From the IMG/VR virus record IMGVR_UViG_3300037400_002732, positions 64,001 through 128,000 of that record: DNA of 64,000 nucleotides. One strand, given 5' to 3'. The translations under genes and the position numbers were made by a program. Shown piece after piece: positions 1 through 64,000 of this stretch. This DNA comes from a virus (Duplodnaviria > Caudoviricetes). The notes under the pieces are model-generated. The model was not told where the DNA came from. It worked only from the letters and a program-made list of their open reading frames with translations, and made no database searches. Numbering within the stretch: position 1 is the first letter of the stretch; each line of letters opens with the position of its first letter.

Positions 1-33
1 TAAAAGCTTGTTCTTATCGATCTGGTTACTCAT
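1..33 (-). CDS. 5' end of a late gene running off the window (MSNQIDKNKLL...)
   Basis: ATG at 33 on the minus strand, AGGA upstream, TATAAACT motif at 61-68; frame stays open to the window edge. Confidence 0.55.
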   Translation of the reverse strand, partial: MSNQIDKNKLL

Positions 34-60
34 GGAGCTTTCCTACATCTACTTGTGTGC

Positions 61-69
61 AGTTTATAC
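61..69 (-). promoter_or_regulatory. Putative late promoter (GTATAAACT)
   Basis: ATAAACT core shared with about 12 intergenic sites; lies between a terminator and the ATG at 33. Confidence 0.65.
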
Positions 70-80
70 ACTTGTACACG

Positions 81-108
81 AAAACGGCGAGCCGAAGCCC
101 GCCGTTTT
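81..108 (-). terminator. Intrinsic terminator with cUUCGg tetraloop
   Basis: Minus strand AAAACGGCGGGC-TTCG-GCTCGCCGTTTT just after the clamp gene stop. Confidence 0.85.
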
Positions 109-123
109 ACCCATGACAGAAAC

Positions 124-1014
124 TTACTGAACAAGGTCGAACTGGGAGTAAGCACCAGCCGAGCATTCGGACGCGCCCAGCCAAAGAGTCATCGGCTTGT
201 CTGGATTGACACCAGGAATAAGCGATGTAGCCTTGAGCGACATCTGTTCGACGCCCTTAAACACAGCGTAAGTGATATTGATATCGTACTCGCCGCCGAT
301 TCCTTTCATATAGTTGAATAACTGAACCGGAAACACTGTCACGGATCCAGGTCTGAAAATCTTGTGAATCATCGGCATGTCCAAGCCACGAGTGCAAGTG
401 GCTGGTACGCAGAACGTAATCTGCTGGGACATCTTGCCCTTGATGTAAAGCTTGATGCCGCCGTCGTCGATACGAAGAGTAACAAATTCACACGTCGGAA
501 CTGCACGGAGCTTGGTAGCGAAGTCCTTAACCATTTCTTCCGAGAAGTGCATTTCGCCGATCTTCGTCATCGGATCGTGTTCGGTGTCATACGGCGTATG
601 CGAATGCTGTTCCTTGAAGCAGCTAGGGTCTGCAGTAGGCGTACGGCAAGTGATGCCGCCACCAGCAAACTTGATATACTCGTACTTGCGTCCAGTAATC
701 GACGTATCTATAGCCAGCTCAGCCGTACCGCGCTTAGGGAAATTGGCCAGTTCAGCGTACTTGACAAACTCGTTTAGCGAGAAAATATTGATGCGCTTTG
801 CGTCGAAGTCCAAATCGTCGTCCGATGCTGCCAAATGGGTCATCATAGAAATATCTGGGATATTGATATGATTACCCGGAATGCGGTTAGGGCTGGAATC
901 CTTGTACATGATTACACAGCCAGCTTTAGTGATTGAGCTGACACCCTTCAACAACTTGAAGAAGGGTTCGCTAAAACGGATACCTACTGACTGCTTTTCG
1001 TTTTCTTCTGCCAT
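124..1014 (-). CDS. gp45: DNA polymerase sliding clamp (T4 gp45-like)
   Basis: FSEPFFKLLKGVSSI, INIFSLNEFVKYAEL and TADPS resemble gp45 LSKDTTALLKNFATI, AIYDLNGFLGILSL and AADPS; replication-gene context; ATG 1014 with GAGG upstream preferred over 1044. Confidence 0.7.
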   Translation of the reverse strand: MAEENEKQSVGIRFSEPFFKLLKGVSSITKAGCVIMYKDSSPNRIPGNHINIPDISMMTHLAASDDDLDFDAKRINIFSLNEFVKYAELANFPKRGTAELAIDTSITGRKYEYIKFAGGGITCRTPTADPSCFKEQHSHTPYDTEHDPMTKIGEMHFSEEMVKDFATKLRAVPTCEFVTLRIDDGGIKLYIKGKMSQQITFCVPATCTRGLDMPMIHKIFRPGSVTVFPVQLFNYMKGIGGEYDINITYAVFKGVEQMSLKATSLIPGVNPDKPMTLWLGASECSAGAYSQFDLVQ

Positions 1015-1040
1015 ATAATAACCTCGAACTAAAATATAGC

Positions 1041-3236
1041 TCAAATCAATTTTGGATTCAAATCGGACTTAGTTATCACTTTTTTGCCGATTTCGACGAA
1101 TTTCGGCTCCAGCTGGTTCCATTCGAGGGCGGTAAACGGTCTGTTAATGTCCACACACCAGCTAGAATCGACTTCGATCTGCATCATCTTGACTTCCATG
1201 CGGTGCATCATCATCGAGACGACGTAAGGAACACAGCCTCGTCCGTCGCCAAAGCGATACAGCTTATGCCAGTTCCTCAAGATGGGAAGGTAGCCGCCAC
1301 GGATAGCTACAAACGGCCCATCAAGCATAGCCACCTCATGTGAACCAGTGACCGAAACGGTTCCGGCCACACGGCGATTGAACATTCCGTCAGTAAGTGA
1401 ATATTCGCTATACATGCCGTATGTATTCGGGCATCGCATCCACGTTCCATCCGGCAAGAAGTATTCATAGCCGAACGGAGCAACCGCACCAACGTCACCA
1501 GGAACTTGTTCAAGCTTCTGGATAAAGGACGGATCGTATATGATTGATGACGAATGGGCCAAAACAATCCAAGACGGCGGTACTTTCGGATTCAACTTTG
1601 TAAGCTTTTGTGCAACACGAGAAATGTTAATAAAAATTGACATTTGAGGGTTGTTGCACTTTCGCATCTTGACTACCTTGTCGCCAGCCAAGTAAATCAA
1701 TTCGTTTCGAGTCAGCGCATACTTCTTGTACGGCACCTTCGTACCCACGCCAGCATTGCGATAGTACAGAATTGTAATGACGCTCGGATCCTTGCTGTGC
1801 TTGAGAACGGTTTCCTTGTCAATATGGATGTTGTCCTTTTCGCGAATACCCAACGCCTTGCGAATCTGGTTGCGCTCGGCCTCTTCCTTGTACTTTTCCA
1901 TATAGACTTCATGTCGGCGTTCTTCGGCTCGAAATTCGTTTTCGTACAAGGCAGCCTTCAACGCGACTTCCACGTCATCCATTTCCGGAATTTCAATAGC
2001 GAGACAGCGTTCCTTACGAGCCCTTGTCTTGGCAGCAGCCTTAGACGCCCTAAGACGCTTGTAGTATTCTTCACGTTTGTTCGTCTTGTTCAGCTTGTCC
2101 AAATGCTTCTTACGGAATTCCGAAAGTTCCATCTTTGGATCAACATTGACACCGGACGCGACAACGGCATCGACATCTTCGCGAACCCATCCCCACATCG
2201 GATATGCAAAACGGCCAGCCTTGCGAGCTTCTTCGCAAGCGGCCATATACTCTTCCGCTGTCATAACGCAGTATTCGCGTTTCTTATGTATGTTCATCAT
2301 TCGCGGCGGAGCAACTACTCGGCACTTTCCGTTAATCAATTCATTGATCCAGAAATTGCTCTTACCGAATTTCAGACGAATGTTGAAACGGTTGTAGTAT
2401 GACTTACCTTCGCCATAAAAGAAGCGTTCGGCGATACGGTCGTACAGCGCATCCAGTTCCTTCTTATCGAACAAATTACGATAACGAGACCCAACCTTGG
2501 TGTATTCTGGATGAAGCTGTTTCGTATAAATGAACTTGGTAATGGTACGGCGAGAACACCTCATGTAGACACACGCCATGCCAGTAGTCAATTTGTCCGG
2601 AAGAGGCTTATCAGTAATAAGCTTTGTCGCACGTCGTTCGGCCTTATTGATCGTATTGGTAACAAACTGTATTATGCTGTCGCGAGTCATCCATTTGTAA
2701 CGCTTGCGGCCAGTAACGGTATGCACCCAAAACGCGATGTTGGCATTACCCATTCGTGCTTGGGCCCTAAGCTTGCCTGGAGTAGTTCCCATGAACGTAG
2801 CGGAATCCTTGACATTCATTGTCTTGGGCAAGAACTTGAAATTACTTGACGGCACGTAATTCTTGAGGAAGTATTCATAGTCATGGAACGTGACGTACTT
2901 GCCGAATTCATCGGCTGGCTGCTCGATGATAATTCCTTTCTTCACGAGCCTAAGATACGTCGTCTGGTGAATATCCAGATCGGCAATTATTTCAGCCGGA
3001 CGAAGCTTCGCTCTAGGATGAGTGCTGCAAGGCGGCTTCAATCCATAGGCGGACAATTTTTTAAGACAAGCGTCATAACGGTATTTCTTTTGTCCAAGAT
3101 AATTAACCTTGTACGGAATACCTTCAAAAAAGCCCATACGCTTAAGCTCGGACGACGGCCTATCAATAATCTGAGCAATACGGTTCGGTTGAACAAAGTC
3201 GTCGAGGCCCTTAGTTTTTAAAGACGCCATCGCCAT
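1041..3236 (-). CDS. 731 aa protein: repeated excisionase/MerR-like HTH motifs plus C-terminal GT-A glycosyltransferase-like domain
   Basis: HTH-like segments (LRPAEIIADLDIHQTTYLRLVKKG; MNVKDSATFMGTTPGKLR; LTTGMACVYMRCSRRTITKFI); C-terminal IVLAHSSSII, VGAVAPFG and VAMLDGPFVAIRG resemble GT2-like folds. Confidence 0.5.
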   Translation of the reverse strand: MAMASLKTKGLDDFVQPNRIAQIIDRPSSELKRMGFFEGIPYKVNYLGQKKYRYDACLKKLSAYGLKPPCSTHPRAKLRPAEIIADLDIHQTTYLRLVKKGIIIEQPADEFGKYVTFHDYEYFLKNYVPSSNFKFLPKTMNVKDSATFMGTTPGKLRAQARMGNANIAFWVHTVTGRKRYKWMTRDSIIQFVTNTINKAERRATKLITDKPLPDKLTTGMACVYMRCSRRTITKFIYTKQLHPEYTKVGSRYRNLFDKKELDALYDRIAERFFYGEGKSYYNRFNIRLKFGKSNFWINELINGKCRVVAPPRMMNIHKKREYCVMTAEEYMAACEEARKAGRFAYPMWGWVREDVDAVVASGVNVDPKMELSEFRKKHLDKLNKTNKREEYYKRLRASKAAAKTRARKERCLAIEIPEMDDVEVALKAALYENEFRAEERRHEVYMEKYKEEAERNQIRKALGIREKDNIHIDKETVLKHSKDPSVITILYYRNAGVGTKVPYKKYALTRNELIYLAGDKVVKMRKCNNPQMSIFINISRVAQKLTKLNPKVPPSWIVLAHSSSIIYDPSFIQKLEQVPGDVGAVAPFGYEYFLPDGTWMRCPNTYGMYSEYSLTDGMFNRRVAGTVSVTGSHEVAMLDGPFVAIRGGYLPILRNWHKLYRFGDGRGCVPYVVSMMMHRMEVKMMQIEVDSSWCVDINRPFTALEWNQLEPKFVEIGKKVITKSDLNPKLI

Positions 3237-4432
3237 TAGAAGTAAACCTCCAGCTTTTTCTTGGCAGCCATTTTTTCAGCAAGCTGCAATCTGTTTTCGC
3301 GGCGGGCACGTTTTTCCCTTTCAGCCAAGTCGCCGCTAGACAAAGCGAATAGAATAGAAGCTCCGCCCGGAGCAGAGCAACGGTCAGCAATGAACTGGTC
3401 ATTGACATAGCCATCCGCGTCAACAGGGAATTCACCATCAAGAACTGCGGCGTTAACGTCCTTGGCCTTTATTCCTCGCCAAGAAAACCAGTTGTAACCT
3501 TTCTTAACAGATTCTATACGAGCAAGCTCACCAGCCTTGTCGTTATCCCATAACACGGTACAATTTTCCTTATGCTCGGCAATCTGTGGATTATCTGCGA
3601 TCATTTCATCAAAGTGAGATACGCCACCAATAGCGATGGAATTACGGATAAATGTCGAGTCGATAGTTCCTTCAAGGATATAGAACGGCTTGTTCACATC
3701 CAGAAAGTCAATATTGTACGCTTGTCGCTTAACGCCTTCGAAATTACGGTAACGCGGTTCGGTCTTCGGATCCAAAGCTCGCGCATCAAATTGATTCCAT
3801 GCGCCACCATATTTATAGAACGGAATGACCAGACGGTTACGGAATTCATTTCCAATAGGCTTCCCCTTTTCATTTAGGACAAGCGCACCGAATTCATCCC
3901 TCTTTAGGAACTGATCGCCTTCTTGACAGACGAACCACAAGTCATACACGTCCTTGCGGATTTTTCTGCTCTCGCAGAAAGCAACCGCTTGTTCGGCAAG
4001 CGGATGATGGTCGAGCAACGAGACAAGTTCATCGTCGGCAAACGGAAGCTCGGCCTTTTTCTTACGTTGGCGTTCTTCGAATTCACGATTACGGGCCCTG
4101 CGGTCACTATCCTCATCCTTGCCAAGAAGAAGAATTCGGCTATATGCAGCAAAGTCAGTATCCTTCAAATAGGTCATGAAATGTTCACTTGTACCACACT
4201 TGTAACAACGGAATAGCCACTTGTCTCGATAGATATAAGCCTTCTTCTTGTTCGGTCGGCTCAAATCACCGCAGAACGGACAAACAAAGTTATACTCATT
4301 GGCCTTGGTGTGGGTAAGGTGATAGTCACCCAAATGGGAGACGACCTCTGAATCAAGAACTGCATCTGGAATATTATCGTACGCGAACGCCATAAAAACC
4401 TCAAACAATGAACGGTGCTCAATGTTAATCAA
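3236..4432 (-). CDS. gp61: DNA primase (T4 gp61-like)
   Basis: Zn finger CPFCGD...CYKC; TOPRIM motifs ILEGTIDS, WDNDKAG, KDVN; start uncertain (TTG 4432 or ATG 4393). Confidence 0.92.
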   Translation of the reverse strand: MINIEHRSLFEVFMAFAYDNIPDAVLDSEVVSHLGDYHLTHTKANEYNFVCPFCGDLSRPNKKKAYIYRDKWLFRCYKCGTSEHFMTYLKDTDFAAYSRILLLGKDEDSDRRARNREFEERQRKKKAELPFADDELVSLLDHHPLAEQAVAFCESRKIRKDVYDLWFVCQEGDQFLKRDEFGALVLNEKGKPIGNEFRNRLVIPFYKYGGAWNQFDARALDPKTEPRYRNFEGVKRQAYNIDFLDVNKPFYILEGTIDSTFIRNSIAIGGVSHFDEMIADNPQIAEHKENCTVLWDNDKAGELARIESVKKGYNWFSWRGIKAKDVNAAVLDGEFPVDADGYVNDQFIADRCSAPGGASILFALSSGDLAEREKRARRENRLQLAEKMAAKKKLEVYF

Positions 4433-4481
4433 GCACCGCCCATTTGAATATGCCGTCAGGAGACGGTATTGTTAGGCAAGT

Positions 4482-5642
4482 TTAGAACGGCAATTCCGTG
4501 TCGTCTTCGTCACCATCCGGAAGCTGGTTAGCAAGTTCAGTCATGCTGGGCTTGGCTGCTGGAGCCGGGCGAGCAGCCGGTCTGGCGGCTGGGGCCGGAG
4601 TAGCGGAAGCGACGAGCATTGCGTCAGAATCTGCTTCAACTTCAGGCTTTGCGGCAGCAACAAGTTCGGCATCAGCGTCAAGGAAATCAGCTGCACCCAT
4701 CTTGTTTGCATGGTTTGCGTAGTTCGGATTCGGAGCCGCAGAGAAGCTGTGATTTACCGGGGTAAATCCACCTTCAGCGACACCGTCAACTGGCTTCGCA
4801 GAAGACGCCTTTTCCATGAATTCGCGCCACTTAGCAGCAGCCTGGTCTTCGTCCGGAATGTCCTTGAGATATTCCTTGAGGTCATGGCAGCGGCTGAGAA
4901 TGTCAAGCATTTCTTCCTTGGTATCGGCAAGCGGCGAGGATTCTGGCAAGTAGTCAGAGCCGTCGTAGGAGGTCATATTCTTGGCAGCGTCCCAAGTCAC
5001 GACCACACCAAAGTCAACGCCCTTGGTCGGAGAATGAGGAATAAACTTGCGCTTTTCCTTCTTAATCTTTGCAAGAGCACCCTTTGCTGGTGCGGCATTC
5101 GCATTGTTGGTTTCAGCGTCAACGCTGTCATCGAACGGTGCGCGGAGCGTACGTTCAACAGCATCGCTATGACGCCAGACGAGAACCTTACCATTATTGG
5201 TCTGCTTGTTATCGTCTTCCTTCACGAGAATGTTGGTGTACCATTCCGGACGAGAACGCATGTCAGACCACACCTTGAGTTCCGGAGAGCCCTTCGGATA
5301 TTTGGTCTTCAAGTCGTTGTAACGATCCCAGATTGCACGGCAAATCGGACAATCTTGGCCCGGAATATTACGGCCACACTTCACTTCCATGTGAACGCCG
5401 TTGATTTTGAGGTGGTGGTACAAAACCTTCACGCTAGGATAGGTCTTGTTCTTTACGCCTTCAATACCTTGCGGTAGTAAACGGACGATAGCACTGTAGC
5501 TGGGATTGCGCTTGCTTACGCTAGGCTTCCAGCGGTTCGGATCAGTGGCACCACTGGTCGAAGTGGCTTCGTCGAGGTTGGACACGGTGTCAATGTCGAG
5601 GTCAATAAAATCGGCATTAGCTTGGGGATTATTAGTAGTCAT
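4482..5642 (-). CDS. gp32: Single-stranded DNA-binding protein (T4 gp32-like)
   Basis: DPNRWKP, AIVRLLP, H...C...CPIC Zn site, NILVKEDD..NNGKV, SYDGS; acidic C-terminus ending DDTELPF. Confidence 0.92.
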   Translation of the reverse strand: MTTNNPQANADFIDLDIDTVSNLDEATSTSGATDPNRWKPSVSKRNPSYSAIVRLLPQGIEGVKNKTYPSVKVLYHHLKINGVHMEVKCGRNIPGQDCPICRAIWDRYNDLKTKYPKGSPELKVWSDMRSRPEWYTNILVKEDDNKQTNNGKVLVWRHSDAVERTLRAPFDDSVDAETNNANAAPAKGALAKIKKEKRKFIPHSPTKGVDFGVVVTWDAAKNMTSYDGSDYLPESSPLADTKEEMLDILSRCHDLKEYLKDIPDEDQAAAKWREFMEKASSAKPVDGVAEGGFTPVNHSFSAAPNPNYANHANKMGAADFLDADAELVAAAKPEVEADSDAMLVASATPAPAARPAARPAPAAKPSMTELANQLPDGDEDDTELPF

Positions 5643-5691
5643 GGGATTACTCCTTGGATAACTATGGTTTTACGTTGTTGTTTTTCTTTTT

Positions 5692-5730
5692 CCGGTGTTT
5701 TTGTTTAAGCTGTACACCAACGCAACAGCT
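5692..5730 (-). promoter_or_regulatory. H-type pseudoknot in the gene 32 leader (putative autogenous translational operator)
   Basis: Stem 1 AGCTGT/ACAGCT; loop TTGGTGT pairs with downstream ACACCGG; followed by an A-rich unstructured tract and AAGGAG RBS. Confidence 0.7.
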
Positions 5731-5737
5731 GAGGGTA

Positions 5738-5766
5738 AACTTAGTAACAATAAATTTGAATTGCAA
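5738..5766 (-). promoter_or_regulatory. Early/middle promoter TTGCAA-N17-TAAGTT
   Basis: One of four copies of TTGCAATTCAAATT with an exact 17 bp spacer to TAnnTT; upstream of gene 32. Confidence 0.8.
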
Positions 5767-5773
5767 ATCAGCC

Positions 5774-6430
5774 CTAAGTAGGCGTTTTTGGCGATTCTTT
5801 TTGGTGGGTCAACAGCTGGATAGCTTCTTGACGCTTCAATGCGGCATCGACTTGTTCTTCCAAGTTTTCCGGAAGCTCGAAATCGAGATCATCGATGTGT
5901 ACCTTTTCAAGCTCGTCAGTGACTTCCTTCATGAGAGAATCAAAGTCCCAGCCAATCTGTCTTGAAATGACGTTATTGATAACGCACAAGTCGGAGAACT
6001 TGGCGGCATCGCCAACCAGCTTTTCATTTTCAACCGCTTCCACGTTGTTCGGGTCGAAATCGTCTGAAATATGGAGAGAACCATCCTCGTCGATTTCAAG
6101 CGCACTTGCTGCGGTTTCATCAGACATCGCAGTAGCCTTCTGCACGTCTTCATCATCGCGAGCATATTCGTCAGCAAGCTGCATGTAGCTCTTTCCGATG
6201 AACGGATTGCGCTTCTGCTGTTCGACAAGCCACTTGTTGTAGTATTCGGTCTTGACGAGAACGCCAGTACCGGCACCACCATATTTCTTGTCGTCCTTAG
6301 AACCAATATTGACGATTGCATTGGTAAGCTCTTCACGTTTTTCGAGAGCCGCTTCTTCAGCAATAGCCGAGTCCTTCTCGTGCTGCTTAACAATACTCTT
6401 GTACTTTGCACCAAACTTGAAATTAGCCAT
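5774..6430 (-). CDS. Hypothetical acidic protein (218 aa)
   Basis: ORF tightly packed in the replication operon, AGGA RBS. Confidence 0.75.
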   Translation of the reverse strand: MANFKFGAKYKSIVKQHEKDSAIAEEAALEKREELTNAIVNIGSKDDKKYGGAGTGVLVKTEYYNKWLVEQQKRNPFIGKSYMQLADEYARDDEDVQKATAMSDETAASALEIDEDGSLHISDDFDPNNVEAVENEKLVGDAAKFSDLCVINNVISRQIGWDFDSLMKEVTDELEKVHIDDLDFELPENLEEQVDAALKRQEAIQLLTHQKESPKTPT

Positions 6431-6431
6431 A

Positions 6432-6950
6432 CTATTCCTGCAATCCCGCCAATATAAACGCTTCTTCTTCTGGGTCGTCTTCGGTCAGTTTATCAACGTA
6501 GTCTTGCGACAGCTTGATAGGTTCGATCGATGATTCATCATCTTCCTCTGCACGAGTAGCGGCCTTCTCGATATCAGTTTCAGATGCGGCGATCCCAGCT
6601 TCCTTCGCCAATAGGAGCTTGATGTCCATATCCAGCATGGCGGCCAGCTTGGTAGCATCCACCATCTTTTCAATGGCAACAAGCAACTGCATCATGCCAA
6701 AATCCTTCTTGCAGTACTTATTGTACATCCACCAGAGGCCAGCGTTTATCTTTTCACTGTACTTCTTAAGTGTCGTTTCGGGCATCGTCAACACAATGCA
6801 AGCATCGCCGTCGAATCTTGGAGTCTTCAAGTATTCGTCAAAGACATTCAAGATCGACTCGTTGCTAGTGTCTCTGAGTTCCAAGGAATCCCTTTTCTGC
6901 TCGGTTTCCTCGTCCTCAGTCATGTATTTCTCTAAATCCATAGAACACAA
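6432..6950 (-). CDS. Hypothetical protein, weak candidate for a gp33-like late transcription coactivator
   Basis: Small acidic ORF close to gene 32; KLAAMLDMDIKLLLAKEA loosely resembles the gp33 core. The ORF is solid, the function is speculative. Confidence 0.4.
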   Translation of the reverse strand: MCSMDLEKYMTEDEETEQKRDSLELRDTSNESILNVFDEYLKTPRFDGDACIVLTMPETTLKKYSEKINAGLWWMYNKYCKKDFGMMQLLVAIEKMVDATKLAAMLDMDIKLLLAKEAGIAASETDIEKAATRAEEDDESSIEPIKLSQDYVDKLTEDDPEEEAFILAGLQE

Positions 6951-6986
6951 TTGGTTCGATTCATTAGAGAAATTACTCTGTTTTAG

Positions 6987-8480
6987 CTAGAATTGCATGC
7001 TTATATCACTCAATCCAGCTTGGGCGGCTATTTGCTTGGCGTCTAGCTTCTGACGAGTCAGCTTTCCGCCGCCCGGTGTACGGCCAGAGTTACCGCCTTG
7101 CATCAATCCGCCAGCGGCCTCAGCGGCGATCTGCGCCTTGGCCATGGCATCCAATACCTCGTTGACGTCTTCTTGAGAAGCGTCGTACCAACGCATTGTA
7201 TTGAAGTCGTACTTGGTATAGAACATGACTTCGTTCTCGCCGAAACGGTTCTTCTTGATGAAGTTGGCATACATGTTCAACCCCTTCAAGATATCGTCAC
7301 GAGTAATCGTAATCATAATGTCGGCGGTTTCGGCAAAGCCAGCGGAACCAGAGACCGATTCCAAGCCAGCGTCCAGCCTTGAGTAACCAGTACGGTTGAA
7401 CTGGACTGCAGAAATGCCAACCATATTCCTTTCAATGCACATTTCACGGATCTGCTCAGCCTTTTCTTGGCCATCGAGATACATACTTTCCATCGTACGG
7501 TGAGTACGGTTCGGCTTCATGATGCCGATGTAGTCAACCACAAGCACATCCGGATTCTTCTTGTAAATCGAGTAGAACTGGTCAATGCGAGCTTCGATTT
7601 CTGACGGCGTAGTCGTCGTCTTCATACGAATAACCTTCAAATGACCCAGACGTTCAACGCCTTCAACCTTAGTCTGTTCAATAAGCCTACGGCATTCCTC
7701 GACAGAAAGGTCGCTAACCTCGTACTGGGCGATGCCAGTCAAGTTAGCAGCAAGACGACGCCATACATATTCTTCGGACAATTCCAAGCTGATGTAAAGT
7801 ACGTCATAGCCATAGCGAATAAAGTTACACGCATCTGAACCCATGACAAGAGACTTACCGACGTTAGGCTGACCAACATACAGCGTCATCGTCTTACGAG
7901 GATAACCACCGGAATCTGGGTCAGTTTTCACTTGGGCAGTGTAATAGTTGATCTTGCCAATGGCAGAACGGATCGGATGCGACATTTCCTTCAAGCGACG
8001 CTGGGCCTCTTCAATATCTTCGACAAGGTCAAGACCAAGGCCCACATGCAGACTGAAATTGAGCTTATCCTTCAATACCGGAAGCAAGTCCCTAACCGCG
8101 TCCGTATTATTCTCGTAGATAGCAGTAGCAGCTTGTCGCAGCACGTTTTCCGCAGCACGTTCATGATAGAAATTCTCAAGCAGCGAAATAACGTAGTCTT
8201 GCTTCATGAACGGAATGTCAGCATTGCAAACAGCCATGATTTTCTGCCTAGCTTGCTCACCAAAACCAGTATTGCCAAGACCTACCACCAGCTCTTGAGC
8301 CGACGGTCTACGGTTGTGCTTGCGAATAAATTTTCTGATAATGCTTACAACGTTCTTGTTAGCTTCGTCAGCATACAAACGATCATCCAAGAAGTCAATC
8401 ATCTTGGGTGCGATTGTCAAGTCTGTTAGAAAAGTCCTTATAACAAGATCTTCTCGCGTCAAATCGTAAACGGCAGCCAT
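6987..8480 (-). CDS. gp41: Replicative DnaB-like helicase (T4 gp41-like)
   Basis: Walker A GQPNVGKS, YISLEL, Walker B VLVVDYIGIM, SAVQFNR, KKNRFG. Confidence 0.95.
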   Translation of the reverse strand: MAAVYDLTREDLVIRTFLTDLTIAPKMIDFLDDRLYADEANKNVVSIIRKFIRKHNRRPSAQELVVGLGNTGFGEQARQKIMAVCNADIPFMKQDYVISLLENFYHERAAENVLRQAATAIYENNTDAVRDLLPVLKDKLNFSLHVGLGLDLVEDIEEAQRRLKEMSHPIRSAIGKINYYTAQVKTDPDSGGYPRKTMTLYVGQPNVGKSLVMGSDACNFIRYGYDVLYISLELSEEYVWRRLAANLTGIAQYEVSDLSVEECRRLIEQTKVEGVERLGHLKVIRMKTTTTPSEIEARIDQFYSIYKKNPDVLVVDYIGIMKPNRTHRTMESMYLDGQEKAEQIREMCIERNMVGISAVQFNRTGYSRLDAGLESVSGSAGFAETADIMITITRDDILKGLNMYANFIKKNRFGENEVMFYTKYDFNTMRWYDASQEDVNEVLDAMAKAQIAAEAAGGLMQGGNSGRTPGGGKLTRQKLDAKQIAAQAGLSDISMQF

Positions 8481-8498
8481 AAATCCTCAAAAAGCGGT

Positions 8499-8525
8499 AA
8501 AGAAGCGCACCCAACTGGGTGCGCT
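8499..8525 (-). terminator. Hairpin/terminator after uvsX
   Basis: Perfect inverted repeat AGCGCACCCA-GT-TGGGTGCGCT followed by TCTTT on the minus strand. Confidence 0.7.
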
Positions 8526-8540
8526 GTTACAGATGGCGAA

Positions 8541-9815
8541 TTAATCTTCACCCTTGATAGCCTTGCGGAGACTTTCAACTTGTTCAGCTTGCTGGACAAG
8601 GAGCTGGTCTTCGGCGGCTTGGATTTCTTCGTCGTCAACTTCCGGCGCATCGTCGTCGTAGTTTTCGGAAGAACCGAGAGAAGGCGGACGGAACTTAAAT
8701 TCAGACTTCACGTATTCGTTGATTTCGTAAAGGATGGTTCCAATGTGATCCTTGCGGTCGATCTTGGTAGCAAGAACAACTTGCCAGTCCTTCGGATCAA
8801 TTTTCGGATCCTTGATGACATAGCATTTCTTCTGAGTCTTCTTGCCATTACCTTCCTTCGGCACAGAATTTTCAAGTTCAGGGAACGCGGTCGCGCTATA
8901 TTCTTCGATAAGGCCGGCTTCGAGAGCAATGTCGTGCAGACCATAGTAACGGTTCAAACCAGTCTTGTAGTCGAGATAGAGCTTTGCAGTCTTCTTAGGC
9001 TTGACGAGACGGCTCTTGAACACGGTAGCTTCGAGAATAATACCAGCAACCTTGCTTCTGTCATTCTTGTCCGGAATGTCTAGTGACTTGTGCATGCTCA
9101 AGATGACGGAAGCGAAATACTTTGCGCCTTCACCGTTTGCAATGCGCTTCGGGTCACCATAACCGTCAGTAGCGAGGTAGATATGGTTGGTGATGAACAT
9201 CGGAATACCAAGGTTACCACAGCGGTTGGTAATGTTGGTGAACATTGCCTTGACAACCTTTGCCTTGGTCATGTCTTGCTTGAGTTCACCCTTGGTGGCG
9301 TCATTCATCGTCTTCTTGGTGGACATACCACCTAGTGAGTCAAGAACGATAGCGATCTTACGTTCGTTTGCAAGCTTCTTGCCCTTGTCGGCTTCGAAGA
9401 CATCTAGTAATCCAGCGATAGAAATGAACACGTCTTCGACGGTCGTGTGCTCCTGGATGAGCGTAAACTGATCTTCATTGAAACCATTTTCGTTGATCAA
9501 ATCTTCTTCGTTGGTTTCATGTTCAGTGTCGTAATAGTAAATGAAGTAGCCTTGATCCATCAAGGGCTTTACGAAGTTATTCTTCATCATGTAGGACTTG
9601 CCGGAACCTTGTTCACCAGCCGCCATGAAGAATCGGTTGAGGTGGAAACCACCTTCGATCATGTCACCAGATAGTAATGCGTTGAGCGCATAAGAACCGG
9701 AGTCCACGAAACCGTATTGAGGGTGACGTTGCTGCTTGTCAGCGTAGCGGTCACCAGTTTTGACCTTTGTCTTGAAGAAAGAGAAGTCAGTAGCTGCGAT
9801 ATTTTTCTTTGCCAT
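8541..9815 (-). CDS. uvsX: RecA-like recombinase UvsX
   Basis: DSGSYALNALLSG, Walker A GEQGSGKS, YDTE, VLDSLG, DMTKAK, TNHIY, KSR, GLNRYYGL. Confidence 0.95.
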   Translation of the reverse strand: MAKKNIAATDFSFFKTKVKTGDRYADKQQRHPQYGFVDSGSYALNALLSGDMIEGGFHLNRFFMAAGEQGSGKSYMMKNNFVKPLMDQGYFIYYYDTEHETNEEDLINENGFNEDQFTLIQEHTTVEDVFISIAGLLDVFEADKGKKLANERKIAIVLDSLGGMSTKKTMNDATKGELKQDMTKAKVVKAMFTNITNRCGNLGIPMFITNHIYLATDGYGDPKRIANGEGAKYFASVILSMHKSLDIPDKNDRSKVAGIILEATVFKSRLVKPKKTAKLYLDYKTGLNRYYGLHDIALEAGLIEEYSATAFPELENSVPKEGNGKKTQKKCYVIKDPKIDPKDWQVVLATKIDRKDHIGTILYEINEYVKSEFKFRPPSLGSSENYDDDAPEVDDEEIQAAEDQLLVQQAEQVESLRKAIKGED

Positions 9816-9889
9816 AGATTTTTCCTTGATTTAAGTGTTAGAGTTAGTTGATACTACAAAATGCCTAAAGCGGCGCATTGAGTTTGTCA

Positions 9890-9918
9890 AATGTAGTTAT
9901 GAATAATTTGAATTGCAA
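9890..9918 (-). promoter_or_regulatory. Early/middle promoter TTGCAA-N17-TACATT
   Basis: Copy of the TTGCAATTCAAATT motif upstream of uvsX. Confidence 0.8.
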
Positions 9919-9924
9919 ATTGGC

Positions 9925-10860
9925 TTAAAATCGTAAATTTTGGTCATTTCCTTTAGCGGGCGATAGTAAGTTTATACCTCCTTCAAGAGTTTCCCATGCG
10001 TCACTCAAGCTCATAATAGGCGTCATGAATACGTCCACCTTATCGAACTTGACCTTCGTCCAAGGGAACCGCATCGAGTTTATCTTGAGCGGCTGCCTCG
10101 TCACGATAACATACGGCTTGAACTCGCTAAGCTTCTTCGCGTCGTACGTGCCAGATATGTTTATCAGACTCAGAATGGCTCGATTGTCCACCACGCCAGT
10201 AATTTTTACCGACGGCGGGACATTGGGTTTCAACTCGACAAACGCCAGTGTCTTGCCCCTACCGTTGGTCATGAACAGTTCCTCGTAACGACGGTCACGG
10301 ATGACGGCCAAATACTCGCCAAGGTCAAAATAACCTACCAGAGAACGGTGTCTTGGCATCTGGTAACTGGTATAGACATACCTAGCGATCACTGGTTCGT
10401 ACAGCTTTCCGTTATTGTCCCCAAGGTGCGTCATCAAGTTATAGATGCCCTTCAAGTCCTTTCGGCCATATTCCCTCAACGAAAACTTACGCTGGGCCGA
10501 ATCTACAATGGTCAACGCCCATGTCTCATACCATGAGAACTTCGAAACAAATGTGAACCCGCTAATATTCAGCGACGAATCCTCCGGAAACGAGTTAAGG
10601 GCTCGTGTCAACGCACCCGGCGATGAATCCGCCGCAACCACCGTATCGTTAACCACATGGATATCGACCGTGCGGCCATGCAGCCTTATCGACGGAATAC
10701 CGATACCCATCTTGTTGACATACGGCTCCTCGGTCTTGACAACGTGATCGTCAAGCGAGCCATCGGTCGCCATGCCGAACTCATCGGCAACGGACATGTA
10801 GTCCAACGTACGGTCTTTGACGTACACTAGCTGTTTGGAGCCAACTATTTGAACAAACAT
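9925..10860 (-). CDS. Hypothetical protein (311 aa)
   Basis: ORF whose start overlaps the upstream stop (TAATG coupling); no motif recognised. Confidence 0.75.
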   Translation of the reverse strand: MFVQIVGSKQLVYVKDRTLDYMSVADEFGMATDGSLDDHVVKTEEPYVNKMGIGIPSIRLHGRTVDIHVVNDTVVAADSSPGALTRALNSFPEDSSLNISGFTFVSKFSWYETWALTIVDSAQRKFSLREYGRKDLKGIYNLMTHLGDNNGKLYEPVIARYVYTSYQMPRHRSLVGYFDLGEYLAVIRDRRYEELFMTNGRGKTLAFVELKPNVPPSVKITGVVDNRAILSLINISGTYDAKKLSEFKPYVIVTRQPLKINSMRFPWTKVKFDKVDVFMTPIMSLSDAWETLEGGINLLSPAKGNDQNLRF

Positions 10861-13145
10861 TAGACCATCCTACCACGGTTTTTGAATGGAAGACGAATCA
10901 TTTCCGAACGTGCGCTCGGCAGTACCACGCACAGCAGCAAGTAGTAAAGGTTCTCGCTGTTATCGAATTCGCAAGTACTCTGGTCGCCGTCGATATAGAC
11001 ACGAGGCTCATAGATGCCCACTTGCTGGATGCATTCTTGAAGCAAGGCCATGCCTTCCTCTTGAGAACCTATCTTGAACAGTCGCTGCTCAATACCAGTA
11101 CCGAAGTCTTGGTTAAACAAGCGTTCGCCTGGGTTGGTAAGCAAGATCGAATAGACATTCTGAATCAAGCTGGTTTCGTCAGTGACTTCCTTCATGTTGA
11201 GGAAACCCATGTCACGGTTATACATCGCCGTACGACCCACACGGTCAACGTCGATTACACCCGGCTTCAGCTTTTTAGCCAATGGAATACTTTTATTAAA
11301 CTCGCCACCGCTAACATACACGCTAGCATTGTCATACGTAAGCGGAATAAGCTCACCAGTCGTCGGCTTACGATAGACCATAACAGTGTACGAACCTTCC
11401 AGACCATCTGGAACCACTACATCAAGGTACGTTGAATTACCAGACACTATAGTAGCGGTCTGCGTCCCGATTTGAACCACGTTCGAGAATATTGAGTTGC
11501 CAAAATTATTTACCGACACATCAGTCGGCGTAATACGAATAATTTGGCCGGGTTCAGCCATCGTAGCAGACAAATTAATTTCAAACGGTTCTGGGGTTAC
11601 GCCAGACGATCCGCCGGATATCACGATGTTAGGATAATGCTCACGGTCATCGCAGTTAGCGGACGAAAAGGTAACGCTCGGTTCACCTTCGCCTATAACC
11701 TTAATCGCAATCGACGGCGTGTACGACGCATTTCCAGACAGCCAATCCGAAATTATGCTGGACGCAATCTGAATAGTCACAGAACGACCATAATTGGTCG
11801 CGCCGCCACTCTCACTATATGTATGGTCGTTGTTATCATGTTCCAATGCTGGATTATACAGAGTCGCATTGCCTATAGGAATACCAGTAAAATGTTCCTT
11901 GATTTCGTCATACGTCATTGACGGACTCCATCCAGCAGAATCCATCTGATACAGCATAATAGTGGCTTCGCTATACGTCATATCCTCAACGAACAAGGTT
12001 AGTTCGGCAGACGCAGTTTCTTCAGCACTAATGATATTAGATGCAAACTGCAAACAAACGATAGACTCTCTAGAACCACCACGGCAAATCAACTGCTTGC
12101 TGTTGCTATGGTCAGTCTGTACGTCTCCAGTCTCAAAATAAGTATCGATTTTCGGCGTCAGCAGAATGGTATTTTCATTAGGGTCATAAACCGGTGCGTT
12201 ACTCAACTGAGTGTCAACACCAGAACGAGTACCACTAGACGATACCACGGGCCAGTTAACTGGAACGGAACTGGCTGGAATTCTAGCACAATACATAGTT
12301 TTAGCAACGACAGTCGAATCACCAAGGAATGCATTGACCTTAACTTTTGAACCGTTAACCTCAAGTACTCTGCACAGAACTGTCCCGATACTCATACTAT
12401 CACCAACCATCATAACTGGTGTAGCTTGCAAGTTAAATTCGCCAAAATTAAACTCGGCACTTTCGTCGCTCAAACGAGTATAGTGGATATTACCGCAATC
12501 AAAGTAGCATACTCGCCACTTAGACAATGTATAGCCTTCTGGAGTAATCTCAACATCTATGTCAGCATCCGTATAATGCTTAACATCATAACGGTACACG
12601 TTGCCAGATACCTTATGAATAGTAAACGTGCCGCATATACGAAGACTGTTTGGGCCCAGCAAGTGCTTGCTAGCCAATTCGCTATTCGAAATAGTTACCG
12701 AATCACCATCATTCAATGAACTGTTAGCCAGTTCAAGAAACACCTCATTCGTCTTAACTATAATACGGCGTATATCGACTTCCGACTCTTTGCATTCGAT
12801 CAACAAATTCATTGGATTCTTGGCATCGCGTATTGCCGATTCAGAATCGTCAGAGAAATTGTCCGAAAAGTTAACCACGTTGCGGCCAACCGAAATGGGA
12901 ACCACCAGCTCCGTATTGAACTTGTGAGCGTCAATGCGCGGTTTACGAAATTCGCTTTTCCAGTCATCGTATGTAGTGCCAGCAACATCCGTAGTAAGAC
13001 CATAGCCAGTTGTGCCGTAATATGACTGAGGCCCATTGTAATAAAGGAACAGTCTTGCTCGGTACTCACCAGCAATTACATCCGACAAGTTAATCACATA
13101 CGTCGGCTTATTAGTTGTGTACTGTCGAGTTGCGTCTACTCGCAT
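10860..13145 (-). CDS. Baseplate protein with C-terminal gp25-like domain and long beta-rich N-terminal extension
   Basis: C-terminal SILLTNPGERLFNQDFGTGIEQRLF...YEPRV is the gp25/GPW signature; upstream DNRLRE-like (IDTYFETG...) and IPT/TIG-like segments. Confidence 0.8.
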   Translation of the reverse strand: MRVDATRQYTTNKPTYVINLSDVIAGEYRARLFLYYNGPQSYYGTTGYGLTTDVAGTTYDDWKSEFRKPRIDAHKFNTELVVPISVGRNVVNFSDNFSDDSESAIRDAKNPMNLLIECKESEVDIRRIIVKTNEVFLELANSSLNDGDSVTISNSELASKHLLGPNSLRICGTFTIHKVSGNVYRYDVKHYTDADIDVEITPEGYTLSKWRVCYFDCGNIHYTRLSDESAEFNFGEFNLQATPVMMVGDSMSIGTVLCRVLEVNGSKVKVNAFLGDSTVVAKTMYCARIPASSVPVNWPVVSSSGTRSGVDTQLSNAPVYDPNENTILLTPKIDTYFETGDVQTDHSNSKQLICRGGSRESIVCLQFASNIISAEETASAELTLFVEDMTYSEATIMLYQMDSAGWSPSMTYDEIKEHFTGIPIGNATLYNPALEHDNNDHTYSESGGATNYGRSVTIQIASSIISDWLSGNASYTPSIAIKVIGEGEPSVTFSSANCDDREHYPNIVISGGSSGVTPEPFEINLSATMAEPGQIIRITPTDVSVNNFGNSIFSNVVQIGTQTATIVSGNSTYLDVVVPDGLEGSYTVMVYRKPTTGELIPLTYDNASVYVSGGEFNKSIPLAKKLKPGVIDVDRVGRTAMYNRDMGFLNMKEVTDETSLIQNVYSILLTNPGERLFNQDFGTGIEQRLFKIGSQEEGMALLQECIQQVGIYEPRVYIDGDQSTCEFDNSENLYYLLLCVVLPSARSEMIRLPFKNRGRMV

Positions 13146-13152
13146 GGTAAAC

Positions 13153-15468
13153 CTACCTTGTCAAATGTCCTATCGCACCGTCGTCATCATCGTCATCATC
13201 GTCGTCATCGTCCCTAAGTACCATGTCGTCAGCTGGATCAGACTGTTCAGATGGTTCAGACGGCGTGGCGGTTTCATTGGAACCACCGTCCAGATCAATC
13301 ATAGGCTCATCGTCATCGTCAATCGTAAACAAATCATCGGATTCATCGGATTCTGCCGGAGTGTCTGGGGCATCTGCTGTCGGAGGAGCCTCTGGCTGCT
13401 CAGCCTCTGGCTCTTTCTCGTTTTCTTTCGCTTTATCTTTTTTCTTAACGGCAACGTTCGCAATGATAGCCCAGTCTTGATCCGTCATTTGAGTGCCATA
13501 TACATTAAGCTTTTGAGATATCACATCAAACGCATCAACCACTTTTGGGAGCAAGGTAGGATCGATATTGTATTCGTTTCCTTTATCTAACTCATTAACC
13601 AGCTTGCCAATAGTAGTCACACTCTCTTGTCCATCCAACTTGACTGGAGTCTGGGATAGCTCTTTCCATCGTATGTGATTATTGAGATACTCCATGAAAA
13701 CAGACGCCAATGACATGACTACTGGTTTAATCTGTTCAAAGTCTTCCTTGGTCGCTGATCCTTGGCTCAGCGCATAATCAAGCGTGTTGAATTTTTCATA
13801 CAAGTCACGCACTGGCTGCGTCATACGCTTGAAAATATGCTTGAAATTATGTTCATTTTCGGCATTCTCATCGGCTGATATATCCGTCTCGTAAGCAGTG
13901 TCCATCGCAGACATCATGTCGATCAGACGAACCTTTCCGCCAGTCGGAATAGTCTGCATGAATTCATAATATTCTTTCTTCAAGGCGTTACGAGCTTTAG
14001 CTTCTTCGCTAGTAGACACTGCATCAGTTTCTTCATCACTGAACGTAACCGAATCGAAAACCTTCTTCAACTTGCGCTCGATATTAGTAAAGAATGAACC
14101 CAATTTTTTAGCAGTATTGTCCACCACGTCAGCCAAACTCCGATTGAACGCAAGACCGTTAATTCTGCTCAGCTTACTGATTAGCTGCCCAATCTTGAAC
14201 TCATCAACGGTAACAATAGGATAGTCGCTACCGCCATAATGACAAGTACGTTGAGAAAGCTTGATTCCCTTGCCACCTTGATAAGCAAACTCAAGCAAGA
14301 AAGATGACAACGACGACACGGACTGTACCAATAAGTCCTCATTATTCAGCGAAACTTGAGGCATGGGAACATTTACCAGTATAGGAGTCTTATCGGCGAC
14401 AGCAACATAGGCCCTAACAGCAGACATTACGTTCTTAATCGAGTTGACAAATTTATCCATAATTTCTTTATGAATCGATTCGCCAGTATCTCCCATGTTA
14501 CCCATGTTGGCATGACCCTTCGCAATCTGTTCGTCAAGGCTATTATTTACACTGTTGGTATCAGCAGAATCATCCAGCTGAAGACTCGTCTGAGTCGCGC
14601 TTTCCTTCGCTTCTTGTACACTCGTCAGCATAACGTATTTACGAAGTTTAGAACCAGGATCACTGATTGCCTCAGCAAATTTTAGACCTTCTGCTGGGCT
14701 CAGTGCAATAGCATACTCGGTGGATCTTCCCTTTACCAGATCCATTGACTTCGGCGTAATTCCGCATAGCTGAAGAATGCCAGCACGGCCACCCTTTTCA
14801 TCAATTACTCGGTTACCGTTTTCGTCAATTCGCGTAAACTCTCTACCACGTTTACCAAGCAATATACGCAATCCGTTGACGCCTCCGTCAATAATCCATT
14901 CATTTTGGCCACTCTGATCCATACGGAATTTACATACAACGTTTTTATTATTTTCTTGCAACCACGTCAATGCCTTCGCAAGTTCAGCAGTTGATGCATC
15001 GGATCCAGCGAGTCGTGCAATCGGCTCCTTCGGAGCAAACCAAGCGACATTCTCCTTGATCTCGTTAGAAAAGTCGTACGTTCTGATGCCAGCTGTGCTA
15101 GAGTTTTTCGCATTATTGATAATGGCGAAGATACTACCCTTTCGAGTATCAAAGCTCTCTGGATGGCCATTCATCACATCAGCCAGCATTCGCTTCAACT
15201 GCGAAATCACGGTAGGATTTTCAGAATTTCGTTCAAACATGTCGAACTTGGCTTGCTTTGCATCAGCATACTGACCAATCGGCTTGTTAAGACGGTGATT
15301 TTCTTCAGTCGCCAACGACAAGGCAACTGCCATAAGCTTCGAGGTATCAACGTTGTTACTGTCGATATAACCATCGGCAACCATCTGGAGCCATGTTCTC
15401 AGTTCAATGTACAACAGCTTAATTTGTGATACCGAATCAACCTTCGCTTCTTTGTAAAAATTAGCCAT
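13153..15468 (-). CDS. Hypothetical late protein (771 aa, acidic C-terminal tail)
   Basis: Long ORF in the operon downstream of the 16502 late motif. Confidence 0.8.
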   Translation of the reverse strand: MANFYKEAKVDSVSQIKLLYIELRTWLQMVADGYIDSNNVDTSKLMAVALSLATEENHRLNKPIGQYADAKQAKFDMFERNSENPTVISQLKRMLADVMNGHPESFDTRKGSIFAIINNAKNSSTAGIRTYDFSNEIKENVAWFAPKEPIARLAGSDASTAELAKALTWLQENNKNVVCKFRMDQSGQNEWIIDGGVNGLRILLGKRGREFTRIDENGNRVIDEKGGRAGILQLCGITPKSMDLVKGRSTEYAIALSPAEGLKFAEAISDPGSKLRKYVMLTSVQEAKESATQTSLQLDDSADTNSVNNSLDEQIAKGHANMGNMGDTGESIHKEIMDKFVNSIKNVMSAVRAYVAVADKTPILVNVPMPQVSLNNEDLLVQSVSSLSSFLLEFAYQGGKGIKLSQRTCHYGGSDYPIVTVDEFKIGQLISKLSRINGLAFNRSLADVVDNTAKKLGSFFTNIERKLKKVFDSVTFSDEETDAVSTSEEAKARNALKKEYYEFMQTIPTGGKVRLIDMMSAMDTAYETDISADENAENEHNFKHIFKRMTQPVRDLYEKFNTLDYALSQGSATKEDFEQIKPVVMSLASVFMEYLNNHIRWKELSQTPVKLDGQESVTTIGKLVNELDKGNEYNIDPTLLPKVVDAFDVISQKLNVYGTQMTDQDWAIIANVAVKKKDKAKENEKEPEAEQPEAPPTADAPDTPAESDESDDLFTIDDDDEPMIDLDGGSNETATPSEPSEQSDPADDMVLRDDDDDDDDDDDGAIGHLTR

Positions 15469-15480
15469 ACGAATATCCCC

Positions 15481-16482
15481 TTATTGATTGTCGTCTGATT
15501 CAGTATCGCCAGACATGAACTCAGTATAGAATGCGTTGTAGCGAAGCCACTGGCCAACATTGACCGACCCAATGACACCAACAATGCCGTCAGCACCTTC
15601 GGACGGAGGTGTAATCGTTATACCGATCAATCCAGCATGGCTTAGCAAGGCCGCAGACACGATAATATTCCAGTCGGCAGCCGAATTAAAGTTAAACTCT
15701 TCTGGGAAGTCTTGGAACGTATAATTCACGTCGTGAGCCGAACGATAATACGAGTCATCAAGCGGAGGCAGCTTTTCGCACAGCCCAGTAATTTTGACTG
15801 AATCTGGGTTGTTATCCGCCGCGCTGTAATTGAAGAACGCGATAGGCTTCGACTTGTCATTCTGGAGAGCTATGACGGACGGCAACCTCATTGTAATCGT
15901 CTGATTCAACACATCGCCAGATTGCACCGTAGCTGGAGTCATATTAAGCGACATGGGTGAATTGGATGGCAATACTCCGTGAAGCGCACCAACAAACGAC
16001 TCGACGCTAAATCCGCCGTCGCACAGTTGCTTGGCGGAATTTCGCAAGTTAAATTCGTCCTCGGTATGTCCAGGAACATGAGGAAGTATTTCGTAGAATA
16101 GCTTTTCGGAAATCATGAATGCGCCAAACTCGTCGGCCATACCAGCAAATACTGGGCCCCTAACAAGCATGGCGAGCATGCTCGTGCCGTAGTCGATATC
16201 GTACTTCTTACCAGATACGGACTTCTTGAATTGTTCCGGACTTACGGTCATTGCGAACAAGTTGCATCGTTCTTCCCATGGGTTGATCCCCTTGTCCGCA
16301 AACGACTCGTGATAATATTGGTTAGCAATTCTCTGGTATGTATTGGCGAAACGGTTCTTCAGTGCTCCGTTTTTAGTGTCGCCAGCCGCAGTAAAATAGT
16401 CTTTAATGCCGAACGCTCGGAACATGTCGATCCAAGTGTCGCCAACGAAAGTTTTATCGAGTTCTGTAGCCATGACTTCCAC
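15481..16482 (-). CDS. Hypothetical late protein (about 330 aa; start GTG 16482 or ATG 16473)
   Basis: ORF directly downstream of TGATAAACT. Confidence 0.8.
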   Translation of the reverse strand: MEVMATELDKTFVGDTWIDMFRAFGIKDYFTAAGDTKNGALKNRFANTYQRIANQYYHESFADKGINPWEERCNLFAMTVSPEQFKKSVSGKKYDIDYGTSMLAMLVRGPVFAGMADEFGAFMISEKLFYEILPHVPGHTEDEFNLRNSAKQLCDGGFSVESFVGALHGVLPSNSPMSLNMTPATVQSGDVLNQTITMRLPSVIALQNDKSKPIAFFNYSAADNNPDSVKITGLCEKLPPLDDSYYRSAHDVNYTFQDFPEEFNFNSAADWNIIVSAALLSHAGLIGITITPPSEGADGIVGVIGSVNVGQWLRYNAFYTEFMSGDTESDDNQ

Positions 16483-16500
16483 GAGTACTAATGTACACGC

Positions 16501-16509
16501 AGTTTATCA
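16501..16509 (-). promoter_or_regulatory. Putative late promoter TGATAAACT
   Basis: TAACTGATAAACTGCGTGTA in a 33 bp intergenic gap. Confidence 0.8.
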
Positions 16510-16515
16510 GTTAGG

Positions 16516-17673
16516 CTACAGCAAATATTCCGGAAGATCTATCAAAACAGGCACTTCTTCGGTGTCTCCATCCTCGTCTGGATTGACGATCATGTCTGGT
16601 ACATTATCGTCTGGAGCAGGGCCATGCACCTCTTCGTCAAGTTCCCTAAGCATCTTGAGCAAGTACACATAACTTTCAAGAAACTCGTCGTCATCCACAT
16701 CGACATTAGCCAACGGCAAACGCTGTTCGGCAACAGTAGCGACGGCGGTATTGTAGTACCTGGCGTCATTCGGAATCCACACGTCAAACATGAACCCATT
16801 CGGCGTAGCTTGGCTGCCAACCCTAACAATGTCGGGGTCGCCACCAACCAAGATTACTTCATTTCCCTCTGGGAATGGATCTTCTTCCTTGGTGAAATCA
16901 CGGTACGGACGCAGCGTCTTTGACATAAGCCTATCCAGCACATATATGTCATAGAGATATCCACCAGGCAAGTATAGGCTTCCCAGTGACGATATAGTGC
17001 CGCTCTGAATCGACATGGAGACGAGATTATGGTCAATTTCGGTAGTATTGAACAACGGAGAATGCTTTGCGTAGTCAAGGACAAACTCGTTTACATTCAC
17101 TTGTTTCGAAACGAAACCAAGCGACACGACGTTATTGCATCCTTGAGTACTCAGCAGTTTGATTACACGGTTCGCGCCGTCCTCAAACTTAGCGTCGTTC
17201 TCGTCAATGCCCTCAAATTCGACATGGACTGGCAAGATATACGGAACTCCGCCATAAATCATAACGAAGCACAGCTCGGTTCGTGCATACATTCCTAATA
17301 CGCCACTTGCGGTAAACAGCTTTACCGGAGGCGAGTTGTCCGGATATCGTTTCTTCAAGTCCGCGATATATGTCTTGACATCGGTAGCCAAATCTTCGCC
17401 GTCAATGTCAGAAATGTAGGACACCAGTGCCTTATTACAGTTACGCACCAGTCCGCTCGATACAGCTCCGCCATGAGTAGCTTCGGCAAACGTATCGCCC
17501 ATTACTCGCTTGGCGTAGGCCATCGTCGAGATTATCCTACCACGGCAAAACCAGTCGGCAAACCTAATTGCCGACTTCTTGGTTTTCTGGACAACCGACA
17601 CTGCCTTCGATTTGACCTTGGCCTTTACAGCCAAAGCCTTCGACTTTATCTTAGAGATCAGCAACATCGACAA
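16516..17673 (-). CDS. Hypothetical protein (385 aa; basic N-terminus, acidic C-terminus)
   Basis: Long ORF overlapping the upstream gene in the dnaJ operon. Confidence 0.75.
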   Translation of the reverse strand: MSMLLISKIKSKALAVKAKVKSKAVSVVQKTKKSAIRFADWFCRGRIISTMAYAKRVMGDTFAEATHGGAVSSGLVRNCNKALVSYISDIDGEDLATDVKTYIADLKKRYPDNSPPVKLFTASGVLGMYARTELCFVMIYGGVPYILPVHVEFEGIDENDAKFEDGANRVIKLLSTQGCNNVVSLGFVSKQVNVNEFVLDYAKHSPLFNTTEIDHNLVSMSIQSGTISSLGSLYLPGGYLYDIYVLDRLMSKTLRPYRDFTKEEDPFPEGNEVILVGGDPDIVRVGSQATPNGFMFDVWIPNDARYYNTAVATVAEQRLPLANVDVDDDEFLESYVYLLKMLRELDEEVHGPAPDDNVPDMIVNPDEDGDTEEVPVLIDLPEYLL

Positions 17674-18031
17674 TCAGTCCCAAGCTGCCCTTGACTTCGT
17701 CATACCTCGGTTTGAGCGCGGCATTCATAAGCGAAAGTTCTTCCAGCTTGATAATGGTTTCGGTAATGGCCTTGGCAATCACTTCAGGCACTTTGGACTT
17801 GTCGTATTCGACTTCAAAGTCGTTCTTGACAACAATCTTGCCATCCTCATCGCGGCCAACTCCAGCCTTTTCGTATTCTTCATCGGAAACATTCACCGAG
17901 TCAAGAAACTCGTCGAACTTCACTCGGATGGGCCAAGTGCAGCCCAACTTCTGCGAATTGTTGATGATGTTGATACGGTCAGAAACCTTCAATTTAACGA
18001 TATTTGACATAAAGAAATCCTCTTTGTTCAC
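17651..18031 (-). CDS. Hypothetical protein (126 aa)
   Basis: ORF coupled to the dnaJ stop. Confidence 0.7.
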   Translation of the reverse strand: MNKEDFFMSNIVKLKVSDRINIINNSQKLGCTWPIRVKFDEFLDSVNVSDEEYEKAGVGRDEDGKIVVKNDFEVEYDKSKVPEVIAKAITETIIKLEELSLMNAALKPRYDEVKGSLGLIVDVADL

Positions 18032-18987
18032 TAAATTACATCATTTATACGGCTATCGCGCCATTCTTGGGCATGCTTGATATCTTCCTTCGAACGCTCG
18101 ATATTGACCGATACCAAGAAATCCACATTACCAATGCGCTTCTTGACTGGAAGATGATCGAAATCATTCGCCTCCAGAGTAATGTATTCAGACCATGCGC
18201 CGACCGTCAGACGCTTCGTAACGCCTAGCACAACATCTTCCGGATATACCGATACGGTAACTGGGACAGCCTTTAGATCTGGGTCATAGTTTATTCCGTT
18301 CACTGGCTGAACCGCAAACGAAATCATCAAGTGTCCATTTATGCCACCATGGACGCCACTATGGCCAGCATAAGGCACACGCATCTTTAGTGCGCCGGGA
18401 ACATAACGGATGACCTTCTCGACTACCTTCTTAGTAACGCCCTTGCCTCTACATACCGTACATGGTTCAGCGAACACCGTGCCCTTTCCTTCGCAGACCT
18501 TACATGGTTGACGCTTTCCTTCAAGTATGACATAGCCATAGCCACCGCATACATGGCATGTATGCTCCCTATTTCCGCCAGTTCCGTCACACTGGAGACA
18601 TTCGACATTTCTGGTGAACTTAATCGGCATCGCATCGATACCACCGATGAACACGTCCACCGGAATCTTCACCTTGAGATTCACGTTCTTGCCGTTCTGC
18701 AGCTTTGGATCGACCTTCGGCGGATTCTTGAAATTTTCAGCCACGGTAGGACGGCCAAATACGGAAGACAGCATATTGAAGTCGGCAACAAATGCGTTCT
18801 TGGAATCATACTCCTTTCGTTTTTCCGGAGTATCAATCAAGGCATACGCCTCATTGAGTTCAATCATCTTGGAGTCGTCGCCGTTATTCTTGTCTGGGTG
18901 ATACTTACGAGCAAGCTGCTTGTAACTAGCCAAGATTTCGTCGTCAGTTGCGTCAGGCTTCACGTTTAGCACTTCGTATGCGTTCAT
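18031..18987 (-). CDS. dnaJ: DnaJ-family co-chaperone
   Basis: J-domain with KYHPDKN and LNEAY; four CxxCxGxG repeats; GHSG..GGINGHL C-terminal motif. Confidence 0.92.
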   Translation of the reverse strand: MNAYEVLNVKPDATDDEILASYKQLARKYHPDKNNGDDSKMIELNEAYALIDTPEKRKEYDSKNAFVADFNMLSSVFGRPTVAENFKNPPKVDPKLQNGKNVNLKVKIPVDVFIGGIDAMPIKFTRNVECLQCDGTGGNREHTCHVCGGYGYVILEGKRQPCKVCEGKGTVFAEPCTVCRGKGVTKKVVEKVIRYVPGALKMRVPYAGHSGVHGGINGHLMISFAVQPVNGINYDPDLKAVPVTVSVYPEDVVLGVTKRLTVGAWSEYITLEANDFDHLPVKKRIGNVDFLVSVNIERSKEDIKHAQEWRDSRINDVI

Positions 18988-19010
18988 AATGGTCTATTTC
19001 CCTAATTAAC

Positions 19011-19019
19011 TGATAAACT
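19011..19019 (+). promoter_or_regulatory. Putative late promoter TGATAAACT
   Basis: Motif 25 bp upstream of ATG 19045. Confidence 0.8.
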
Positions 19020-19044
19020 ACATTAAAATCAATCAGAGACCACA

Positions 19045-19638
19045 ATGACGGACGGATTTAAACTGTTATTAGAAGCAGCACACAAGAAAAAGAAGAAAGG
19101 CCCAAGCCATCCTCGAATCGGATTTCCCGGTTACGGTTTCAGCAGTGTACCCGGTGACAGAGCCCAAACAGATAAATTTTGTCCGTCGATTTCCGATTCG
19201 GGTAACATAGTAATGCCAGCACCGACGCCAATACATACCCAAGGCCAAGACAGCGGTGGCGTCATTGTAATGACTCCTGGCAACGGTGATGGCGGAGACG
19301 GTGGCCCAGTCATGGCAGCCCCTACAGCTGGAGACGGCGGCGGAGCAGCAGCTGGCGAATCGGTTGAAATGAATAAGATCAACAGCATCATCGAATCATA
19401 CAAGACCGCCAACCCAAACTCACCAGTCATTGAAGAAATTCAGTCAATGCTCAAAAGTGTGAACGAAGGAAACGGTTACCTTTACCATTCATGCGACGGC
19501 GCAACGGCCATTACGCCGAACGAGCTTCCTCCGGTCGCAGAATCCCAAGTCTCCGCACTTGCAGCCGCATGTGAGTCTACATTGAGTGCATTCAAGAAAT
19601 ACACTGGATTCGACTACCTATCGTGGCGAAACAATTAA
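19045..19638 (+). CDS. Hypothetical late protein, possible head-internal protein
   Basis: Own late motif and terminator; N-terminal LLLEAA followed by a poly-Lys stretch. Confidence 0.75.
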   Translation: MTDGFKLLLEAAHKKKKKGPSHPRIGFPGYGFSSVPGDRAQTDKFCPSISDSGNIVMPAPTPIHTQGQDSGGVIVMTPGNGDGGDGGPVMAAPTAGDGGGAAAGESVEMNKINSIIESYKTANPNSPVIEEIQSMLKSVNEGNGYLYHSCDGATAITPNELPPVAESQVSALAAACESTLSAFKKYTGFDYLSWRNN

Positions 19639-19656
19639 CCATTTTACCATAAAAAG

Positions 19657-19682
19657 AAAGGCGGCATTTAGCCGCCTTTTTT
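19657..19682. terminator. Bidirectional intrinsic terminator
   Basis: AAAGGCGGC-ATTTA-GCCGCCTTTTTT, A/T tracts on both sides, between convergent genes. Confidence 0.88.
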
Positions 19683-19683
19683 G

Positions 19684-22600
19684 TTAGAATTCGATCTCGT
19701 CACTCGCTAGGATTTCATCCTTGTTGAGTTTAGGTTTCGGATTGGACTTTCGAGTAGCTTTCGGCTTCTTCGGACTAGTCATCTGAGTTTCGATAGTTTC
19801 ATCATCAAAATCATTGACATCGCCGAACAGTTCTTGATCGACATTCGGATCATTCGGTTCATCCTCATCATCGTCAGAACTGATAGACACGAACGAACTA
19901 GTTCCATCCCTACCAGAACGGTACTTATGGTCATCGGTAGAAAGAACAGCATTGTCACTTACATATTCCTTCGGAGCACCAGTGGTTTCGCGTTTCGAAG
20001 CCTTCTTTGTTGCACGGTGCTTCTTGACCTTCGGCGTTTTCTCTACCTTCGGCTTTTCCGCTACCTTTGGCTCCGCCTCTACCGTTGGATTATCGACTGG
20101 AATTTCTTCCTCGTCAATAAGGTCGCCAAATTCATCGCCAGTTTCGATCGTTTCCGGAGTTTCTTCCTCATCCTCAGCTGGGTTTCGGTTCACCTTTTCC
20201 AGAGAGAACGACCTACGAGCAGAGCTATTAGTAATGTCATTGAAGACATTCTTGAAGCCTTGCACAGCACCATCGTCAGACGCAGCAGCAACTACGCACA
20301 TGCTGTTGAAAGCAACCCTAGTCAGCCAGCCAAGGCTAGTCTTGACCATTTCACCGTAATCCTCGACAGCGAACGCTTGCGTAATAGCCTTGACAGCCTC
20401 AGCAACCTTTTGGCGCGTGTTGTCACCGGAATCCACAAGATCAGCGACACTAGCAAGCATCTGTATGTAGCGTTCAGCGCGAACGCCAGTCGCGACACAC
20501 ATCAATGCCATCAAGAACGCATCGACATAAGCATTGTCGGTATCATCGCCAAGCGAATACTTCTCTTGTAAAGTGAAGCCAAGCTTAGCAATGTAGTTGA
20601 ACGTTCCGTAGTCGAACACAAGGCCAGGGTACTTGAGCTTAAATATCGCATGTGAACCATCACTCAAGAGAATACCAGCTTCACGCAGCTTTGCCAACAG
20701 AGGGCCCATCTTTACAAGATAGTCATCCTTGGATGCGATAGAGTAGTACGGGTTATTGCGCATGTGAGCAATACGACGCTGGGCAGCCTTACTTGGGTAC
20801 ATCGAACCCATGCGGACTCGGTTGGAACCCTTCTCAATAGCCTCAAGTTCTCGGTCATACAGCATACTAGCACAATCAGACCAGCTGCGGTCATCCGTCT
20901 TGTACGCAATCAAGTTTTCAAAGATGTTTCGAATGCGCTGCTTTCTTATAGTACTTGTATCGCCAAAGAATCCAGTCGGAATACCAGTTGCCGTATCCAA
21001 GCGAAGCAAGCTGTTGATGATATTAATCACCTTGAGCTTGTCTGGATTCAGCGCAATACGCTGTTGAGCAACGTCGTTATGGCAGTATGCGTTGACCGTG
21101 TCCATCAATTCATCTTTATCAAGAGAATCCGGAACTGATCCGAGGAGCCTAGTAACACCAGAGATCCATTCGGAATCAATTTCACCAGCCTCATCTGACA
21201 TCATCTGAGGATATGCGTTAGGCTCACCAGATACCACGCCGATCTTATCCAAATCCGACATATCGCCAGATTCGTCCATCTGGTTCGTATCAGCGATTTC
21301 GTCCACGCAATCAGCCCATGACACGTCGTCGGTTTTCATCGAACCAAGCTTTTTGAACAACGCAATAAGCACGTCGTTAGAGTTTGCATCAGAACCCAAG
21401 TCAAGAACGCTACGCGGAATTTCTCCAGACTTCGCAATTCCATCGACATCCTTCAAGACATCGACGGCGGTAGCAACTCGTTCATTATCGATCTGCAATG
21501 GTTGATCAGCGCAGTATGCTTCGACAATCTGATTCATCTGGTCAGCAGTAATGTCATACGGCATAACATTCAAGGCATCCTTCAAATCGAATACCCATTC
21601 TGATTGGCCAAATGTACGACCAACATCCTTCATGACAGCTCGACGGCCAGCCTTCTGACCGAACGTAGTGGTCACCAAGATAATGTCGGCGATAGGCGTA
21701 TCGAAACCATAACACAGTTCATACAGCGAACGCATCGCTTCGTCCATGAGCTTGGTCGCACGTTCCTTATAATTTTTCGCGTAGTTCACGTCTCCGGTCA
21801 GTTCATCAATGGAGCCGTAATTGCCAGTCAGCTTCTTGAACAAATCCATACGGATCGCATGGGCAAAATCCTTGATAGACTCGACCTTCGGAACATCGGT
21901 AGATGAACCATCGCCAAGGGCAAGCGCAACGATTCGCGGAAGCGGAATCTTGTACGCCTTTTCCGGAGTAGTCCTATTACCGTTTTCGTCAAACGCGATA
22001 GCAGTTTCCTTCTTGTCGTCCAAGATATTCTCTTTGCTGCCAATTACTGCGCTATACATCTGGTTGTACGTTTTGAACGCATAGCCACCAATAGCCGCCT
22101 TTACCACTTCGGCGAGTGTAGGATAAGAGGTGTCCTTGTTACGTTCGTCATCAATCATCGCACTGACAAGTTCACGCTGCAAGTCATTAGCACCACGGCC
22201 CTTGTACAACTGCTTACCAGTCAACGACTGACGAACCGAGTTGAATGCACGTTCAGAAAGCCTATCAACACGTTCATCAGTAAGTACTCGTTCAAATGCG
22301 TTAAACGCCTTACCAAGAGTGTATGCATATTGGGCAAGTTGCGGATTCTGGTCAATTTCCTTCTGAATTAACGGTGTGTACGAAGTTCTTGCCGCAGCTT
22401 CTTCCGAGTCACTGAAACCAAGCATAGCAACGTCTTCGTCGGACGGAGCTTGACGCATCTGAGAACGAGCGAACGAGTCAATCGCCTTACCATACTTACT
22501 TGGTTGCACAGTGCCATCCTCATTCATCTGAGGCTCCTCATCCGGACGAGGTAATGCCCTAGTATTTGACAAGTACGGAACACCAACTTCTTCCTCGTTA

Positions 22601-25600
22601 CGGTTAATCACAGACTGATCGATACGATTGATAAGCTGGATCAATTTAGTGGCAAGATCTTCTTCGGATTCTGCACCCTTGACAACGTTCGTCGCAATCT
22701 GAGCAATCTTAATGGAAAGTGGGTTTCCACTATAACGACTCAAAATTCCGCGAACATTGTCTAGCGATTCAACCAAGTCTTCTTGGGTATCGGTATGCAA
22801 CGTAAGAACGTACTCACCAAGCATGAATACTACTTGGGCAATAGAACTAGCATCGGATTCCGTATAAGAGAACTCACGAAATTCAGGATCTTCATGATTG
22901 TCAATGTCGTCGTACGATTTATACTTCTTGAGATCCCTTAAAGTCTTAATCGCGGCATTCATTACGTTGCGAGCATGTTCAACTTCGTCAGAGCTTACCT
23001 TACCGTCAACGATAGAAGCTACCAACCCAGCATAGCACGGATAGTCCTTACCAATCTTCGCCAAGGCAGCCGCACCAGCTGCCTTCTTTTCCTTGGCAGC
23101 ATCATACGTTGCAATGTAACGTTGGAACAAGCGAAGCTGGCTCGGATCGCGTTTCGGATTTTCAGCAAATACCTTGTACCAGTGACGAATTTGTTCGTCA
23201 TCCGTCGCATTCTCGTTCTCAATCGGAGTAGCATTCGGCATTTCCTTAGCGAGTTCAATAGCACCTTCAAGAGACTCACCAGCATCTTGGTAAGCCTTGA
23301 CCGCGTTATTGTAATAAGCAGCTTGCTGGAGAATGTCGCCAAGCGCATGGTCACCAGCAGTTAAATCGCTAGTAGCAGATGCGTCATGAACCAATGCGTC
23401 TTGCTCACCATTGGCATAATGCAATGTCGTACGGCCCATGTTTTCATTGGAGAACATAGAGATTTCCGGCATCGGGTCGCCACCAGGTTTCAACGTAAAC
23501 GCTTGCTCAGTAGGTTCAGCAGTTTCGAGAGGATCCTTCTTGGAGTAGCCAGCTACATAGCGGAGCATACCAAACACCTTGACACGCTGAGCGTACTGGT
23601 TGATTCGCAACTCGCGCAAAGTCTTCTTATTCTGCTTGGGATCACCAGCCATCGTCTTTGAGATAGCTGCGGTCATAGTGTCCAGAAGGTCTTGGGTTAC
23701 GCCCTTCTCGTCAATGCACTTATCGACCACTGTGTACAAATTATTGCGTAGCTGTTCAACACGCTTGCCTCGCGGAGTTTTCATCAGAGCATCAACCAAG
23801 TTTTTCACTTGATCGTGCCACTGAGCAGAATTCTTCGAAACAATCGAAATCACACACACATACACCGACTTAATCTCAGCAGCCCTAGCCTTAGCCAACG
23901 CCTTCGCACCATTCTTGCCGATGATCGACGTTTGCAAGTCAACAACCTTGTCATGGAATTCATCAAAGCTGCTGAACCAATGCTTGTCGTTATTAACGTC
24001 GTTGAATGTTTGGATAGCCGACGCGATACTCTGCTTAGTTTGCGGATCGGATGCCTTGTTTTCGGCACTATAGAAATTTTCCATGAAGAATACCGATGAT
24101 CTAAGCAGATCTAGCAAGGTAGCTTGTTGCGCCTTGACCAATCCGTCGGTATATGCAACCACGTTACATGCCTTGCACAAATCCGACAACGCATTGGCCG
24201 ACAGAATAACCGAAGCCGAGTCAGAAGCACTGCCCTCGTCCGAGTTGAGTGTCGCCATATAAGATGCAATCATCTTATCGACCGCACTGTGCTTACCCAG
24301 CACAAAAGTATCGATCGACGGAGCAACCTTATATACGTTTTCCGCAATATCATCGGCAGTTCCATACCCAGCCGCCTCTGCCGATTTGGCATAATGCGAC
24401 ACGGCGTGAGTGAAGTTATCACAAATACTACCAATGTTAGATACAGCCTTGTTAAGCAATTCTGGATCGCTGGCATCATACAAATTCTTCACCTTGTCAA
24501 CCAAGGCCGTTCGGTAACCAAAATTGTCTGCCTCTTCGCTAGGCAAGAAACCATTGGTCGCAATCTTATGCACGTTGTCAGAACGGTTCAGTGTACGAAG
24601 ACGTTTTGCCTCTTCACTCATGCGAGTGTCTTGCATGATATTAGCATCATGAATATTTTCCATTTCACGAGTCATAGCGTCAGACTTCATCAAAGCATCG
24701 TCAGATGCGCCGCTACGAATATTGGAGAACGCCTTAAGACCGCACATGATGATCCATGCGGTTCCGCCGGATACGTAAGCCGGAATCAAAGACGAACTTA
24801 CATAGTTGGTGTAAATTTCCTTGATTCGAGGAAGATCTATACTGTCAACGTCAATATTGTAATCCTGTAGCGGGCCGTCACCATGATACGCAATCTTCAA
24901 TACGCCATCATGAAACTCGAAACATCTTTCGGTAATTTTTCCAGCAGTTACTTGATCAGACTTACTCCCATCACCCTTTAAACGGTCGTTAGGGCTTTCT
25001 TCACGGAACGTGTACACAGCATCAGCAAGACCGACGGCGTTAACAATTTCCTTTCCGTCGGCGGTTTCACCACCATGAATTTCATTGTCGCCGCTAAAGA
25101 CAATCTTCGTCTTGATATTTTTTACCGCGCTAACAAAGGTCGCATAGTCGAGCTCATTATCGGCCCTAGCAAGTCCTTTCTCAATAAACCACTTCGACAA
25201 TTCTTCCTTTCCGAGCTTAGCGGCTTTAGCCGCTTCATCAGACAAGTCAGCTAAATTGCTCAGCAAATCATAGTGGAGTGAAATAGCAGTTTGCGTATTG
25301 GCAGACACCTCTTGGAACCATGTAGCTACCGACTTAGCTAGATTAGCAGCACTCTGGTCATCAAAGACCGGTTCACACTTATATCCGCTATCAGTAAGGA
25401 TACGCTGCATAACCTTGTACACAGCGTGACCTACACGAGAATTTTTCATATTGTAGGAGAAACGACTCAACGCGTCAATCGCAAAGATCTTGTAATAGCG
25501 TTGGCAAGTAAACTTGGTTTTGTTGTTGACCAAGTTAAACTGAGTCGTGTTGTCCCCAAGCTCAGCCATGTTCTTGGTAACCACGTTTTCGGACTTCAAA

Positions 25601-26439
25601 ATATAGTCATCATCCGAACGTTCTTTATTCATGGCTTTCGTAGCAGTGTTACCAGACCAGCTTTTGGTCACAATATTGTATAGCTGCTGCGCCATAGCGG
25701 CAGTCCTATCGTTCCAAGCAGCGTCGCGAAATTCACTACCAACAATCTCATTACGCAGTACAGAACATGCAAGCGTCAAGTAAGCAGCATCAGTAACCAT
25801 CTGGTCAGATACATACGAACGAATGTTAGCTACATCGACCATGCTGTTAATAATCTCGATAACCTTGTTCAAACGAGCGGCGACAATTCCGTACAGCTCG
25901 TTCAAATCCGCGTTAGACACCGACTGTTCAGTCACCGGAGTTTGGTACAGCGAAGACGTGCACACTTCAAGCGAACTCATCAGCGCATAGTTGAACGCCT
26001 CGGCAGCTTGACTGCATGCGTTTTTGCGGCGTAATCCAGACTGCTTGCTAGGCTGGGATTCAAAGTTATAATCAACAACGGATTGGAAAGCCTTAATCGC
26101 TACCTTGTCATTGGTAGATTTAGCCATTTTCAACAAGAGCTTAGCCAGCGGAGGAATGACGGTAGCAGCCAAGTAGACATAGCGACGGCGAGCATTATCA
26201 CCCTTTTCATCATCACGATTCGAACCGCGCAAACTAGGATTCCAATTAGCGCGTAAGGCAACTTGATTCAATACAGCTTGGACAGCTGCATTCTTCGCCA
26301 CGTTGGTATATGAATTCTCATACGTCGTGCCGCTTGTTTCACCAAGCACCACATTCAGCACTTCATTCACATCTTGAACGATAAGTTTCTCAATTTCAGC
26401 TGGATTGGCCGCTTCAAGTAATATACGCTGACTGGTCAT
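19684..26439 (-). CDS. Giant 2251 aa Ala-rich helical protein, possible virion-internal/ejection protein
   Basis: Uninterrupted ORF; late motif at 26466; N-terminal MTSQRILLEAA; acidic/Lys-rich disordered tail; no catalytic motif recognised. Confidence 0.8.
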   Translation of the reverse strand: MTSQRILLEAANPAEIEKLIVQDVNEVLNVVLGETSGTTYENSYTNVAKNAAVQAVLNQVALRANWNPSLRGSNRDDEKGDNARRRYVYLAATVIPPLAKLLLKMAKSTNDKVAIKAFQSVVDYNFESQPSKQSGLRRKNACSQAAEAFNYALMSSLEVCTSSLYQTPVTEQSVSNADLNELYGIVAARLNKVIEIINSMVDVANIRSYVSDQMVTDAAYLTLACSVLRNEIVGSEFRDAAWNDRTAAMAQQLYNIVTKSWSGNTATKAMNKERSDDDYILKSENVVTKNMAELGDNTTQFNLVNNKTKFTCQRYYKIFAIDALSRFSYNMKNSRVGHAVYKVMQRILTDSGYKCEPVFDDQSAANLAKSVATWFQEVSANTQTAISLHYDLLSNLADLSDEAAKAAKLGKEELSKWFIEKGLARADNELDYATFVSAVKNIKTKIVFSGDNEIHGGETADGKEIVNAVGLADAVYTFREESPNDRLKGDGSKSDQVTAGKITERCFEFHDGVLKIAYHGDGPLQDYNIDVDSIDLPRIKEIYTNYVSSSLIPAYVSGGTAWIIMCGLKAFSNIRSGASDDALMKSDAMTREMENIHDANIMQDTRMSEEAKRLRTLNRSDNVHKIATNGFLPSEEADNFGYRTALVDKVKNLYDASDPELLNKAVSNIGSICDNFTHAVSHYAKSAEAAGYGTADDIAENVYKVAPSIDTFVLGKHSAVDKMIASYMATLNSDEGSASDSASVILSANALSDLCKACNVVAYTDGLVKAQQATLLDLLRSSVFFMENFYSAENKASDPQTKQSIASAIQTFNDVNNDKHWFSSFDEFHDKVVDLQTSIIGKNGAKALAKARAAEIKSVYVCVISIVSKNSAQWHDQVKNLVDALMKTPRGKRVEQLRNNLYTVVDKCIDEKGVTQDLLDTMTAAISKTMAGDPKQNKKTLRELRINQYAQRVKVFGMLRYVAGYSKKDPLETAEPTEQAFTLKPGGDPMPEISMFSNENMGRTTLHYANGEQDALVHDASATSDLTAGDHALGDILQQAAYYNNAVKAYQDAGESLEGAIELAKEMPNATPIENENATDDEQIRHWYKVFAENPKRDPSQLRLFQRYIATYDAAKEKKAAGAAALAKIGKDYPCYAGLVASIVDGKVSSDEVEHARNVMNAAIKTLRDLKKYKSYDDIDNHEDPEFREFSYTESDASSIAQVVFMLGEYVLTLHTDTQEDLVESLDNVRGILSRYSGNPLSIKIAQIATNVVKGAESEEDLATKLIQLINRIDQSVINRNEEEVGVPYLSNTRALPRPDEEPQMNEDGTVQPSKYGKAIDSFARSQMRQAPSDEDVAMLGFSDSEEAAARTSYTPLIQKEIDQNPQLAQYAYTLGKAFNAFERVLTDERVDRLSERAFNSVRQSLTGKQLYKGRGANDLQRELVSAMIDDERNKDTSYPTLAEVVKAAIGGYAFKTYNQMYSAVIGSKENILDDKKETAIAFDENGNRTTPEKAYKIPLPRIVALALGDGSSTDVPKVESIKDFAHAIRMDLFKKLTGNYGSIDELTGDVNYAKNYKERATKLMDEAMRSLYELCYGFDTPIADIILVTTTFGQKAGRRAVMKDVGRTFGQSEWVFDLKDALNVMPYDITADQMNQIVEAYCADQPLQIDNERVATAVDVLKDVDGIAKSGEIPRSVLDLGSDANSNDVLIALFKKLGSMKTDDVSWADCVDEIADTNQMDESGDMSDLDKIGVVSGEPNAYPQMMSDEAGEIDSEWISGVTRLLGSVPDSLDKDELMDTVNAYCHNDVAQQRIALNPDKLKVINIINSLLRLDTATGIPTGFFGDTSTIRKQRIRNIFENLIAYKTDDRSWSDCASMLYDRELEAIEKGSNRVRMGSMYPSKAAQRRIAHMRNNPYYSIASKDDYLVKMGPLLAKLREAGILLSDGSHAIFKLKYPGLVFDYGTFNYIAKLGFTLQEKYSLGDDTDNAYVDAFLMALMCVATGVRAERYIQMLASVADLVDSGDNTRQKVAEAVKAITQAFAVEDYGEMVKTSLGWLTRVAFNSMCVVAAASDDGAVQGFKNVFNDITNSSARRSFSLEKVNRNPAEDEEETPETIETGDEFGDLIDEEEIPVDNPTVEAEPKVAEKPKVEKTPKVKKHRATKKASKRETTGAPKEYVSDNAVLSTDDHKYRSGRDGTSSFVSISSDDDEDEPNDPNVDQELFGDVNDFDDETIETQMTSPKKPKATRKSNPKPKLNKDEILASDEIEF

Positions 26440-26465
26440 ATCAGTTCCTAAAACATTTCAGACGT

Positions 26466-26502
26466 AGTTTATCATTACTAAATATCGGCAATTTGATAAA
26501 CT
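26466..26502. promoter_or_regulatory. Back-to-back divergent late promoters (TGATAAACT at 26466-26474 minus and 26494-26502 plus)
   Basis: Two exact 9-mer copies pointing at the two flanking divergent genes. Confidence 0.8.
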
Positions 26503-26527
26503 AGGCATAAACACTATTGGATTGATT

Positions 26528-28675
26528 ATGGCCCAGCACAATTTCAGTGAATTATTCGACGAATACCTTGATGACAAGGCATCCGATAAGCTAAGAAACC
26601 GATTGGCATCCGCCCAAGCCGATCTCGCTAAGTCACCAGTCGCCGACGAAATTCAAGCCAGTCTTGACGGCGGAGACATCGACCAAATTAAAGATTTGTT
26701 TACAATGCTAACACGAAGCAGTAAATCGACTGCTCCAGAAATTTGGAATGCACTGAAGCAAGACCGCAAGAACCTACTTGACGCAGCGGCCAACAAAAAA
26801 GTTAAGTCCAGTTCAATCGATTCGGCAATCAAGAAACTTAATCCCAAGCCGCAAAACGATACAGAAGCAAAGAAAGACAAACAGTTTGATGTAAATCTTC
26901 CCAATTTCTCACTAGAAAACGACAACATCTTTGGCGAGATGGGCGACGTATCGCTTGATGATCTGGCCAACGTCACCGACGACACTAAATCCGTTCCAGC
27001 TACAGCGTCAACGCAAGCTCAAGCTCAAGATCAAGCTCAAGCTCAAGCTCAAGATCAAGATCAAGCCCAAGCTCAAGATCAAGCTCAAGCTCAAGATCAA
27101 GATCAAGATCAAGATCAAGCAACAACCGAAGAAAACGACGCTGAAGCGGCGGCAACCGAGTTCGCAAACGAAGAAGAAATTCTGGACAATGATCCATTCC
27201 ATATCACTACAATAGACGATGAGGAAAAATCAGAAGAGGAAGAAAAAACAGTCGATCAAGCGCAAAGTGAGCAAGCACAAAGTGAACAAGCACAAAGTGA
27301 ACAAGCGCAAGGTGATAACAGCACAGCAGCAACAAACTCAGTCGATATTAATCCGGAAGAAGTAGAAGCAGAAGAAGCACGACGTCTGCGTGAAGCAGCA
27401 GAAGCCGCAAGACAGCAACGCGATGCAGAAGCCGCCGCTGCGGCACAACGCCAGCGCGATGCAGAAGCCGCCGCTGCGGCACAACGCCAGCGCGATGCAG
27501 AAGCCGCCGCTGCAGCACAACGCCAGCGCGATGCAGAAGCCGCCGCTGCAGCACAACACCAGCGCGATGCAGAAGCCGCGTCAGCTAGCCAAGAAGGCAA
27601 TGCAGATACTATCGATCTTCCCAATGACAGTGCGGATAATGTAAACTTCCGTGAACAATATTCAGATGTGTATGCCGAAATCGACGAAAAGGCCATTACA
27701 TCAGAACAAGCGGAGGAAGCCAAACGATATGCTGACCAAGTATTCGCTACTCCGGATGTTGAGCCGAGAGCGTATCATGCATTGACTGGAGGCCCCAGTG
27801 CGATTCGCACCAGGTGCATCGCTGGATTGCTGTCTACGGCAAATTCCAGACTAGGTTACAGATCTGACGGCGACCCAAGCACATCAAACCGCATCAACTT
27901 CAATGGCGGTGTCTCGTCCCAGGGTCACGTCGCTCCACACGTTCGCAGATCGTTTGTTATTCCCAATGGATTCGGCATGAAGCGCAATGCGTCCATCTGG
28001 AATACACCGATAATTACAGACTTCGGATTCCCATTCCTCAACTTCAGCTCTGAAGCCTTTCTCAACGTAATCAAGTCGGACGAAGATGATAAGGTTAAAA
28101 ACAGTAATCTGAAAGAAATGTTTAAGAATGCCAGCAAAACCCTCGGTGGTGTATGGAAGGCTATTCACGCAGCACCGCTTGAGTTGATTCGCCAAATCGC
28201 TCATGAGATTGGAACCAAATGTACGCCCAACTATCTCAGAGTTGATGGTAACGACTTGCTGACTGCAGAACCGGGTGAACGAGTAAGCGTCACGCCAATC
28301 AACTACTACAGCGTCAATCCGTCTTACTTGGGTGTCACGATGGTTCCATACGAATTCTTGACTAACTTCTACGATGTAATCGACTACAGCAGCACATCCC
28401 AGAACGTCTATTTGAAGTACTCTGATGGGTTGACTGCAGATGAATTCGCCGAAGAAATCAACGAGAACGATGGCATTCCTCCATTCTACATCCTCGTACC
28501 GAAGAACGCAAAATTTAGCAAGTGCCCCATCAAGTCCGGTAGCTTATTCGGTTCACTCATGAACGTCATCCTCGGTCGTCAGAAGTACATGATGGTCAAG
28601 ACAGTCTTCCAAGGCAAGCGTGGATGTATCGCAATGGACGAGCAAACCGCAGACAAGCTGTATTCCAACCTATAG
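26528..28675 (+). CDS. Late protein with low-complexity repeats; C-terminal domain paralogous to 30105..31631
   Basis: ATG 26528; QAQAQD, QAQSE and QRDAEAAAAAQR repeats; GIPPFYILVPK motif shared with the next late gene. Confidence 0.8.
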   Translation: MAQHNFSELFDEYLDDKASDKLRNRLASAQADLAKSPVADEIQASLDGGDIDQIKDLFTMLTRSSKSTAPEIWNALKQDRKNLLDAAANKKVKSSSIDSAIKKLNPKPQNDTEAKKDKQFDVNLPNFSLENDNIFGEMGDVSLDDLANVTDDTKSVPATASTQAQAQDQAQAQAQDQDQAQAQDQAQAQDQDQDQDQATTEENDAEAAATEFANEEEILDNDPFHITTIDDEEKSEEEEKTVDQAQSEQAQSEQAQSEQAQGDNSTAATNSVDINPEEVEAEEARRLREAAEAARQQRDAEAAAAAQRQRDAEAAAAAQRQRDAEAAAAAQRQRDAEAAAAAQHQRDAEAASASQEGNADTIDLPNDSADNVNFREQYSDVYAEIDEKAITSEQAEEAKRYADQVFATPDVEPRAYHALTGGPSAIRTRCIAGLLSTANSRLGYRSDGDPSTSNRINFNGGVSSQGHVAPHVRRSFVIPNGFGMKRNASIWNTPIITDFGFPFLNFSSEAFLNVIKSDEDDKVKNSNLKEMFKNASKTLGGVWKAIHAAPLELIRQIAHEIGTKCTPNYLRVDGNDLLTAEPGERVSVTPINYYSVNPSYLGVTMVPYEFLTNFYDVIDYSSTSQNVYLKYSDGLTADEFAEEINENDGIPPFYILVPKNAKFSKCPIKSGSLFGSLMNVILGRQKYMMVKTVFQGKRGCIAMDEQTADKLYSNL
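27014..27120 (+). repeat. Hexamer tandem repeat CAAGCT/CAAGAT (QA/QD)
   Basis: About 18 consecutive in-frame hexamers. Confidence 0.9.
27416..27579 (+). repeat. 36 bp tandem repeat x about 4.5 (QRDAEAAAAAQR)
   Basis: Units start at 27416, 27452, 27488, 27524, 27560. Confidence 0.9.
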
Positions 28676-28678
28676 CAT

Positions 28679-28733
28679 TGTTTCATGTGAAACATTTTAT
28701 TGTTTCACGTGAAACATTGTTTCACATGAAACA
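28679..28733. promoter_or_regulatory. parS: Cluster of three parS (ParB/Spo0J-binding) palindromes
   Basis: TGTTTCATGTGAAACA 28679-28694; perfect TGTTTCACGTGAAACA 28701-28716; TGTTTCACATGAAACA 28718-28733; matches the chromosomal parS consensus TGTTNCACGTGAAACA. Confidence 0.85.
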
Positions 28734-28736
28734 TTG

Positions 28737-28764
28737 AAAATCCGTCAAACCATGGCGGATTTTT
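28737..28764. terminator. Bidirectional terminator between the 717 aa gene and tnpB/omegaRNA
   Basis: AAAATCCGTCA-AACCA-TGGCGGATTTTT. Confidence 0.75.
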
Positions 28765-29953
28765 CTTGTATAATTGGTGAACTACTCACAGCGTAAAGGC
28801 TGTGAGCTTCGCGTTTCGTATCGATGTTTCCCGCGCCTTTAACCGCAGTCCCTGCGGCGATTAATCTTTTACCTTCGGTAAGGATGTTGATGGCGGCATT
28901 GACGTCACGGTCATGAGATGTTCCGCACTGCGGACACGTCCACGACCTTACGTTCAAGTCCTTGGCCAACATATTTCTATAACCACATCGATGACAGAGC
29001 TGAGTTGATGGAAACCATCGTCCGACACGGACGATGGTTCGTCCGTACCATTCAGCCTTATACTGTAGTTTGTTCAGAAACATCCTCCAAGCGGCGTCAT
29101 GTTCAGACTTCGCGTGGACACCCTCGGAGACCTCGCGCACGTCGAGATCTTCGACCACCACCGTTTGGTTCTCGCGGAGTAGTCGAGTGGACAGCTTGCC
29201 AAGAAAATCCTTCCTTCGGTTAGCAACTTTTTCATGTTCGCGAGCAATGCGTACGCGCAACTGCTCGCGTCTATTTGAACCTTTCTGCTTTTTGGATAAA
29301 GCTCGCTGAAGGTCAGCGATACGATTTTCCGATTCTTTTTGGAACCGAGGATTCGAGACAGCTTCGCCGTCGCTGGTAACGCAGAATTCTTTAAGCCCTA
29401 AGTCGATTCCTATTTCGAATTCGGATGTCGGCAGTGCCTTCGGCACAGCCTCCTCGACCAAGATCGACGCATAGTAATTTCCAGCACGTGACCGTGACAC
29501 GGTCACGTGCTTGATGTCCCTTACAGACCAGTCGATATCTTCGTAGTTGCGGAAGGAAACTAAGCCTACCTTCGGCAGACGGAGCCTCCGCCCTTCTACA
29601 CGAATGTTGTTTTTCGTACGGTAAGTTGTATATGAATCCTTGTCGTTGTGCTTTGTCTTGAACTGCGGAAATCCGACTCCGTCGGCTTTCCGATCGAAGA
29701 AGTTCTTGAATGCCGTATTCAACGTAAGCACTTCGGCTGTCAAGGCGTTCGAATCGACTTCTTTCAAGAAAGGAAACTCTGTGTAGAAATCCGTCGGCTT
29801 AGACCGGCACTGCATGCCGGTCGCCTCGTATGATTTCTTACGTGCTTCTAACATGCAGTTGTAGACCTTACGGCAGCAGCCGAAAGTCTTGCAGAGCAAG
29901 ACTTCCTGATGCTTGTTAGGATACAGTCTGACGTTGTAGGCACGTTGAAACAT
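28745..29953 (-). CDS. tnpB: RNA-guided endonuclease TnpB
   Basis: N-terminal RAYNVRLYP...FGCCRKVYN; RuvC-I GIDLG, RuvC-II VVEDL, Zn finger CHRC/CPQC, RuvC-III DRDVNAAINI; all three catalytic acidic residues present. Confidence 0.96.
   Translation of the reverse strand: MFQRAYNVRLYPNKHQEVLLCKTFGCCRKVYNCMLEARKKSYEATGMQCRSKPTDFYTEFPFLKEVDSNALTAEVLTLNTAFKNFFDRKADGVGFPQFKTKHNDKDSYTTYRTKNNIRVEGRRLRLPKVGLVSFRNYEDIDWSVRDIKHVTVSRSRAGNYYASILVEEAVPKALPTSEFEIGIDLGLKEFCVTSDGEAVSNPRFQKESENRIADLQRALSKKQKGSNRREQLRVRIAREHEKVANRRKDFLGKLSTRLLRENQTVVVEDLDVREVSEGVHAKSEHDAAWRMFLNKLQYKAEWYGRTIVRVGRWFPSTQLCHRCGYRNMLAKDLNVRSWTCPQCGTSHDRDVNAAINILTEGKRLIAAGTAVKGAGNIDTKREAHSLYAVSSSPIIQEKSAMV
28757..28900 (-). ncRNA. 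Predicted TnpB omegaRNA (right-end scaffold plus guide CAATTATACAAGAAAAATCC at 28776-28757); 5' limit approximate
   Basis: Established architecture: the scaffold overlaps the tnpB 3' end/right end and the guide is the flank after the TCAC cleavage site. Confidence 0.6.
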
Positions 29954-30072
29954 GGTTCAATAGTTCTAATCTTTATTTTTTATATAGTTTATAACTAGTT
30001 AAATTATTTTTGTCACGTTCCGTGCCTATTATCTGCCACCCTTTATGGTGGCAGTTTTCTCAGTGCGTTCTT
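28777..30072 (-). mobile_element. tnpB-only (IS1341-type) IS200/IS605 element, 1296 bp
   Basis: Right end GAAG-CTCACAGC-CTTTAC-GCTGTGAG-TAGT-TCAC ending at 28777; left-end hairpin CTGCCACC-ATAAAG-GGTGGCAG (30033-30054) with AAAA at its foot and TTAT just outside; joining the flanks restores a consensus TGATAAACT promoter; no tnpA present. Confidence 0.85.
29986..30015 (-). promoter_or_regulatory. tnpB promoter: GTGACA-N17-TATAAA overlapping a TTATAAACT late-type motif
   Basis: Minus strand GTGACAaaaataatttaactagtTATAAACT, about 33 nt upstream of the tnpB ATG. Confidence 0.5.
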
Positions 30073-30079
30073 ATAAACT
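30071..30079 (+). promoter_or_regulatory. Late promoter TTATAAACT formed at the IS left junction
   Basis: ATAAACT from phage DNA plus TT from the IS end; 25 bp upstream of ATG 30105. Confidence 0.7.
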
Positions 30080-30104
30080 GCACACAAATCACGTTGAGTA
30101 AACC

Positions 30105-31631
30105 ATGAAGACTAAGGCTATTTTAGAAAGCAACGCTATGCAAGATAACGAGCTTGCCGCGAATGGTGGTGATATTGACAACACTGGTATCCCAAGTGGT
30201 CTTCCTTTGGCTAAAGGCCAGCAAGGTAATGTCAAGTCCGAGCAAAAACTGCTGAATGACGCCTTTGACGAAGGCTACGATGAAGCTATGCTCGACGCTG
30301 ACCTGGCTGCCGAACAGAAAGCAAGCGAAGATCCGTTTGGCCCAGAGACAAAGCATACTATTAAATTCGATGAAGAAGCTGAACGAGACAATGTCGATCT
30401 TCCAGAACAACAAGAAAGCTATATCGACCAACTGGCCAAGTACTACCGAGTAATGGCTCAAGAATTCAAGCTACGTTTTCACGACAAGCCAGAAGACGGC
30501 GAAAAGCTGGCACAGTTCTTAGTCACTAAGATTCTCAGCAAGCCGAACAGCACCAATGCGCAAAAATGGATCGATTACATCAACAACAGGGCGCAGAAAG
30601 GCAAGAGTAAGTCAATAATCCAGATGAAGATTATTCCTACGTTAGCTAAAGCGGCCAACATCGAAGTACCTCGTCAAGTCAACAACGAACAAACTGAATA
30701 TATCGCAAACCGAAATGGAAATTTCGTAGGGTCTATAGTCGTTCCGGAAGGCTTCAACCAGCCGCCAATCGACTTAGGCAATACAGCGATCTCATTCGAA
30801 TTTGGATACCCGGCAATCAACTACAAGAGTAAACTGATCACCGAAATTACTGGGGAAACCGAACAGAATCGTCTCAAGAAGTTGCTAATCGCATTGATCG
30901 AGCAAATCAACGGAACTCCAGCAGCGAAGACATTTTTGACTCGCGGCGTATTTCAATCATGGACTGGAAAGAAAGCTCGTTCAACATTGAATCGAGTGAT
31001 TAAAGAAGCGGCCCATGCAATGGGTGTTCCAATGATTCGTCGTCCATTAAAAGTTACCGCGCAAGCATTAGTCGGCGACTCAGAGGCTGAAGACATTTCA
31101 TGCATCCCTATCAATCAGACTGCCAACAAGAAGGCGATCGTACGCGAGTCAATAGACGCAAACGATACGAACGCATTATATGAGGGCCCTATCAACTTTA
31201 TCAAGAATCGCTTTAAAGCTGACTCGACTTCCGCACAGATGTTCGGTCAACCAGTAACATTGAACCGCAATTACTTGTGCCAATTCTATACCGTCTTGGC
31301 ACCAAGTGGTACAGCCGGTCTGACTAAGTACGCAAGGTTCATGGATCAAGACGATTACGACAATATAGTCAGTAAGCTTGGCGAGAAAACAATGCAAGAA
31401 ATCAAGGACGCCAACAGCAATGTGAACGACCGTTTGTTCATTGATTATCTCAACAAGACTAGCGGGGTTCCGCCATTCTATATCCTTATTCCTCGTAAGA
31501 ACGAACGCATCCGCGTATGCGACGAGAATATGGTAAACGGCAATGTCTGCGTCAAGTCAATCGACAGCAAAAACAAGGAAGCATACTTCTTCCCTCAAGA
31601 AAATGTTAAATCCGTATTCGAAGCTGGGTAA
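30105..31631 (+). CDS. Late protein (508 aa), paralog of the 26528..28675 C-terminal domain
   Basis: N-terminal MKTKAILES; IVVPEGF, FEFGYPAINY and GVPPFYILIPR match segments in the upstream gene. Confidence 0.8.
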   Translation: MKTKAILESNAMQDNELAANGGDIDNTGIPSGLPLAKGQQGNVKSEQKLLNDAFDEGYDEAMLDADLAAEQKASEDPFGPETKHTIKFDEEAERDNVDLPEQQESYIDQLAKYYRVMAQEFKLRFHDKPEDGEKLAQFLVTKILSKPNSTNAQKWIDYINNRAQKGKSKSIIQMKIIPTLAKAANIEVPRQVNNEQTEYIANRNGNFVGSIVVPEGFNQPPIDLGNTAISFEFGYPAINYKSKLITEITGETEQNRLKKLLIALIEQINGTPAAKTFLTRGVFQSWTGKKARSTLNRVIKEAAHAMGVPMIRRPLKVTAQALVGDSEAEDISCIPINQTANKKAIVRESIDANDTNALYEGPINFIKNRFKADSTSAQMFGQPVTLNRNYLCQFYTVLAPSGTAGLTKYARFMDQDDYDNIVSKLGEKTMQEIKDANSNVNDRLFIDYLNKTSGVPPFYILIPRKNERIRVCDENMVNGNVCVKSIDSKNKEAYFFPQENVKSVFEAG

Positions 31632-31633
31632 TC

Positions 31634-32644
31634 ATGGAGAAAAACGTACTCTTAAACTGTCTATCAGTCGGTAAGTCACTTATCGAGGCTAACACCGCCT
31701 TCTACGTCAAGGAGGAAAAGGCCAAGAGTGCGAAGTCCAAGACTGACCGATACACGCAAGGCAAGAAGCTCGTTCGCCATTACATCGGTATTGAACGTGC
31801 CCCGGACGGCAACGCGGTTGTCGAGTTCGCCGTCCAGTCACGAAGTCAATCACAGATGAGACACTGCTTCATCGACATCATACCGAAGCAAGCCAACCTA
31901 TTCACGCTGGCACAGTCCACCAAGAAACTTGCCGACCGTGTAAAGCTTCTCCAAGACGCAGACGTCAAGTGCTTCTGTTCATGTCCGGACTTCAACTGGT
32001 CTGGCATGAAATGGAAGATGAAGCACCAGTACGACAGTCTTTCCGCTGGACACCATTCAGATGCGCCGAAGGACGACAACGGCGAGGACATTGCACCTCG
32101 CGTCCGTACGCCGCACTTGTGCGCCCACTTGATTGCAGCTTTCCAAGGTATGATTGCATGCGCTGGATCTATCATGAAGGATGCTAGAACGGCAACACCG
32201 CCTACACACGAGGAAGAAGCTCCGCAACCCACGCAAGAAAAGCACCCGGTCATCGGCAAGCAGCAGTCGGAAGAAAAATCTAATGAAATTATAAGTAATG
32301 CGGCAGATCAAAACGAAGCCGAAAAGGCTCGACAAGAAGCCATGGATTCATTCAGTCAAGGTGAAGGCGTCAAGACCGAAGAAACCCAAGCGGCCCTAAA
32401 CGCGCTCGCTGACAACCTTAATCCGGAGGCCCAGCCGACTGAAGATGAGGAAGTCGAGGATCCCGGCCTTGGACTTATCGGTAAGCGTGACGCGGAAGAA
32501 AACGATCCAGTCAAGCAAAGTAGTCTGTTCGCTTACGACGACAACGCCGACAATCCTATCTTCGACATCCCTCTTGATGAGGAAGAACCAGAAGAAGAAG
32601 TTGACGGCGACAACGTCATCGAGGAACCTATCGAACTGCCATAG
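31634..32644 (+). CDS. SWIM zinc-finger protein with acidic tail
   Basis: KCFCSCPDF...LCAHLIA (CxC...CxH). Confidence 0.75.
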   Translation: MEKNVLLNCLSVGKSLIEANTAFYVKEEKAKSAKSKTDRYTQGKKLVRHYIGIERAPDGNAVVEFAVQSRSQSQMRHCFIDIIPKQANLFTLAQSTKKLADRVKLLQDADVKCFCSCPDFNWSGMKWKMKHQYDSLSAGHHSDAPKDDNGEDIAPRVRTPHLCAHLIAAFQGMIACAGSIMKDARTATPPTHEEEAPQPTQEKHPVIGKQQSEEKSNEIISNAADQNEAEKARQEAMDSFSQGEGVKTEETQAALNALADNLNPEAQPTEDEEVEDPGLGLIGKRDAEENDPVKQSSLFAYDDNADNPIFDIPLDEEEPEEEVDGDNVIEEPIELP

Positions 32645-32645
32645 G

Positions 32646-33149
32646 CTAGTTCCAGATGGGTTCCATCGTCGCTACGGTAATCTGGTCGGACGTATTGTTC
32701 CACTTGTAATTGTTACCGATTAGCGTCATGAGTACATCGTAAATGACTGCACGAACAACACCGTTCTTCACTGACTGAAGGACGGTATTTAAGTACATCT
32801 TGTCGCATTCCTCGCGACCATACTCATTGAATCCGGATTCCTCGTACAACGCAGCAAGAACGATAGTTGCCGCTGGATCCAGCTTGACTCCTATAAGTTT
32901 CAGCACCTTCGCAACAATGTGTGGAAGCGGATAGGTCGCCGTAAAGCCCTTGTGAATCGTCACTCGGCTGCGGACACTGGTAAAGTCAATACTGGTGAGA
33001 TCTTCGGTATCGTCATCGACATCGCCATTCAACACGACAATCTCAGCAACAAAGTCCTTGGTCAAGACCAACTTTCCGTCCTTCTTGACGATGGCCTTAC
33101 GATTTTTTTCATCGACGACAATATTACGAATATACTGGGACATAATCAC
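32646..33149 (-). CDS. DUF1353-like protein (degenerate)
   Basis: TIHKGF...AATIVLAALY...REECDKMYL resembles the VP.GF...AAvvHD.LY...R..AD..F pattern but lacks HD. Confidence 0.45.
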   Translation of the reverse strand: MIMSQYIRNIVVDEKNRKAIVKKDGKLVLTKDFVAEIVVLNGDVDDDTEDLTSIDFTSVRSRVTIHKGFTATYPLPHIVAKVLKLIGVKLDPAATIVLAALYEESGFNEYGREECDKMYLNTVLQSVKNGVVRAVIYDVLMTLIGNNYKWNNTSDQITVATMEPIWN

Positions 33150-33183
33150 TCACCTTTTACTTTAGAAATTAGTCTAAAGTAGT

Positions 33184-34794
33184 TTAGGCGGCGTTAAAGT
33201 CCACCGGTTGGCAACTACGCTCATCCAATTCGTTGATGAAGCACTGGTCTGGGTTCGACGGCAAGGCAGCTTCGTATTCGTACTCGTACTCGATATCGGT
33301 ATGGGTCGGAATATCTTGGTTGAGAAGTTCCTCGTCCATAATGTAGCGGACATATTCGGCACAGTCTGCCGGAACAATGATGGAGTCGTGGACGGTGCAG
33401 AAATGACAGCCGATTTCTTCGATAATGCGCGGGCAAACCTTGTCGAAGACAAAGCTGCTTTCGATCTTCTGCATTTCGTACGCCAACGCAGCATGGCAAG
33501 ATTCCTTCATCGCCCACATGCACTCGTAGAGATTGTGGAAGTACTTCTTCCAGCAACGCTGAACTGCGGCACGGACTGGCTCACGCTTCTCATTGAAGTA
33601 AAGCGGAGAGAACAAGAAGGAAAGCATTCCCTTCTTAGCCTCGTCACGAGTAAGCTTGCGATTTAGGATAACGTCTTCGCTACATTCCTTCTGGAAGAAC
33701 TCATAGATCTTTCCATCGGCCACCAAGTTACGGTAAAGGTCGAGTTCGGATTCCATGTTGTCAAGCATGGTTGACTTCATGGATTCGTGCTTCCAGATCG
33801 GACGGAAACGGATAAATGTATCGCGGTTCTCGGCAAGGTCATTACGGTAGAAGTCGATATAACGGCGGAACACGGCAATGATGAACGCTGCCTGGGAAGA
33901 CTTGATATCGACTTCGGCAACAGACTCTCCATCGCAACGCAAGGCAGCATGACGGATTTCCTTCTTCATGTTCGTTACGTTGGTATGAATGCGGCCATAC
34001 TTGTCGTGCTTTACATACAAGTCACCATTAGCTTCGTCGCAGAGACCATTGAAGCGTTCGATCTTGGCTCTTTCCATAGCCTCGTTGGACGGAGTCATCT
34101 GCTTATTGGCCACCATTTCCTTGAGGGTCTTGTCAGCAACAGACTGGTCAACGCTGAAGTGGCTCAACTCGTTATAGCAAATCGCCACGACCGGATCTTC
34201 CATGGAGATACGCTTGCGTTCCTCGAAGGACTTGGCAATGCGCTTGAGAACAATCGGAGACGTAATGGCGTACTTCATCATGGAGCCATGCACCACGACT
34301 TCGGTATTCTTGAGCTTCTTGTCGGCACGAGTCTGCAAGTAAGTGGCGTAGCTGTTCTGGTAAGGAGCGCAGAGCCAGAAAGCCTTGCACTTACCCTTAC
34401 GGTTGGCATCACCTTTGATATAGGTTTCGGAACGGCCAATAAAACCGTTCTTGACCAAGCAGTTAATGGCAGTAATGTACTGATCGCCCAGCATCTTGTG
34501 AAGAAGGACTGCAGAAAGGTGGCAAGTCCAATACTTACGCGGAATGACCGGATTGACAATCATGTTGGTGGAAAAATCACTACGGAGCTGGCTAACGACC
34601 ATGTAAAGGACGAGGGCCATTGTATCGACAAGGGTCTTGGATGTAGGCGAGTGTCCGTTAGTTGTCATAAATTCGTGACAAAACTGACTAAATGCCTTGC
34701 ACAACATGGAAGGAAGTTCGATCTTGAACTCTTTGGAGGACTTATTCCTCTTCATTTGCGAGTGTTGGTTTAAAGGTTCTACGTTCACATCCAT
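33184..34794 (-). CDS. PolA/T7-RNAP-superfamily polymerase (TV-Pol-like) with N-terminal wHTH-like region
   Basis: DKYGRIHT pre-motif, motif A EVDIKSSQ, motif B RDEAKKGMLSFLF, motif C TVHDSIIV; no exonuclease domain. Confidence 0.75.
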   Translation of the reverse strand: MDVNVEPLNQHSQMKRNKSSKEFKIELPSMLCKAFSQFCHEFMTTNGHSPTSKTLVDTMALVLYMVVSQLRSDFSTNMIVNPVIPRKYWTCHLSAVLLHKMLGDQYITAINCLVKNGFIGRSETYIKGDANRKGKCKAFWLCAPYQNSYATYLQTRADKKLKNTEVVVHGSMMKYAITSPIVLKRIAKSFEERKRISMEDPVVAICYNELSHFSVDQSVADKTLKEMVANKQMTPSNEAMERAKIERFNGLCDEANGDLYVKHDKYGRIHTNVTNMKKEIRHAALRCDGESVAEVDIKSSQAAFIIAVFRRYIDFYRNDLAENRDTFIRFRPIWKHESMKSTMLDNMESELDLYRNLVADGKIYEFFQKECSEDVILNRKLTRDEAKKGMLSFLFSPLYFNEKREPVRAAVQRCWKKYFHNLYECMWAMKESCHAALAYEMQKIESSFVFDKVCPRIIEEIGCHFCTVHDSIIVPADCAEYVRYIMDEELLNQDIPTHTDIEYEYEYEAALPSNPDQCFINELDERSCQPVDFNAA

Positions 34795-34911
34795 AAGGTA
34801 GTAAAACTTTCCCTAGTTGTCAATCTCCATTGCAGGATTTAATTAAGACGAACCAGCGGTGCTAGTCCGGTCTTATCGCTGAGTTTATGGTCTCAGTGAT
34901 AACAGTGTACA

Positions 34912-34940
34912 AAGTTAAACTAAATCAATTTGAATTGCAA
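34912..34940 (-). promoter_or_regulatory. Early/middle promoter TTGCAA-N17-TAACTT
   Basis: Copy of TTGCAATTCAAATT upstream of the TV-Pol-like gene. Confidence 0.8.
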
Positions 34941-34966
34941 GCAAACTTAACCTCCGGTACATCCGA

Positions 34967-35108
34967 CCATTTTAATGTTTCGGAAATCAATAGATAGGAT
35001 TACCACATTATGTAAACTAAAATCATTGAATGTAAAGAAGAAGTTTACACACCGGAAAACAAAGTACTGACACACAGCCGCCATAGCGGCCCCCATTTAA
35101 ATGTTTCG
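34967..35108 (+). repeat. 16 bp direct repeat CCATTT(T/A)AATGTTTCG (34967-34982, 35093-35108) with GCCGC-CATA-GCGGC hairpin (35077-35090)
   Basis: 15/16 identical copies in the largest non-coding gap. Confidence 0.7.
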
Positions 35109-35136
35109 AGTTTTTATAATATATATATAGAGTAAT

Positions 35137-35165
35137 TTGCAATTCAAATTGTTTATGGCTATCTT
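35137..35165 (+). promoter_or_regulatory. Early/middle promoter TTGCAA-N17-TATCTT
   Basis: Fourth copy of the motif, in plus orientation, heading the uvsW-rnh-46 operon. Confidence 0.8.
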
Positions 35166-35173
35166 AGCATATT

Positions 35174-35677
35174 ATGCCTTATAACTCTACCATAACAATC
35201 GAATTGCTGTCAATGTTCCGCTGGAAGGAAACTGGATGGAAGACTCCAGTCTCCCTCATTTCCCCGGACGTCACCATCAAAATTGCAGCACATGACTCTT
35301 GCTTGAACCACCGTTGGTCTGTTCAGCTCGACAATGCGGAAGTCAACCTTCATAGCGAACTCGCCGATGAGTCGCTGAAGGACACGCTCGTCGCTGTAGT
35401 CAAGTCCAGATTGACCAAGGACATGAAGATTATCCAGATTTTCGGTGATTCTATGCGCCGAGGTGCTACCAAGCGTCTCAAGGCTCAAGCGAATATTTTC
35501 AGCGAGACCAACTACCGTATCGACTTTTCCCATAAATATCGATTCATCGTTGTTCTCGAAGGAACTTCTTTGGATAAACTGGACGGCGTCTATCTGGTTC
35601 CGTCGTATCTTCCGGCTCCGAAAGACGGATACGACGAGGATTCGTTCTACAAGATGCTTTGCTACGAGAGAGTATAA
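35174..35677 (+). CDS. Hypothetical protein (167 aa)
   Basis: ORF immediately after the promoter (possibly near-leaderless); TAATG-coupled to uvsW. Confidence 0.75.
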   Translation: MPYNSTITIELLSMFRWKETGWKTPVSLISPDVTIKIAAHDSCLNHRWSVQLDNAEVNLHSELADESLKDTLVAVVKSRLTKDMKIIQIFGDSMRRGATKRLKAQANIFSETNYRIDFSHKYRFIVVLEGTSLDKLDGVYLVPSYLPAPKDGYDEDSFYKMLCYERV

Positions 35678-37458
35678 TGCAACCCCAACAACAGTTAATA
35701 CAGCCTTCCGTCGTTCGGTTCGCTTATTACGATCCGGTACTGTGTGAAGTTCAGATTACTTCGCCAGATCCCAAGACTGTACACTTGATTAACAGTTTTA
35801 TAGCCGCTTCGATGACTTTCTATGACAAGCAGAAGTCGAGACAGTGGGAAGTCAAGGAAGGCTTCAAGACCGCCTTTGTCACATTTTACGACAAGTCTAC
35901 CCATTTACTACCGATCGGACTGATTCCTCGCGTGAGTCGTCTGGTTATTAGCCGTTTCAAATCCAAGATCGACTTGTCCAAGGAAATTAAGGACTTGTTC
36001 GTCGCGCCGTACGGAACTCTTACTTCCAGTGAAATCATCGGATTTGCCAATACGTTGAATTTGCATAACGCGAACACGAACAAGCCGATCGTTCCGTATG
36101 AACACCAGTACAAGCTGGCCGAACGTGCGTTGAACGGACGTAGGATTTCATTACTAGCTTGTACGAGTGCTGGCAAGTCGCTGGCCATGTGCATTATCGC
36201 GAGATACTTGATTTCTAGGGAAAAAAAGAAGTTACTAATCGTTGTTCCGTCCACTAACTTGGTGAAGCAGCTATTCACCGATTTTCAAGATGACTACGGT
36301 TGGGCGGACGCTCGCAAGTACTGTACGCTAATTTATTCCGATTCTGACGACAAGCTAACGAAATCCAAGAAGGAGCAGCTTGCGAAGTATGGTCTCGGCG
36401 AAGACAGTGTACTGAAGCAGATTACGATTTCGACTTGGCAGTCATTACAACGTAAGCCGGACAAGTTTTTTGAGTGCTTTACCGCCGTCATGGTGGATGA
36501 AGCGCATTCGACTCGTGGTGTCAAGCTGCGCGACATTTTGACCAAGTGTGTTAATGCCGCCGATTTCAAGATTGGCGTGTCCGGTACTTTGCCGGATGAC
36601 GGCATCGATGCTGGCTATATCGAAAGCCAGCTGGGCCGTAAGGAAGAAATTGTTCGTTTGAAGGAACTCGTGTCCAAGGGCGTTCTGACTCCAGTAACGG
36701 TCAATGCAATCTTGATCCCATATCCGCCGCAGCTACGCAAGATGATCTGCCGTCAGACTTACGACGATGAAGTCGCATTCTGTTCGGCCAATACTTCTCG
36801 TCGCGATATCATCAAGATTTTGATCGATAAGAACAAGATAAACACTTCGCAGAATACTGTTATCTTGTTCAAGAATATCGAGCCACTGGAAGTCATGCAC
36901 GATTACTTGAAGGTAAACTATCCGCAGTTCCAGTACCACATCATCAAGGGTGACGTGTCGGTAGATGACCGCGAAAATATCCGTAAGTCGATCGAGTATT
37001 CGACCGGGCACATTATATTGGCTACCTACGGATGCATGAAGCAAGGCGTGAACATCAAGTTACTACACAACCTGGTATTTGCCGAGCCAGCGAAATCGAT
37101 TTACATGGTCGTGCAGTCTATTGGTCGTGTCGTCCGTCCGCATAAGGACAAGAAGATGGCTTACGTCTATGACTTGGTCGATGACGCTTCGTACCAGTAT
37201 ATGTCTCGCTCTGGTTATCCGTGCTTGAAGACGAACTACATGATGAAGCACTACGACATCCGCCGTTCTTACTACGACGCTGACGAAATTCCGGTAAACG
37301 AGATTAACTTCAGCGGTCTCTATGAAGCGAAGATCGACGAGGAAGTCATTGCCGAGCGCAAGCGCAAGGCTGCAGAGAAGGCGAAGGCAAAGGCCGAGAA
37401 GGTACAGAAGGCTGCCACCAAGAACGTATTCAAGAATAAATTTTTCCGTAAGGGTTAA
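35677..37458 (+). CDS. uvsW: UvsW SF2 DNA helicase
   Basis: PYEHQ, TSAGKS, VVPSTNLVKQ, STWQSL, DEAH, GVSGT, GVNIKLLHN, QSIGRVVR; start 35677 by stop/start overlap. Confidence 0.95.
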   Translation: MQPQQQLIQPSVVRFAYYDPVLCEVQITSPDPKTVHLINSFIAASMTFYDKQKSRQWEVKEGFKTAFVTFYDKSTHLLPIGLIPRVSRLVISRFKSKIDLSKEIKDLFVAPYGTLTSSEIIGFANTLNLHNANTNKPIVPYEHQYKLAERALNGRRISLLACTSAGKSLAMCIIARYLISREKKKLLIVVPSTNLVKQLFTDFQDDYGWADARKYCTLIYSDSDDKLTKSKKEQLAKYGLGEDSVLKQITISTWQSLQRKPDKFFECFTAVMVDEAHSTRGVKLRDILTKCVNAADFKIGVSGTLPDDGIDAGYIESQLGRKEEIVRLKELVSKGVLTPVTVNAILIPYPPQLRKMICRQTYDDEVAFCSANTSRRDIIKILIDKNKINTSQNTVILFKNIEPLEVMHDYLKVNYPQFQYHIIKGDVSVDDRENIRKSIEYSTGHIILATYGCMKQGVNIKLLHNLVFAEPAKSIYMVVQSIGRVVRPHKDKKMAYVYDLVDDASYQYMSRSGYPCLKTNYMMKHYDIRRSYYDADEIPVNEINFSGLYEAKIDEEVIAERKRKAAEKAKAKAEKVQKAATKNVFKNKFFRKG

Positions 37459-37460
37459 TC

Positions 37461-38819
37461 ATGGAATTCAAGTCAAAGCCCATCAAGAGTTATCCGTACA
37501 AGAATAAGCGTCTCATGGTCATAGACTGGGCTTCGCTTTCATATCATCAGCTCTGGTCACTAAAGACGAAGAGCAGTAAGCAACGTCTCGGTAGCGTACT
37601 TGCCGAAGACGAGGAACTGACCGTATGGCGTTCAAAGATGTTCAACCGCATGCTCGACTATATCCGTCTGTTCAATCCACTGGATATCATTCTTTGCCTC
37701 GAAGGAAAGAATGCATGGCGCAAGAAGGTAGTGAAGGACTACTATTCCGAACATGCCATGATCTATTGGGATAACGTTGGTTACTATGTATCGAGCGACA
37801 ATTACACGTATCGCGTGACGAAGGAAGGCGAAGACTGCTATTCAGTCAACAAGGTTTCGCCTCGTGTGAAGGCCGTGTATGAATCGCTAGACCATCGTGT
37901 CCTTGGTAAGCTGCCGCAGAAGACTCAAGACATGCTGTGGAGTATCAAGACATCGACAGGTACTCCGGTTCTTCCGTCATACAAGGGAAAGCGTGGCGCG
38001 TCCGCGTGGGACTTCAGCGTTGACAAGAAGTACTGGCAAGCGTATAAGGATGAATACGCGATGGAACTGGCACCGTTCTTCCGTGCCAAGGCGGTCAAGT
38101 GCGCCATTGCCGAAGGTGACGATATGATCTACGCTGCTGTCAAGAAGTATAGCGGCGATTACGACGACATCATTGTCATCACACGCGACTCCGATATGTC
38201 CCAGATCGATGTGAAGAATGTAAAGATTTTTAATCATACGTCGGAAAGCTTTGTTGAATGTGCTTATCCTCAGCAGTACCTTGCTGCCAAGGTTCTGTCT
38301 GGCGATACCTCTGACAATATTCGAGGCATGGCCTTCGTGGACGCCAAGACTGGCGAGCTGAAACCCAGCAAAGCTAACGGCGTGTCCGAAAAAGAAGCCG
38401 TGATTCTTATGGAAAGCTGTCCAAATATTTACGCAGTTGCTGAGGCTAACGGCTGGGCAGACCAGTACATGAGAAACCGTACACTGATCGATCTCTCGAT
38501 GGTGCCGCGTAACGTGTCCGAGGCTATCGACGAGGTGCTGGAACAGCCAGCCCCAGCGTTGAACATCGACTGGGCTAAGGCTGCTGAATGGGGATTCCCA
38601 GAGGCCAAGGTTGACTATTATCGTACGCTGCAGCAGTTCGGATTCTTCTCGGTGATTGCTCGTGAAAATGCCAACCCAGAGTCGTTCCAAGGCGAAATGT
38701 TGGCTCGCAAGGAAACCGAAATGAACCAGAAGTTGCTTGACGAAACGTCCAGTGGGCTCGATTTTGGCGAAATTGGCGAAGAGTTCGGCATGCCCACATT
38801 TGACTTATCGGACATTTAA
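37461..38819 (+). CDS. rnh: T4 RNase H-like 5'-3' exonuclease (FEN family)
   Basis: VIDW, EGKNAWRK, YKGKR, EGDDMI, TRDSDMSQ, GDTSDNI. Confidence 0.92.
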   Translation: MEFKSKPIKSYPYKNKRLMVIDWASLSYHQLWSLKTKSSKQRLGSVLAEDEELTVWRSKMFNRMLDYIRLFNPLDIILCLEGKNAWRKKVVKDYYSEHAMIYWDNVGYYVSSDNYTYRVTKEGEDCYSVNKVSPRVKAVYESLDHRVLGKLPQKTQDMLWSIKTSTGTPVLPSYKGKRGASAWDFSVDKKYWQAYKDEYAMELAPFFRAKAVKCAIAEGDDMIYAAVKKYSGDYDDIIVITRDSDMSQIDVKNVKIFNHTSESFVECAYPQQYLAAKVLSGDTSDNIRGMAFVDAKTGELKPSKANGVSEKEAVILMESCPNIYAVAEANGWADQYMRNRTLIDLSMVPRNVSEAIDEVLEQPAPALNIDWAKAAEWGFPEAKVDYYRTLQQFGFFSVIARENANPESFQGEMLARKETEMNQKLLDETSSGLDFGEIGEEFGMPTFDLSDI

Positions 38820-38828
38820 AGTTATATT
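38800..38828 (+). promoter_or_regulatory. Sigma70-like promoter TTGACT-N17-TATATT
   Basis: Near-consensus hexamers with 17 bp spacer upstream of GAGG and ATG 38845. Confidence 0.55.
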
Positions 38829-38844
38829 TTGATTGAGGTTTTAT

Positions 38845-40500
38845 ATGGCTAATACACCAGTAAACGCATTGGTTCGTGTAGCAACGAACAATGATCTTGA
38901 TTTTATTGAATGGCTCGAATACCATATCGCGCTAGGTTTTGACCGTATCTACGCATACGACACCGGGAACCATGGCTGGCTTCCGGAAGTATGCCGCAAG
39001 CATTCTGACCACGTCACTCTTATTCCGATGGCGAATAACGACTGGCGTAAGAAAAGTAACATCATCAAGGCGTATGTCGAGCAGACGTTGGATCCGTCTT
39101 GGGCTGTCTGTCTCGAAGACGATGAATATATCTGGATGGATTTGAGTATTTCTCGTTCCATCAGTAATTTCATCAACAAGCATGTCGCGCCACGCTCACT
39201 CGCCATGTCGGTCTATGTGAAGTACATGTCTTCTGAAAAGCCGATGAAGAGCCGTGTCGGTACTTTGATCGATTGCTTCCAGCATGTTCGACCGAATCCG
39301 CAAGGTTTTGTTCATCCGTGCCAGTTGACTCCGAACTGCTCCTTTACGTTCTTCTACGTGCCGAACAACAAGTGTGTGCCGATGAGCGGCCCACTTACTC
39401 CGAATGTGAAAATGTGGATCGACTCTCGTGGCAGTGCATTGGATAACGCCCACTTGGGCGCATATCTGGCTTCACAGAGCTACAACCCAGACATCTATCC
39501 GATTCGCGGTTACAAGTACGCTCTGAAGTCTGGCATTGAAATGGGCATGGCTCCAGGAACCAAGCCGGTCGGCTATACCGTCCGCGACAACCACATGCTT
39601 GAAGCAAGGGCTGCGTTGCTCCGCATTCCGGTCAACGAATCTACCGAGACTATTTATGCCAAGTCTGAAGTTCTTGTCGAAAAGCCAGCACTTCCGAAGC
39701 GCGAATTGTCTCCGGAAGAAACTGCCGAACTCGAATTGCCAGTACCGCTCGGCAAGATTGACACCTTTATCCTTTACGGCTATCCGCTTGAACATGTTAT
39801 CGAGTTTGCCGCGAAGAATGGTTACGAAGATACCGAAGAACATCGCGAGGTTATCAAGCGTGTCTATCGTCGCGAATGCTCCATGATTATTGAATCTACT
39901 CCGGTGTACAAGCGTCTGTACGAAATGGACAAGCTTGGCCATTACACTGACGACATGGTGTGCGCCGAATTGAAGATTAGCTATCCGGCGTTGGTGAAGA
40001 TGCGTAAGTGCATGTCGGTTCTCGACATCGAAGAACACGAACAGAAGAAGGAAGAAACCGCTAAGGTCGAAGCTGCCGCAGATGCCGAACAGGCAAAGGC
40101 TGTGGTTGATGCTGACAATATCGCCGACCTCACTTCCCAGTTCGATGCGACCGTGAATGCAAATCCGGTGTCTAAGGAAGACGAAAAACGTTTTGAAATC
40201 AAGGTCGAGGAACGTCGTGCGAAGCGTCGTGAACAGAACAAGAGGTCGAAGGAACGCAAGAAGGCTAACGAAGAAGCCAAGAAGCAGTCCCTCGAAGTAA
40301 CCACGCCGACTGAACCGATTGACACTAAGGTTGAAATGAAACCGAAGGCTGAGGCACTGAAGGTTATTGAGGAACCGAAGGATGAAGAGCCAGCTCAGAC
40401 TGCTGCTACTGCCGCAGAAGAGGAAGTGGTTCTCGATCTTGGTGCTGACGACTTGCTTTCCAATACTGACCTTTCTGCGTTTGGGAATGTAGATGCATAA
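38845..40500 (+). CDS. Glycosyltransferase-like protein (GT2_4/GT92-type N-terminal domain) with charged C-terminal extension
   Basis: FIEWLEYHIALGFDRIYAYDTG and WAVCLEDDEYI; ATG 38845 with GAGG RBS. Confidence 0.75.
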   Translation: MANTPVNALVRVATNNDLDFIEWLEYHIALGFDRIYAYDTGNHGWLPEVCRKHSDHVTLIPMANNDWRKKSNIIKAYVEQTLDPSWAVCLEDDEYIWMDLSISRSISNFINKHVAPRSLAMSVYVKYMSSEKPMKSRVGTLIDCFQHVRPNPQGFVHPCQLTPNCSFTFFYVPNNKCVPMSGPLTPNVKMWIDSRGSALDNAHLGAYLASQSYNPDIYPIRGYKYALKSGIEMGMAPGTKPVGYTVRDNHMLEARAALLRIPVNESTETIYAKSEVLVEKPALPKRELSPEETAELELPVPLGKIDTFILYGYPLEHVIEFAAKNGYEDTEEHREVIKRVYRRECSMIIESTPVYKRLYEMDKLGHYTDDMVCAELKISYPALVKMRKCMSVLDIEEHEQKKEETAKVEAAADAEQAKAVVDADNIADLTSQFDATVNANPVSKEDEKRFEIKVEERRAKRREQNKRSKERKKANEEAKKQSLEVTTPTEPIDTKVEMKPKAEALKVIEEPKDEEPAQTAATAAEEEVVLDLGADDLLSNTDLSAFGNVDA

Positions 40501-42754
40501 GATTATTTTCAAGGAATTGGAATTCCGTAACTTCATGAGTTACGGTAATACCAAGAACGTGTTTGAATTTCATGACGGCCTTACTTGGTTGAGCGGTGAC
40601 AACGGCTTCGGTAAGTCCGCCATCGTCGAAGCGATGACTTTCGCCTTGCTCGGTGTCTCCTACCGTGGCGGAAAGAAGGAAGAGCTTCGTAACTCAAAGA
40701 ATGCCGAAGATGGCGTACCGACCACGGTGATGCTGACGTTCGATACGGATGATCCGTTGGACGGTTTGAACTCGTATCGCGTAACTCGAACGATTTCCGG
40801 CAAGACATCTACGGTCAAGTTTGTCATCGAAAAGATGGAAGACGGCGACTGGGTGACTCAGAATAAGCGAGCTGGATTCAGCCAGCAAGACTTCCAAGAC
40901 AAGATTCTGCAATTCAACGAAATCTTGTTCAAGAATGTCATTGCGATGAATACTCAAGAAACTTTGCCGTTCTTCATGCTGCCTCCAGCAGAAAAGCGCA
41001 AGCTTCTTGAATCTATCATTTCGCTGTCCCTTGATGTATGGAAGAAGGCTAACAGCAAGCGTCTGTCGGAAGCTACTGTGTCTCTCAATGTGGCTCAAGC
41101 CGAGTCTGACCAGTTGAAGGACGAAATCGCCGAACTCGCCAAGATTCTCAATCAAATGAAGGAAGAGCGTTCCGACAACTTGGAGCAGATGAAAGCTGAC
41201 TTGGCTACAAATGAGGCTACGCTTGCCGAACTGAATGCCAAGATTGACGAGCTGAACAATACTCGCCGCCAATGGAATGAAGACCTTAACGGTCTCAGCA
41301 AGAAGCTTCGCAAGGAATCTTCCGTAGATGCTCGCATCGAAGAAATTCGCAATACGACGAATAGCGTGGCGCAACTGGAATCTGCTAAGACTCAGTTGGA
41401 TGAAGCTCAAGCTGAATATGACCGAGTTATCCGTGATACCGCCAAGGACACCGAGGAAGTCCAGCGGGCTCGCGATAATCAGATTATTCAGCGAGACAAC
41501 ATCGATAAGTTGACTGATGAGAAGAATCGTTTGGAACGATCCGTTGCCTCCAAGGGAACAACGTTGGATTTGACCATTAAGCGTCGCGACGGATATGCTG
41601 AAACCGCCAAGTCGTTTGTGGTGGGCACACCGTGTCCTACTTGCGGTCATATTTCCGACGAGTCCGACTTGGAACGCCACAAGGAAACGTTGAGAGTCCA
41701 GTGGACTGAAGCCAACAACGAGGTGAAGGCTCTCAAGAAGGAAATCGCAGACATCAACAACGATATTGCAGAGCATGATCGGTTGATTGAGGAAGCAGAC
41801 AAGCTTGAAGCCGATTACGGCGGCACTGTTACCGTGTATGACGAAAACATTGCTCCGTTGATCATGAAGGCCCAAGGTTCTCTGGATGCGGCGAAGAACA
41901 ACTATGCAAAGTTGAGCCGAATTGCGTCTGGGTTTGACGCCGATGCAATCAATGCTGAACTTGAGTCGTTGAAGGCTGAGAAGGCTAGCTTCCCGGCAAT
42001 TCGCGAGGCATACGAAACTAAGGCAACCGAAATCAACGAACTGACCGACCAGATTGGCGAAGTCAATGGACAGATCAACCATGCCGACCGAGAAATCGAC
42101 CGTTTGAAAGGCGAAATCGAAAAGGCTGAAAATGCTACCGACGACGCGATCGCGGTCATGGAAAGCAAGATTACTCGCAATAAGGCAATGCGCCAAGATG
42201 CGTTGAGCCGTATGCAGAAGGCGAGCGATACCATGTTGATCTGCGATGTCGTTACAAAGATTTGCGCAGACCAAGGCGGTATGAAGCAGATGGTCTTCTC
42301 GATGTTTGTTCCGGCATTCAACAAGGCTGTCGCTCGTAATTTGAAGAGAGCTAACTTGCCGTTCAGTGTCCAGTTTACCGACTCGATGGACTTTATCTAC
42401 ACGCCGTATCCGGGCGGCGCACCGTCCTACAAGATGCTGTCTCAAGGGCAGCATAGAAAGTTGGACTTTGCGGTCGCTATGGCATTCCGCGACTTCGTGG
42501 CCCTCATTGGAAACTTCAATGTCAACTTCTTGTCTCTCGACGAAGTGCTGGATATTTCCACTGACGACAACGCTATGCGCGACATGCTTGACTTGGTGAA
42601 GGACATGCTCGATGAAATCGGATGTGCCGTCATTATCACCCATCGTGGGTCTGTCGTGGCCGATAAGTTCGATTATCGTCAGAAGGTAACGAACAACGGT
42701 ATGTACTCCATGTTGACTCCGTTGAAGCCGATGTGGATGAAAGAAGCCAGTTAA
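40493..42754 (+). CDS. gp46: SbcC/Rad50-like recombination ATPase (T4 gp46-like)
   Basis: FRNFMSYGN, Walker A GDNGFGKS, coiled coil with Zn hook CPTC, signature LSQGQ, LDE, ITH. Confidence 0.95.
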   Translation: MHKIIFKELEFRNFMSYGNTKNVFEFHDGLTWLSGDNGFGKSAIVEAMTFALLGVSYRGGKKEELRNSKNAEDGVPTTVMLTFDTDDPLDGLNSYRVTRTISGKTSTVKFVIEKMEDGDWVTQNKRAGFSQQDFQDKILQFNEILFKNVIAMNTQETLPFFMLPPAEKRKLLESIISLSLDVWKKANSKRLSEATVSLNVAQAESDQLKDEIAELAKILNQMKEERSDNLEQMKADLATNEATLAELNAKIDELNNTRRQWNEDLNGLSKKLRKESSVDARIEEIRNTTNSVAQLESAKTQLDEAQAEYDRVIRDTAKDTEEVQRARDNQIIQRDNIDKLTDEKNRLERSVASKGTTLDLTIKRRDGYAETAKSFVVGTPCPTCGHISDESDLERHKETLRVQWTEANNEVKALKKEIADINNDIAEHDRLIEEADKLEADYGGTVTVYDENIAPLIMKAQGSLDAAKNNYAKLSRIASGFDADAINAELESLKAEKASFPAIREAYETKATEINELTDQIGEVNGQINHADREIDRLKGEIEKAENATDDAIAVMESKITRNKAMRQDALSRMQKASDTMLICDVVTKICADQGGMKQMVFSMFVPAFNKAVARNLKRANLPFSVQFTDSMDFIYTPYPGGAPSYKMLSQGQHRKLDFAVAMAFRDFVALIGNFNVNFLSLDEVLDISTDDNAMRDMLDLVKDMLDEIGCAVIITHRGSVVADKFDYRQKVTNNGMYSMLTPLKPMWMKEAS

Positions 42755-42759
42755 GTTAT

Positions 42760-42802
42760 GCCTCGGTTGCATGAACTGATAAACTAGGCGTGTAACCGAG
42801 GC
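42760..42802 (+). promoter_or_regulatory. Late promoter (42777-42785) inside an RBS-sequestering hairpin
   Basis: GCCTCGGTTGCA / TGTAACCGAGGC 12 bp stem (one G-U); loop holds TGATAAACT; 3' arm holds the GAGG RBS of ATG 42809. Confidence 0.75.
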
Positions 42803-42808
42803 TTTCTC

Positions 42809-45800
42809 ATGGCTGGATTATTTGACTTCGAACATTACTACAAGGAAATGAATATCAAAACTGACATCAAGCTCGATGTCAGTGATATTCCTATGAAGAG
42901 TTCCGCCACTTCGTCCGTTATGAACGAGGATGGTACGATCGATGAAGTCAACATGAATGAACTCGTCACGAATAACGTGATGTATAAGATTGCCGTTATT
43001 TATGTCAACGGCGCCAAAATTCCTACTGGCTCTCGTATCGTATTGACGACCAATTCTATTGAAGACGATTCAGCGGTCACTACGGTTAATACCTATTATC
43101 TGGCTGTTGGATATCCGTTGGATGACCTTGTGTCGTCCGGTCTGTATGATATACCGGAAACTCGTTCCGTACTTCCGAATATTACCTTGAATGTCGGCGA
43201 AACTCAACTTGACAATGGCGTAACTTTGGCTGGCATGAAGCTGTGCTCGAATAATGAAAGCGATACTCACGGAACCGACATCGCGTCGGTGACATTGCAA
43301 GTCATTCCTCGCGTTCGTCTGGAAAATCCAGACGCCAAGCTGGACATGACACCGTATGATCCGTCATATCCGAACACTGACCAAAATTTCTGGCATGAAG
43401 CCAATTACTTGAATACTGTTCGCGCTCTTGCTGGAGTTGGCTTGATGGGCAGTATGTACAAGGGTATGAAGTGGTATGATTCCAAGGCATACAAGGCCGC
43501 TGGCGTTTACGGTTATGATTCGTTTGTCAAAATGGTCAATAACTTGTCTAAGGTGGCAAAGGAAAATAACCTCGGTATCAAGACATGCTTCTATGACCGT
43601 TCATACATGGACAAGGTGACATACACTAACACGATGTCGAAGTGGGCTTACTTGAGGGCCACGATACGCGCTGACTGGACTAGGACGGATATTAAGAAGA
43701 ACGCCAAGGCGAATGCCGTGTACGGAAGCCCGGTTGCTGCGTTCGAGTCCAAATGTCGCTCACGTTCGGACGATCCTCTGCCGAACATTATCAAGGACGG
43801 TTCTACTGCTCTGATTCCGACCGTGTCGGACGTGTTCAAGAAATTGTATGAAAGCAAGGAAGACCTTGCGCAAGAATTTACTGACCAGTTTTTCGAGACT
43901 TACAAAAGCATCACCAGCATCAAGGGCGTAAGAAGGTTCATGTCGAGTTCGCTCAAGAGAAAGCTGGATTCGGCTAAGTGGGCCTTGAAGAAGGCCGGTA
44001 AAGGCGAACCCCAGTACATGTTGGATCTGGCGTCATGCCGAAATTATCTTGAGTATCTGGACGATCAGCCAGCGTTTACTCATCCAGTCGATGCGGTTGT
44101 CTCACATCCGTCCAATCCTACGTTATATCGTAACTTTACGAATTGCGTACGAATGATTAGCGAATGGGGTTTTAACGTCAAGGTAAATACTGGTGCCACC
44201 GCTGATTTGACGAAGTACTTTGTCGGTACTTATCATGGGCCGGACTACAACAAGGATCTGTATGCCTTGCATTATGACACTATGGGTGAAGATGGTTATG
44301 CCGATTGGCAAATTTCTTCGTCCAAGGTGAAACTGTCCGAAGTCAAACAGATGCTTTGCGATTACTATACCGGGTTTTACAACGCTAAGTTTAACCACGA
44401 GGAAGGTTCTGATCTTTACGTCAAGTGGTTCTACAACCCAGCTGGCAATTCTTCTGAAGAAAAGTATCGAGGCACCATCACGTACGATGACGGAACTGGT
44501 ACGATGGTTACCAAGGAATTTGGTATTGCCGATTACCAAGAAGGTAAAGACGGTTCGTTTGTTCAAGATCCAACCAATATTCGTGATGCAGTCATCAAGG
44601 GCAATACGGTTATACTTTATACTGGTACGTCTCGCGCATACATTGACATCATGCTTCGAATAATCAGTGCTCTGTACCAGTCCGTTGAATCTGATCGTGG
44701 TCTTGATTATTACGAATGGGTGAATTTCTATACCGCGTACTTCTCGAATGATGACTATGAAATCAGTATTGTCGATTGGGACAGTGCATCGACGGCAAGC
44801 GACCTCATTAACTTGAGCGAATTTTATCCGTCATACATGACACTTGATGACATGGGTCAGGCGGAGGATTATACGATTAACGACAGTGTCTACTTTGCCG
44901 AAAACGTGATGGAAGAAGCACTTGATGAAATCGATACCATATTGAGCGTACAAGGTTTATTGCTTGGGCCGACATTCTTGCTAATCCAGAAGTTGAGGCT
45001 GCGCGGAGCTAATAGCGAATACGCCGAGCTTCAGAATGTCATCAATAGGATAAAGTGGTATCAGATATACACGAATGAATCTGTGTTTGACAACAAGACC
45101 TTTATAGGCACTCGACTGGATTATTCATACGAAACGTGTCCGTACTTCTATATGCCAGCGCGTTTCCTTATTCCGGTAGAAATGTACCGAAGGGTTCGCA
45201 TAAAGTATAGACGCCTATTCCGTACTCGACATAAGACGGTGAAGCGTTCGATTGGCGTTCGTTGGTGTGAAGTTACTTTTGTAGACAACGATGTCTACGA
45301 AGCGTATCCGCAGAATTCGGATGTACCTCAGCAGTTCTACCCGATTGGCCGCAACGCAGCGGTTTCTACGGTTGGCGATACGACTACGTTCACGTTTGAT
45401 ACTCCGATTGAGGGCGATGCCGCCGATCAGATTGACGTAGGCGATGTTACTAAGTTTAATGAAGGCTCGCTATTGTTGGTGAGCATGGACGGCGTAGAAG
45501 TTCCAGTCAAGTTCAATAATGCGTACAAGTTTACCTCGGACGCAGTTGAAGGAATTGGTGCCTCCGTCTATGTTGTCGGAATTTATGTTCCGCTTGAAAA
45601 TACGGCTAAATCCGATGAACGAACCAAGGTTCGTGTCGAGTACAAGATGCCGTATATACCGTATGATTCCGAATTGCGCCGCTGGGCGTTCATGAACTAC
45701 GGTGCATTCGACCAAGACAAGTATGCCTCAGATACTCGTGAAGTTCCAGCAGACCCAGACAGCAAAACGCCGGGCTGGGTGATCTTCAAGAACAGTTCGA

Positions 45801-47485
45801 AGCGTATAGGCGACTTGCGAGCCAGCATGGGCATTTATGATGCGGTTGCCATCTTGATGGGCATCTTGAGAAATACGTTCGGCGTGTCATGCGTCGAGCT
45901 AGTCGAAACCATGCGCTCCAAGGATGACCAAGAACTGATGTGTTCTGGCGGCGGTGAAAGCACTTTCTTGTCATGGCACAACTATGGGTTGGCCGTCAAG
46001 ATTTTGATCAACGACCCTTCGACTGGAATGCCTATCGAGGACGGTTCGCCGCAGTTCTTGAAACTTATTGATGTTGCTGAAGGATTTACTAACGCTTGCT
46101 ACAACGGCGCGTTCGGTAAGCCGCTTAATGTCGTATGGTGTGGTCGTCTGAAACTTGGCGCGAATAACTTCGTGTGGGAATTCTTGCCCATTGGCGTAGG
46201 TCACAAGGATGCGATGAAATTCCGCGAAGCCCTTCTCAACCAGGAAGACCCGGTGAAAAGCGTTGGTTTCGTGAATGTAGATGCCGCTGGGTTGGTATAT
46301 CCAGCCAAGCCAGCAGATAAGGTGCCGTACATTTTGTCGTCAAGCTCGTCTTACAAGAATGCACTGATTATCAATGGGCAGCATTATGTAAGCCCAAGAA
46401 ACATCAGGAATTACAAGACTCCGCATGACCTCGTGCTTATGAATGTGATAGAATTCTGCAACTTGATCCGTACAAAGATGCAAGCCAATGGTTCGTCGCT
46501 GAATGCTCGCGGAAGCATGTATGAATGGAAGACTCTGAATGACCGTGCATACAAGCAGCTTTTGCTGTACTACGGATTGACCGGAAGCTTGACTGCGGCA
46601 AGGGCCCTCGTGTGTGGTGAATACGTGGAAACTTACAAGGATGCCATCGACCGCAAGTACACCGAAGACTTGGTGGAAATGGTTAAGGATGTTCTCGGAA
46701 ACCTTTATTCTGAAGCGAAGGTTTATGTCGAGGATGCCGCCGACGGCGGTGCATGGCTTACGTTGTCTGACGGTAAGTTGCATTTGAAGACAAGCGACAT
46801 CCGTCCAGTATATACCCAGAAGTCTAAGGACAACTTCTACGGCGAACGTATTGCTCCGCTGGAATGTACCGAACGCGGTCTGTATATTGACGGCGTATTC
46901 CGTAACGAGGAATGGCTGAAACTGAATGAAGCCGAACTAGCTAAGAAAGGATTTATGCTTGAAATGGTTAGCGACAAGAGCTTCATCGATGGGTTCAAGA
47001 ATGGTAAGGTGACTGGCGATGACGCGTTGCTGCTTCATTCTCTGGTGGCAACCCAGATCAAGGAAGAGTTCGACAAGTTGCGTGAACTGTTTGAAAATTA
47101 TGGTGGAAGCATTATGTATGACCATTTCGTCGATGGCCCGAATGCGTCCATGGCGGATATGGTCGAGAATGAGTTTGGCTTGATTTCCGGCCAAGACTTG
47201 ATAGATTTCGATAATCTTCGTGCGATTTTCGCCCAGAAGAACATCGAGGATAACGCTCGTCGTAATTCCGACGGAACCATTCAAGGTGCTGGTGGGGCAG
47301 AAAACGACATATTTGAAAAGGTCGTGTCCAATGCCGAACTGGCTGGCGTCCGCAAGGCAAGCTTGACCAAGGAACATATCAATGTCACGGTTACGCCGAA
47401 TACGATGACTACCGAAGAGCTGTACCGAGTCGTAATGCAAGGCAGTATGACTAGGGCGAACGACATGTTTAGTAAGAAGAAATAA
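42809..47485 (+). CDS. Large virion (tail/baseplate) protein with degenerate M15-type peptidase domain
   Basis: 1558 aa late gene; ETMRSKDDQ...SWHNYGLAVKI resembles the R...SxHxxGxAxD M15 motif with D replaced by K. Confidence 0.6.
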   Translation: MAGLFDFEHYYKEMNIKTDIKLDVSDIPMKSSATSSVMNEDGTIDEVNMNELVTNNVMYKIAVIYVNGAKIPTGSRIVLTTNSIEDDSAVTTVNTYYLAVGYPLDDLVSSGLYDIPETRSVLPNITLNVGETQLDNGVTLAGMKLCSNNESDTHGTDIASVTLQVIPRVRLENPDAKLDMTPYDPSYPNTDQNFWHEANYLNTVRALAGVGLMGSMYKGMKWYDSKAYKAAGVYGYDSFVKMVNNLSKVAKENNLGIKTCFYDRSYMDKVTYTNTMSKWAYLRATIRADWTRTDIKKNAKANAVYGSPVAAFESKCRSRSDDPLPNIIKDGSTALIPTVSDVFKKLYESKEDLAQEFTDQFFETYKSITSIKGVRRFMSSSLKRKLDSAKWALKKAGKGEPQYMLDLASCRNYLEYLDDQPAFTHPVDAVVSHPSNPTLYRNFTNCVRMISEWGFNVKVNTGATADLTKYFVGTYHGPDYNKDLYALHYDTMGEDGYADWQISSSKVKLSEVKQMLCDYYTGFYNAKFNHEEGSDLYVKWFYNPAGNSSEEKYRGTITYDDGTGTMVTKEFGIADYQEGKDGSFVQDPTNIRDAVIKGNTVILYTGTSRAYIDIMLRIISALYQSVESDRGLDYYEWVNFYTAYFSNDDYEISIVDWDSASTASDLINLSEFYPSYMTLDDMGQAEDYTINDSVYFAENVMEEALDEIDTILSVQGLLLGPTFLLIQKLRLRGANSEYAELQNVINRIKWYQIYTNESVFDNKTFIGTRLDYSYETCPYFYMPARFLIPVEMYRRVRIKYRRLFRTRHKTVKRSIGVRWCEVTFVDNDVYEAYPQNSDVPQQFYPIGRNAAVSTVGDTTTFTFDTPIEGDAADQIDVGDVTKFNEGSLLLVSMDGVEVPVKFNNAYKFTSDAVEGIGASVYVVGIYVPLENTAKSDERTKVRVEYKMPYIPYDSELRRWAFMNYGAFDQDKYASDTREVPADPDSKTPGWVIFKNSSKRIGDLRASMGIYDAVAILMGILRNTFGVSCVELVETMRSKDDQELMCSGGGESTFLSWHNYGLAVKILINDPSTGMPIEDGSPQFLKLIDVAEGFTNACYNGAFGKPLNVVWCGRLKLGANNFVWEFLPIGVGHKDAMKFREALLNQEDPVKSVGFVNVDAAGLVYPAKPADKVPYILSSSSSYKNALIINGQHYVSPRNIRNYKTPHDLVLMNVIEFCNLIRTKMQANGSSLNARGSMYEWKTLNDRAYKQLLLYYGLTGSLTAARALVCGEYVETYKDAIDRKYTEDLVEMVKDVLGNLYSEAKVYVEDAADGGAWLTLSDGKLHLKTSDIRPVYTQKSKDNFYGERIAPLECTERGLYIDGVFRNEEWLKLNEAELAKKGFMLEMVSDKSFIDGFKNGKVTGDDALLLHSLVATQIKEEFDKLRELFENYGGSIMYDHFVDGPNASMADMVENEFGLISGQDLIDFDNLRAIFAQKNIEDNARRNSDGTIQGAGGAENDIFEKVVSNAELAGVRKASLTKEHINVTVTPNTMTTEELYRVVMQGSMTRANDMFSKKK

Positions 47486-47491
47486 AGGAAT

Positions 47492-47500
47492 TGATAAACT
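47492..47500 (+). promoter_or_regulatory. Putative late promoter TGATAAACT
   Basis: Intergenic, 23 bp before ATG 47524. Confidence 0.8.
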
Positions 47501-47523
47501 GCGTACAAAGCTATTGGGTAGTT

Positions 47524-49089
47524 ATGTCCGCACGTTTACTAATTAAAAAGTACACCGGAAAGGATGGCGACTTCGGTACGCCAGTTTCGTCTATTGGATT
47601 GAAGCGAGTTGACACTTGCGTTCCTTCGGTTTACAGCTCGGCTGCCTTGGAAGGCACTGGGCATACGGTTCCAGCGGACGACGCTTCTGAAGCCAATGCT
47701 TATTGTATTTATCGTCCAGACAATCCAGAGTGCTACTCGTACTCGATGGAAAGCGTTTTCAAGATCCATCTTGTGAAAGCTCCAGATGTCCAGCTTAGCA
47801 ACATTAGACTCTATCCAGTCGGAGAAAGGCCCACTTCACCTACTGCCGCAAAACTTTACATAGGCAACTCTATTTCTTATAGCCGCCCAACAGACCAGAA
47901 ATCTCAAATTGCACTCAATGACATCTGGAACTATTCCAAGGAACATCCATTCTACTTGACAGTCGCCGGACTGTTCGGACAAGTGCCAGACCCGCGTCTG
48001 AGCAAGACCGAATACAACGTAGACTATAAGGACTGTGGCTTTGGAAACTTGATTTATATTGACGGCGATCGTCAACCGACTCTAACGGTCGCAACTCGCA
48101 CGAACGATGATACTGTGGTGTACGAGTTCAAGAACCAGTCGTTCACCAAGGGAAAATACGAACACTCCTTTATTGAATTTGTTAAGGTTGACCCGACAAA
48201 ACCGACGTTTGAAGGAACCGCGAATGTCCTTGGATGGCCGTATGTCTATAATCCGACCGATTCTGAAGGAAACCTTGATTACGACACGGTTTGCTTGGTA
48301 GTGAAAGACAAGGCGCAAGGCATTGACTTGATTAAGGAATGTCCGGCTGGCCTCATTTACAAGCGTCCTACGGATGCTAAGGGTTATCACTTCGGAACTG
48401 GCGGCGCAATCCAGACGGTTTATCTCTACAACGGAAAGCCGGGTACTTATGGAGAGGCTAATCCAGCTTATGTTCCTACCGAATGGCATAAGACATTGAT
48501 TAACGAAAGTACTGGCGCAGTCACTACCGAGCCAGCAGCTTCTCCGTTCATCGGAACTGATCCGAAGACTGGTAAGCCTCTGTTCCAGTTTGACGTTTGT
48601 GTGGAGAATGACAACTTTGGCCACAGTGGATATGTCATGAATGGCGTACGCCGTCCTATGCTGACGTTCGACCTTAATGCGGTTTACGCATTCCGTAACC
48701 GTTCTGGCGCAGCGTTCCCATTGAGATTCATTGGCAATCCGTTCTCTCCTATAGCCAACTTCATCGACGACGTTGTTGTAGACGGCGTTACCGTCGTGGA
48801 CGGTGCGACCGACAACGAACTTATTTACGTCGATCCGGAGAAAGTATTCAAGGCTGGAAAGAAGATTAACGCATATCAGTGCGTGACGGCACCGGAATTG
48901 GGCAGCTTTGTCCATAATGCGCCGCTTTGCATGTGTGGAAACTACAACTTGTGCCGTGTAGACGGAGGCATTTACAACCCATTAAAGGCTGGCGAGACTG
49001 ACTATGTGTACTTGCAGCTAGAGGTTAGTGGCCAATCAGATCCAGGTTACAGCGTACCGGATATCGAAATCGAGTACGACGAAAATTAG
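47524..49089 (+). CDS. Putative structural protein (beta-rich, about 521 aa)
   Basis: Late motif upstream; ATG 47524 preferred because the TTG at 47491 overlaps the promoter. Confidence 0.75.
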   Translation: MSARLLIKKYTGKDGDFGTPVSSIGLKRVDTCVPSVYSSAALEGTGHTVPADDASEANAYCIYRPDNPECYSYSMESVFKIHLVKAPDVQLSNIRLYPVGERPTSPTAAKLYIGNSISYSRPTDQKSQIALNDIWNYSKEHPFYLTVAGLFGQVPDPRLSKTEYNVDYKDCGFGNLIYIDGDRQPTLTVATRTNDDTVVYEFKNQSFTKGKYEHSFIEFVKVDPTKPTFEGTANVLGWPYVYNPTDSEGNLDYDTVCLVVKDKAQGIDLIKECPAGLIYKRPTDAKGYHFGTGGAIQTVYLYNGKPGTYGEANPAYVPTEWHKTLINESTGAVTTEPAASPFIGTDPKTGKPLFQFDVCVENDNFGHSGYVMNGVRRPMLTFDLNAVYAFRNRSGAAFPLRFIGNPFSPIANFIDDVVVDGVTVVDGATDNELIYVDPEKVFKAGKKINAYQCVTAPELGSFVHNAPLCMCGNYNLCRVDGGIYNPLKAGETDYVYLQLEVSGQSDPGYSVPDIEIEYDEN

Positions 49090-49103
49090 AAAATGTGACC
49101 AAT

Positions 49104-49112
49104 ATATAAACT
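49104..49112 (+). promoter_or_regulatory. Putative late promoter ATATAAACT
   Basis: Intergenic ATAAACT core. Confidence 0.7.
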
Positions 49113-49158
49113 ATTCGAAAATTCGAGCCATACTGGCTTCATGATAAGGACTTACAAT

Positions 49159-50997
49159 ATGCAGACGCAGACAGAAACTATCCAACAGAAGGCTATGAAG
49201 GACATCTTCGCTTTGGACGAAGGTGTTAGCCTGTGTGAATCTTTCGGTAGCCAGCTTGACTTGGGCTTGCCGGATGCCGAAGATGATACTCCAAAGGACT
49301 TCAATGACATGCTCGAAGTCAATCCGAGTAATGAACCCATGGAATACGGTGAAAATTTCATGAGTGAAGGCGATGACATGGCCGACAAGCAGACACAGCA
49401 GTTTGTTGTGGACGAGTTTGCTAAGCAAGCTGCAGAACTTCCGGACGGAAGCATTAGTGCAGCTGACATTACTGGCATTTCCTCAATTATTCAGATGAAC
49501 AACCATATTACTGGTGACATCCGTTCCTTCATTGACCAGACTATCAAGCATGCAGTTCAGGCTCAACAGCAGCAGAACGTTTCTGATGCTCAGCCGAATG
49601 GTACTGTTGCTCAAGACATTGCCAAGACTGGCGATGAAACTGCCGACGCTGGCCTTGGTGCTGACGCTGGCTTGGGCGCAGAAGGTGGAATTCCGGCTAT
49701 GGAACCGATCGATCCGACGGCTGCTCCGGCTCTTGATGCCAAACCGGACGCTGGCCTTGGCGGCGACCTCGGTGGCGATGTAGGCGATCCGCTCGCCGAC
49801 ATGAACGGCATTGGCGATGACCTTAACGGCGTTGGCGATGACCTCGGCGGTGACCTCGGTGGAACTGACGACGGCCTTGGTGGCGACCTCGGTGGTGCCG
49901 ACACTGCTGGTGATGACCTCGGTGCTGGTCTTGACAGCATTAACGCTGATCTCGACGCTGAAGCTGGTGCTGATGCTGGTACTGATGCTGGTACTGACGC
50001 CGGTGCTGACGCTGGTACTGAACCAGCCGCAGACTCTGGCAGCACTGGTGGCGACGAACTTGACAACTTCCTCGACGCCGATGACGGTGCTGACGATGGT
50101 GCCAAGGATGCTGACACTGGTGACGACAAGGGTGCCGAAAAGGGTGACGACAAGGGTGCCGAAGGAACTGACGACAAGAAGTCTGAAGACGATGACGATT
50201 CCGACTTCAACTTCGAAGCCATTGCAACTAAGGCTCGTGGCCTTGTTGAAGGCAATGAAGCTCCGGTTACTAACACTGAAGTTCCGGCTGACGACGCTTC
50301 TACAGATGCTGGCGTACAAGCTGGCGGCGATACTGCTACTACTGACCTCGGCGATGCTGCTACCGATACACCGGCTGACCCGGCTGCTACGGATACTCCA
50401 GCAGATGAATGCGCTGACAAAGCAAGCAAGTTCGAAGCTCAGATTGAATCCATCGTATCTCAGACAAAGATGAAGATGGCTGCACAGAGGGCTCGCGCCG
50501 TTCTCGAATCCTTCCATAAGGAACGTGAACGCACCAATACTCTTGCCAAACTCGAAAGTATTGTTTCGAATCTGAAGAAGACTGCGAAGACTGAATCTAT
50601 CGTGTCTAACTTCGCCAAGGAATCCAAGAAGCAAGCTGCTCTCGAAGCCATGGCAGACAAGGTGTTGGCTAAGCCAGTACCCCAGCCGACTTTTGAATCC
50701 GTGATGAGCGCGATTGACTCCACTCTCGCCAAGAAGCCGACGATGAGCGTGTCTGCCGAAGCAGACAAGATCATCGCTCAGTTCGAAGCTCAGCATGGTG
50801 TAAAGAAGGCTCCGGTAGAAGACCCGCGTCTTAAGAAAATCAACAGTGTGCTTGAATGCGCTGCAGCTAAGGCAAAATCCGAAGAAAAGCTTTCTGAAGA
50901 CTTGACTAGTCTTCTTGAAAGTGCGCAGAATGCAAAGGCTACCTCTGACCTTGACAAGCAACTCATGGCACTTGTAGCTCAAGTAAAGAACGCTTAA
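49159..50997 (+). CDS. Acidic Gly/Asp-rich protein, possible prohead core/internal protein
   Basis: GGDLG/DAG low-complexity centre; many hydrophobic-x-E/ES motifs (VLES, KLES, TFES, LLES); AAGGA RBS favours ATG 49159 over 49141. Confidence 0.7.
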   Translation: MQTQTETIQQKAMKDIFALDEGVSLCESFGSQLDLGLPDAEDDTPKDFNDMLEVNPSNEPMEYGENFMSEGDDMADKQTQQFVVDEFAKQAAELPDGSISAADITGISSIIQMNNHITGDIRSFIDQTIKHAVQAQQQQNVSDAQPNGTVAQDIAKTGDETADAGLGADAGLGAEGGIPAMEPIDPTAAPALDAKPDAGLGGDLGGDVGDPLADMNGIGDDLNGVGDDLGGDLGGTDDGLGGDLGGADTAGDDLGAGLDSINADLDAEAGADAGTDAGTDAGADAGTEPAADSGSTGGDELDNFLDADDGADDGAKDADTGDDKGAEKGDDKGAEGTDDKKSEDDDDSDFNFEAIATKARGLVEGNEAPVTNTEVPADDASTDAGVQAGGDTATTDLGDAATDTPADPAATDTPADECADKASKFEAQIESIVSQTKMKMAAQRARAVLESFHKERERTNTLAKLESIVSNLKKTAKTESIVSNFAKESKKQAALEAMADKVLAKPVPQPTFESVMSAIDSTLAKKPTMSVSAEADKIIAQFEAQHGVKKAPVEDPRLKKINSVLECAAAKAKSEEKLSEDLTSLLESAQNAKATSDLDKQLMALVAQVKNA

Positions 50998-51017
50998 ACT
51001 TCATATTGTTCTCCTGG

Positions 51018-51049
51018 GAGGCCGTCGCGAAAGCGGCGGCTTCTTTTTT
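51018..51049 (+). terminator. Intrinsic terminator
   Basis: GAGGCCGTCGC-GAAA-GCGGCGGCTTC-TTTTTT. Confidence 0.88.
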
Positions 51050-51079
51050 GTCCTTTTAGGATAATTTAGGTATTGGAAC

Positions 51080-51088
51080 TGATAAACT
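51080..51088 (+). promoter_or_regulatory. Putative late promoter TGATAAACT
   Basis: Intergenic copy immediately after a terminator. Confidence 0.78.
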
Positions 51089-51097
51089 GCATGCATC

Positions 51098-53266
51098 ATG
51101 AATAATGGCCACTTTGCAGGACGAATAAAGAAGTTTGTTGAGGATGCAGTCAGCAAAGCTAAAGGAACCGAGGGCGAATTATACAAGATAATGAACGCTC
51201 ACGGCTTTTATGATGTTGCTGATGAAAACAACGGACTTACCGACTGGCAACGCGCAAGCGTACCCAGCTACAACCAGAATAGGATTTCTGAGTTGTGTAA
51301 TGCCATTGCCGAAATGTTCGGTCACATGCTTGCCAATGACGAATACGGAATTCTTTATCCAAATGTTGACGATGTTGTCGGAAAGCTAGACTTGAATGCG
51401 ACGAAGACGGCATCCGAAATGAACGTGATTGGCGGAGCATTAGGAGCCCTAACGTTTGGTGCGTCCGAAACTGCACGACAGTCGATGGGTCAGCTTACCG
51501 CTATCCTCATGGGCGGTTTCGCGTTTGACCCAGACATTCTTCCGCCGATCGCACTGAATTTGCCGGGACTTCCACTTACTCTAGCTAATGCGTATAAGCC
51601 GGGTTCGTACCCAGCCGACTGGACGTTTCTCTACGATCACGAAACGGTAAAGTCGAAGAATTATTATGAGGCGGATGATGGCGGAATCGCTATCGGAGCG
51701 AATATCAAGCTCAATTTAGGCCCATCAAGGCAGCAGATTCTGAAGCTGGTGTTCTCCGTTCCGGATGTTGACGAGAACGGTATGCCAAAGGGTGACGCGG
51801 TTGGTGGACTTTCGCCAGACCAGTTCAACAAGATGTTTACGCTGTCCGACAAGAAGTATAGCGAACTAACCGACGCTGACAAGGAATTTGAACTCGATTC
51901 AGACCAGATGCAGCTTGCGTTCTTCCGTTATATTCAACTGACACTGTGGGGAGCCATTAAGAATCCGGACAACTGGGCCTACTTGCACTGGGGTTCGATT
52001 ACGCACAACTCGTGCCCATGCGCCGTGAAGACGGCAATTTGTAGCTTCATTCATACCAACGGTTTTGCCGTAGATCCGAAAATTTGTCCGGAAGCTGGGT
52101 TCATTTCATACTGCATTTCTACTGGCATGTCATACTACACTGGCCGAACAAAGCCGACGCACATGTATGTGTTCGAAGGCATGTCCTATCTTGATGACAA
52201 GGGAAATAAGGTTGTCGCCGACAAGACAATCGGCTGGTCTAGCAATAACCAAGGTGTTCCGGTCGATAAAAAGCTGGCCAATTTACACTTTACGTTGGCG
52301 GCAGACTTGCTGTCTCATTTGACCTATGACACGAATCCGAACAAGGTTGCTCTCCGTAAGCAGCGTGTCGATGAAGCGAACTTGATTTACTCGTTCGTTG
52401 GGCTTCCTACTATGAAGTTCGGCGACGCAGTCATTCCGCCGGAATTGTCGGCGAACGCGATGGAAAAACGTGGCTTCCTCGAATTGATGAAGGCTACGAT
52501 CAAGGTTTACGACAACAAGAACTCTACGCTTCCGCTATCCGATGAAAACTTCAAGATTGTCAATCAAGCCGAAAAGGGAGCCAACCAGCTCTCGGAATTG
52601 ACGGTAAGGACAATCAAGTATATTCTGTCCAAGGCTGGACTCCAAGGAATCGTGGTTACTTCCGTGTACCGTTCTCCGGAGGCGCAAGCCAAGGCTATGT
52701 TTAATAACAGACAAAGTCACAACGGCGCGATTGCCGTTAACTATGCCGAAAAAGGCCGTTCTGTTGATGCTGAATATACGAAAGTGTCCGAAAGGGTAAA
52801 TGGTGCTGGTAACGGATGCAGAGTTCCTATTAAGGATCCGGCTGCCCAAGCGCAAGCGATCAAGAACATGCAAGCTAAGTGCCAAGAATATTTGGAAAAG
52901 GGTACTCCGGTATCTAATCACGGTTATGACCAGAGCAAGGTGCAAGCTGTCGATATGGGCCCCAAGAGCTCAAAGGCGTTTTTCAAGTACACCGATGACC
53001 AGATGAGAAAGTTCAATACGGCTTGCTGGGATGCATACCAAGAAGGCTACTTGAAAATCTATTTGGGCCCAGTTGAATATGGCGGCCCGAAGGTCAAGGA
53101 TCCGGCGTTCCATATAGAAGTGTGGCAAGACGACAACCATAAGCACCCAAGCGGATTCGGCTCTACGCCAGCCCCGCCTAGCATTGACTGCATGGTGCTT
53201 GACGAAAATTTGAAGAACAAGAATACATGGGATCTGGTTTACGTTCATGACCAGACGATCTCGTAG
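51098..53266 (+). CDS. Peptidoglycan hydrolase: lysozyme-like central domain plus C-terminal M15 Zn peptidase
   Basis: HE...YYEADDGGIAIG, TAICSFIHTNG and RKQRVDEANL (GH24/pesticin-like); VTSVYRSPEAQ...SNH...AVDM...FHIE (M15). Confidence 0.7.
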   Translation: MNNGHFAGRIKKFVEDAVSKAKGTEGELYKIMNAHGFYDVADENNGLTDWQRASVPSYNQNRISELCNAIAEMFGHMLANDEYGILYPNVDDVVGKLDLNATKTASEMNVIGGALGALTFGASETARQSMGQLTAILMGGFAFDPDILPPIALNLPGLPLTLANAYKPGSYPADWTFLYDHETVKSKNYYEADDGGIAIGANIKLNLGPSRQQILKLVFSVPDVDENGMPKGDAVGGLSPDQFNKMFTLSDKKYSELTDADKEFELDSDQMQLAFFRYIQLTLWGAIKNPDNWAYLHWGSITHNSCPCAVKTAICSFIHTNGFAVDPKICPEAGFISYCISTGMSYYTGRTKPTHMYVFEGMSYLDDKGNKVVADKTIGWSSNNQGVPVDKKLANLHFTLAADLLSHLTYDTNPNKVALRKQRVDEANLIYSFVGLPTMKFGDAVIPPELSANAMEKRGFLELMKATIKVYDNKNSTLPLSDENFKIVNQAEKGANQLSELTVRTIKYILSKAGLQGIVVTSVYRSPEAQAKAMFNNRQSHNGAIAVNYAEKGRSVDAEYTKVSERVNGAGNGCRVPIKDPAAQAQAIKNMQAKCQEYLEKGTPVSNHGYDQSKVQAVDMGPKSSKAFFKYTDDQMRKFNTACWDAYQEGYLKIYLGPVEYGGPKVKDPAFHIEVWQDDNHKHPSGFGSTPAPPSIDCMVLDENLKNKNTWDLVYVHDQTIS

Positions 53267-53274
53267 GAGTAAGT

Positions 53275-54036
53275 ATGGCTGAATTGTACAAGAAGGAAAA
53301 GCAAGGATTTGACCAGATGGTCTATGCATACTTGGTAAAGCGTCTTCGTGAACCTATCGAGGACACCGATGCGTTCGGTACTGGCATCGTTGATGAACGC
53401 GGCGCGGAAAATCCGCAAGCCGCTAGTAACCCCAATGCATCGTGGGCGTACACCGACCTCGACAAGCTAGTGTTATTGCTGAAGTCCACCTTGGGTGACC
53501 AAGTGAATACCTTGCCCAATGTGTTTGACGGATTCGATTCCATGTTGCTGATGCGTCCGACCCAGCTGGCTGAAAATCTTCCGGTTTATCGAAAGGTAAT
53601 CGGTCTGGTTGAGGAAATTTCTTACTTGCCGCCAGAGAACCGTGGCGAGGGAAAGATGCAGCCTCAAGCAGAGGAAGATGGCATGACCATGGAAATGAGG
53701 ATGCAACGAGCATTCACTTGTGCATCGTTCTTGATGAGCTGCATCATCAACGGTGGCACGGTCAAGAGCGAAAACTTGATGAATTTCGACGAAGACGTGC
53801 TGGGCATTACCGAAGGTACGTTCGGAATCCGTGGGCTCGGTACATACAAGGACATCGTTGACTATCTGAAGGCCGGAAAGGTTATTGACTATGCTCATGT
53901 GAACCCAGAAGGCTACTTGCTTGCTGTCCGTATTGCGAAAGCTCTTGTGCCAGCAAACGATACGATTTTCATGGACAAGGAACTTGTCGGCAACGAATTT
54001 AGGTCGTGGAGGACTTTGGCGACGTATGAAAGATAA
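53275..54036 (+). CDS. Hypothetical protein resembling a conserved T4-like phage family
   Basis: AGGAG RBS; LVKRLREP...AFGTGIVDERG...AYTDLDKLV pattern recalled from T4-like phages near head genes. Confidence 0.7.
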   Translation: MAELYKKEKQGFDQMVYAYLVKRLREPIEDTDAFGTGIVDERGAENPQAASNPNASWAYTDLDKLVLLLKSTLGDQVNTLPNVFDGFDSMLLMRPTQLAENLPVYRKVIGLVEEISYLPPENRGEGKMQPQAEEDGMTMEMRMQRAFTCASFLMSCIINGGTVKSENLMNFDEDVLGITEGTFGIRGLGTYKDIVDYLKAGKVIDYAHVNPEGYLLAVRIAKALVPANDTIFMDKELVGNEFRSWRTLATYER

Positions 54037-54235
54037 GCAGCAAATGTTCAACGGCAAGCCTTGTTTCAAGGTAGATGCCGATGATTTCATGTACATAGCC
54101 GCATGCGCGACTATGGGTAAGCGTTTGTTGTCCAAGAACATCAAGAACGATGAACTCAGGGAGTACTATGTGAACAGCAGAGTGCCTGAGTTTGCTGTCG
54201 ATTACGATGGTGTAATTTTAACGTGGTATAGGTAA
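54026..54235 (+). CDS. Small hypothetical protein (69 aa)
   Basis: ATG 54026 with GGAGG upstream; fills the gap before the portal gene. Confidence 0.65.
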   Translation: MKDKQQMFNGKPCFKVDADDFMYIAACATMGKRLLSKNIKNDELREYYVNSRVPEFAVDYDGVILTWYR

Positions 54236-54238
54236 GAT

Positions 54239-55939
54239 ATGCTAATTAAAAAGCAACAAGAAAATGACAACATGGCGACTCGATTGCTGAGCCACGTTAG
54301 GGATTACGGCTTGGCTAACGAACGCGGTGCCATATTCGACCGAATATTCAACCGTGGTGACGTTATTCGTCAAATCAGGGCGTCTCGAAATGTTGTTGGT
54401 CAAGGCATCAATCAGATGCTGTCACCGGACGGATCCGCGATTGACGGATTCAGTATGTATATGCCAGCCCTTGGCATAAGCGGCGCGAACAAGATTGATC
54501 CGGACAAGATTCAGAACGCGATTGCCGAGAACCAAGCGCAGCTTTACTGGAAGAAGAACCAAGAACGCGCTCGCAAGTACGATACGGTCGCTTCTCGTTC
54601 CGAAGTGAACGAGTCACTAATCCAGATCTGTAACGAAGGAGTCTACAAGGACGACGTGGATGAAATCTGCTCGCTTGACATCGACCACGACGCCGCTATC
54701 GGCGATCCGGTGCGAAAGAAGCTGGGAAAGATTTTCCGTCAAGACGTTCTACGACGCATCATGCACTTCCACCAAGACGGCTGGGAATACATGAAATACT
54801 TGCTGACTCGCGGACGTATCTTCTTCGAAGTTATCTACGATCCCAAAACCGGAAAGATCGAAGGCGTGAACATGTTGCCCGAAGAGCACATGATTATCGT
54901 TGTCCAAGATAACTTGATTATCGGCTATCGTCAGATGCTTACTGGTGCGCTTGCGTCGCAGACGAACGGCAAGAATTATATCGACTTCTCTCCGAACCAA
55001 ATCTTGTATGCGTCGCTTGGCATGACTGGCCCAGGTGGCGTAAATGACCCTCGTTCTATTCTTGAACCAGCAATGAAGCCGTATAACCAACTGAATACGA
55101 TTGAGGATAGCGTGGTTATGTACCGTGTTCTCTGGGGTTCAGAAAAGCTCATCTTGAAGGTGGACGTGTCTGGTATGACCAAGGCGACTGCCGAAAAGTT
55201 CATGAAAGACCAAGCTAAGATGTTTAGCCGCCGTCTTGACTATAACTCGATGACTGGCGAAGTGACTAACTTCGGTACTTCTCCTGGATTGACTGAGCAC
55301 TTTGTTATTGGTGTCGGCAATGGCCGTACTGGTTCTGGTATTGAACGTATGGCTGGCGGTGAACAGCTTGGAAATATTGATGACTTGAAGTTCTTCAAGC
55401 GAAACCTTGTCAACTCCTTGATGGTTCCGCCGGGACGCATCACTGCACTCGCTGGCGACTCTAATAATTACTCACAAGGTAAGATCGGCGAAGTCACTCA
55501 AGCCGAAGTGTCTTTCGCTCGTCTAGTTCAACGCTATCAGACTCCGTTCGAGACGATTCTTATTCGTCTGTTCGTGATGGTGCTGAATACTGACAAGACT
55601 ATCGACGACTCGATCAAGCTCCAAGAGTTCTATACTGTACGCTTCAAGAAGTCCAATGGTTTCCAGAACTTCATTGACTCGGAAGTATGGACGACGAAGC
55701 TTGCGGTCTTCGACTCGATGATGAAACACGTTTCGTCCAAGGAAAACCCGAACGGCGCGTTGTCCAAGCAAGCTGCACTTCGTTGGGGCCTTCGCCTCAA
55801 TGATGAACAGTACAATCTCAACAAGGCATGGTGCCTTGAAGAAAAGAAGGAAGAATCTGGTGAAGCTACTGGCGATGACGGTGGCGATTCCGGTGCTGGT
55901 GGCGACATGGGTGCTGGCGGCGGTATGCCGGGTATGTAA
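54239..55939 (+). CDS. gp20: Portal protein (T4 gp20-like)
   Basis: AMKPYNQLNTIEDSVVMYR, VDVSGM..ATAEKFMK, GGEQLGNIDDLKFFKRNL..SLMVPPGR, EVSFARLV. Confidence 0.95.
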   Translation: MLIKKQQENDNMATRLLSHVRDYGLANERGAIFDRIFNRGDVIRQIRASRNVVGQGINQMLSPDGSAIDGFSMYMPALGISGANKIDPDKIQNAIAENQAQLYWKKNQERARKYDTVASRSEVNESLIQICNEGVYKDDVDEICSLDIDHDAAIGDPVRKKLGKIFRQDVLRRIMHFHQDGWEYMKYLLTRGRIFFEVIYDPKTGKIEGVNMLPEEHMIIVVQDNLIIGYRQMLTGALASQTNGKNYIDFSPNQILYASLGMTGPGGVNDPRSILEPAMKPYNQLNTIEDSVVMYRVLWGSEKLILKVDVSGMTKATAEKFMKDQAKMFSRRLDYNSMTGEVTNFGTSPGLTEHFVIGVGNGRTGSGIERMAGGEQLGNIDDLKFFKRNLVNSLMVPPGRITALAGDSNNYSQGKIGEVTQAEVSFARLVQRYQTPFETILIRLFVMVLNTDKTIDDSIKLQEFYTVRFKKSNGFQNFIDSEVWTTKLAVFDSMMKHVSSKENPNGALSKQAALRWGLRLNDEQYNLNKAWCLEEKKEESGEATGDDGGDSGAGGDMGAGGGMPGM

Positions 55940-55946
55940 TGGAATT

Positions 55947-55970
55947 TGGCGGTCAATGACCGCCATTTTT
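55947..55970 (+). terminator. Intrinsic terminator after portal
   Basis: TGGCGGTC-AAT-GACCGCCA-TTTTT. Confidence 0.8.
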
Positions 55971-56104
55971 CATTTCAATGTAGGTTTTTGACCATTTTTT
56001 CACGGCGTTTCGCGATATCCCTAAACAATATATCAAGAAACGCCTATCAGAGCATGTACCACGATGGTTATGCCGAGAAGGCAATAACTACGAAGGTACA
56101 ACTT

Positions 56105-57598
56105 ATGCAGACTCTTCAGAAAAAGAACCTCTCGAATAAGTGGCGCGCCATTCTTGAATCCAACCTTGGTCGTCCTATTCGTACTCGCGCTGAAGCCAGC
56201 GTGATCGCTACCTTGCTCGAAAACCAGAACAAGGTAAACCGTGGTGCTATGCTTGAATCCGCCAACGTTTCCGCTGACGTGGCTCAGTATCAGCAGTACG
56301 CTCTTCCGATGATTCGTCGTCAGTTCCCAGAACTTCTCGCGATGAACACGGTTACTGTCATCCCGACAACCACTCCGCAGGGCATCTACTTTGCTCTCCG
56401 TTACCTCTACGAAAATGAACCGCTCAAGACCACTGCCTTCCGTCAGGGTCAGAAGCAAGAAATCGGCTACGACCTCGTTGCTGATCACACTGGCTTCGCT
56501 GGCACGTTCAATCCGTGGACGACTGGCATGGGCGAAATGCTTTCCAACTACATGGAAGGTACTGGTGTTAGCGGTGCTTCTGCTAACGGCAACTCTTTCG
56601 ATCCGAATCAGCCGGGCCTCCTTTACAACAACTTCGGTGGTTCCTACCTCGCTGGTGATGACCAGTACGGTGCCTACAGCTTCAACATCAAGAAAGCCTC
56701 TATCAAGGTGATCTCTGGTGCTATCCGCGTTGGTACACGTGCTATCAAGTCTCACTACACCATCGAACTCCAGCAAGACATGGCTGCCGCTCACGGCCAG
56801 GATGTCGAAGCTCTCCTCCTCGAAGGTCTTCAGTTTGAAATTCAACAGAACATCGACCGTGAAATTCTTCAGGCCATGGTTCTCGTTGCTCAGACTCCGG
56901 CTCTCGGTGGTGAACCTGCTATCCAGATGGATCTTGCCGATCCGAACCGTCTCAATGCTGGTATGGGCCGCTGGGCTGCAGAACGCATCGCTGGTGGTAT
57001 CGTAAACACCATCATCGCTGTTTCTCGTAAGATCGCCCTCACGACTCGTATGGGTTGCGGTAACTTCGCAATCGTCTCTCCGGACATTGCCGCTGCTGTC
57101 GCTACCTTGAACAACGGTATCTACACGCCGACTTACCTCCAGACCGATGCTGCTGTGCAGCCGAACGGTGGTGTTGCTGATGCTGGTTCTCTTTTGAACG
57201 GCAACATCAAGCTCTACCAAGACATCTACGCTAACGCTTCTTATGCCCTCTTGGGTTACAAGGGCCCGCGTCAAGGTGAGTCTGGTATCATCATGATGCC
57301 TTATATCCCTTATATCTTCTGCAAGACCGCTGGTCAGGAAGATGGTAGCCCGCGCTTGATCGTGAAGTCTCGTTACGCCATTGTGGCTAACCTTCTCGGT
57401 GCTGGTCAGTTCTACCGCGTTATCCACTTCTCCAACGTTAACAGCGTAATCACTGGTATCGATCTGGAAAACAACCCGTGGCAGTCTAACGGCTCCATCG
57501 GTGGTGCTTCTCTCCAGGCTGGCCTCTCTTACGAAACTGTGCCGAACGGTGTGGTTAACGTTCCGGGTGGCTTGAGCTACGAAGACAACAACTGGTAA
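56105..57598 (+). CDS. gp23: Major capsid protein (T4 gp23-like)
   Basis: KWRAILE, TLLENQ, PMIRRQFPEL, GIYFALRY, TRAIKSHYTIELQQDMAAAHG, EIQQNIDREI, GYKG, PYIP, KSRY; ATG 56105 (AAGG RBS) rather than TTG 55946. Confidence 0.96.
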   Translation: MQTLQKKNLSNKWRAILESNLGRPIRTRAEASVIATLLENQNKVNRGAMLESANVSADVAQYQQYALPMIRRQFPELLAMNTVTVIPTTTPQGIYFALRYLYENEPLKTTAFRQGQKQEIGYDLVADHTGFAGTFNPWTTGMGEMLSNYMEGTGVSGASANGNSFDPNQPGLLYNNFGGSYLAGDDQYGAYSFNIKKASIKVISGAIRVGTRAIKSHYTIELQQDMAAAHGQDVEALLLEGLQFEIQQNIDREILQAMVLVAQTPALGGEPAIQMDLADPNRLNAGMGRWAAERIAGGIVNTIIAVSRKIALTTRMGCGNFAIVSPDIAAAVATLNNGIYTPTYLQTDAAVQPNGGVADAGSLLNGNIKLYQDIYANASYALLGYKGPRQGESGIIMMPYIPYIFCKTAGQEDGSPRLIVKSRYAIVANLLGAGQFYRVIHFSNVNSVITGIDLENNPWQSNGSIGGASLQAGLSYETVPNGVVNVPGGLSYEDNNW

Positions 57599-57629
57599 TC
57601 TTTACCAGTCGTCTTAGAACGCCAAATTT

Positions 57630-57660
57630 AAAGGCAGTGGAGCAATCCGCTGCCTTTTTT
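57630..57660 (+). terminator. Intrinsic terminator after capsid gene
   Basis: AAGGCAGTGGA-GCAA-TCCGCTGCCTT-TTTT. Confidence 0.88.
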
Positions 57661-57721
57661 GCGTTTGTTTTGGCCAAATAATCTGCATCGCGGTTTTGTT
57701 GATAAAATGTTAACATAAACC

Positions 57722-57730
57722 TTATAAACT
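57722..57730 (+). promoter_or_regulatory. Putative late promoter TTATAAACT
   Basis: 27 bp upstream of ATG 57758. Confidence 0.72.
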
Positions 57731-57757
57731 ATTGCTTAACCGAGCGGTAGTTAATTG

Positions 57758-57934
57758 ATGAAAACCAAGGACACTAAACAGTTATTGACTGGAATTTTGA
57801 ACAACGACACGGCAACCGTCAAACGGATTGTCAATGCGTATTTCGAGTCTTGTTTTACTGCTGAGATAGATAAGGCGTCCAAGGCCGTCATGGAGTCTAT
57901 CGGCAAAGAGGGGAAGGCTTTGTATGGCAACTAA
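57758..57934 (+). CDS. Small 58 aa protein, candidate prohead core protein (gp67-like); not in the ORF track
   Basis: MKTKDTKQLLTGILNNDTATVKRIVNAYFESCFTAEIDKASKAVMESIGKEGKALYGN; follows a late motif and overlaps the protease start. Confidence 0.65.
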   Translation: MKTKDTKQLLTGILNNDTATVKRIVNAYFESCFTAEIDKASKAVMESIGKEGKALYGN

Positions 57935-58688
57935 CAACATTTACGGTGACGCTATATTTGAGGGTTCCAGTGCTGCCTTGGTCGATCGCAAGGACATTTT
58001 TGGTAATCTTGTCAAGCGTCTGATCATTGAAGGTACGGCTATCCGCTGTGATGTTCCTGGCATTAACAACCGTGCATATCCGAAACGCATTATTGAACGA
58101 GAAATGAACCGTCTTATCAAGGACTTCGTTGCTCGTGGCCGCTTGGCGGCGTCTTTGAATCACCCTCGTCTTGGTGCCGACGGCACGGCGAAGGACTATC
58201 CGATTTTTGAAATGGACTTGGACAGCATCTGCGCCTTGATCGAAGACCTTCACATGGAAGGCGACGTTCTGAAGGTTCGCATGGTGGTTCTGGAAGAGAC
58301 CAAGGCTGGTCATCAGCTTGCCGCCCTTATTCGTGGCGGTTATCATCCCGGCTTCTCTCTGCGTGGTGCTGGTAGCACCATCAACATGGGCGAGCATGAG
58401 GAAATTGCTGACGACTATACGATGATTACTATCGACGTTGTTGGTAACCCATCTTTCGGCCAAGAAGCAATCTTCACCGCTCGTCAAGAATCTGCAGAAG
58501 CTAACGGCGCGAAGGCTTTGACCGAAGCTGCGACAGGACCACGACCGCTGGTCGAGTCTGTAACGGACGTAATGGCTCGCTATGGCAAGGAAATTGAACG
58601 CACTTATACCAATTTCGTGCTAGGCCCAGGACGTTATGACAAAAACGGACTAATTTCTGCATTGCGAGGCTTCAATTCATGCAATTAA
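57924..58688 (+). CDS. gp21: Prohead protease (T4 gp21-like)
   Basis: LIIEG, INNRAYP, LNHP, ETKAG, GFSLRGAGS, TIDVVGNPS. Confidence 0.95.
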   Translation: MATNNIYGDAIFEGSSAALVDRKDIFGNLVKRLIIEGTAIRCDVPGINNRAYPKRIIEREMNRLIKDFVARGRLAASLNHPRLGADGTAKDYPIFEMDLDSICALIEDLHMEGDVLKVRMVVLEETKAGHQLAALIRGGYHPGFSLRGAGSTINMGEHEEIADDYTMITIDVVGNPSFGQEAIFTARQESAEANGAKALTEAATGPRPLVESVTDVMARYGKEIERTYTNFVLGPGRYDKNGLISALRGFNSCN

Positions 58689-59605
58689 ACGCAGTACTTA
58701 CAGAAGAAGAAATGTCCGGCCTAAGTCCGGAAGTCGTTGCCAAGATCGAATCGGCTTGCAACGCAGAAGTGGCCGCCGCTACTGAAGGTAGCACGGATAA
58801 ACAGCGCAAGCAAGTCGAGAAGATGCTTGAGGCTGTGTCCGACAAGGCCGACAAGATGATTATGGAAGCGGTGGCTGAAAATGTCGAGAAGTTAAAGACA
58901 GACGCCATCAATGGCAAGATGTACAAGGCATTGAGCGCGATGTCAGCTGTATTGGAAAGCGTCGGCATCACTATTTCGCTCAACAACAGTACATCCGAAG
59001 AAACCAAGAAGCTGCGAGACTTGCTGGCTCAAGCCAATCTAAAGCTCAAGTCTGCTTATGCCGAGCGAGAGAATTTGAAGGACAAGCTCAATGATGCTGA
59101 GAAGAAGTCCTATATCATGCGTCTCGTACAAGGTATGAAGCCGAACGTGGTGCAAGCTGTTATGGATCACTTTGTCAAGTATGACGTGCGCGACATTACT
59201 TCCGACAGCATCATGAAGTTCATTGACGGTTCTTCCAACGACGTGTATATGATGGACGTCGATCCGGAACGCGACAGCAAGCTCAATATGGACAACGTCG
59301 TGAGTGCGCTCAAGGATATTGATGCGGAACTCGACCGTGAAACCAAGCTTGAAAGCGTCAAGGACATTGACGGAATGTTCGAGTGCGAGGAAGCGGATGA
59401 ACCGACTGTCGAACCGCAGCTGGAATCGCTTACCAAGGGACTCAAGCCGCAACGCGCCTCTCTCGCGAACAATACCGACGCTCTGTTCGAGGATGCAAAC
59501 GCCGAGGGCCTTACCGACATCCAGACGGACGACGCATCCGATATTGCAGCAGCCATGTCTAACGTCCAAGCTTTTGAAAATCTTGGACTTGGAAAATTTG
59601 CCTAA
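58679..59605 (+). CDS. gp22: Prohead scaffolding protein (T4 gp22-like)
   Basis: Acidic coiled-coil protein directly after the protease; LSPEVVAKIESA..AEV N-terminus. Confidence 0.7.
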   Translation: MQLNAVLTEEEMSGLSPEVVAKIESACNAEVAAATEGSTDKQRKQVEKMLEAVSDKADKMIMEAVAENVEKLKTDAINGKMYKALSAMSAVLESVGITISLNNSTSEETKKLRDLLAQANLKLKSAYAERENLKDKLNDAEKKSYIMRLVQGMKPNVVQAVMDHFVKYDVRDITSDSIMKFIDGSSNDVYMMDVDPERDSKLNMDNVVSALKDIDAELDRETKLESVKDIDGMFECEEADEPTVEPQLESLTKGLKPQRASLANNTDALFEDANAEGLTDIQTDDASDIAAAMSNVQAFENLGLGKFA

Positions 59606-59625
59606 TCTCTCCTTAGTTGGCTCCG

Positions 59626-59657
59626 AAGGGGCTCGGTCGAAAGGCCGGGCCTCTTTT
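59626..59657 (+). terminator. Intrinsic terminator
   Basis: AAGGGGCTCGGTC-GAAA-GGCCGGGCCTCTT-TT. Confidence 0.85.
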
Positions 59658-59693
59658 GATATAATTTCTTAGGTTGGACTGAAACTGCCTAAC

Positions 59694-59702
59694 TGATAAA
59701 CT
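59694..59702 (+). promoter_or_regulatory. Putative late promoter TGATAAACT
   Basis: AACTGATAAACTAGGCGTGTA is identical over 21 bp to the site at 42774. Confidence 0.82.
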
Positions 59703-59722
59703 AGGCGTGTAGAAGAGGAAAT

Positions 59723-60418
59723 ATGCAACAAACAGACTATTCAACCATTGCTCCACGCGGACAAGCTCCACAGCCGCAGTACCCGCCACAGAATCCGGGT
59801 TATGCTCCGCAGCAAGGATATCCGCAACAAGGATACCCACAGCAAGGTTATCCGCAGCAAGGATATCCGCAACAAGGCTATCCTCAGCAAGCCGCATATC
59901 CACAGCAAGGTTACTATCAGCAACCTCAGCAGCCAGCCCCTCAGTATGCACAGCCAGCTCCGCAGCAGCCGCCTCCGAATGGCAACTATTTCATTCCGCA
60001 GTCTGCGATGAACGGCATGGAATATTCCGAAGAATTCCGTCGTGCTTATGAAACTAACAAGGCGGCGTTCGACGAAATAAACAAGAAGATCAAGGCTGGC
60101 GTAAACGAAAGCGAAGCTGTAAAGCGTGTCAAGGAAATGACCGCCTACAAGACCAAGGTCGATGCCACATTGAAGGAAATGGGCTGCGCGACCAACATTA
60201 GTCAAGTGCTGGCGATTATTGAAGACCTCTGTCTGTCCCTTGAGCATCCGGATCAGTGGATTCCGGCGGCTCGTTCCAAATATGTCGAACCGATGCGTAA
60301 GCAGTCTGCGCCGATTGTCGATGTACTGAGAAAGACTGCAGCAACAATTAAGAAGCTGTCCGTTCCGGCAGCTGGGGCCCAACAAGCCCAGCCAGCCGCG
60401 CCAGCAGCTGAAGGATAA
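59723..60418 (+). CDS. Protein with N-terminal PQQGY repeats and helical C-terminus
   Basis: GAGG RBS and late motif; P/Q/G/Y low-complexity region. Confidence 0.8.
59807..59914 (+). repeat. 15 bp imperfect tandem repeat (PQQGY x about 7)
   Basis: CCGCAGCAAGGATAT-type units with synonymous variation. Confidence 0.85.
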
Positions 60419-60422
60419 GTAA

Positions 60423-63221
60423 ATGGACGCACCGTCAATCAGTTTGCTGAATTACACATTCCCTTTTGAAAAGGACGACTTTAGTACAGCCGTCCAGTTC
60501 AAGAATGCCGACAAGGTTGACGTAAGTGCGTACGTTCGATCCGTTGAACTTGAATCAATAAATGGAGCCGCCAACGGATGTTGGCTAACGCTCGAAGGCG
60601 ATGACAATGTACTGCTTAATTTTCCTAGCATTACTCCAGTTGAAAAAGAAACGTACCGCAAAATTCCGCTAAAGTTCGTTGTCGGCTATACCGACTACGA
60701 TGACGAAGATTACGACGATGCCGACGTAATGTACACGACCAACGTTATCAATGTGTATGCGACCGAGTTCGGCGATGCCGACCCAGTTATATACTACATC
60801 GAGAACCTTGCCAGCAAGGCTGGCGAAAGCGAAAGCGTAGTAATTCATGGCGGCAACCTCACTGACGGATTGAGTATAAAGTTATTCGACGGCGAAAATG
60901 AATATGTAATTCCTCCGGAGGACATCGTATTCGATATTGAGAAAGGAACCGCTACGTTCACTATCGCGCCAGGTATGCTCGACATGAACGATGACGGCAC
61001 TGAACCGTGTGGCCAGTATGAAATTTATTTCAGCTACGGCGACCAGAATTACGGCAACTCCGGTCTGGCTCTGATACGGTATAAGTACGATGCCGAAACC
61101 GAAGAAATGCAAAGATATTCAGTCGAGGCCGTAACTCGCGAGAAGGCTTGCTACGACACTGGCGAATTCTCTCTGGTGTTTGACAACGTCGATGAAAATG
61201 GCAATGCCGTTCTGAACGCCAAGGCGGATCCTCGATATGGCGAGTCCGTTGTTGTACGACGTCAGACGGCTTCGTATTACGAACAGAATCACTACGTCTA
61301 TCACGAGAACATCGACTCGCTATATGGCTTCATGAAGTTGAAGAACACGCTGGATGAATACGGAAATCCGACTATCCAGATTATGCAGTATGGCGAACTA
61401 TACAACGTCGATGACGACTATGCCGAGGTAAATCTTTGGCAAGGCTATCCCATCTACCTTGATGGCCAGACAAATTCAGAAGAGAATGGTCTCTGGTTCG
61501 TTACTGGCGGCGTATGGGTAAGGGATCCTTGCGAAGCTTTCGTATATACGATGGTTCGCGTAAAGCATAACAAGAATCTTACGCACAAGGCTGGCTTGCT
61601 GAAGCTGGACGGTGTGCAGTTGTATGATGGTGACGTGGTATGGCTATCCCACCAGCTCCGTGAAGAGGAGAACGGTTTGTGGGTTGTTCGAATTGGCGAA
61701 TGGGAAGGGTTCAATCCGTATGAGTACAATCCGATTTCTCCGGAACCGCTTGACTGTCCGGCCAACTGTCACAAGGAAGAAGTTGCCTTCCCAGTCACCG
61801 ACTTTGTATTGGTAGACTTGGGCGCGAAGGCTACTTACCAAGTAGACTATGTATGCCGTGACGATGTTCCATACAAGTGTGGGACTAGAACTATTTGCAA
61901 TTACAAGGTGTCGCCGGGCCATGTAGTCGCTCTGCTGAATCAGAAGGACGGTGGCGACGGAATTTATCTGGTGAAGTGTGGCGAATGGGAAAAGATTGGC
62001 GATGTTAGCGAAAGCGATGTCAGCGGAACCACCATTGACTTTAGCCATCAAGTCATCGTTCAGAACGATATTGACTTCTGTCAGTGTGGCGGAGTATTCC
62101 ATATTGATTATTTCTTCCTTACTCCGTCGTGCTATTTGAACCATCTTCAGCGCAGCGTGAAGATTATGTGCGGCGATGCGTCCATTGCTCCGAACCCAGC
62201 TGAATCTCAGTTCAGTATTACCGAATATGTTATCCGTGTCGGCGAGGAAGATGCGTTGATTGGTTACCAAGGCCGTACTCCAGGCGATCCGGTCAAGGAA
62301 GACTGTGTGGAAGCTAATGATGATTTTGAATACGATTTCGGTTTGACCCTTGTCGAACGCAGACAGTATGTCAAGAATCCGAGCTGCTTGCGCTCGCCTA
62401 TTTGCGAACCGATATGCGACGTGCCTCGCATATTCAACTTGCGTACTACCAAGGACTATACGAACAGTAACGACCGTAATGGGTTTACGATAAAGTTCTG
62501 GCGTCATGAAGAAGACGGCTGGCACCTTTATGCCTACATCGGTTCTGGTATGCAAAATACTGGCATGGACTACTATGTGTATCACCTTCATGTGAAAGGC
62601 AAGGCGACCGAGAACCAAGTCGATGTGAACGAGCACGACTGGTTTACTGTGACGACTGGCTACATTGCCGATGGCGACGGATTAGTGTACGATGATGAAA
62701 ACCATATAATTGGATCAGATTCGTTCGGACTCTATGATGACAAGTGGGAATTCGAGGTGGTTGATAGCAACGGTGATTCGCATATTGAACATACGTTAAA
62801 CCGCGACACATTGTATATGCCGTGGCGTATTTCGTGTACTACGAATCTGTTGGCTCATGGCTCCCTTTATGATCATGAACCGAGGACAACTTGCCAAGAC
62901 ATGGAAATGGGTTCAAAGACCATCGAAGCGATTGGCGACGTATGCGATTACTGCAACGGTACTGGGATAGATGACAATGGTGACAAATGCGCGGTGTGCG
63001 ATGGTACTGGTCGTTCGCCGTCTGGATATCTGGTTGGCATGTTGCATGTATTCGACGTAGCCTACTACACAACGGCCATGACAAAATCGCAGTTTGTCGC
63101 AGAGTACAACAAGTACGCCAGCAGCAAGACGGATTGCATCTGGTATGAATTTAACGAAGTCATCGCAACCGATGATGAAGATCCGATTGTAACGGATGAT
63201 AATGAACTTATAAGGAGATAG
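60423..63221 (+). CDS. Putative tail/fibre-associated structural protein
   Basis: IPT/TIG-like segment; three L.gQ....ENGL/IW/Y.V..G.W repeats of a type seen in phage fibre proteins; Cys-rich; CxxCxGxG pair near the C-terminus. Confidence 0.65.
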   Translation: MDAPSISLLNYTFPFEKDDFSTAVQFKNADKVDVSAYVRSVELESINGAANGCWLTLEGDDNVLLNFPSITPVEKETYRKIPLKFVVGYTDYDDEDYDDADVMYTTNVINVYATEFGDADPVIYYIENLASKAGESESVVIHGGNLTDGLSIKLFDGENEYVIPPEDIVFDIEKGTATFTIAPGMLDMNDDGTEPCGQYEIYFSYGDQNYGNSGLALIRYKYDAETEEMQRYSVEAVTREKACYDTGEFSLVFDNVDENGNAVLNAKADPRYGESVVVRRQTASYYEQNHYVYHENIDSLYGFMKLKNTLDEYGNPTIQIMQYGELYNVDDDYAEVNLWQGYPIYLDGQTNSEENGLWFVTGGVWVRDPCEAFVYTMVRVKHNKNLTHKAGLLKLDGVQLYDGDVVWLSHQLREEENGLWVVRIGEWEGFNPYEYNPISPEPLDCPANCHKEEVAFPVTDFVLVDLGAKATYQVDYVCRDDVPYKCGTRTICNYKVSPGHVVALLNQKDGGDGIYLVKCGEWEKIGDVSESDVSGTTIDFSHQVIVQNDIDFCQCGGVFHIDYFFLTPSCYLNHLQRSVKIMCGDASIAPNPAESQFSITEYVIRVGEEDALIGYQGRTPGDPVKEDCVEANDDFEYDFGLTLVERRQYVKNPSCLRSPICEPICDVPRIFNLRTTKDYTNSNDRNGFTIKFWRHEEDGWHLYAYIGSGMQNTGMDYYVYHLHVKGKATENQVDVNEHDWFTVTTGYIADGDGLVYDDENHIIGSDSFGLYDDKWEFEVVDSNGDSHIEHTLNRDTLYMPWRISCTTNLLAHGSLYDHEPRTTCQDMEMGSKTIEAIGDVCDYCNGTGIDDNGDKCAVCDGTGRSPSGYLVGMLHVFDVAYYTTAMTKSQFVAEYNKYASSKTDCIWYEFNEVIATDDEDPIVTDDNELIRR

Positions 63222-63225
63222 CTGT

Positions 63226-64000
63226 ATGTCCAACTTGAACGAGATAAAATATGTTACGATTTGGAAATTGGACACGCGAGAAGGTGCTACCGCGACCGAG
63301 TCTCGCGACTGGTTACCAGTAACACATATTGACAAGATTCGTGGCCGTATTACAGTCAAGGCACCGTATCCGATTGGTGATTACGATGTCGTGACCGCCG
63401 AGAGCAAGGAATGCGAAACTTGTGAGGGACTTGGCTATCTGCAGAAGGTTGCGTGTCCTACGTGCAATGATACTCATTTAATGGAATGCCCGGTATGCCA
63501 TGGAAGGAAAACCGCTGGCTGCGATACTCAAGAATTGTGCGCATATTGCGGCGGATCTGGTCGAGTTCCTTGTGAGACATGCTATAGCGGTTCCAAGGAA
63601 TTCTGGGTTCCGACTGACCATTGCACTGGCGATGATTGCGTTCCGTGTCCAGACTGTAATGGTACTGGATATGCTGGTGGCGGTGGCGTCATATCGGTTA
63701 CTCCGGAAGGCGTTATCACTCTGCGATACGATTCAGTGACTTTGGGCATTACCGACGACGGTAGACTCTTTGCTCGTTTGAAGGTAAAGTCGGATGGCGG
63801 CATTGGAATCACGGAAGATAGCGAACTGTTTGTTAAGGTAGATGAATCTACTATTCGCTTAGTGAACGGACAACTGACTGCCGTGTATCATCCAGCAACC
63901 ATGAAGGCGTCTGGCGAAGCAGATACAGTTGAACAGCAGTCCCAACGTATTGATACTGCTCTGGTTGTTACAGATGAGTCGGTAAAACGTGTTCATGCAT
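63226..64000 (+). CDS. Partial gene (runs off window): DnaJ-type Zn-finger region followed by fibre-like beta repeats; not in the ORF track
   Basis: AAGGAG RBS, ATG 63226; MSNLNEIKYV...CETCEGLG..CPTC..CPVCHG..CAYCGGSG..CETC..CPDCNGTG...VKVDESTIRLVNGQL; open to 64000. Confidence 0.75.
   Translation, partial: MSNLNEIKYVTIWKLDTREGATATESRDWLPVTHIDKIRGRITVKAPYPIGDYDVVTAESKECETCEGLGYLQKVACPTCNDTHLMECPVCHGRKTAGCDTQELCAYCGGSGRVPCETCYSGSKEFWVPTDHCTGDDCVPCPDCNGTGYAGGGGVISVTPEGVITLRYDSVTLGITDDGRLFARLKVKSDGGIGITEDSELFVKVDESTIRLVNGQLTAVYHPATMKASGEADTVEQQSQRIDTALVVTDESVKRVHA

Follow-up and report, generated by a model that had tools for sequence, protein, structure and literature searches.

Chromosomal-type parS sites at a conserved locus of T4-like rumen phages with no detectable ParB: predicted loading sites for host ParB

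A T4-like phage was found to carry three 16-bp palindromes that match the bacterial chromosomal parS consensus, one perfectly and two with a single mismatch, within positions 28679-28733 of the window (the whole 64,000-nt stretch of DNA analysed here, which belongs to a phage record of 174,807 bp with a CheckV completeness of 46%). We propose, with moderate confidence, that this array is a cis-acting site that loads host ParB onto phage DNA and that the phage keeps its sites for that purpose. Since parS occupies a fixed spot in phages that encode no ParB, borrowing of the host protein is the most likely explanation. We infer host ParB binding, and everything downstream of it (positioning, segregation or titration), from comparative sequence evidence.

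Results

The parS array and its genomic setting

The earlier note had described three palindromes of the chromosomal parS type that begin 3 bp past a stop codon and end just before its terminator in a T4-like phage. All of these elements were re-found, and the features are as follows (window coordinates):

26522-28675, + strand: 717-aa phage gene; C-terminal ~350 aa conserved, N-terminal half low-complexity
28679-28694, unstranded: parS-1, TGTTTCATGTGAAACA, one mismatch (C8T)
28701-28716, unstranded: parS-2, TGTTTCACGTGAAACA, perfect match to the consensus
28718-28733, unstranded: parS-3, TGTTTCACATGAAACA, one mismatch (G9A), reverse complement of parS-1
28736-28769, + strand: intrinsic terminator of the 717-aa gene, AAAATCCGTC...GGCGGATTTTT, from RNA folding

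All three sites are identical to the consensus TGTTNCACGTGAAACA or at most one base off it, and the mismatches of parS-1 and parS-3 are both transitions in the central CG. TGTTNCACGTGAAACA is reportedly the B. subtilis Spo0J/parS consensus, said to have been described by Lin and Grossman in 1998 and Livny et al. in 2007 and to be widely conserved across bacteria. With up to two mismatches allowed, the three sites were the sole matches in the window, against 0.11 expected from shuffles, and three matches were reached in 1 of 100 shuffles. The same scan of the full 174,807-bp record, which the earlier note had proposed as a check, revealed no parS outside the array. parS-1 begins 3 nt past the TAG stop (28673-28675) of the 717-aa open reading frame, and the terminator, a 12-bp stem (28736-28764) followed by a T run, lies directly 3′ of the array. 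The T4-like label is borne out by the gp20 portal, gp23, gp32, UvsX, a gp46-like protein, RNase H, a DnaB-like helicase and a baseplate wedge protein. The UvsX protein is only ~30% identical to those of cultured cyanomyophages, and megablast and tblastn searches against isolated phages returned no close relative of the parS locus.

The 717-aa protein belongs to a family with about 70 representative members, and every member whose context was fetched lies on a phage contig. Its N-terminal half is variable and contains QD repeats. Searches of the protein against Pfam and PHROG gave no match, and an Atlas feature search came back blank. We modelled residues 360-717 with AF2 at a pLDDT of 86.6; Foldseek comparison of this C-terminal model with PDB and BFVD returned nothing at E <= 0.001, and in a VIA-wide comparison the best hit (Z 5.9) was a 60-residue helical piece. 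A hidden ParB-like binder is thus unsupported, because a confident model with no significant fold match is not recognisably ParB-like. It is conceivable that the protein may bind DNA despite the lack of a match to the predicted fold. A promoter-like motif, GATAAACT, lies upstream of the gene. Two divergent copies of this motif are present at 26439-26522 of the window, one directed to a 2251-aa gene on the − strand and the other to the 717-aa gene on the + strand.

Two further features follow the terminator:

28777-30072, − strand: IS605-family tnpB element, 1296 bp; Pfam OrfB_IS605, Cas12f1-like_TNB and HTH
30073-30079, + strand: ATAAACT promoter-like core, serving the next gene (30105-31631)

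The tnpB open reading frame (402 aa) is convergent to the 717-aa gene and overruns the IS end by about 10 codons into the flanking DNA. DNA homology to other IS copies stops at window position 28777. The closest relative of the locus, L193 from another sample (neighbour protein 97% identical over the C-terminal 330 residues), has an empty site, in which the terminator is followed by TTGATAAACTGCACACAAATCACG and the window's two IS flanks are joined. The empty site therefore delimits the IS to 28777-30072, just 5′ of the ATAAACT core, with parS outside it. We rejected the idea that parS forms part of the IS, as its right end or an omega-RNA flank, because the homology stops at 28777 and IS-free relatives keep parS. 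Hence the claim that the array belongs to the phage itself and not to the IS holds, backed by both the homology ends and the L193 empty site.

The ATAAACT core is found at most 90 nt upstream of 40 of the 136 open reading frames in the record, and so behaves like the late-type promoter core of this phage; in IS-free relatives it lies ~30-70 nt behind parS. As a separate observation, tnpB IS605 elements of the same family have inserted independently beside this intergenic region in at least four lineages (window 28777-30072; L196 ~4800-4836; L223/L224 just after 3544; L231 at 3550), each time just 5′ of the ATAAACT core. In L231 the stop codon is supplied by the IS, and in L196 the terminator is absent.

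Conservation at the orthologous locus

Syntenic contigs from rumen-type metagenomes were reached through homologues of the 717-aa protein. In 15 of the 17 tree rows of the clade, and additionally in L233, parS stands 3-6 nt past the stop codon of the orthologue, so that the conservation at the orthologous locus, which the earlier note wished to see examined, extends across divergent relatives. parS is missing from the remaining two rows, L226 and L231; in the latter, the IS has landed on the stop codon. Most loci have a single site; L194, L216 and L225 have two, the window three and L193 about four. The L193 array consists of a C8T site, a perfect site, a decayed half-site and a TGTTCCACGTGAAACA site, and the presence of a near-identical array in this independent assembly makes an assembly artefact or chimera unlikely. 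A range of one to about four copies, together with decayed half-sites, is as expected where site dosage matters.

parS-2 corresponds to the orthologous single site in L009, L015/G001, L195, L196, L218-220 and L223. The C8T variant of parS-1 recurs in L193, in L216, in a second clade described below (G051 and G054) and in a parB-proximal cluster of a rumen Fibrobacter metagenome-assembled genome (MAG). Within ±2.5 kb in 68 metagenome loci, no further parS-like site was detected. The 348-kb, 91%-complete relative G001 carries exactly one parS. Sister clades (23-52% identical) have the terminator or the next gene at the parS position and no parS; the site is thus dispensable, since this phage family includes close clades that lack it.

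The 16-mer sequence is kept while the neighbouring protein is only 55-60% identical, and at least four unrelated terminator hairpin sequences stand behind parS across the clade, their structure being kept and their sequence not. Sites of relatives are either perfect or changed only at positions 1, 5, 8/9, 12 or 16. The few variants of the 16-mer each alter one half of the palindrome with no compensating change in the other: T5C, which falls on the N of the consensus, C8T or G9A, A16C and T1C. Such asymmetric variation around a kept sequence argues for a DNA site read by a protein and not for an RNA stem.

A second parS locus and the position of parS relative to GC skew

We used the portal protein to gather 18 large related IMG/VR records. 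A distant clade with a portal 59-60% identical (G050-G055; 280-420 kb, including two complete genomes, 419 and 422 kb long, that have terminal repeats) carries one or two parS at a single locus in six of six records. Here the sites lie 2-3 nt past the stop codon of a NUDIX gene downstream of gp23 and just before a terminator, between convergent genes (for example L354:1462-1516, which is G054:201447-201501). No homologue of the 717-aa protein was detectable in G054, and no homologue of the NUDIX protein in this phage or G001. Among the intermediate clades parS was present in 0 of 12 records, which include genomes 91% and 93% complete. Because the two loci are non-orthologous and belong to clades separated by parS-free ones, the distribution is most simply explained by parS having been gained twice independently, and it can evidently be lost as well.

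Distances of 2.5-7 kb separate parS from the global cumulative GC-skew minimum in the records of the two clades that were profiled (G054, G001 and the present one). The sole parS of G001 is at 83.75 kb and the minimum at 88 kb (4.2 kb apart), and the parS pair of G054 is at 201.45 kb, 2.5 kb from the minimum at 204.0 kb, in a skew curve with a clean V shape. In the present record the array (92.7 kb) marks the left edge of a flat skew trough (93-103 kb). Tested against an intergenic-gap null, this proximity gave p ~0.03 each for G001 and G054. The skew minimum falls among replication and recombination genes, at the main switch in gene orientation. If the phage genome were organised like a bacterial chromosome, parS would thus lie where an origin would be expected; as the minimum is also a transcription strand switch, 'origin-proximal' stays an analogy.

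We also asked how widely the perfect 16-mer occurs. It is present in at least 119 IMG/VR contigs (L074-L192), and a ParB-like open reading frame was seen with an ad hoc HMM at 2 of these 119 loci among the matches listed. Arrays of four to five perfect sites occur in L094, L133 and L079/L093. In a separate, unrelated 28.8-kb viral contig (L004:1690-1760, IMGVR_UViG_3300028591_002583), two perfect parS and a half-site are packed into 70 bp in a region of small genes. Among five long, unrelated parS genomes (G035-G039), four have parS 0.03-1.3 kb from an extremum of the detrended skew, one at the minimum and three at the maximum, and the fifth does not fit; ParB_N was not found in G035 or G039. 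This exploratory sample of five genomes suggests a general placement of parS at major strand switches.

Searches for ParB, ParA and a host

No parA or parB had been recognised in the window, and our searches extend that observation. A search for ParB_N (PF02195) gave no match in any of 21 records, namely this 175-kb record, G001, G002 and the 18 portal-collected records, a set in which G001 is 91% complete and both G053 and G054 are complete genomes; the same search was positive in 10-11 of 14 control genomes. For ParA (PF13614, PF01656), nothing above the cut-off was detected in the four records searched (the present record, G000, and G001, G053 and G054). By these searches the phages thus have no self-contained ParABS cassette. 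A weak CbiA match in G053 and G054 was discarded as a ParA candidate, being the DnaB helicase. We likewise set aside a ParB_N match on contig C62 of the MAG G003, which lies in a stretch nearly devoid of phage similarity besides one shared ~400-aa gene.

Copies of tnpB 85% identical to that in the window occur in 'Fibrobacter' and 'Prevotella' rumen MAGs, on contigs of related phages that were mis-binned there. The phage contigs are C61, C105, C23 and C123 in G003 (Fibrobacter sp. ruminal_MAG_346) and C66 (148 kb) and C53 in G004 (Prevotella sp. ruminal_MAG_415). C105 is ~95% identical to G001 at the protein level, and the orthologous parS locus is present on C61 and C66. Given this mis-binning, the perfect parS and tnpB matches in those 'bacterial' genomes are phage DNA, and a host call from the tnpB homologues was rejected, as these copies indicate no host. 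The next-best tnpB homologues are ~45% identical and come from Clostridiales.

On their bacterial contigs both MAGs have a ParB gene together with parS sites of this consensus; their link to the phage consists only of the mis-binned contigs. In the Fibrobacter MAG four sites lie at most 7 kb from parB, including phage-like TGTTCC, C8T and terminal-base variants. Shine-Dalgarno use is 57-60% in the phage, 54% in the Fibrobacter contigs and 24% in the Prevotella contigs, whereas tetranucleotide usage places the phage slightly nearer Prevotella, opposite to the Shine-Dalgarno trend. Short DNA matches in Fibrobacter genomes were dismissed as CRISPR spacers, being low-complexity coding repeats. CAGG/CCTG occurs at 0.15 of its composition-expected frequency in G000 and G001 and at ~1.0 in the contigs of both MAGs, a depletion that fits restriction-site avoidance.

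Discussion

How the sites may be used

If the array acts as we propose, the 16-mers would be bound by dimers of host ParB, which would then form closed, CTP-dependent clamps and spread across several kilobases around the array. Through this complex the phage chromosome, 350-420 kb long, could be linked to host ParA and/or the SMC condensin, and the phage genome might then be positioned, organised or passed to daughter cells like a small chromosome. Such a coupling would be of greatest use in a dormant host or a carrier state, when lysis is delayed. The classical picture of T4-type phages is a strictly lytic one, and for this reason a benefit from segregation is not obvious.

The sites could instead work in trans as a ParB sink, in which the hundreds of high-affinity parS on multiplying genomes strip ParB from the host origin and the phage itself is not segregated. 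This explanation, which we consider unlikely, draws on the same evidence for genuine ParB targets as our proposal, and the two to four copies of some lineages would raise the titration power. The supposed pay-off is a disruption of host chromosome segregation, SMC loading or division, but a late block of segregation would be of little gain to a lytic phage. Moreover, most relatives have a single site, and a sink could sit anywhere, so that the consistent placement at the skew minimum and strand switch in two independent clades would be unneeded.

The chance that the 16-mers serve a different reader appears smaller still. That reader could be a phage protein (such as the 717-aa protein) or a host regulator, or the sites could form a 3′-UTR RNA hairpin with a role in stability, processing or termination. 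Because parS invariably falls in the transcribed 3′ UTR of a gene, between stop codon and terminator in both clades, an RNA-level role is formally possible. parS-1 and parS-2 can pair as a 16-bp RNA stem (RNA fold, z = -8.3), and L194 shows no separate terminator. However, the universal parS consensus recurs exactly at two non-orthologous loci beside unrelated genes, and it behaves in the opposite way to the terminators, which change sequence and keep structure, while parS varies without compensation. The neighbouring protein differs by clade (the 717-aa protein versus NUDIX) and has no detectable DNA-binding fold. When the parS/terminator region was compared with Rfam, no family scored above threshold, the only resemblances being sub-threshold hairpin-plus-terminator look-alikes.

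It is very improbable that the array is a functionless passenger, be it a scrap of host-origin DNA or a chance palindrome, perhaps IS-linked: the lack of parS in sister clades and the repeated landing of one-family IS elements beside it would agree with this, but parS lies outside the IS, is present in IS-free relatives, has been kept across deep divergence while its flanks turn over, recurs at a second, non-orthologous locus in another clade, and would be expected by chance at only ~7e-4 perfect sites in 348 kb. Taken together, loading of host ParB is the most economical explanation, with ParB titration as the main rival, an RNA or other factor less likely, and a neutral relic unlikely.

We advance, tentatively and as a rather less probable generalisation, that host-type parS at a strand switch or GC-skew extremum may be a recurrent convergent feature of ParB-less phages, gained at least twice here. 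Jumbo phages are abundant in gut and rumen, but their hosts there have not been brought into culture. For the phages studied here, a host-type centromere that was gained independently in two clades, is kept in the absence of any phage ParB and lies where an origin would be expected suggests that the genomes are handled by the host chromosome-segregation machinery during infection. If host ParB is indeed loaded, virulent phage chromosomes would be clients of the host ParB-ParA-SMC system in non-sporulating hosts, which would point to an unrecognised episomal or carrier phase, or to condensin-dependent genome organisation, in jumbo-phage infection. Genome positioning, condensin loading and inheritance in slowly growing hosts are candidate purposes. 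parS would then be a simple sequence marker of such behaviour in metagenomes, and orphan parS offers a concrete handle on many uncultured phages.

Comparison with known systems

The arrays resemble chromosomal ParABS systems in their identical 16-bp consensus, in the same tolerated variant positions and in their arrangement as small clusters that adjoin the cumulative GC-skew minimum, where bacterial oriC lies. They differ in that the replicon is a virus that encodes neither ParA nor ParB (by searches of 21 records for ParB and four for ParA).

The prophage-plasmids P1, P7 and N15 and the parABS systems of mycobacteriophages have their own ParA and ParB and their own, non-chromosomal parS. Like them, the present phages would carry a phage-borne partition centromere, here a predicted one; unlike them, they show ParB_N in 0 of 21 and ParA in 0 of 4 records. 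In KorB-OB and other ParB-family plasmid silencing sites the clamp is encoded by the element and the sites lie at promoters. The likeness would consist in palindromic loading sites for a CTP-dependent ParB-family clamp, a function predicted here, whereas the phage sites lie behind stop codons and have the chromosomal consensus.

Our literature search found no paper joining parS, ParB and jumbo phage, and a 2026 large-scale jumbo-phage survey mentions neither ParB, parS nor partition, which is consistent with the statement of the earlier note that no equivalent had been described in T4-like phages.

The closest precedent is Bacillus phage phi29. According to a passage in PMC2731898, which cites Meijer et al. 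2005, the phi29 genome contains five parS sites for the host protein Spo0J, and this protein takes part in its segregation into the prespore. To judge from this passage, phi29 and Nf share with our phages the essential situation, a lytic-classed phage without a ParB of its own that carries host chromosomal parS (PMC2731898). The phage studied here is likewise a ParB-less, lytic-type phage with host-consensus parS, and the principle of host-ParB use is thus already known from the phi29 precedent. phi29 differs in being a 19-kb protein-primed podovirus with five dispersed sites, Spo0A operators and spore entrapment as the pay-off. The rumen phages are 350-420-kb T4-like myoviruses with a single locus of one to four sites at the GC-skew minimum, and their host is possibly non-sporulating. 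The Spo0A box TGTCGAA occurs in this record at 0 intergenic positions against 3 expected, all copies being in coding sequence; since the excess is wholly coding, it reflects codon usage and provides no phi29-like Spo0A signature. If our proposal is correct, the spore-entrapment trick of phi29 would extend to a very different virus, probably with a different purpose. What is new relative to phi29 is the occurrence of such sites in T4-like jumbo phages, at a conserved single locus with lineage-specific amplification, at non-orthologous loci in two clades and at the skew minimum.

What the first reader, a model, noticed from the sequence alone, without database searches (positions are those of the whole stretch)
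28757..30079. TnpB element inserted into the phage late promoter: the TAM is the promoter core and the left end rebuilds the promoter
Seen: the right end has GAAG at the hairpin foot and ends TCAC (28777); the left end has AAAA at the hairpin foot with TTAT 14 nt upstream (junction 30072/30073). Both fit the IS608-type guide/cleavage-site pairing rule. Removing 28777-30072 gives CTTGTATAATTG|ATAAACTGCAC, a perfect TGATAAACT late promoter (compare GAATTGATAAACTGCG at 47488). After insertion the junction reads TTATAAACT, the same variant found natively at 57722. Inference: the TAM (TTTAT) is the reverse complement of the late-promoter core, so late promoters are near-neutral landing sites. The intact TnpB with guide CAATTATACAAGAAAAATCC would cut the IS-free allele in co-infecting relatives, acting as an RNA-guided homing endonuclease at a site that cannot easily mutate its TAM.
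Basis: partly seen in the sequence, partly recalled or inferred. Interest (0 to 1): 0.78.

Follow-up and report, generated by a model that had tools for sequence, protein, structure and literature searches.

The report
TnpB insertion element in phage promoter
A 1.3 kb TnpB-only mobile element sits exactly at the upstream edge of a phage promoter core, and ten non-homologous sister copies in related rumen huge phages sit at the same motif, so this element family lands in phage promoters.

Summary
Window 28777-30072 (minus strand) is a 1296-bp TnpB-only IS200/IS605-type element. It has an intact ISDra2-like TnpB, IS608-style end hairpins and a conserved omegaRNA-like 3' structure.

A related phage (G002) has the two flanking genes adjacent. 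Its intergenic DNA aligns without a gap across the predicted empty junction (…AATTG|ATAAACT…).

[G/T]ATAAACT is a real, enriched promoter-like motif. It lies about 23-29 nt before start codons, including T4-type terminase and gp15 genes.

All 11 non-homologous insertions with left guide AAAA lie 3' of (A/C)GTTTAT, the reverse complement of that core. Most have a start codon 17-40 nt beyond. Copies with guide AAAC lie after TTTAG or TTGAG instead, a covariation that fits the IS608 pairing rule.

- the element carries its own TATAAACT promoter for tnpB;
- no phage genome searched encodes TnpA;
- the native motif extends 5 nt upstream (AACTG), so the left end rebuilds it only in part.

Promoter neutrality, the measured TAM and RNA-guided homing remain inferences. 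No IS-free allele of the same phage was found.

Verdict: real, a new variant of a known kind, moderately high interest.

The parts
28777..30072 (-). Whole TnpB-only IS200/IS605-type element, 1296 bp
   Evidence: Homology among 15 copies begins and ends at these bases. Sister elements are 1265-1318 bp.
30073..30079 (+). ATAAACT promoter core of gene 30105. On the minus strand it reads AGTTTAT, the insertion target and putative TAM (TTTAT = 30073-30077).
   Evidence: Orthologous empty sites in G002, G001 and G003 keep ATAAACT at the same distance from the ATG.
30033..30072 (-). Left end. Contains a 14-nt linker (30072-30059), guide GL AAAA (30058-30055) and hairpin CTGCCACC/GGTGGCAG (30054-30033).
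   Evidence: GL covaries with the flanking target across copies.
29986..29994 (-). The element's own phage-type promoter TTATAAACT, 32 nt upstream of the tnpB ATG
   Evidence: An ATAAACT (usually TATAAACT) is kept at this position in 12 of the 14 sister copies aligned; L012 reads TATAAAT and L018 TACACGT. Spacing.
28745..29953 (-). tnpB ORF, 402 aa. The last 32 nt (28745-28776: 10 codons plus the stop) lie outside the element because the family's usual stop is lost.
   Evidence: Pfam HTH_OrfB_IS605 + OrfB_IS605 + Cas12f1-like_TNB. ISDra2 TnpB E 5e-81. D184/E268/D350 and 4 Cys kept; dN/dS 0.09-0.21; sister ORFs are 386 or 390 aa.
28777..28956 (-). Putative omegaRNA scaffold, overlapping the 3' end of tnpB and the right end (extent inferred)
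   Evidence: RNAalifold on 13 copies gave 44 pairs, 10 with compensatory changes.
28777..28810 (-). Right end. Contains guide GR GAAG (28810-28807), hairpin CTCACAGC/GCTGTGAG (28806-28785) and TAGT + cleavage site TCAC (28784-28777).
   Evidence: The hairpin arms show compensatory changes among copies.
28757..28776 (-). Flank that would be transcribed as the omegaRNA guide (CAATTATACAAGAAAAATCC)
   Evidence: Sequence. The role is inferred from the known TnpB mechanism (PMC8612924, PMC10055086).
28736..28765 (+). Terminator-like hairpin of the upstream gene (GAAAATCCG…CGGATTTTTC). It overlaps the guide-matched flank.
   Evidence: A homologous hairpin lies at the same place in G002.
30105..31631 (+). 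Gene served by the split promoter (508 aa, no family found)
   Evidence: Homologs in G002 (49% id) and G001 (29% id) lie next to the upstream-gene homolog.

Best explanation
Window 28777-30072 is a non-autonomous (TnpB-only, IS1341-like) IS200/IS605 element. It belongs to a lineage found in rumen T4-like huge phages.

Shown:
- It inserted by the IS608-type single-strand route, 3' of TTTAT on the minus strand.
- That TTTAT is the reverse complement of the ATAAA in the phage promoter core [G/T]ATAAACT. The element therefore sits between position -1 and the core of the promoter of gene 30105, antisense to that gene.
- The core, the spacing to the ATG and a T at -1 remain intact.
- The element brings its own TATAAACT promoter for tnpB.
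- Because the target motif coincides with the promoter core, every surviving insertion of the AAAA-guide form is at a promoter.

Inferred from the family's known mechanism:
- tnpB is transcribed together with phage genes that use the ATAAACT promoter (late timing is itself inferred).
- TnpB processes the 3' end of its transcript into an omegaRNA with guide CAATTATACAAGAAAAATCC.
- It cuts IS-free copies of this site (TTTAT + guide match) in co-infecting genomes of the same phage. Recombinational repair then copies the element in.
- New sites require a Y1 TnpA supplied in trans, from a source not identified.
For: Identity of TnpB:
- Pfam domains.
- E 5e-81 to ISDra2 TnpB structures 8exa/8h1j.
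- RuvC D-E-D and the zinc-finger Cys are intact in 12 of 13 copies; dN/dS is 0.09-0.21.

Ends:
- Both boundaries are fixed by 15 copies.
- Hairpins fold and covary.
- CL/GL = TTAT/AAAA and CR/GR = TCAC/GAAG parallel IS608's TTAC/AAAG and TCAA/GAAT (PMC5934647, PMC3201880).
- Sister copies with GL AAAC are flanked by TTAG.

Empty site:
- G002 has the two flanking genes adjacent, at 56% and 49% aa identity.
- Its intergenic DNA runs stop, palindrome, terminator, AATTGATAAACT, about 26 nt, ATG. It aligns ungapped across the predicted junction.
- G001 and G003 are also empty at this place.

Promoter motif:
- 38 ATAAACT sites lie 14-44 nt before an ORF of 50 aa or more (mostly 23-29 nt). Consensus AACTGATAAACT.
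- Enriched against shuffles and in five related genomes.
- It precedes the T4-type large terminase and gp15 genes.

Target choice:
- 11 insertions with non-homologous flanks lie at AGTTTAT (10) or CGTTTAT (1).
- For the ten sites with an automated or by-eye ATG call, an ATG follows 17-40 nt on. The ATG of L010 is ambiguous (about 20 or 37 nt by eye).

Own promoter: an ATAAACT is conserved about 30 nt upstream of the tnpB ATG in most copies.

Homing mechanism: PMC8612924 and PMC10055086 (abstracts).
Against: - No IS-free allele of the same or a near-identical phage could be found. Close relatives seem to be withheld from the searches, so presence/absence polymorphism is not shown.
- No Y1 TnpA in the window's record or in four related phage records, three of them over 90% complete. 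The one TnpA in a Fibrobacter MAG that carries contigs with this element has unrelated ends.
- The promoter association is partly explained by survival alone. In this genome 39 of 81 intergenic TTTAT, and 39 of 47 intergenic GTTTAT, are promoter cores.
- The native motif has conserved positions upstream of the junction (A at -5 in 32 of 38) that the LE does not restore here, so the promoter may be weakened.
- Late timing, the omegaRNA, the TAM and cleavage are all untested.
- DNA modification, common in T4-like phages, could block TnpB.
Confidence: 0.72

Rival explanations
1. The promoter association is a passive by-product. The element simply targets (G)TTTAT. Insertions inside genes kill the phage, and most intergenic (G)TTTAT in these gene-dense genomes happen to be promoter cores. 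There is no adaptation of the target to the promoter and no promoter 'rebuilding'.
For: - 95% of the record is coding by a crude gene call. 39 of 81 intergenic TTTAT and 39 of 47 intergenic GTTTAT are AGTTTAT.
- Sister copies with guide AAAC insert at TTTAG sites that are not promoters, so promoter residence is not obligatory for the lineage.
- The LE does not restore the conserved A at -5.
Against: - With a 5-nt target the null gives 0.48^11, about 3e-4, for 11 of 11 at promoters.
- The first LE base gives T or G at -1 in all copies, which are the two bases natives use in 36 of 38 sites.
- The element also carries the same promoter motif for its own gene, which shows adaptation to phage transcription.
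Confidence: 0.2
2. The TnpB is a domesticated phage gene (an RNA-guided weapon or regulator fixed at this locus) and no longer part of a mobile element.
For: - No TnpA in the phages.
- tnpB is driven by a phage promoter.
- Strong purifying selection.
- Phage-encoded TnpB derivatives that act as RNA-guided regulators (TldR) are known (10.1101/2023.11.30.569447).
Against: - The catalytic triad is intact, unlike TldR.
- Both transposon ends, with their TnpA-type hairpins and guide tetranucleotides, are conserved.
- GL covaries with the flanking target.
- 11 or more different insertion sites, and up to three copies in one genome.
Confidence: 0.06

Closest known systems
ISDra2 (IS200/IS605, Deinococcus radiodurans) TnpB and omegaRNA
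   Same: - Closest solved relative (E 5e-81 over residues 4-369).
- Same domain order, RuvC D-E-D and zinc finger.
- The omegaRNA is encoded over the 3' end of tnpB and the RE.
- The target/TAM lies 5' of the LE.
   Different: - ISDra2 carries tnpA and targets TTGAT (my own knowledge of Karvelis 2021, PMC8612924).
- This element has no tnpA and lies after (AG)TTTAT.
- It lives in phage genomes and has a phage-type promoter.
IS608 (Helicobacter pylori) end architecture
   Same: Subterminal hairpins with a 4-nt guide 5' of each foot that reads the cleavage site. IS608 has CL/GL TTAC/AAAG and CR/GR TCAA/GAAT (PMC5934647, PMC3201880). Here they are TTAT/AAAA and TCAC/GAAG, changed at the same paired position.
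   Different: The distances differ: 14 nt instead of 19 at the LE, 4 nt instead of 10 at the RE. There is no tnpA. The pairing itself was not tested biochemically.
ISCaje1-3, TnpB-only IS200/IS605 elements in T4-like Campylobacter phages CP220 and CPt10 (PMC2853527)
   Same: TnpB-only elements inside virulent T4-like phage genomes, at different places in related phages.
   Different: The passages read from that paper report no link to promoters. I did not compare the sequences.
TnpB-driven transposon homing (Meers et al. 2023, PMC10055086) and protein homing endonucleases of T4-like phages
   Same: The proposed function is the same. The nuclease cuts the element-free allele, and repair from an element-bearing genome copies the element. 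The target sits in sequence the genome needs.
   Different: Homing was shown in bacteria for elements that have TnpA, not in co-infecting phages. Here the needed sequence is a promoter core used as the TAM. Nothing was tested here.

Membership tests
TnpB (RNA-guided nuclease of IS200/IS605 and IS607 elements) | HTH/REC, OrfB_IS605 (RuvC) and zinc-finger TNB domains | tested here: met
   Pfam PF12323 (3.9e-17), PF01385 (1.2e-26) and PF07282 (1.1e-25), all over their cut-offs.
TnpB (RNA-guided nuclease of IS200/IS605 and IS607 elements) | Intact RuvC catalytic D-E-D | tested here: met
   D184, E268 and D350 sit in the GIDLG, VVEDL and HDRDVN motifs. They are conserved in 12 of 13 copies; L018 is truncated.
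TnpB (RNA-guided nuclease of IS200/IS605 and IS607 elements) | omegaRNA from the 3' end of the gene and the RE, with the guide read from the flank | tested here: inconclusive
   There is a conserved structure with 10 covarying pairs.
TnpB (RNA-guided nuclease of IS200/IS605 and IS607 elements) | TAM-dependent, guide-dependent DNA cleavage | not testable with these tools
   Needs a biochemical or in vivo assay.
IS200/IS605 insertion sequence (IS1341-like, TnpB-only subgroup) | Subterminal imperfect palindromes at both ends, and no terminal inverted repeats | tested here: met
   LE and RE hairpins. They are conserved with compensatory changes.
IS200/IS605 insertion sequence (IS1341-like, TnpB-only subgroup) | Insertion 3' of a short specific target, with no target duplication | tested here: met
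   Copies lie after TTTAT or TTTAG. The deduced empty site aligns ungapped with the G002 ortholog, with no duplicated bases.
IS200/IS605 insertion sequence (IS1341-like, TnpB-only subgroup) | Guide tetranucleotide 5' of the hairpin foot matches the cleavage site | tested here: met
   AAAA goes with TTAT in 11 sites. AAAC goes with TTAG at three distinct sites (L012, L014, L018) plus the L056/L057 contig, which was binned twice; L007 has TGAG. GAAG goes with TCAC in all copies. The rule is from PMC5934647.
IS200/IS605 insertion sequence (IS1341-like, TnpB-only subgroup) | Mobilisation by a Y1 (HUH) TnpA | tested here: not met
   No PF01797 in G000-G004. No bacterial relative closer than 46% apart from rumen MAG contigs that look like phage fragments. 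TnpB-only members are expected to use TnpA in trans, so this does not exclude membership.
T4-type late promoter | Single -10-like element resembling TATAAATA, upstream of virion and packaging genes, with no -35 | tested here: inconclusive
   [G/T]ATAAACT has no conserved positions beyond -5. It precedes the T4-type TerL and gp15 genes. The other 18 motif-preceded ORFs scanned matched no family (the 10 window ORFs in PHROGs and Pfam; 8 outside the window in Pfam only). A gp55 homolog was not sought, and timing is unknown.

The most novel reading that the evidence does not exclude
This is a phage-specialised lineage of RNA-guided selfish elements. Its transposition target and nuclease TAM have converged on the core of the phage's own promoter. 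That gives it dozens of landing sites per genome that tolerate insertion, fixes its orientation, and puts a TAM in the empty allele that the phage cannot lose. The element carries the same promoter for tnpB, so it is expressed with the ATAAACT-promoter genes and drives itself through co-infecting huge-phage populations. Switching one guide base (AAAA to AAAC) retargets it, and this has happened in both subclades.
Probability: 0.35. Interest if true: 0.78.

Novelty: new variant of a known kind. Interest (0 to 1): 0.64.

Why it matters
Three points make this worth following up.

1. It would be a natural case in which a TnpB/IS605 element's target and TAM coincide with a regulatory motif that the carrier genome needs. 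That is the logic protein homing endonucleases use when they target conserved sites in essential genes. It would explain how an insertion sequence persists in gene-dense virulent phages.

2. The family gives a natural covariation series, with guide base and target base changing together, for IS608-type target reading.

3. It provides a set of compact ISDra2-like TnpBs with a T-rich TAM. It also marks a testable promoter motif for an uncultured group of rumen huge phages.

Tried and rejected
- Phage GenBank collection: megablast, blastn and tblastn with the locus and both neighbours gave no match.
- The search for related loci with the downstream protein in IMG/VR found no relative.
- Exact empty-site 19-mer in IMG/VR: one hit (L003) that lies inside unrelated DNA, so a chance match.
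- Degenerate empty-site pattern in metagenome and viral contigs found only G002 and an identical contig, L054.
- Rfam: only a sub-threshold RNAI hit (31 bits against 47) over the palindromes and terminator. Taken as chance.
- PHROGs on the 10 window ORFs and Pfam on 20 motif-preceded ORFs: only the terminase and gp15 genes were recognised.
- A TnpA in a Fibrobacter MAG that carries contigs with this element has unrelated ends, so it is not a demonstrable helper.
- More distant viral TnpB loci (L019-L030, 34-44% id) belong to other IS types, some with tnpA or a serine recombinase upstream. They were uninformative for this target.
- A scan with a conserved omegaRNA pattern added only one new, truncated copy.
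- Rejected idea, that ATAAACT is carried by the element as an outward promoter: the empty orthologous sites already hold it at the same distance from the ATG.
- Literature searches found TnpB in phages and TnpB homing, but nothing on insertion at phage promoters.
Full report
**What is at the site.**
- The minus strand of window 28745-29953 encodes a 402-aa protein.
- It has the three TnpB domains: HTH_OrfB_IS605, OrfB_IS605 and the Cas12f1-like TNB zinc finger. All score over Pfam's cut-offs.
- Its closest solved relative is ISDra2 TnpB (8bf8/8exa/8h1j), at E 5e-81 over residues 4-369.
- The window is bases 64001-128000 of a 174.8 kb IMG/VR virus record, estimated 46% complete. The record holds a second, 32%-identical TnpB.
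- The phage is T4-like: it has a T4-type large terminase and a gp15 tail-sheath stabiliser.

**Ends of the element.**
- Read on the minus strand, the left end is TTTAT|AAGAACGCACTGAG-AAAA-CTGCCACC(ATAAAG)GGTGGCAG.
- The right end is GAAG-CTCACAGC(CTTTAC)GCTGTGAG-TAGTTCAC|CAATTATACAAG….
- Both hairpins fold as single-stranded DNA.
- A scan of IMG/VR with the protein returned 27 loci. Fifteen are 67-90% identical copies in other large phage contigs, up to 355 kb, with up to three copies in one contig.
- Aligning their upstream and downstream DNA fixes both boundaries to the base. Similarity begins right after TTTAT (or TTTAG) and ends right after GTAGTTCAC.
Sister elements are 1265-1318 bp.

**The IS608 rule.**
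- In IS608 the cleavage sites are read by 4-nt guides just 5' of each hairpin foot: CL TTAC by GL AAAG, and CR TCAA by GR GAAT (PMC3201880, PMC5934647).
- Here the pairs are TTAT/AAAA and TCAC/GAAG, which differ from IS608 at the same paired fourth position.
- The family itself gives the stronger evidence. Eleven copies with GL AAAA are flanked by TTAT. Copies with GL AAAC (L012, L014, L018 and the L056/L057 contig) are flanked by TTAG, and L007 by TGAG.
- Both guide/target forms occur in both sequence subclades of the family.

**The empty site.**
- No near-identical phage could be reached.
- A related 348 kb phage, G002, has homologs of the two flanking genes (56% and 49% aa identity) directly adjacent.
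- Its intergenic DNA runs: stop, one TGTTTCACGTGAAACA palindrome, terminator hairpin, GGCGGATTTTTCGTATTTAATTGATAAACT, about 26 nt, ATG.
- It aligns without a gap across the junction deduced for the window, GGCGGATTTTTCTTGTATAATTG|ATAAACT.
- The same intergenic place in G001 and G003 is also empty and reads atATAAACT and aaATAAACT.
- So ATAAACT belongs to the resident promoter and was not brought by the element. Insertion made no duplication.

**The promoter motif.**
- TGATAAACT occurs 21 times in the record.
- KATAAACT occurs 17 times in the window against 3.7 +/- 1.8 in shuffles.
- Excluding the two copies tied to the element, 38 ATAAACT sites lie 14-44 nt upstream of an ATG that opens an ORF of 50 aa or more. 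Most lie at 23-29 nt.
- The information profile gives AACTG-ATAAACT: A at -5 in 32 of 38 sites, G or T at -1 in 36 of 38, and nothing conserved further upstream.
- KATAAACT is two to five times over its control in five related genomes. TATAAACT prevails in G003 and G004.
- The motif resembles the T4 late promoter TATAAATA (my own knowledge) and precedes the terminase and gp15 genes.
- The other 18 motif-preceded ORFs scanned matched no family; the window ORFs were scanned in both PHROGs and Pfam, the rest in Pfam only. 'Late' is therefore likely but not shown.

**Do the sister copies sit at promoters?**
- Ten AAAA-guide copies with mutually non-homologous flanks (tblastx) are flanked by AGTTTAT. 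An eleventh, in a rumen MAG contig, is flanked by CGTTTAT.
- In ten of the eleven sites an ATG follows the motif at 17-40 nt, most opening long ORFs. The ATG of L010 is ambiguous.
- All are antisense to the gene served, as the strand of the target requires.
- Null model: this genome has 342 TTTAT, 81 of them intergenic by a crude gene call, and 39 of those 81 are AGTTTAT. Of 47 intergenic GTTTAT, 39 are AGTTTAT.
- With a 5-nt target and survival only between genes, 11 of 11 at promoters has p of about 3e-4. With a 6-nt target it would be unremarkable.
- The safe statement is that the target motif coincides with the promoter core, so surviving insertions are at promoters. That this match is adaptive is an inference.
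- The AAAC-guide copies lie at TTTAG sites that are not promoters, so promoter residence is a property of the guide form, not of the whole lineage.

- Most copies carry an ATAAACT motif, usually TATAAACT, about 30 nt upstream of the tnpB ATG. In the window it is TTATAAACT at 29986-29994 on the minus strand. The element is thus wired to phage transcription. Together with the split promoter it forms a divergent promoter pair like the native pairs in this genome.
- No Y1 transposase is found in the window's record or in four related phage records. Among species-representative bacterial genomes, only small rumen MAG contigs carry close copies; the next bacterial relatives are 46% identical or less. 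The conserved ends and the guide-target covariation argue that TnpA-type transposition has acted recently, but the helper is unknown.
- The LE rebuilds the promoter only in part. The junction reads GTTCTT|ATAAACT. That matches the consensus at -3 and -2 and gives the second most common base at -1, but it lacks the A at -5.
- In this copy the family's usual stop (TAG in the RE hairpin loop) is TAC, so the ORF runs 16 codons further, 10 of them in flank DNA.

**Is it active?**
- TnpB is under purifying selection (dN/dS 0.09-0.21). The RuvC triad and the four zinc-finger cysteines are kept in 12 of 13 copies; L018 is truncated.
- The last 180 nt or so of the element have a conserved fold, with 10 of 44 pairs showing compensatory changes. 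This fits an omegaRNA, though part of it is also coding.
- By the known mechanism (PMC8612924; PMC10055086), the RNA's guide would be the 16-20 nt of flank after TCAC. The nuclease would cut TTTAT followed by that sequence, which is exactly the empty site.
- G002's site differs from the guide at positions 7, 9 and 11, so it would probably escape. Resistance can arise in the guide-matched part even if the TAM is locked in the promoter.
- Homing between co-infecting phages is thus plausible but untested. Read-level data could not be obtained.

**Comparison and verdict.**
- TnpB-only IS200/IS605 elements in T4-like phages were reported for Campylobacter phages CP220 and CPt10 (PMC2853527). TnpB homing is established in bacteria.
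- I found no report of a TnpB element whose target is a phage promoter core.
- The finding is real. The functional reading is reasonable but only partly supported.
- I class it as a new variant of a known kind.

Noticed in passing
window 28679-28733; L035 (G002) around 83747-83765: Three parS-like palindromes (TGTTTCACGTGAAACA type) lie between the stop of gene 26522-28675 and its terminator. One perfect copy sits at the same place in the orthologous region of G002, so the feature is conserved across diverged phages.
   Followed up: partly
G000:C1 29220/29244, 52588/52624, 90472/90496 (window 26472/26496), 131131/131155, 138306/138332: Back-to-back divergent ATAAACT motifs 24-36 bp apart, each followed by a gene start, are a recurring layout in this genome. 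The insertion creates a similar pair, 80 bp apart.
   Followed up: partly
window 28745-28793, minus strand: The family's usual tnpB stop (TAG in the loop of the RE hairpin) reads TAC here. The ORF is therefore 402 aa rather than 386 or 390, and its last 10 codons are flank DNA, including part of the guide region.
   Followed up: yes
G000:C1:18659-20150 (L002): The second TnpB of the same phage (32% id, same strand as its neighbours) is also preceded by ATAAACT, about 110 nt upstream, with long hairpins in between. Its ends and target were not determined.
   Followed up: partly
L005 and L017: This is the same insertion site in two diverged phages. The element's 3' part is 91% identical, while the flank is 78% and falls further. 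The two guide regions differ, so this looks like an old inherited insertion under selection rather than recent homing.
   Followed up: partly
L056/L057, L058, L093 (rumen MAGs labelled Prevotella and Fibrobacter): Copies 85% identical (plus one short 34-residue fragment, L093) lie on short contigs binned into bacterial MAGs, and one identical contig sits in two different MAGs. These are probably phage fragments. At best they are a weak hint about the host.
   Followed up: partly
G007 (IMGVR_UViG_3300031993_004551) and G003 (IMGVR_UViG_3300031993_000006): Single huge-phage contigs carry three TnpB genes. In G003 all three belong to this lineage; in G007 they belong to three different lineages (72%, 41% and 34% id).
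   Followed up: no
window 19687-26439 (-), 42809-47482 (+) and eight other motif-preceded window ORFs: Very long ORFs (up to 2251 aa) behind the promoter motif match no Pfam or PHROGs family.
   Followed up: partly
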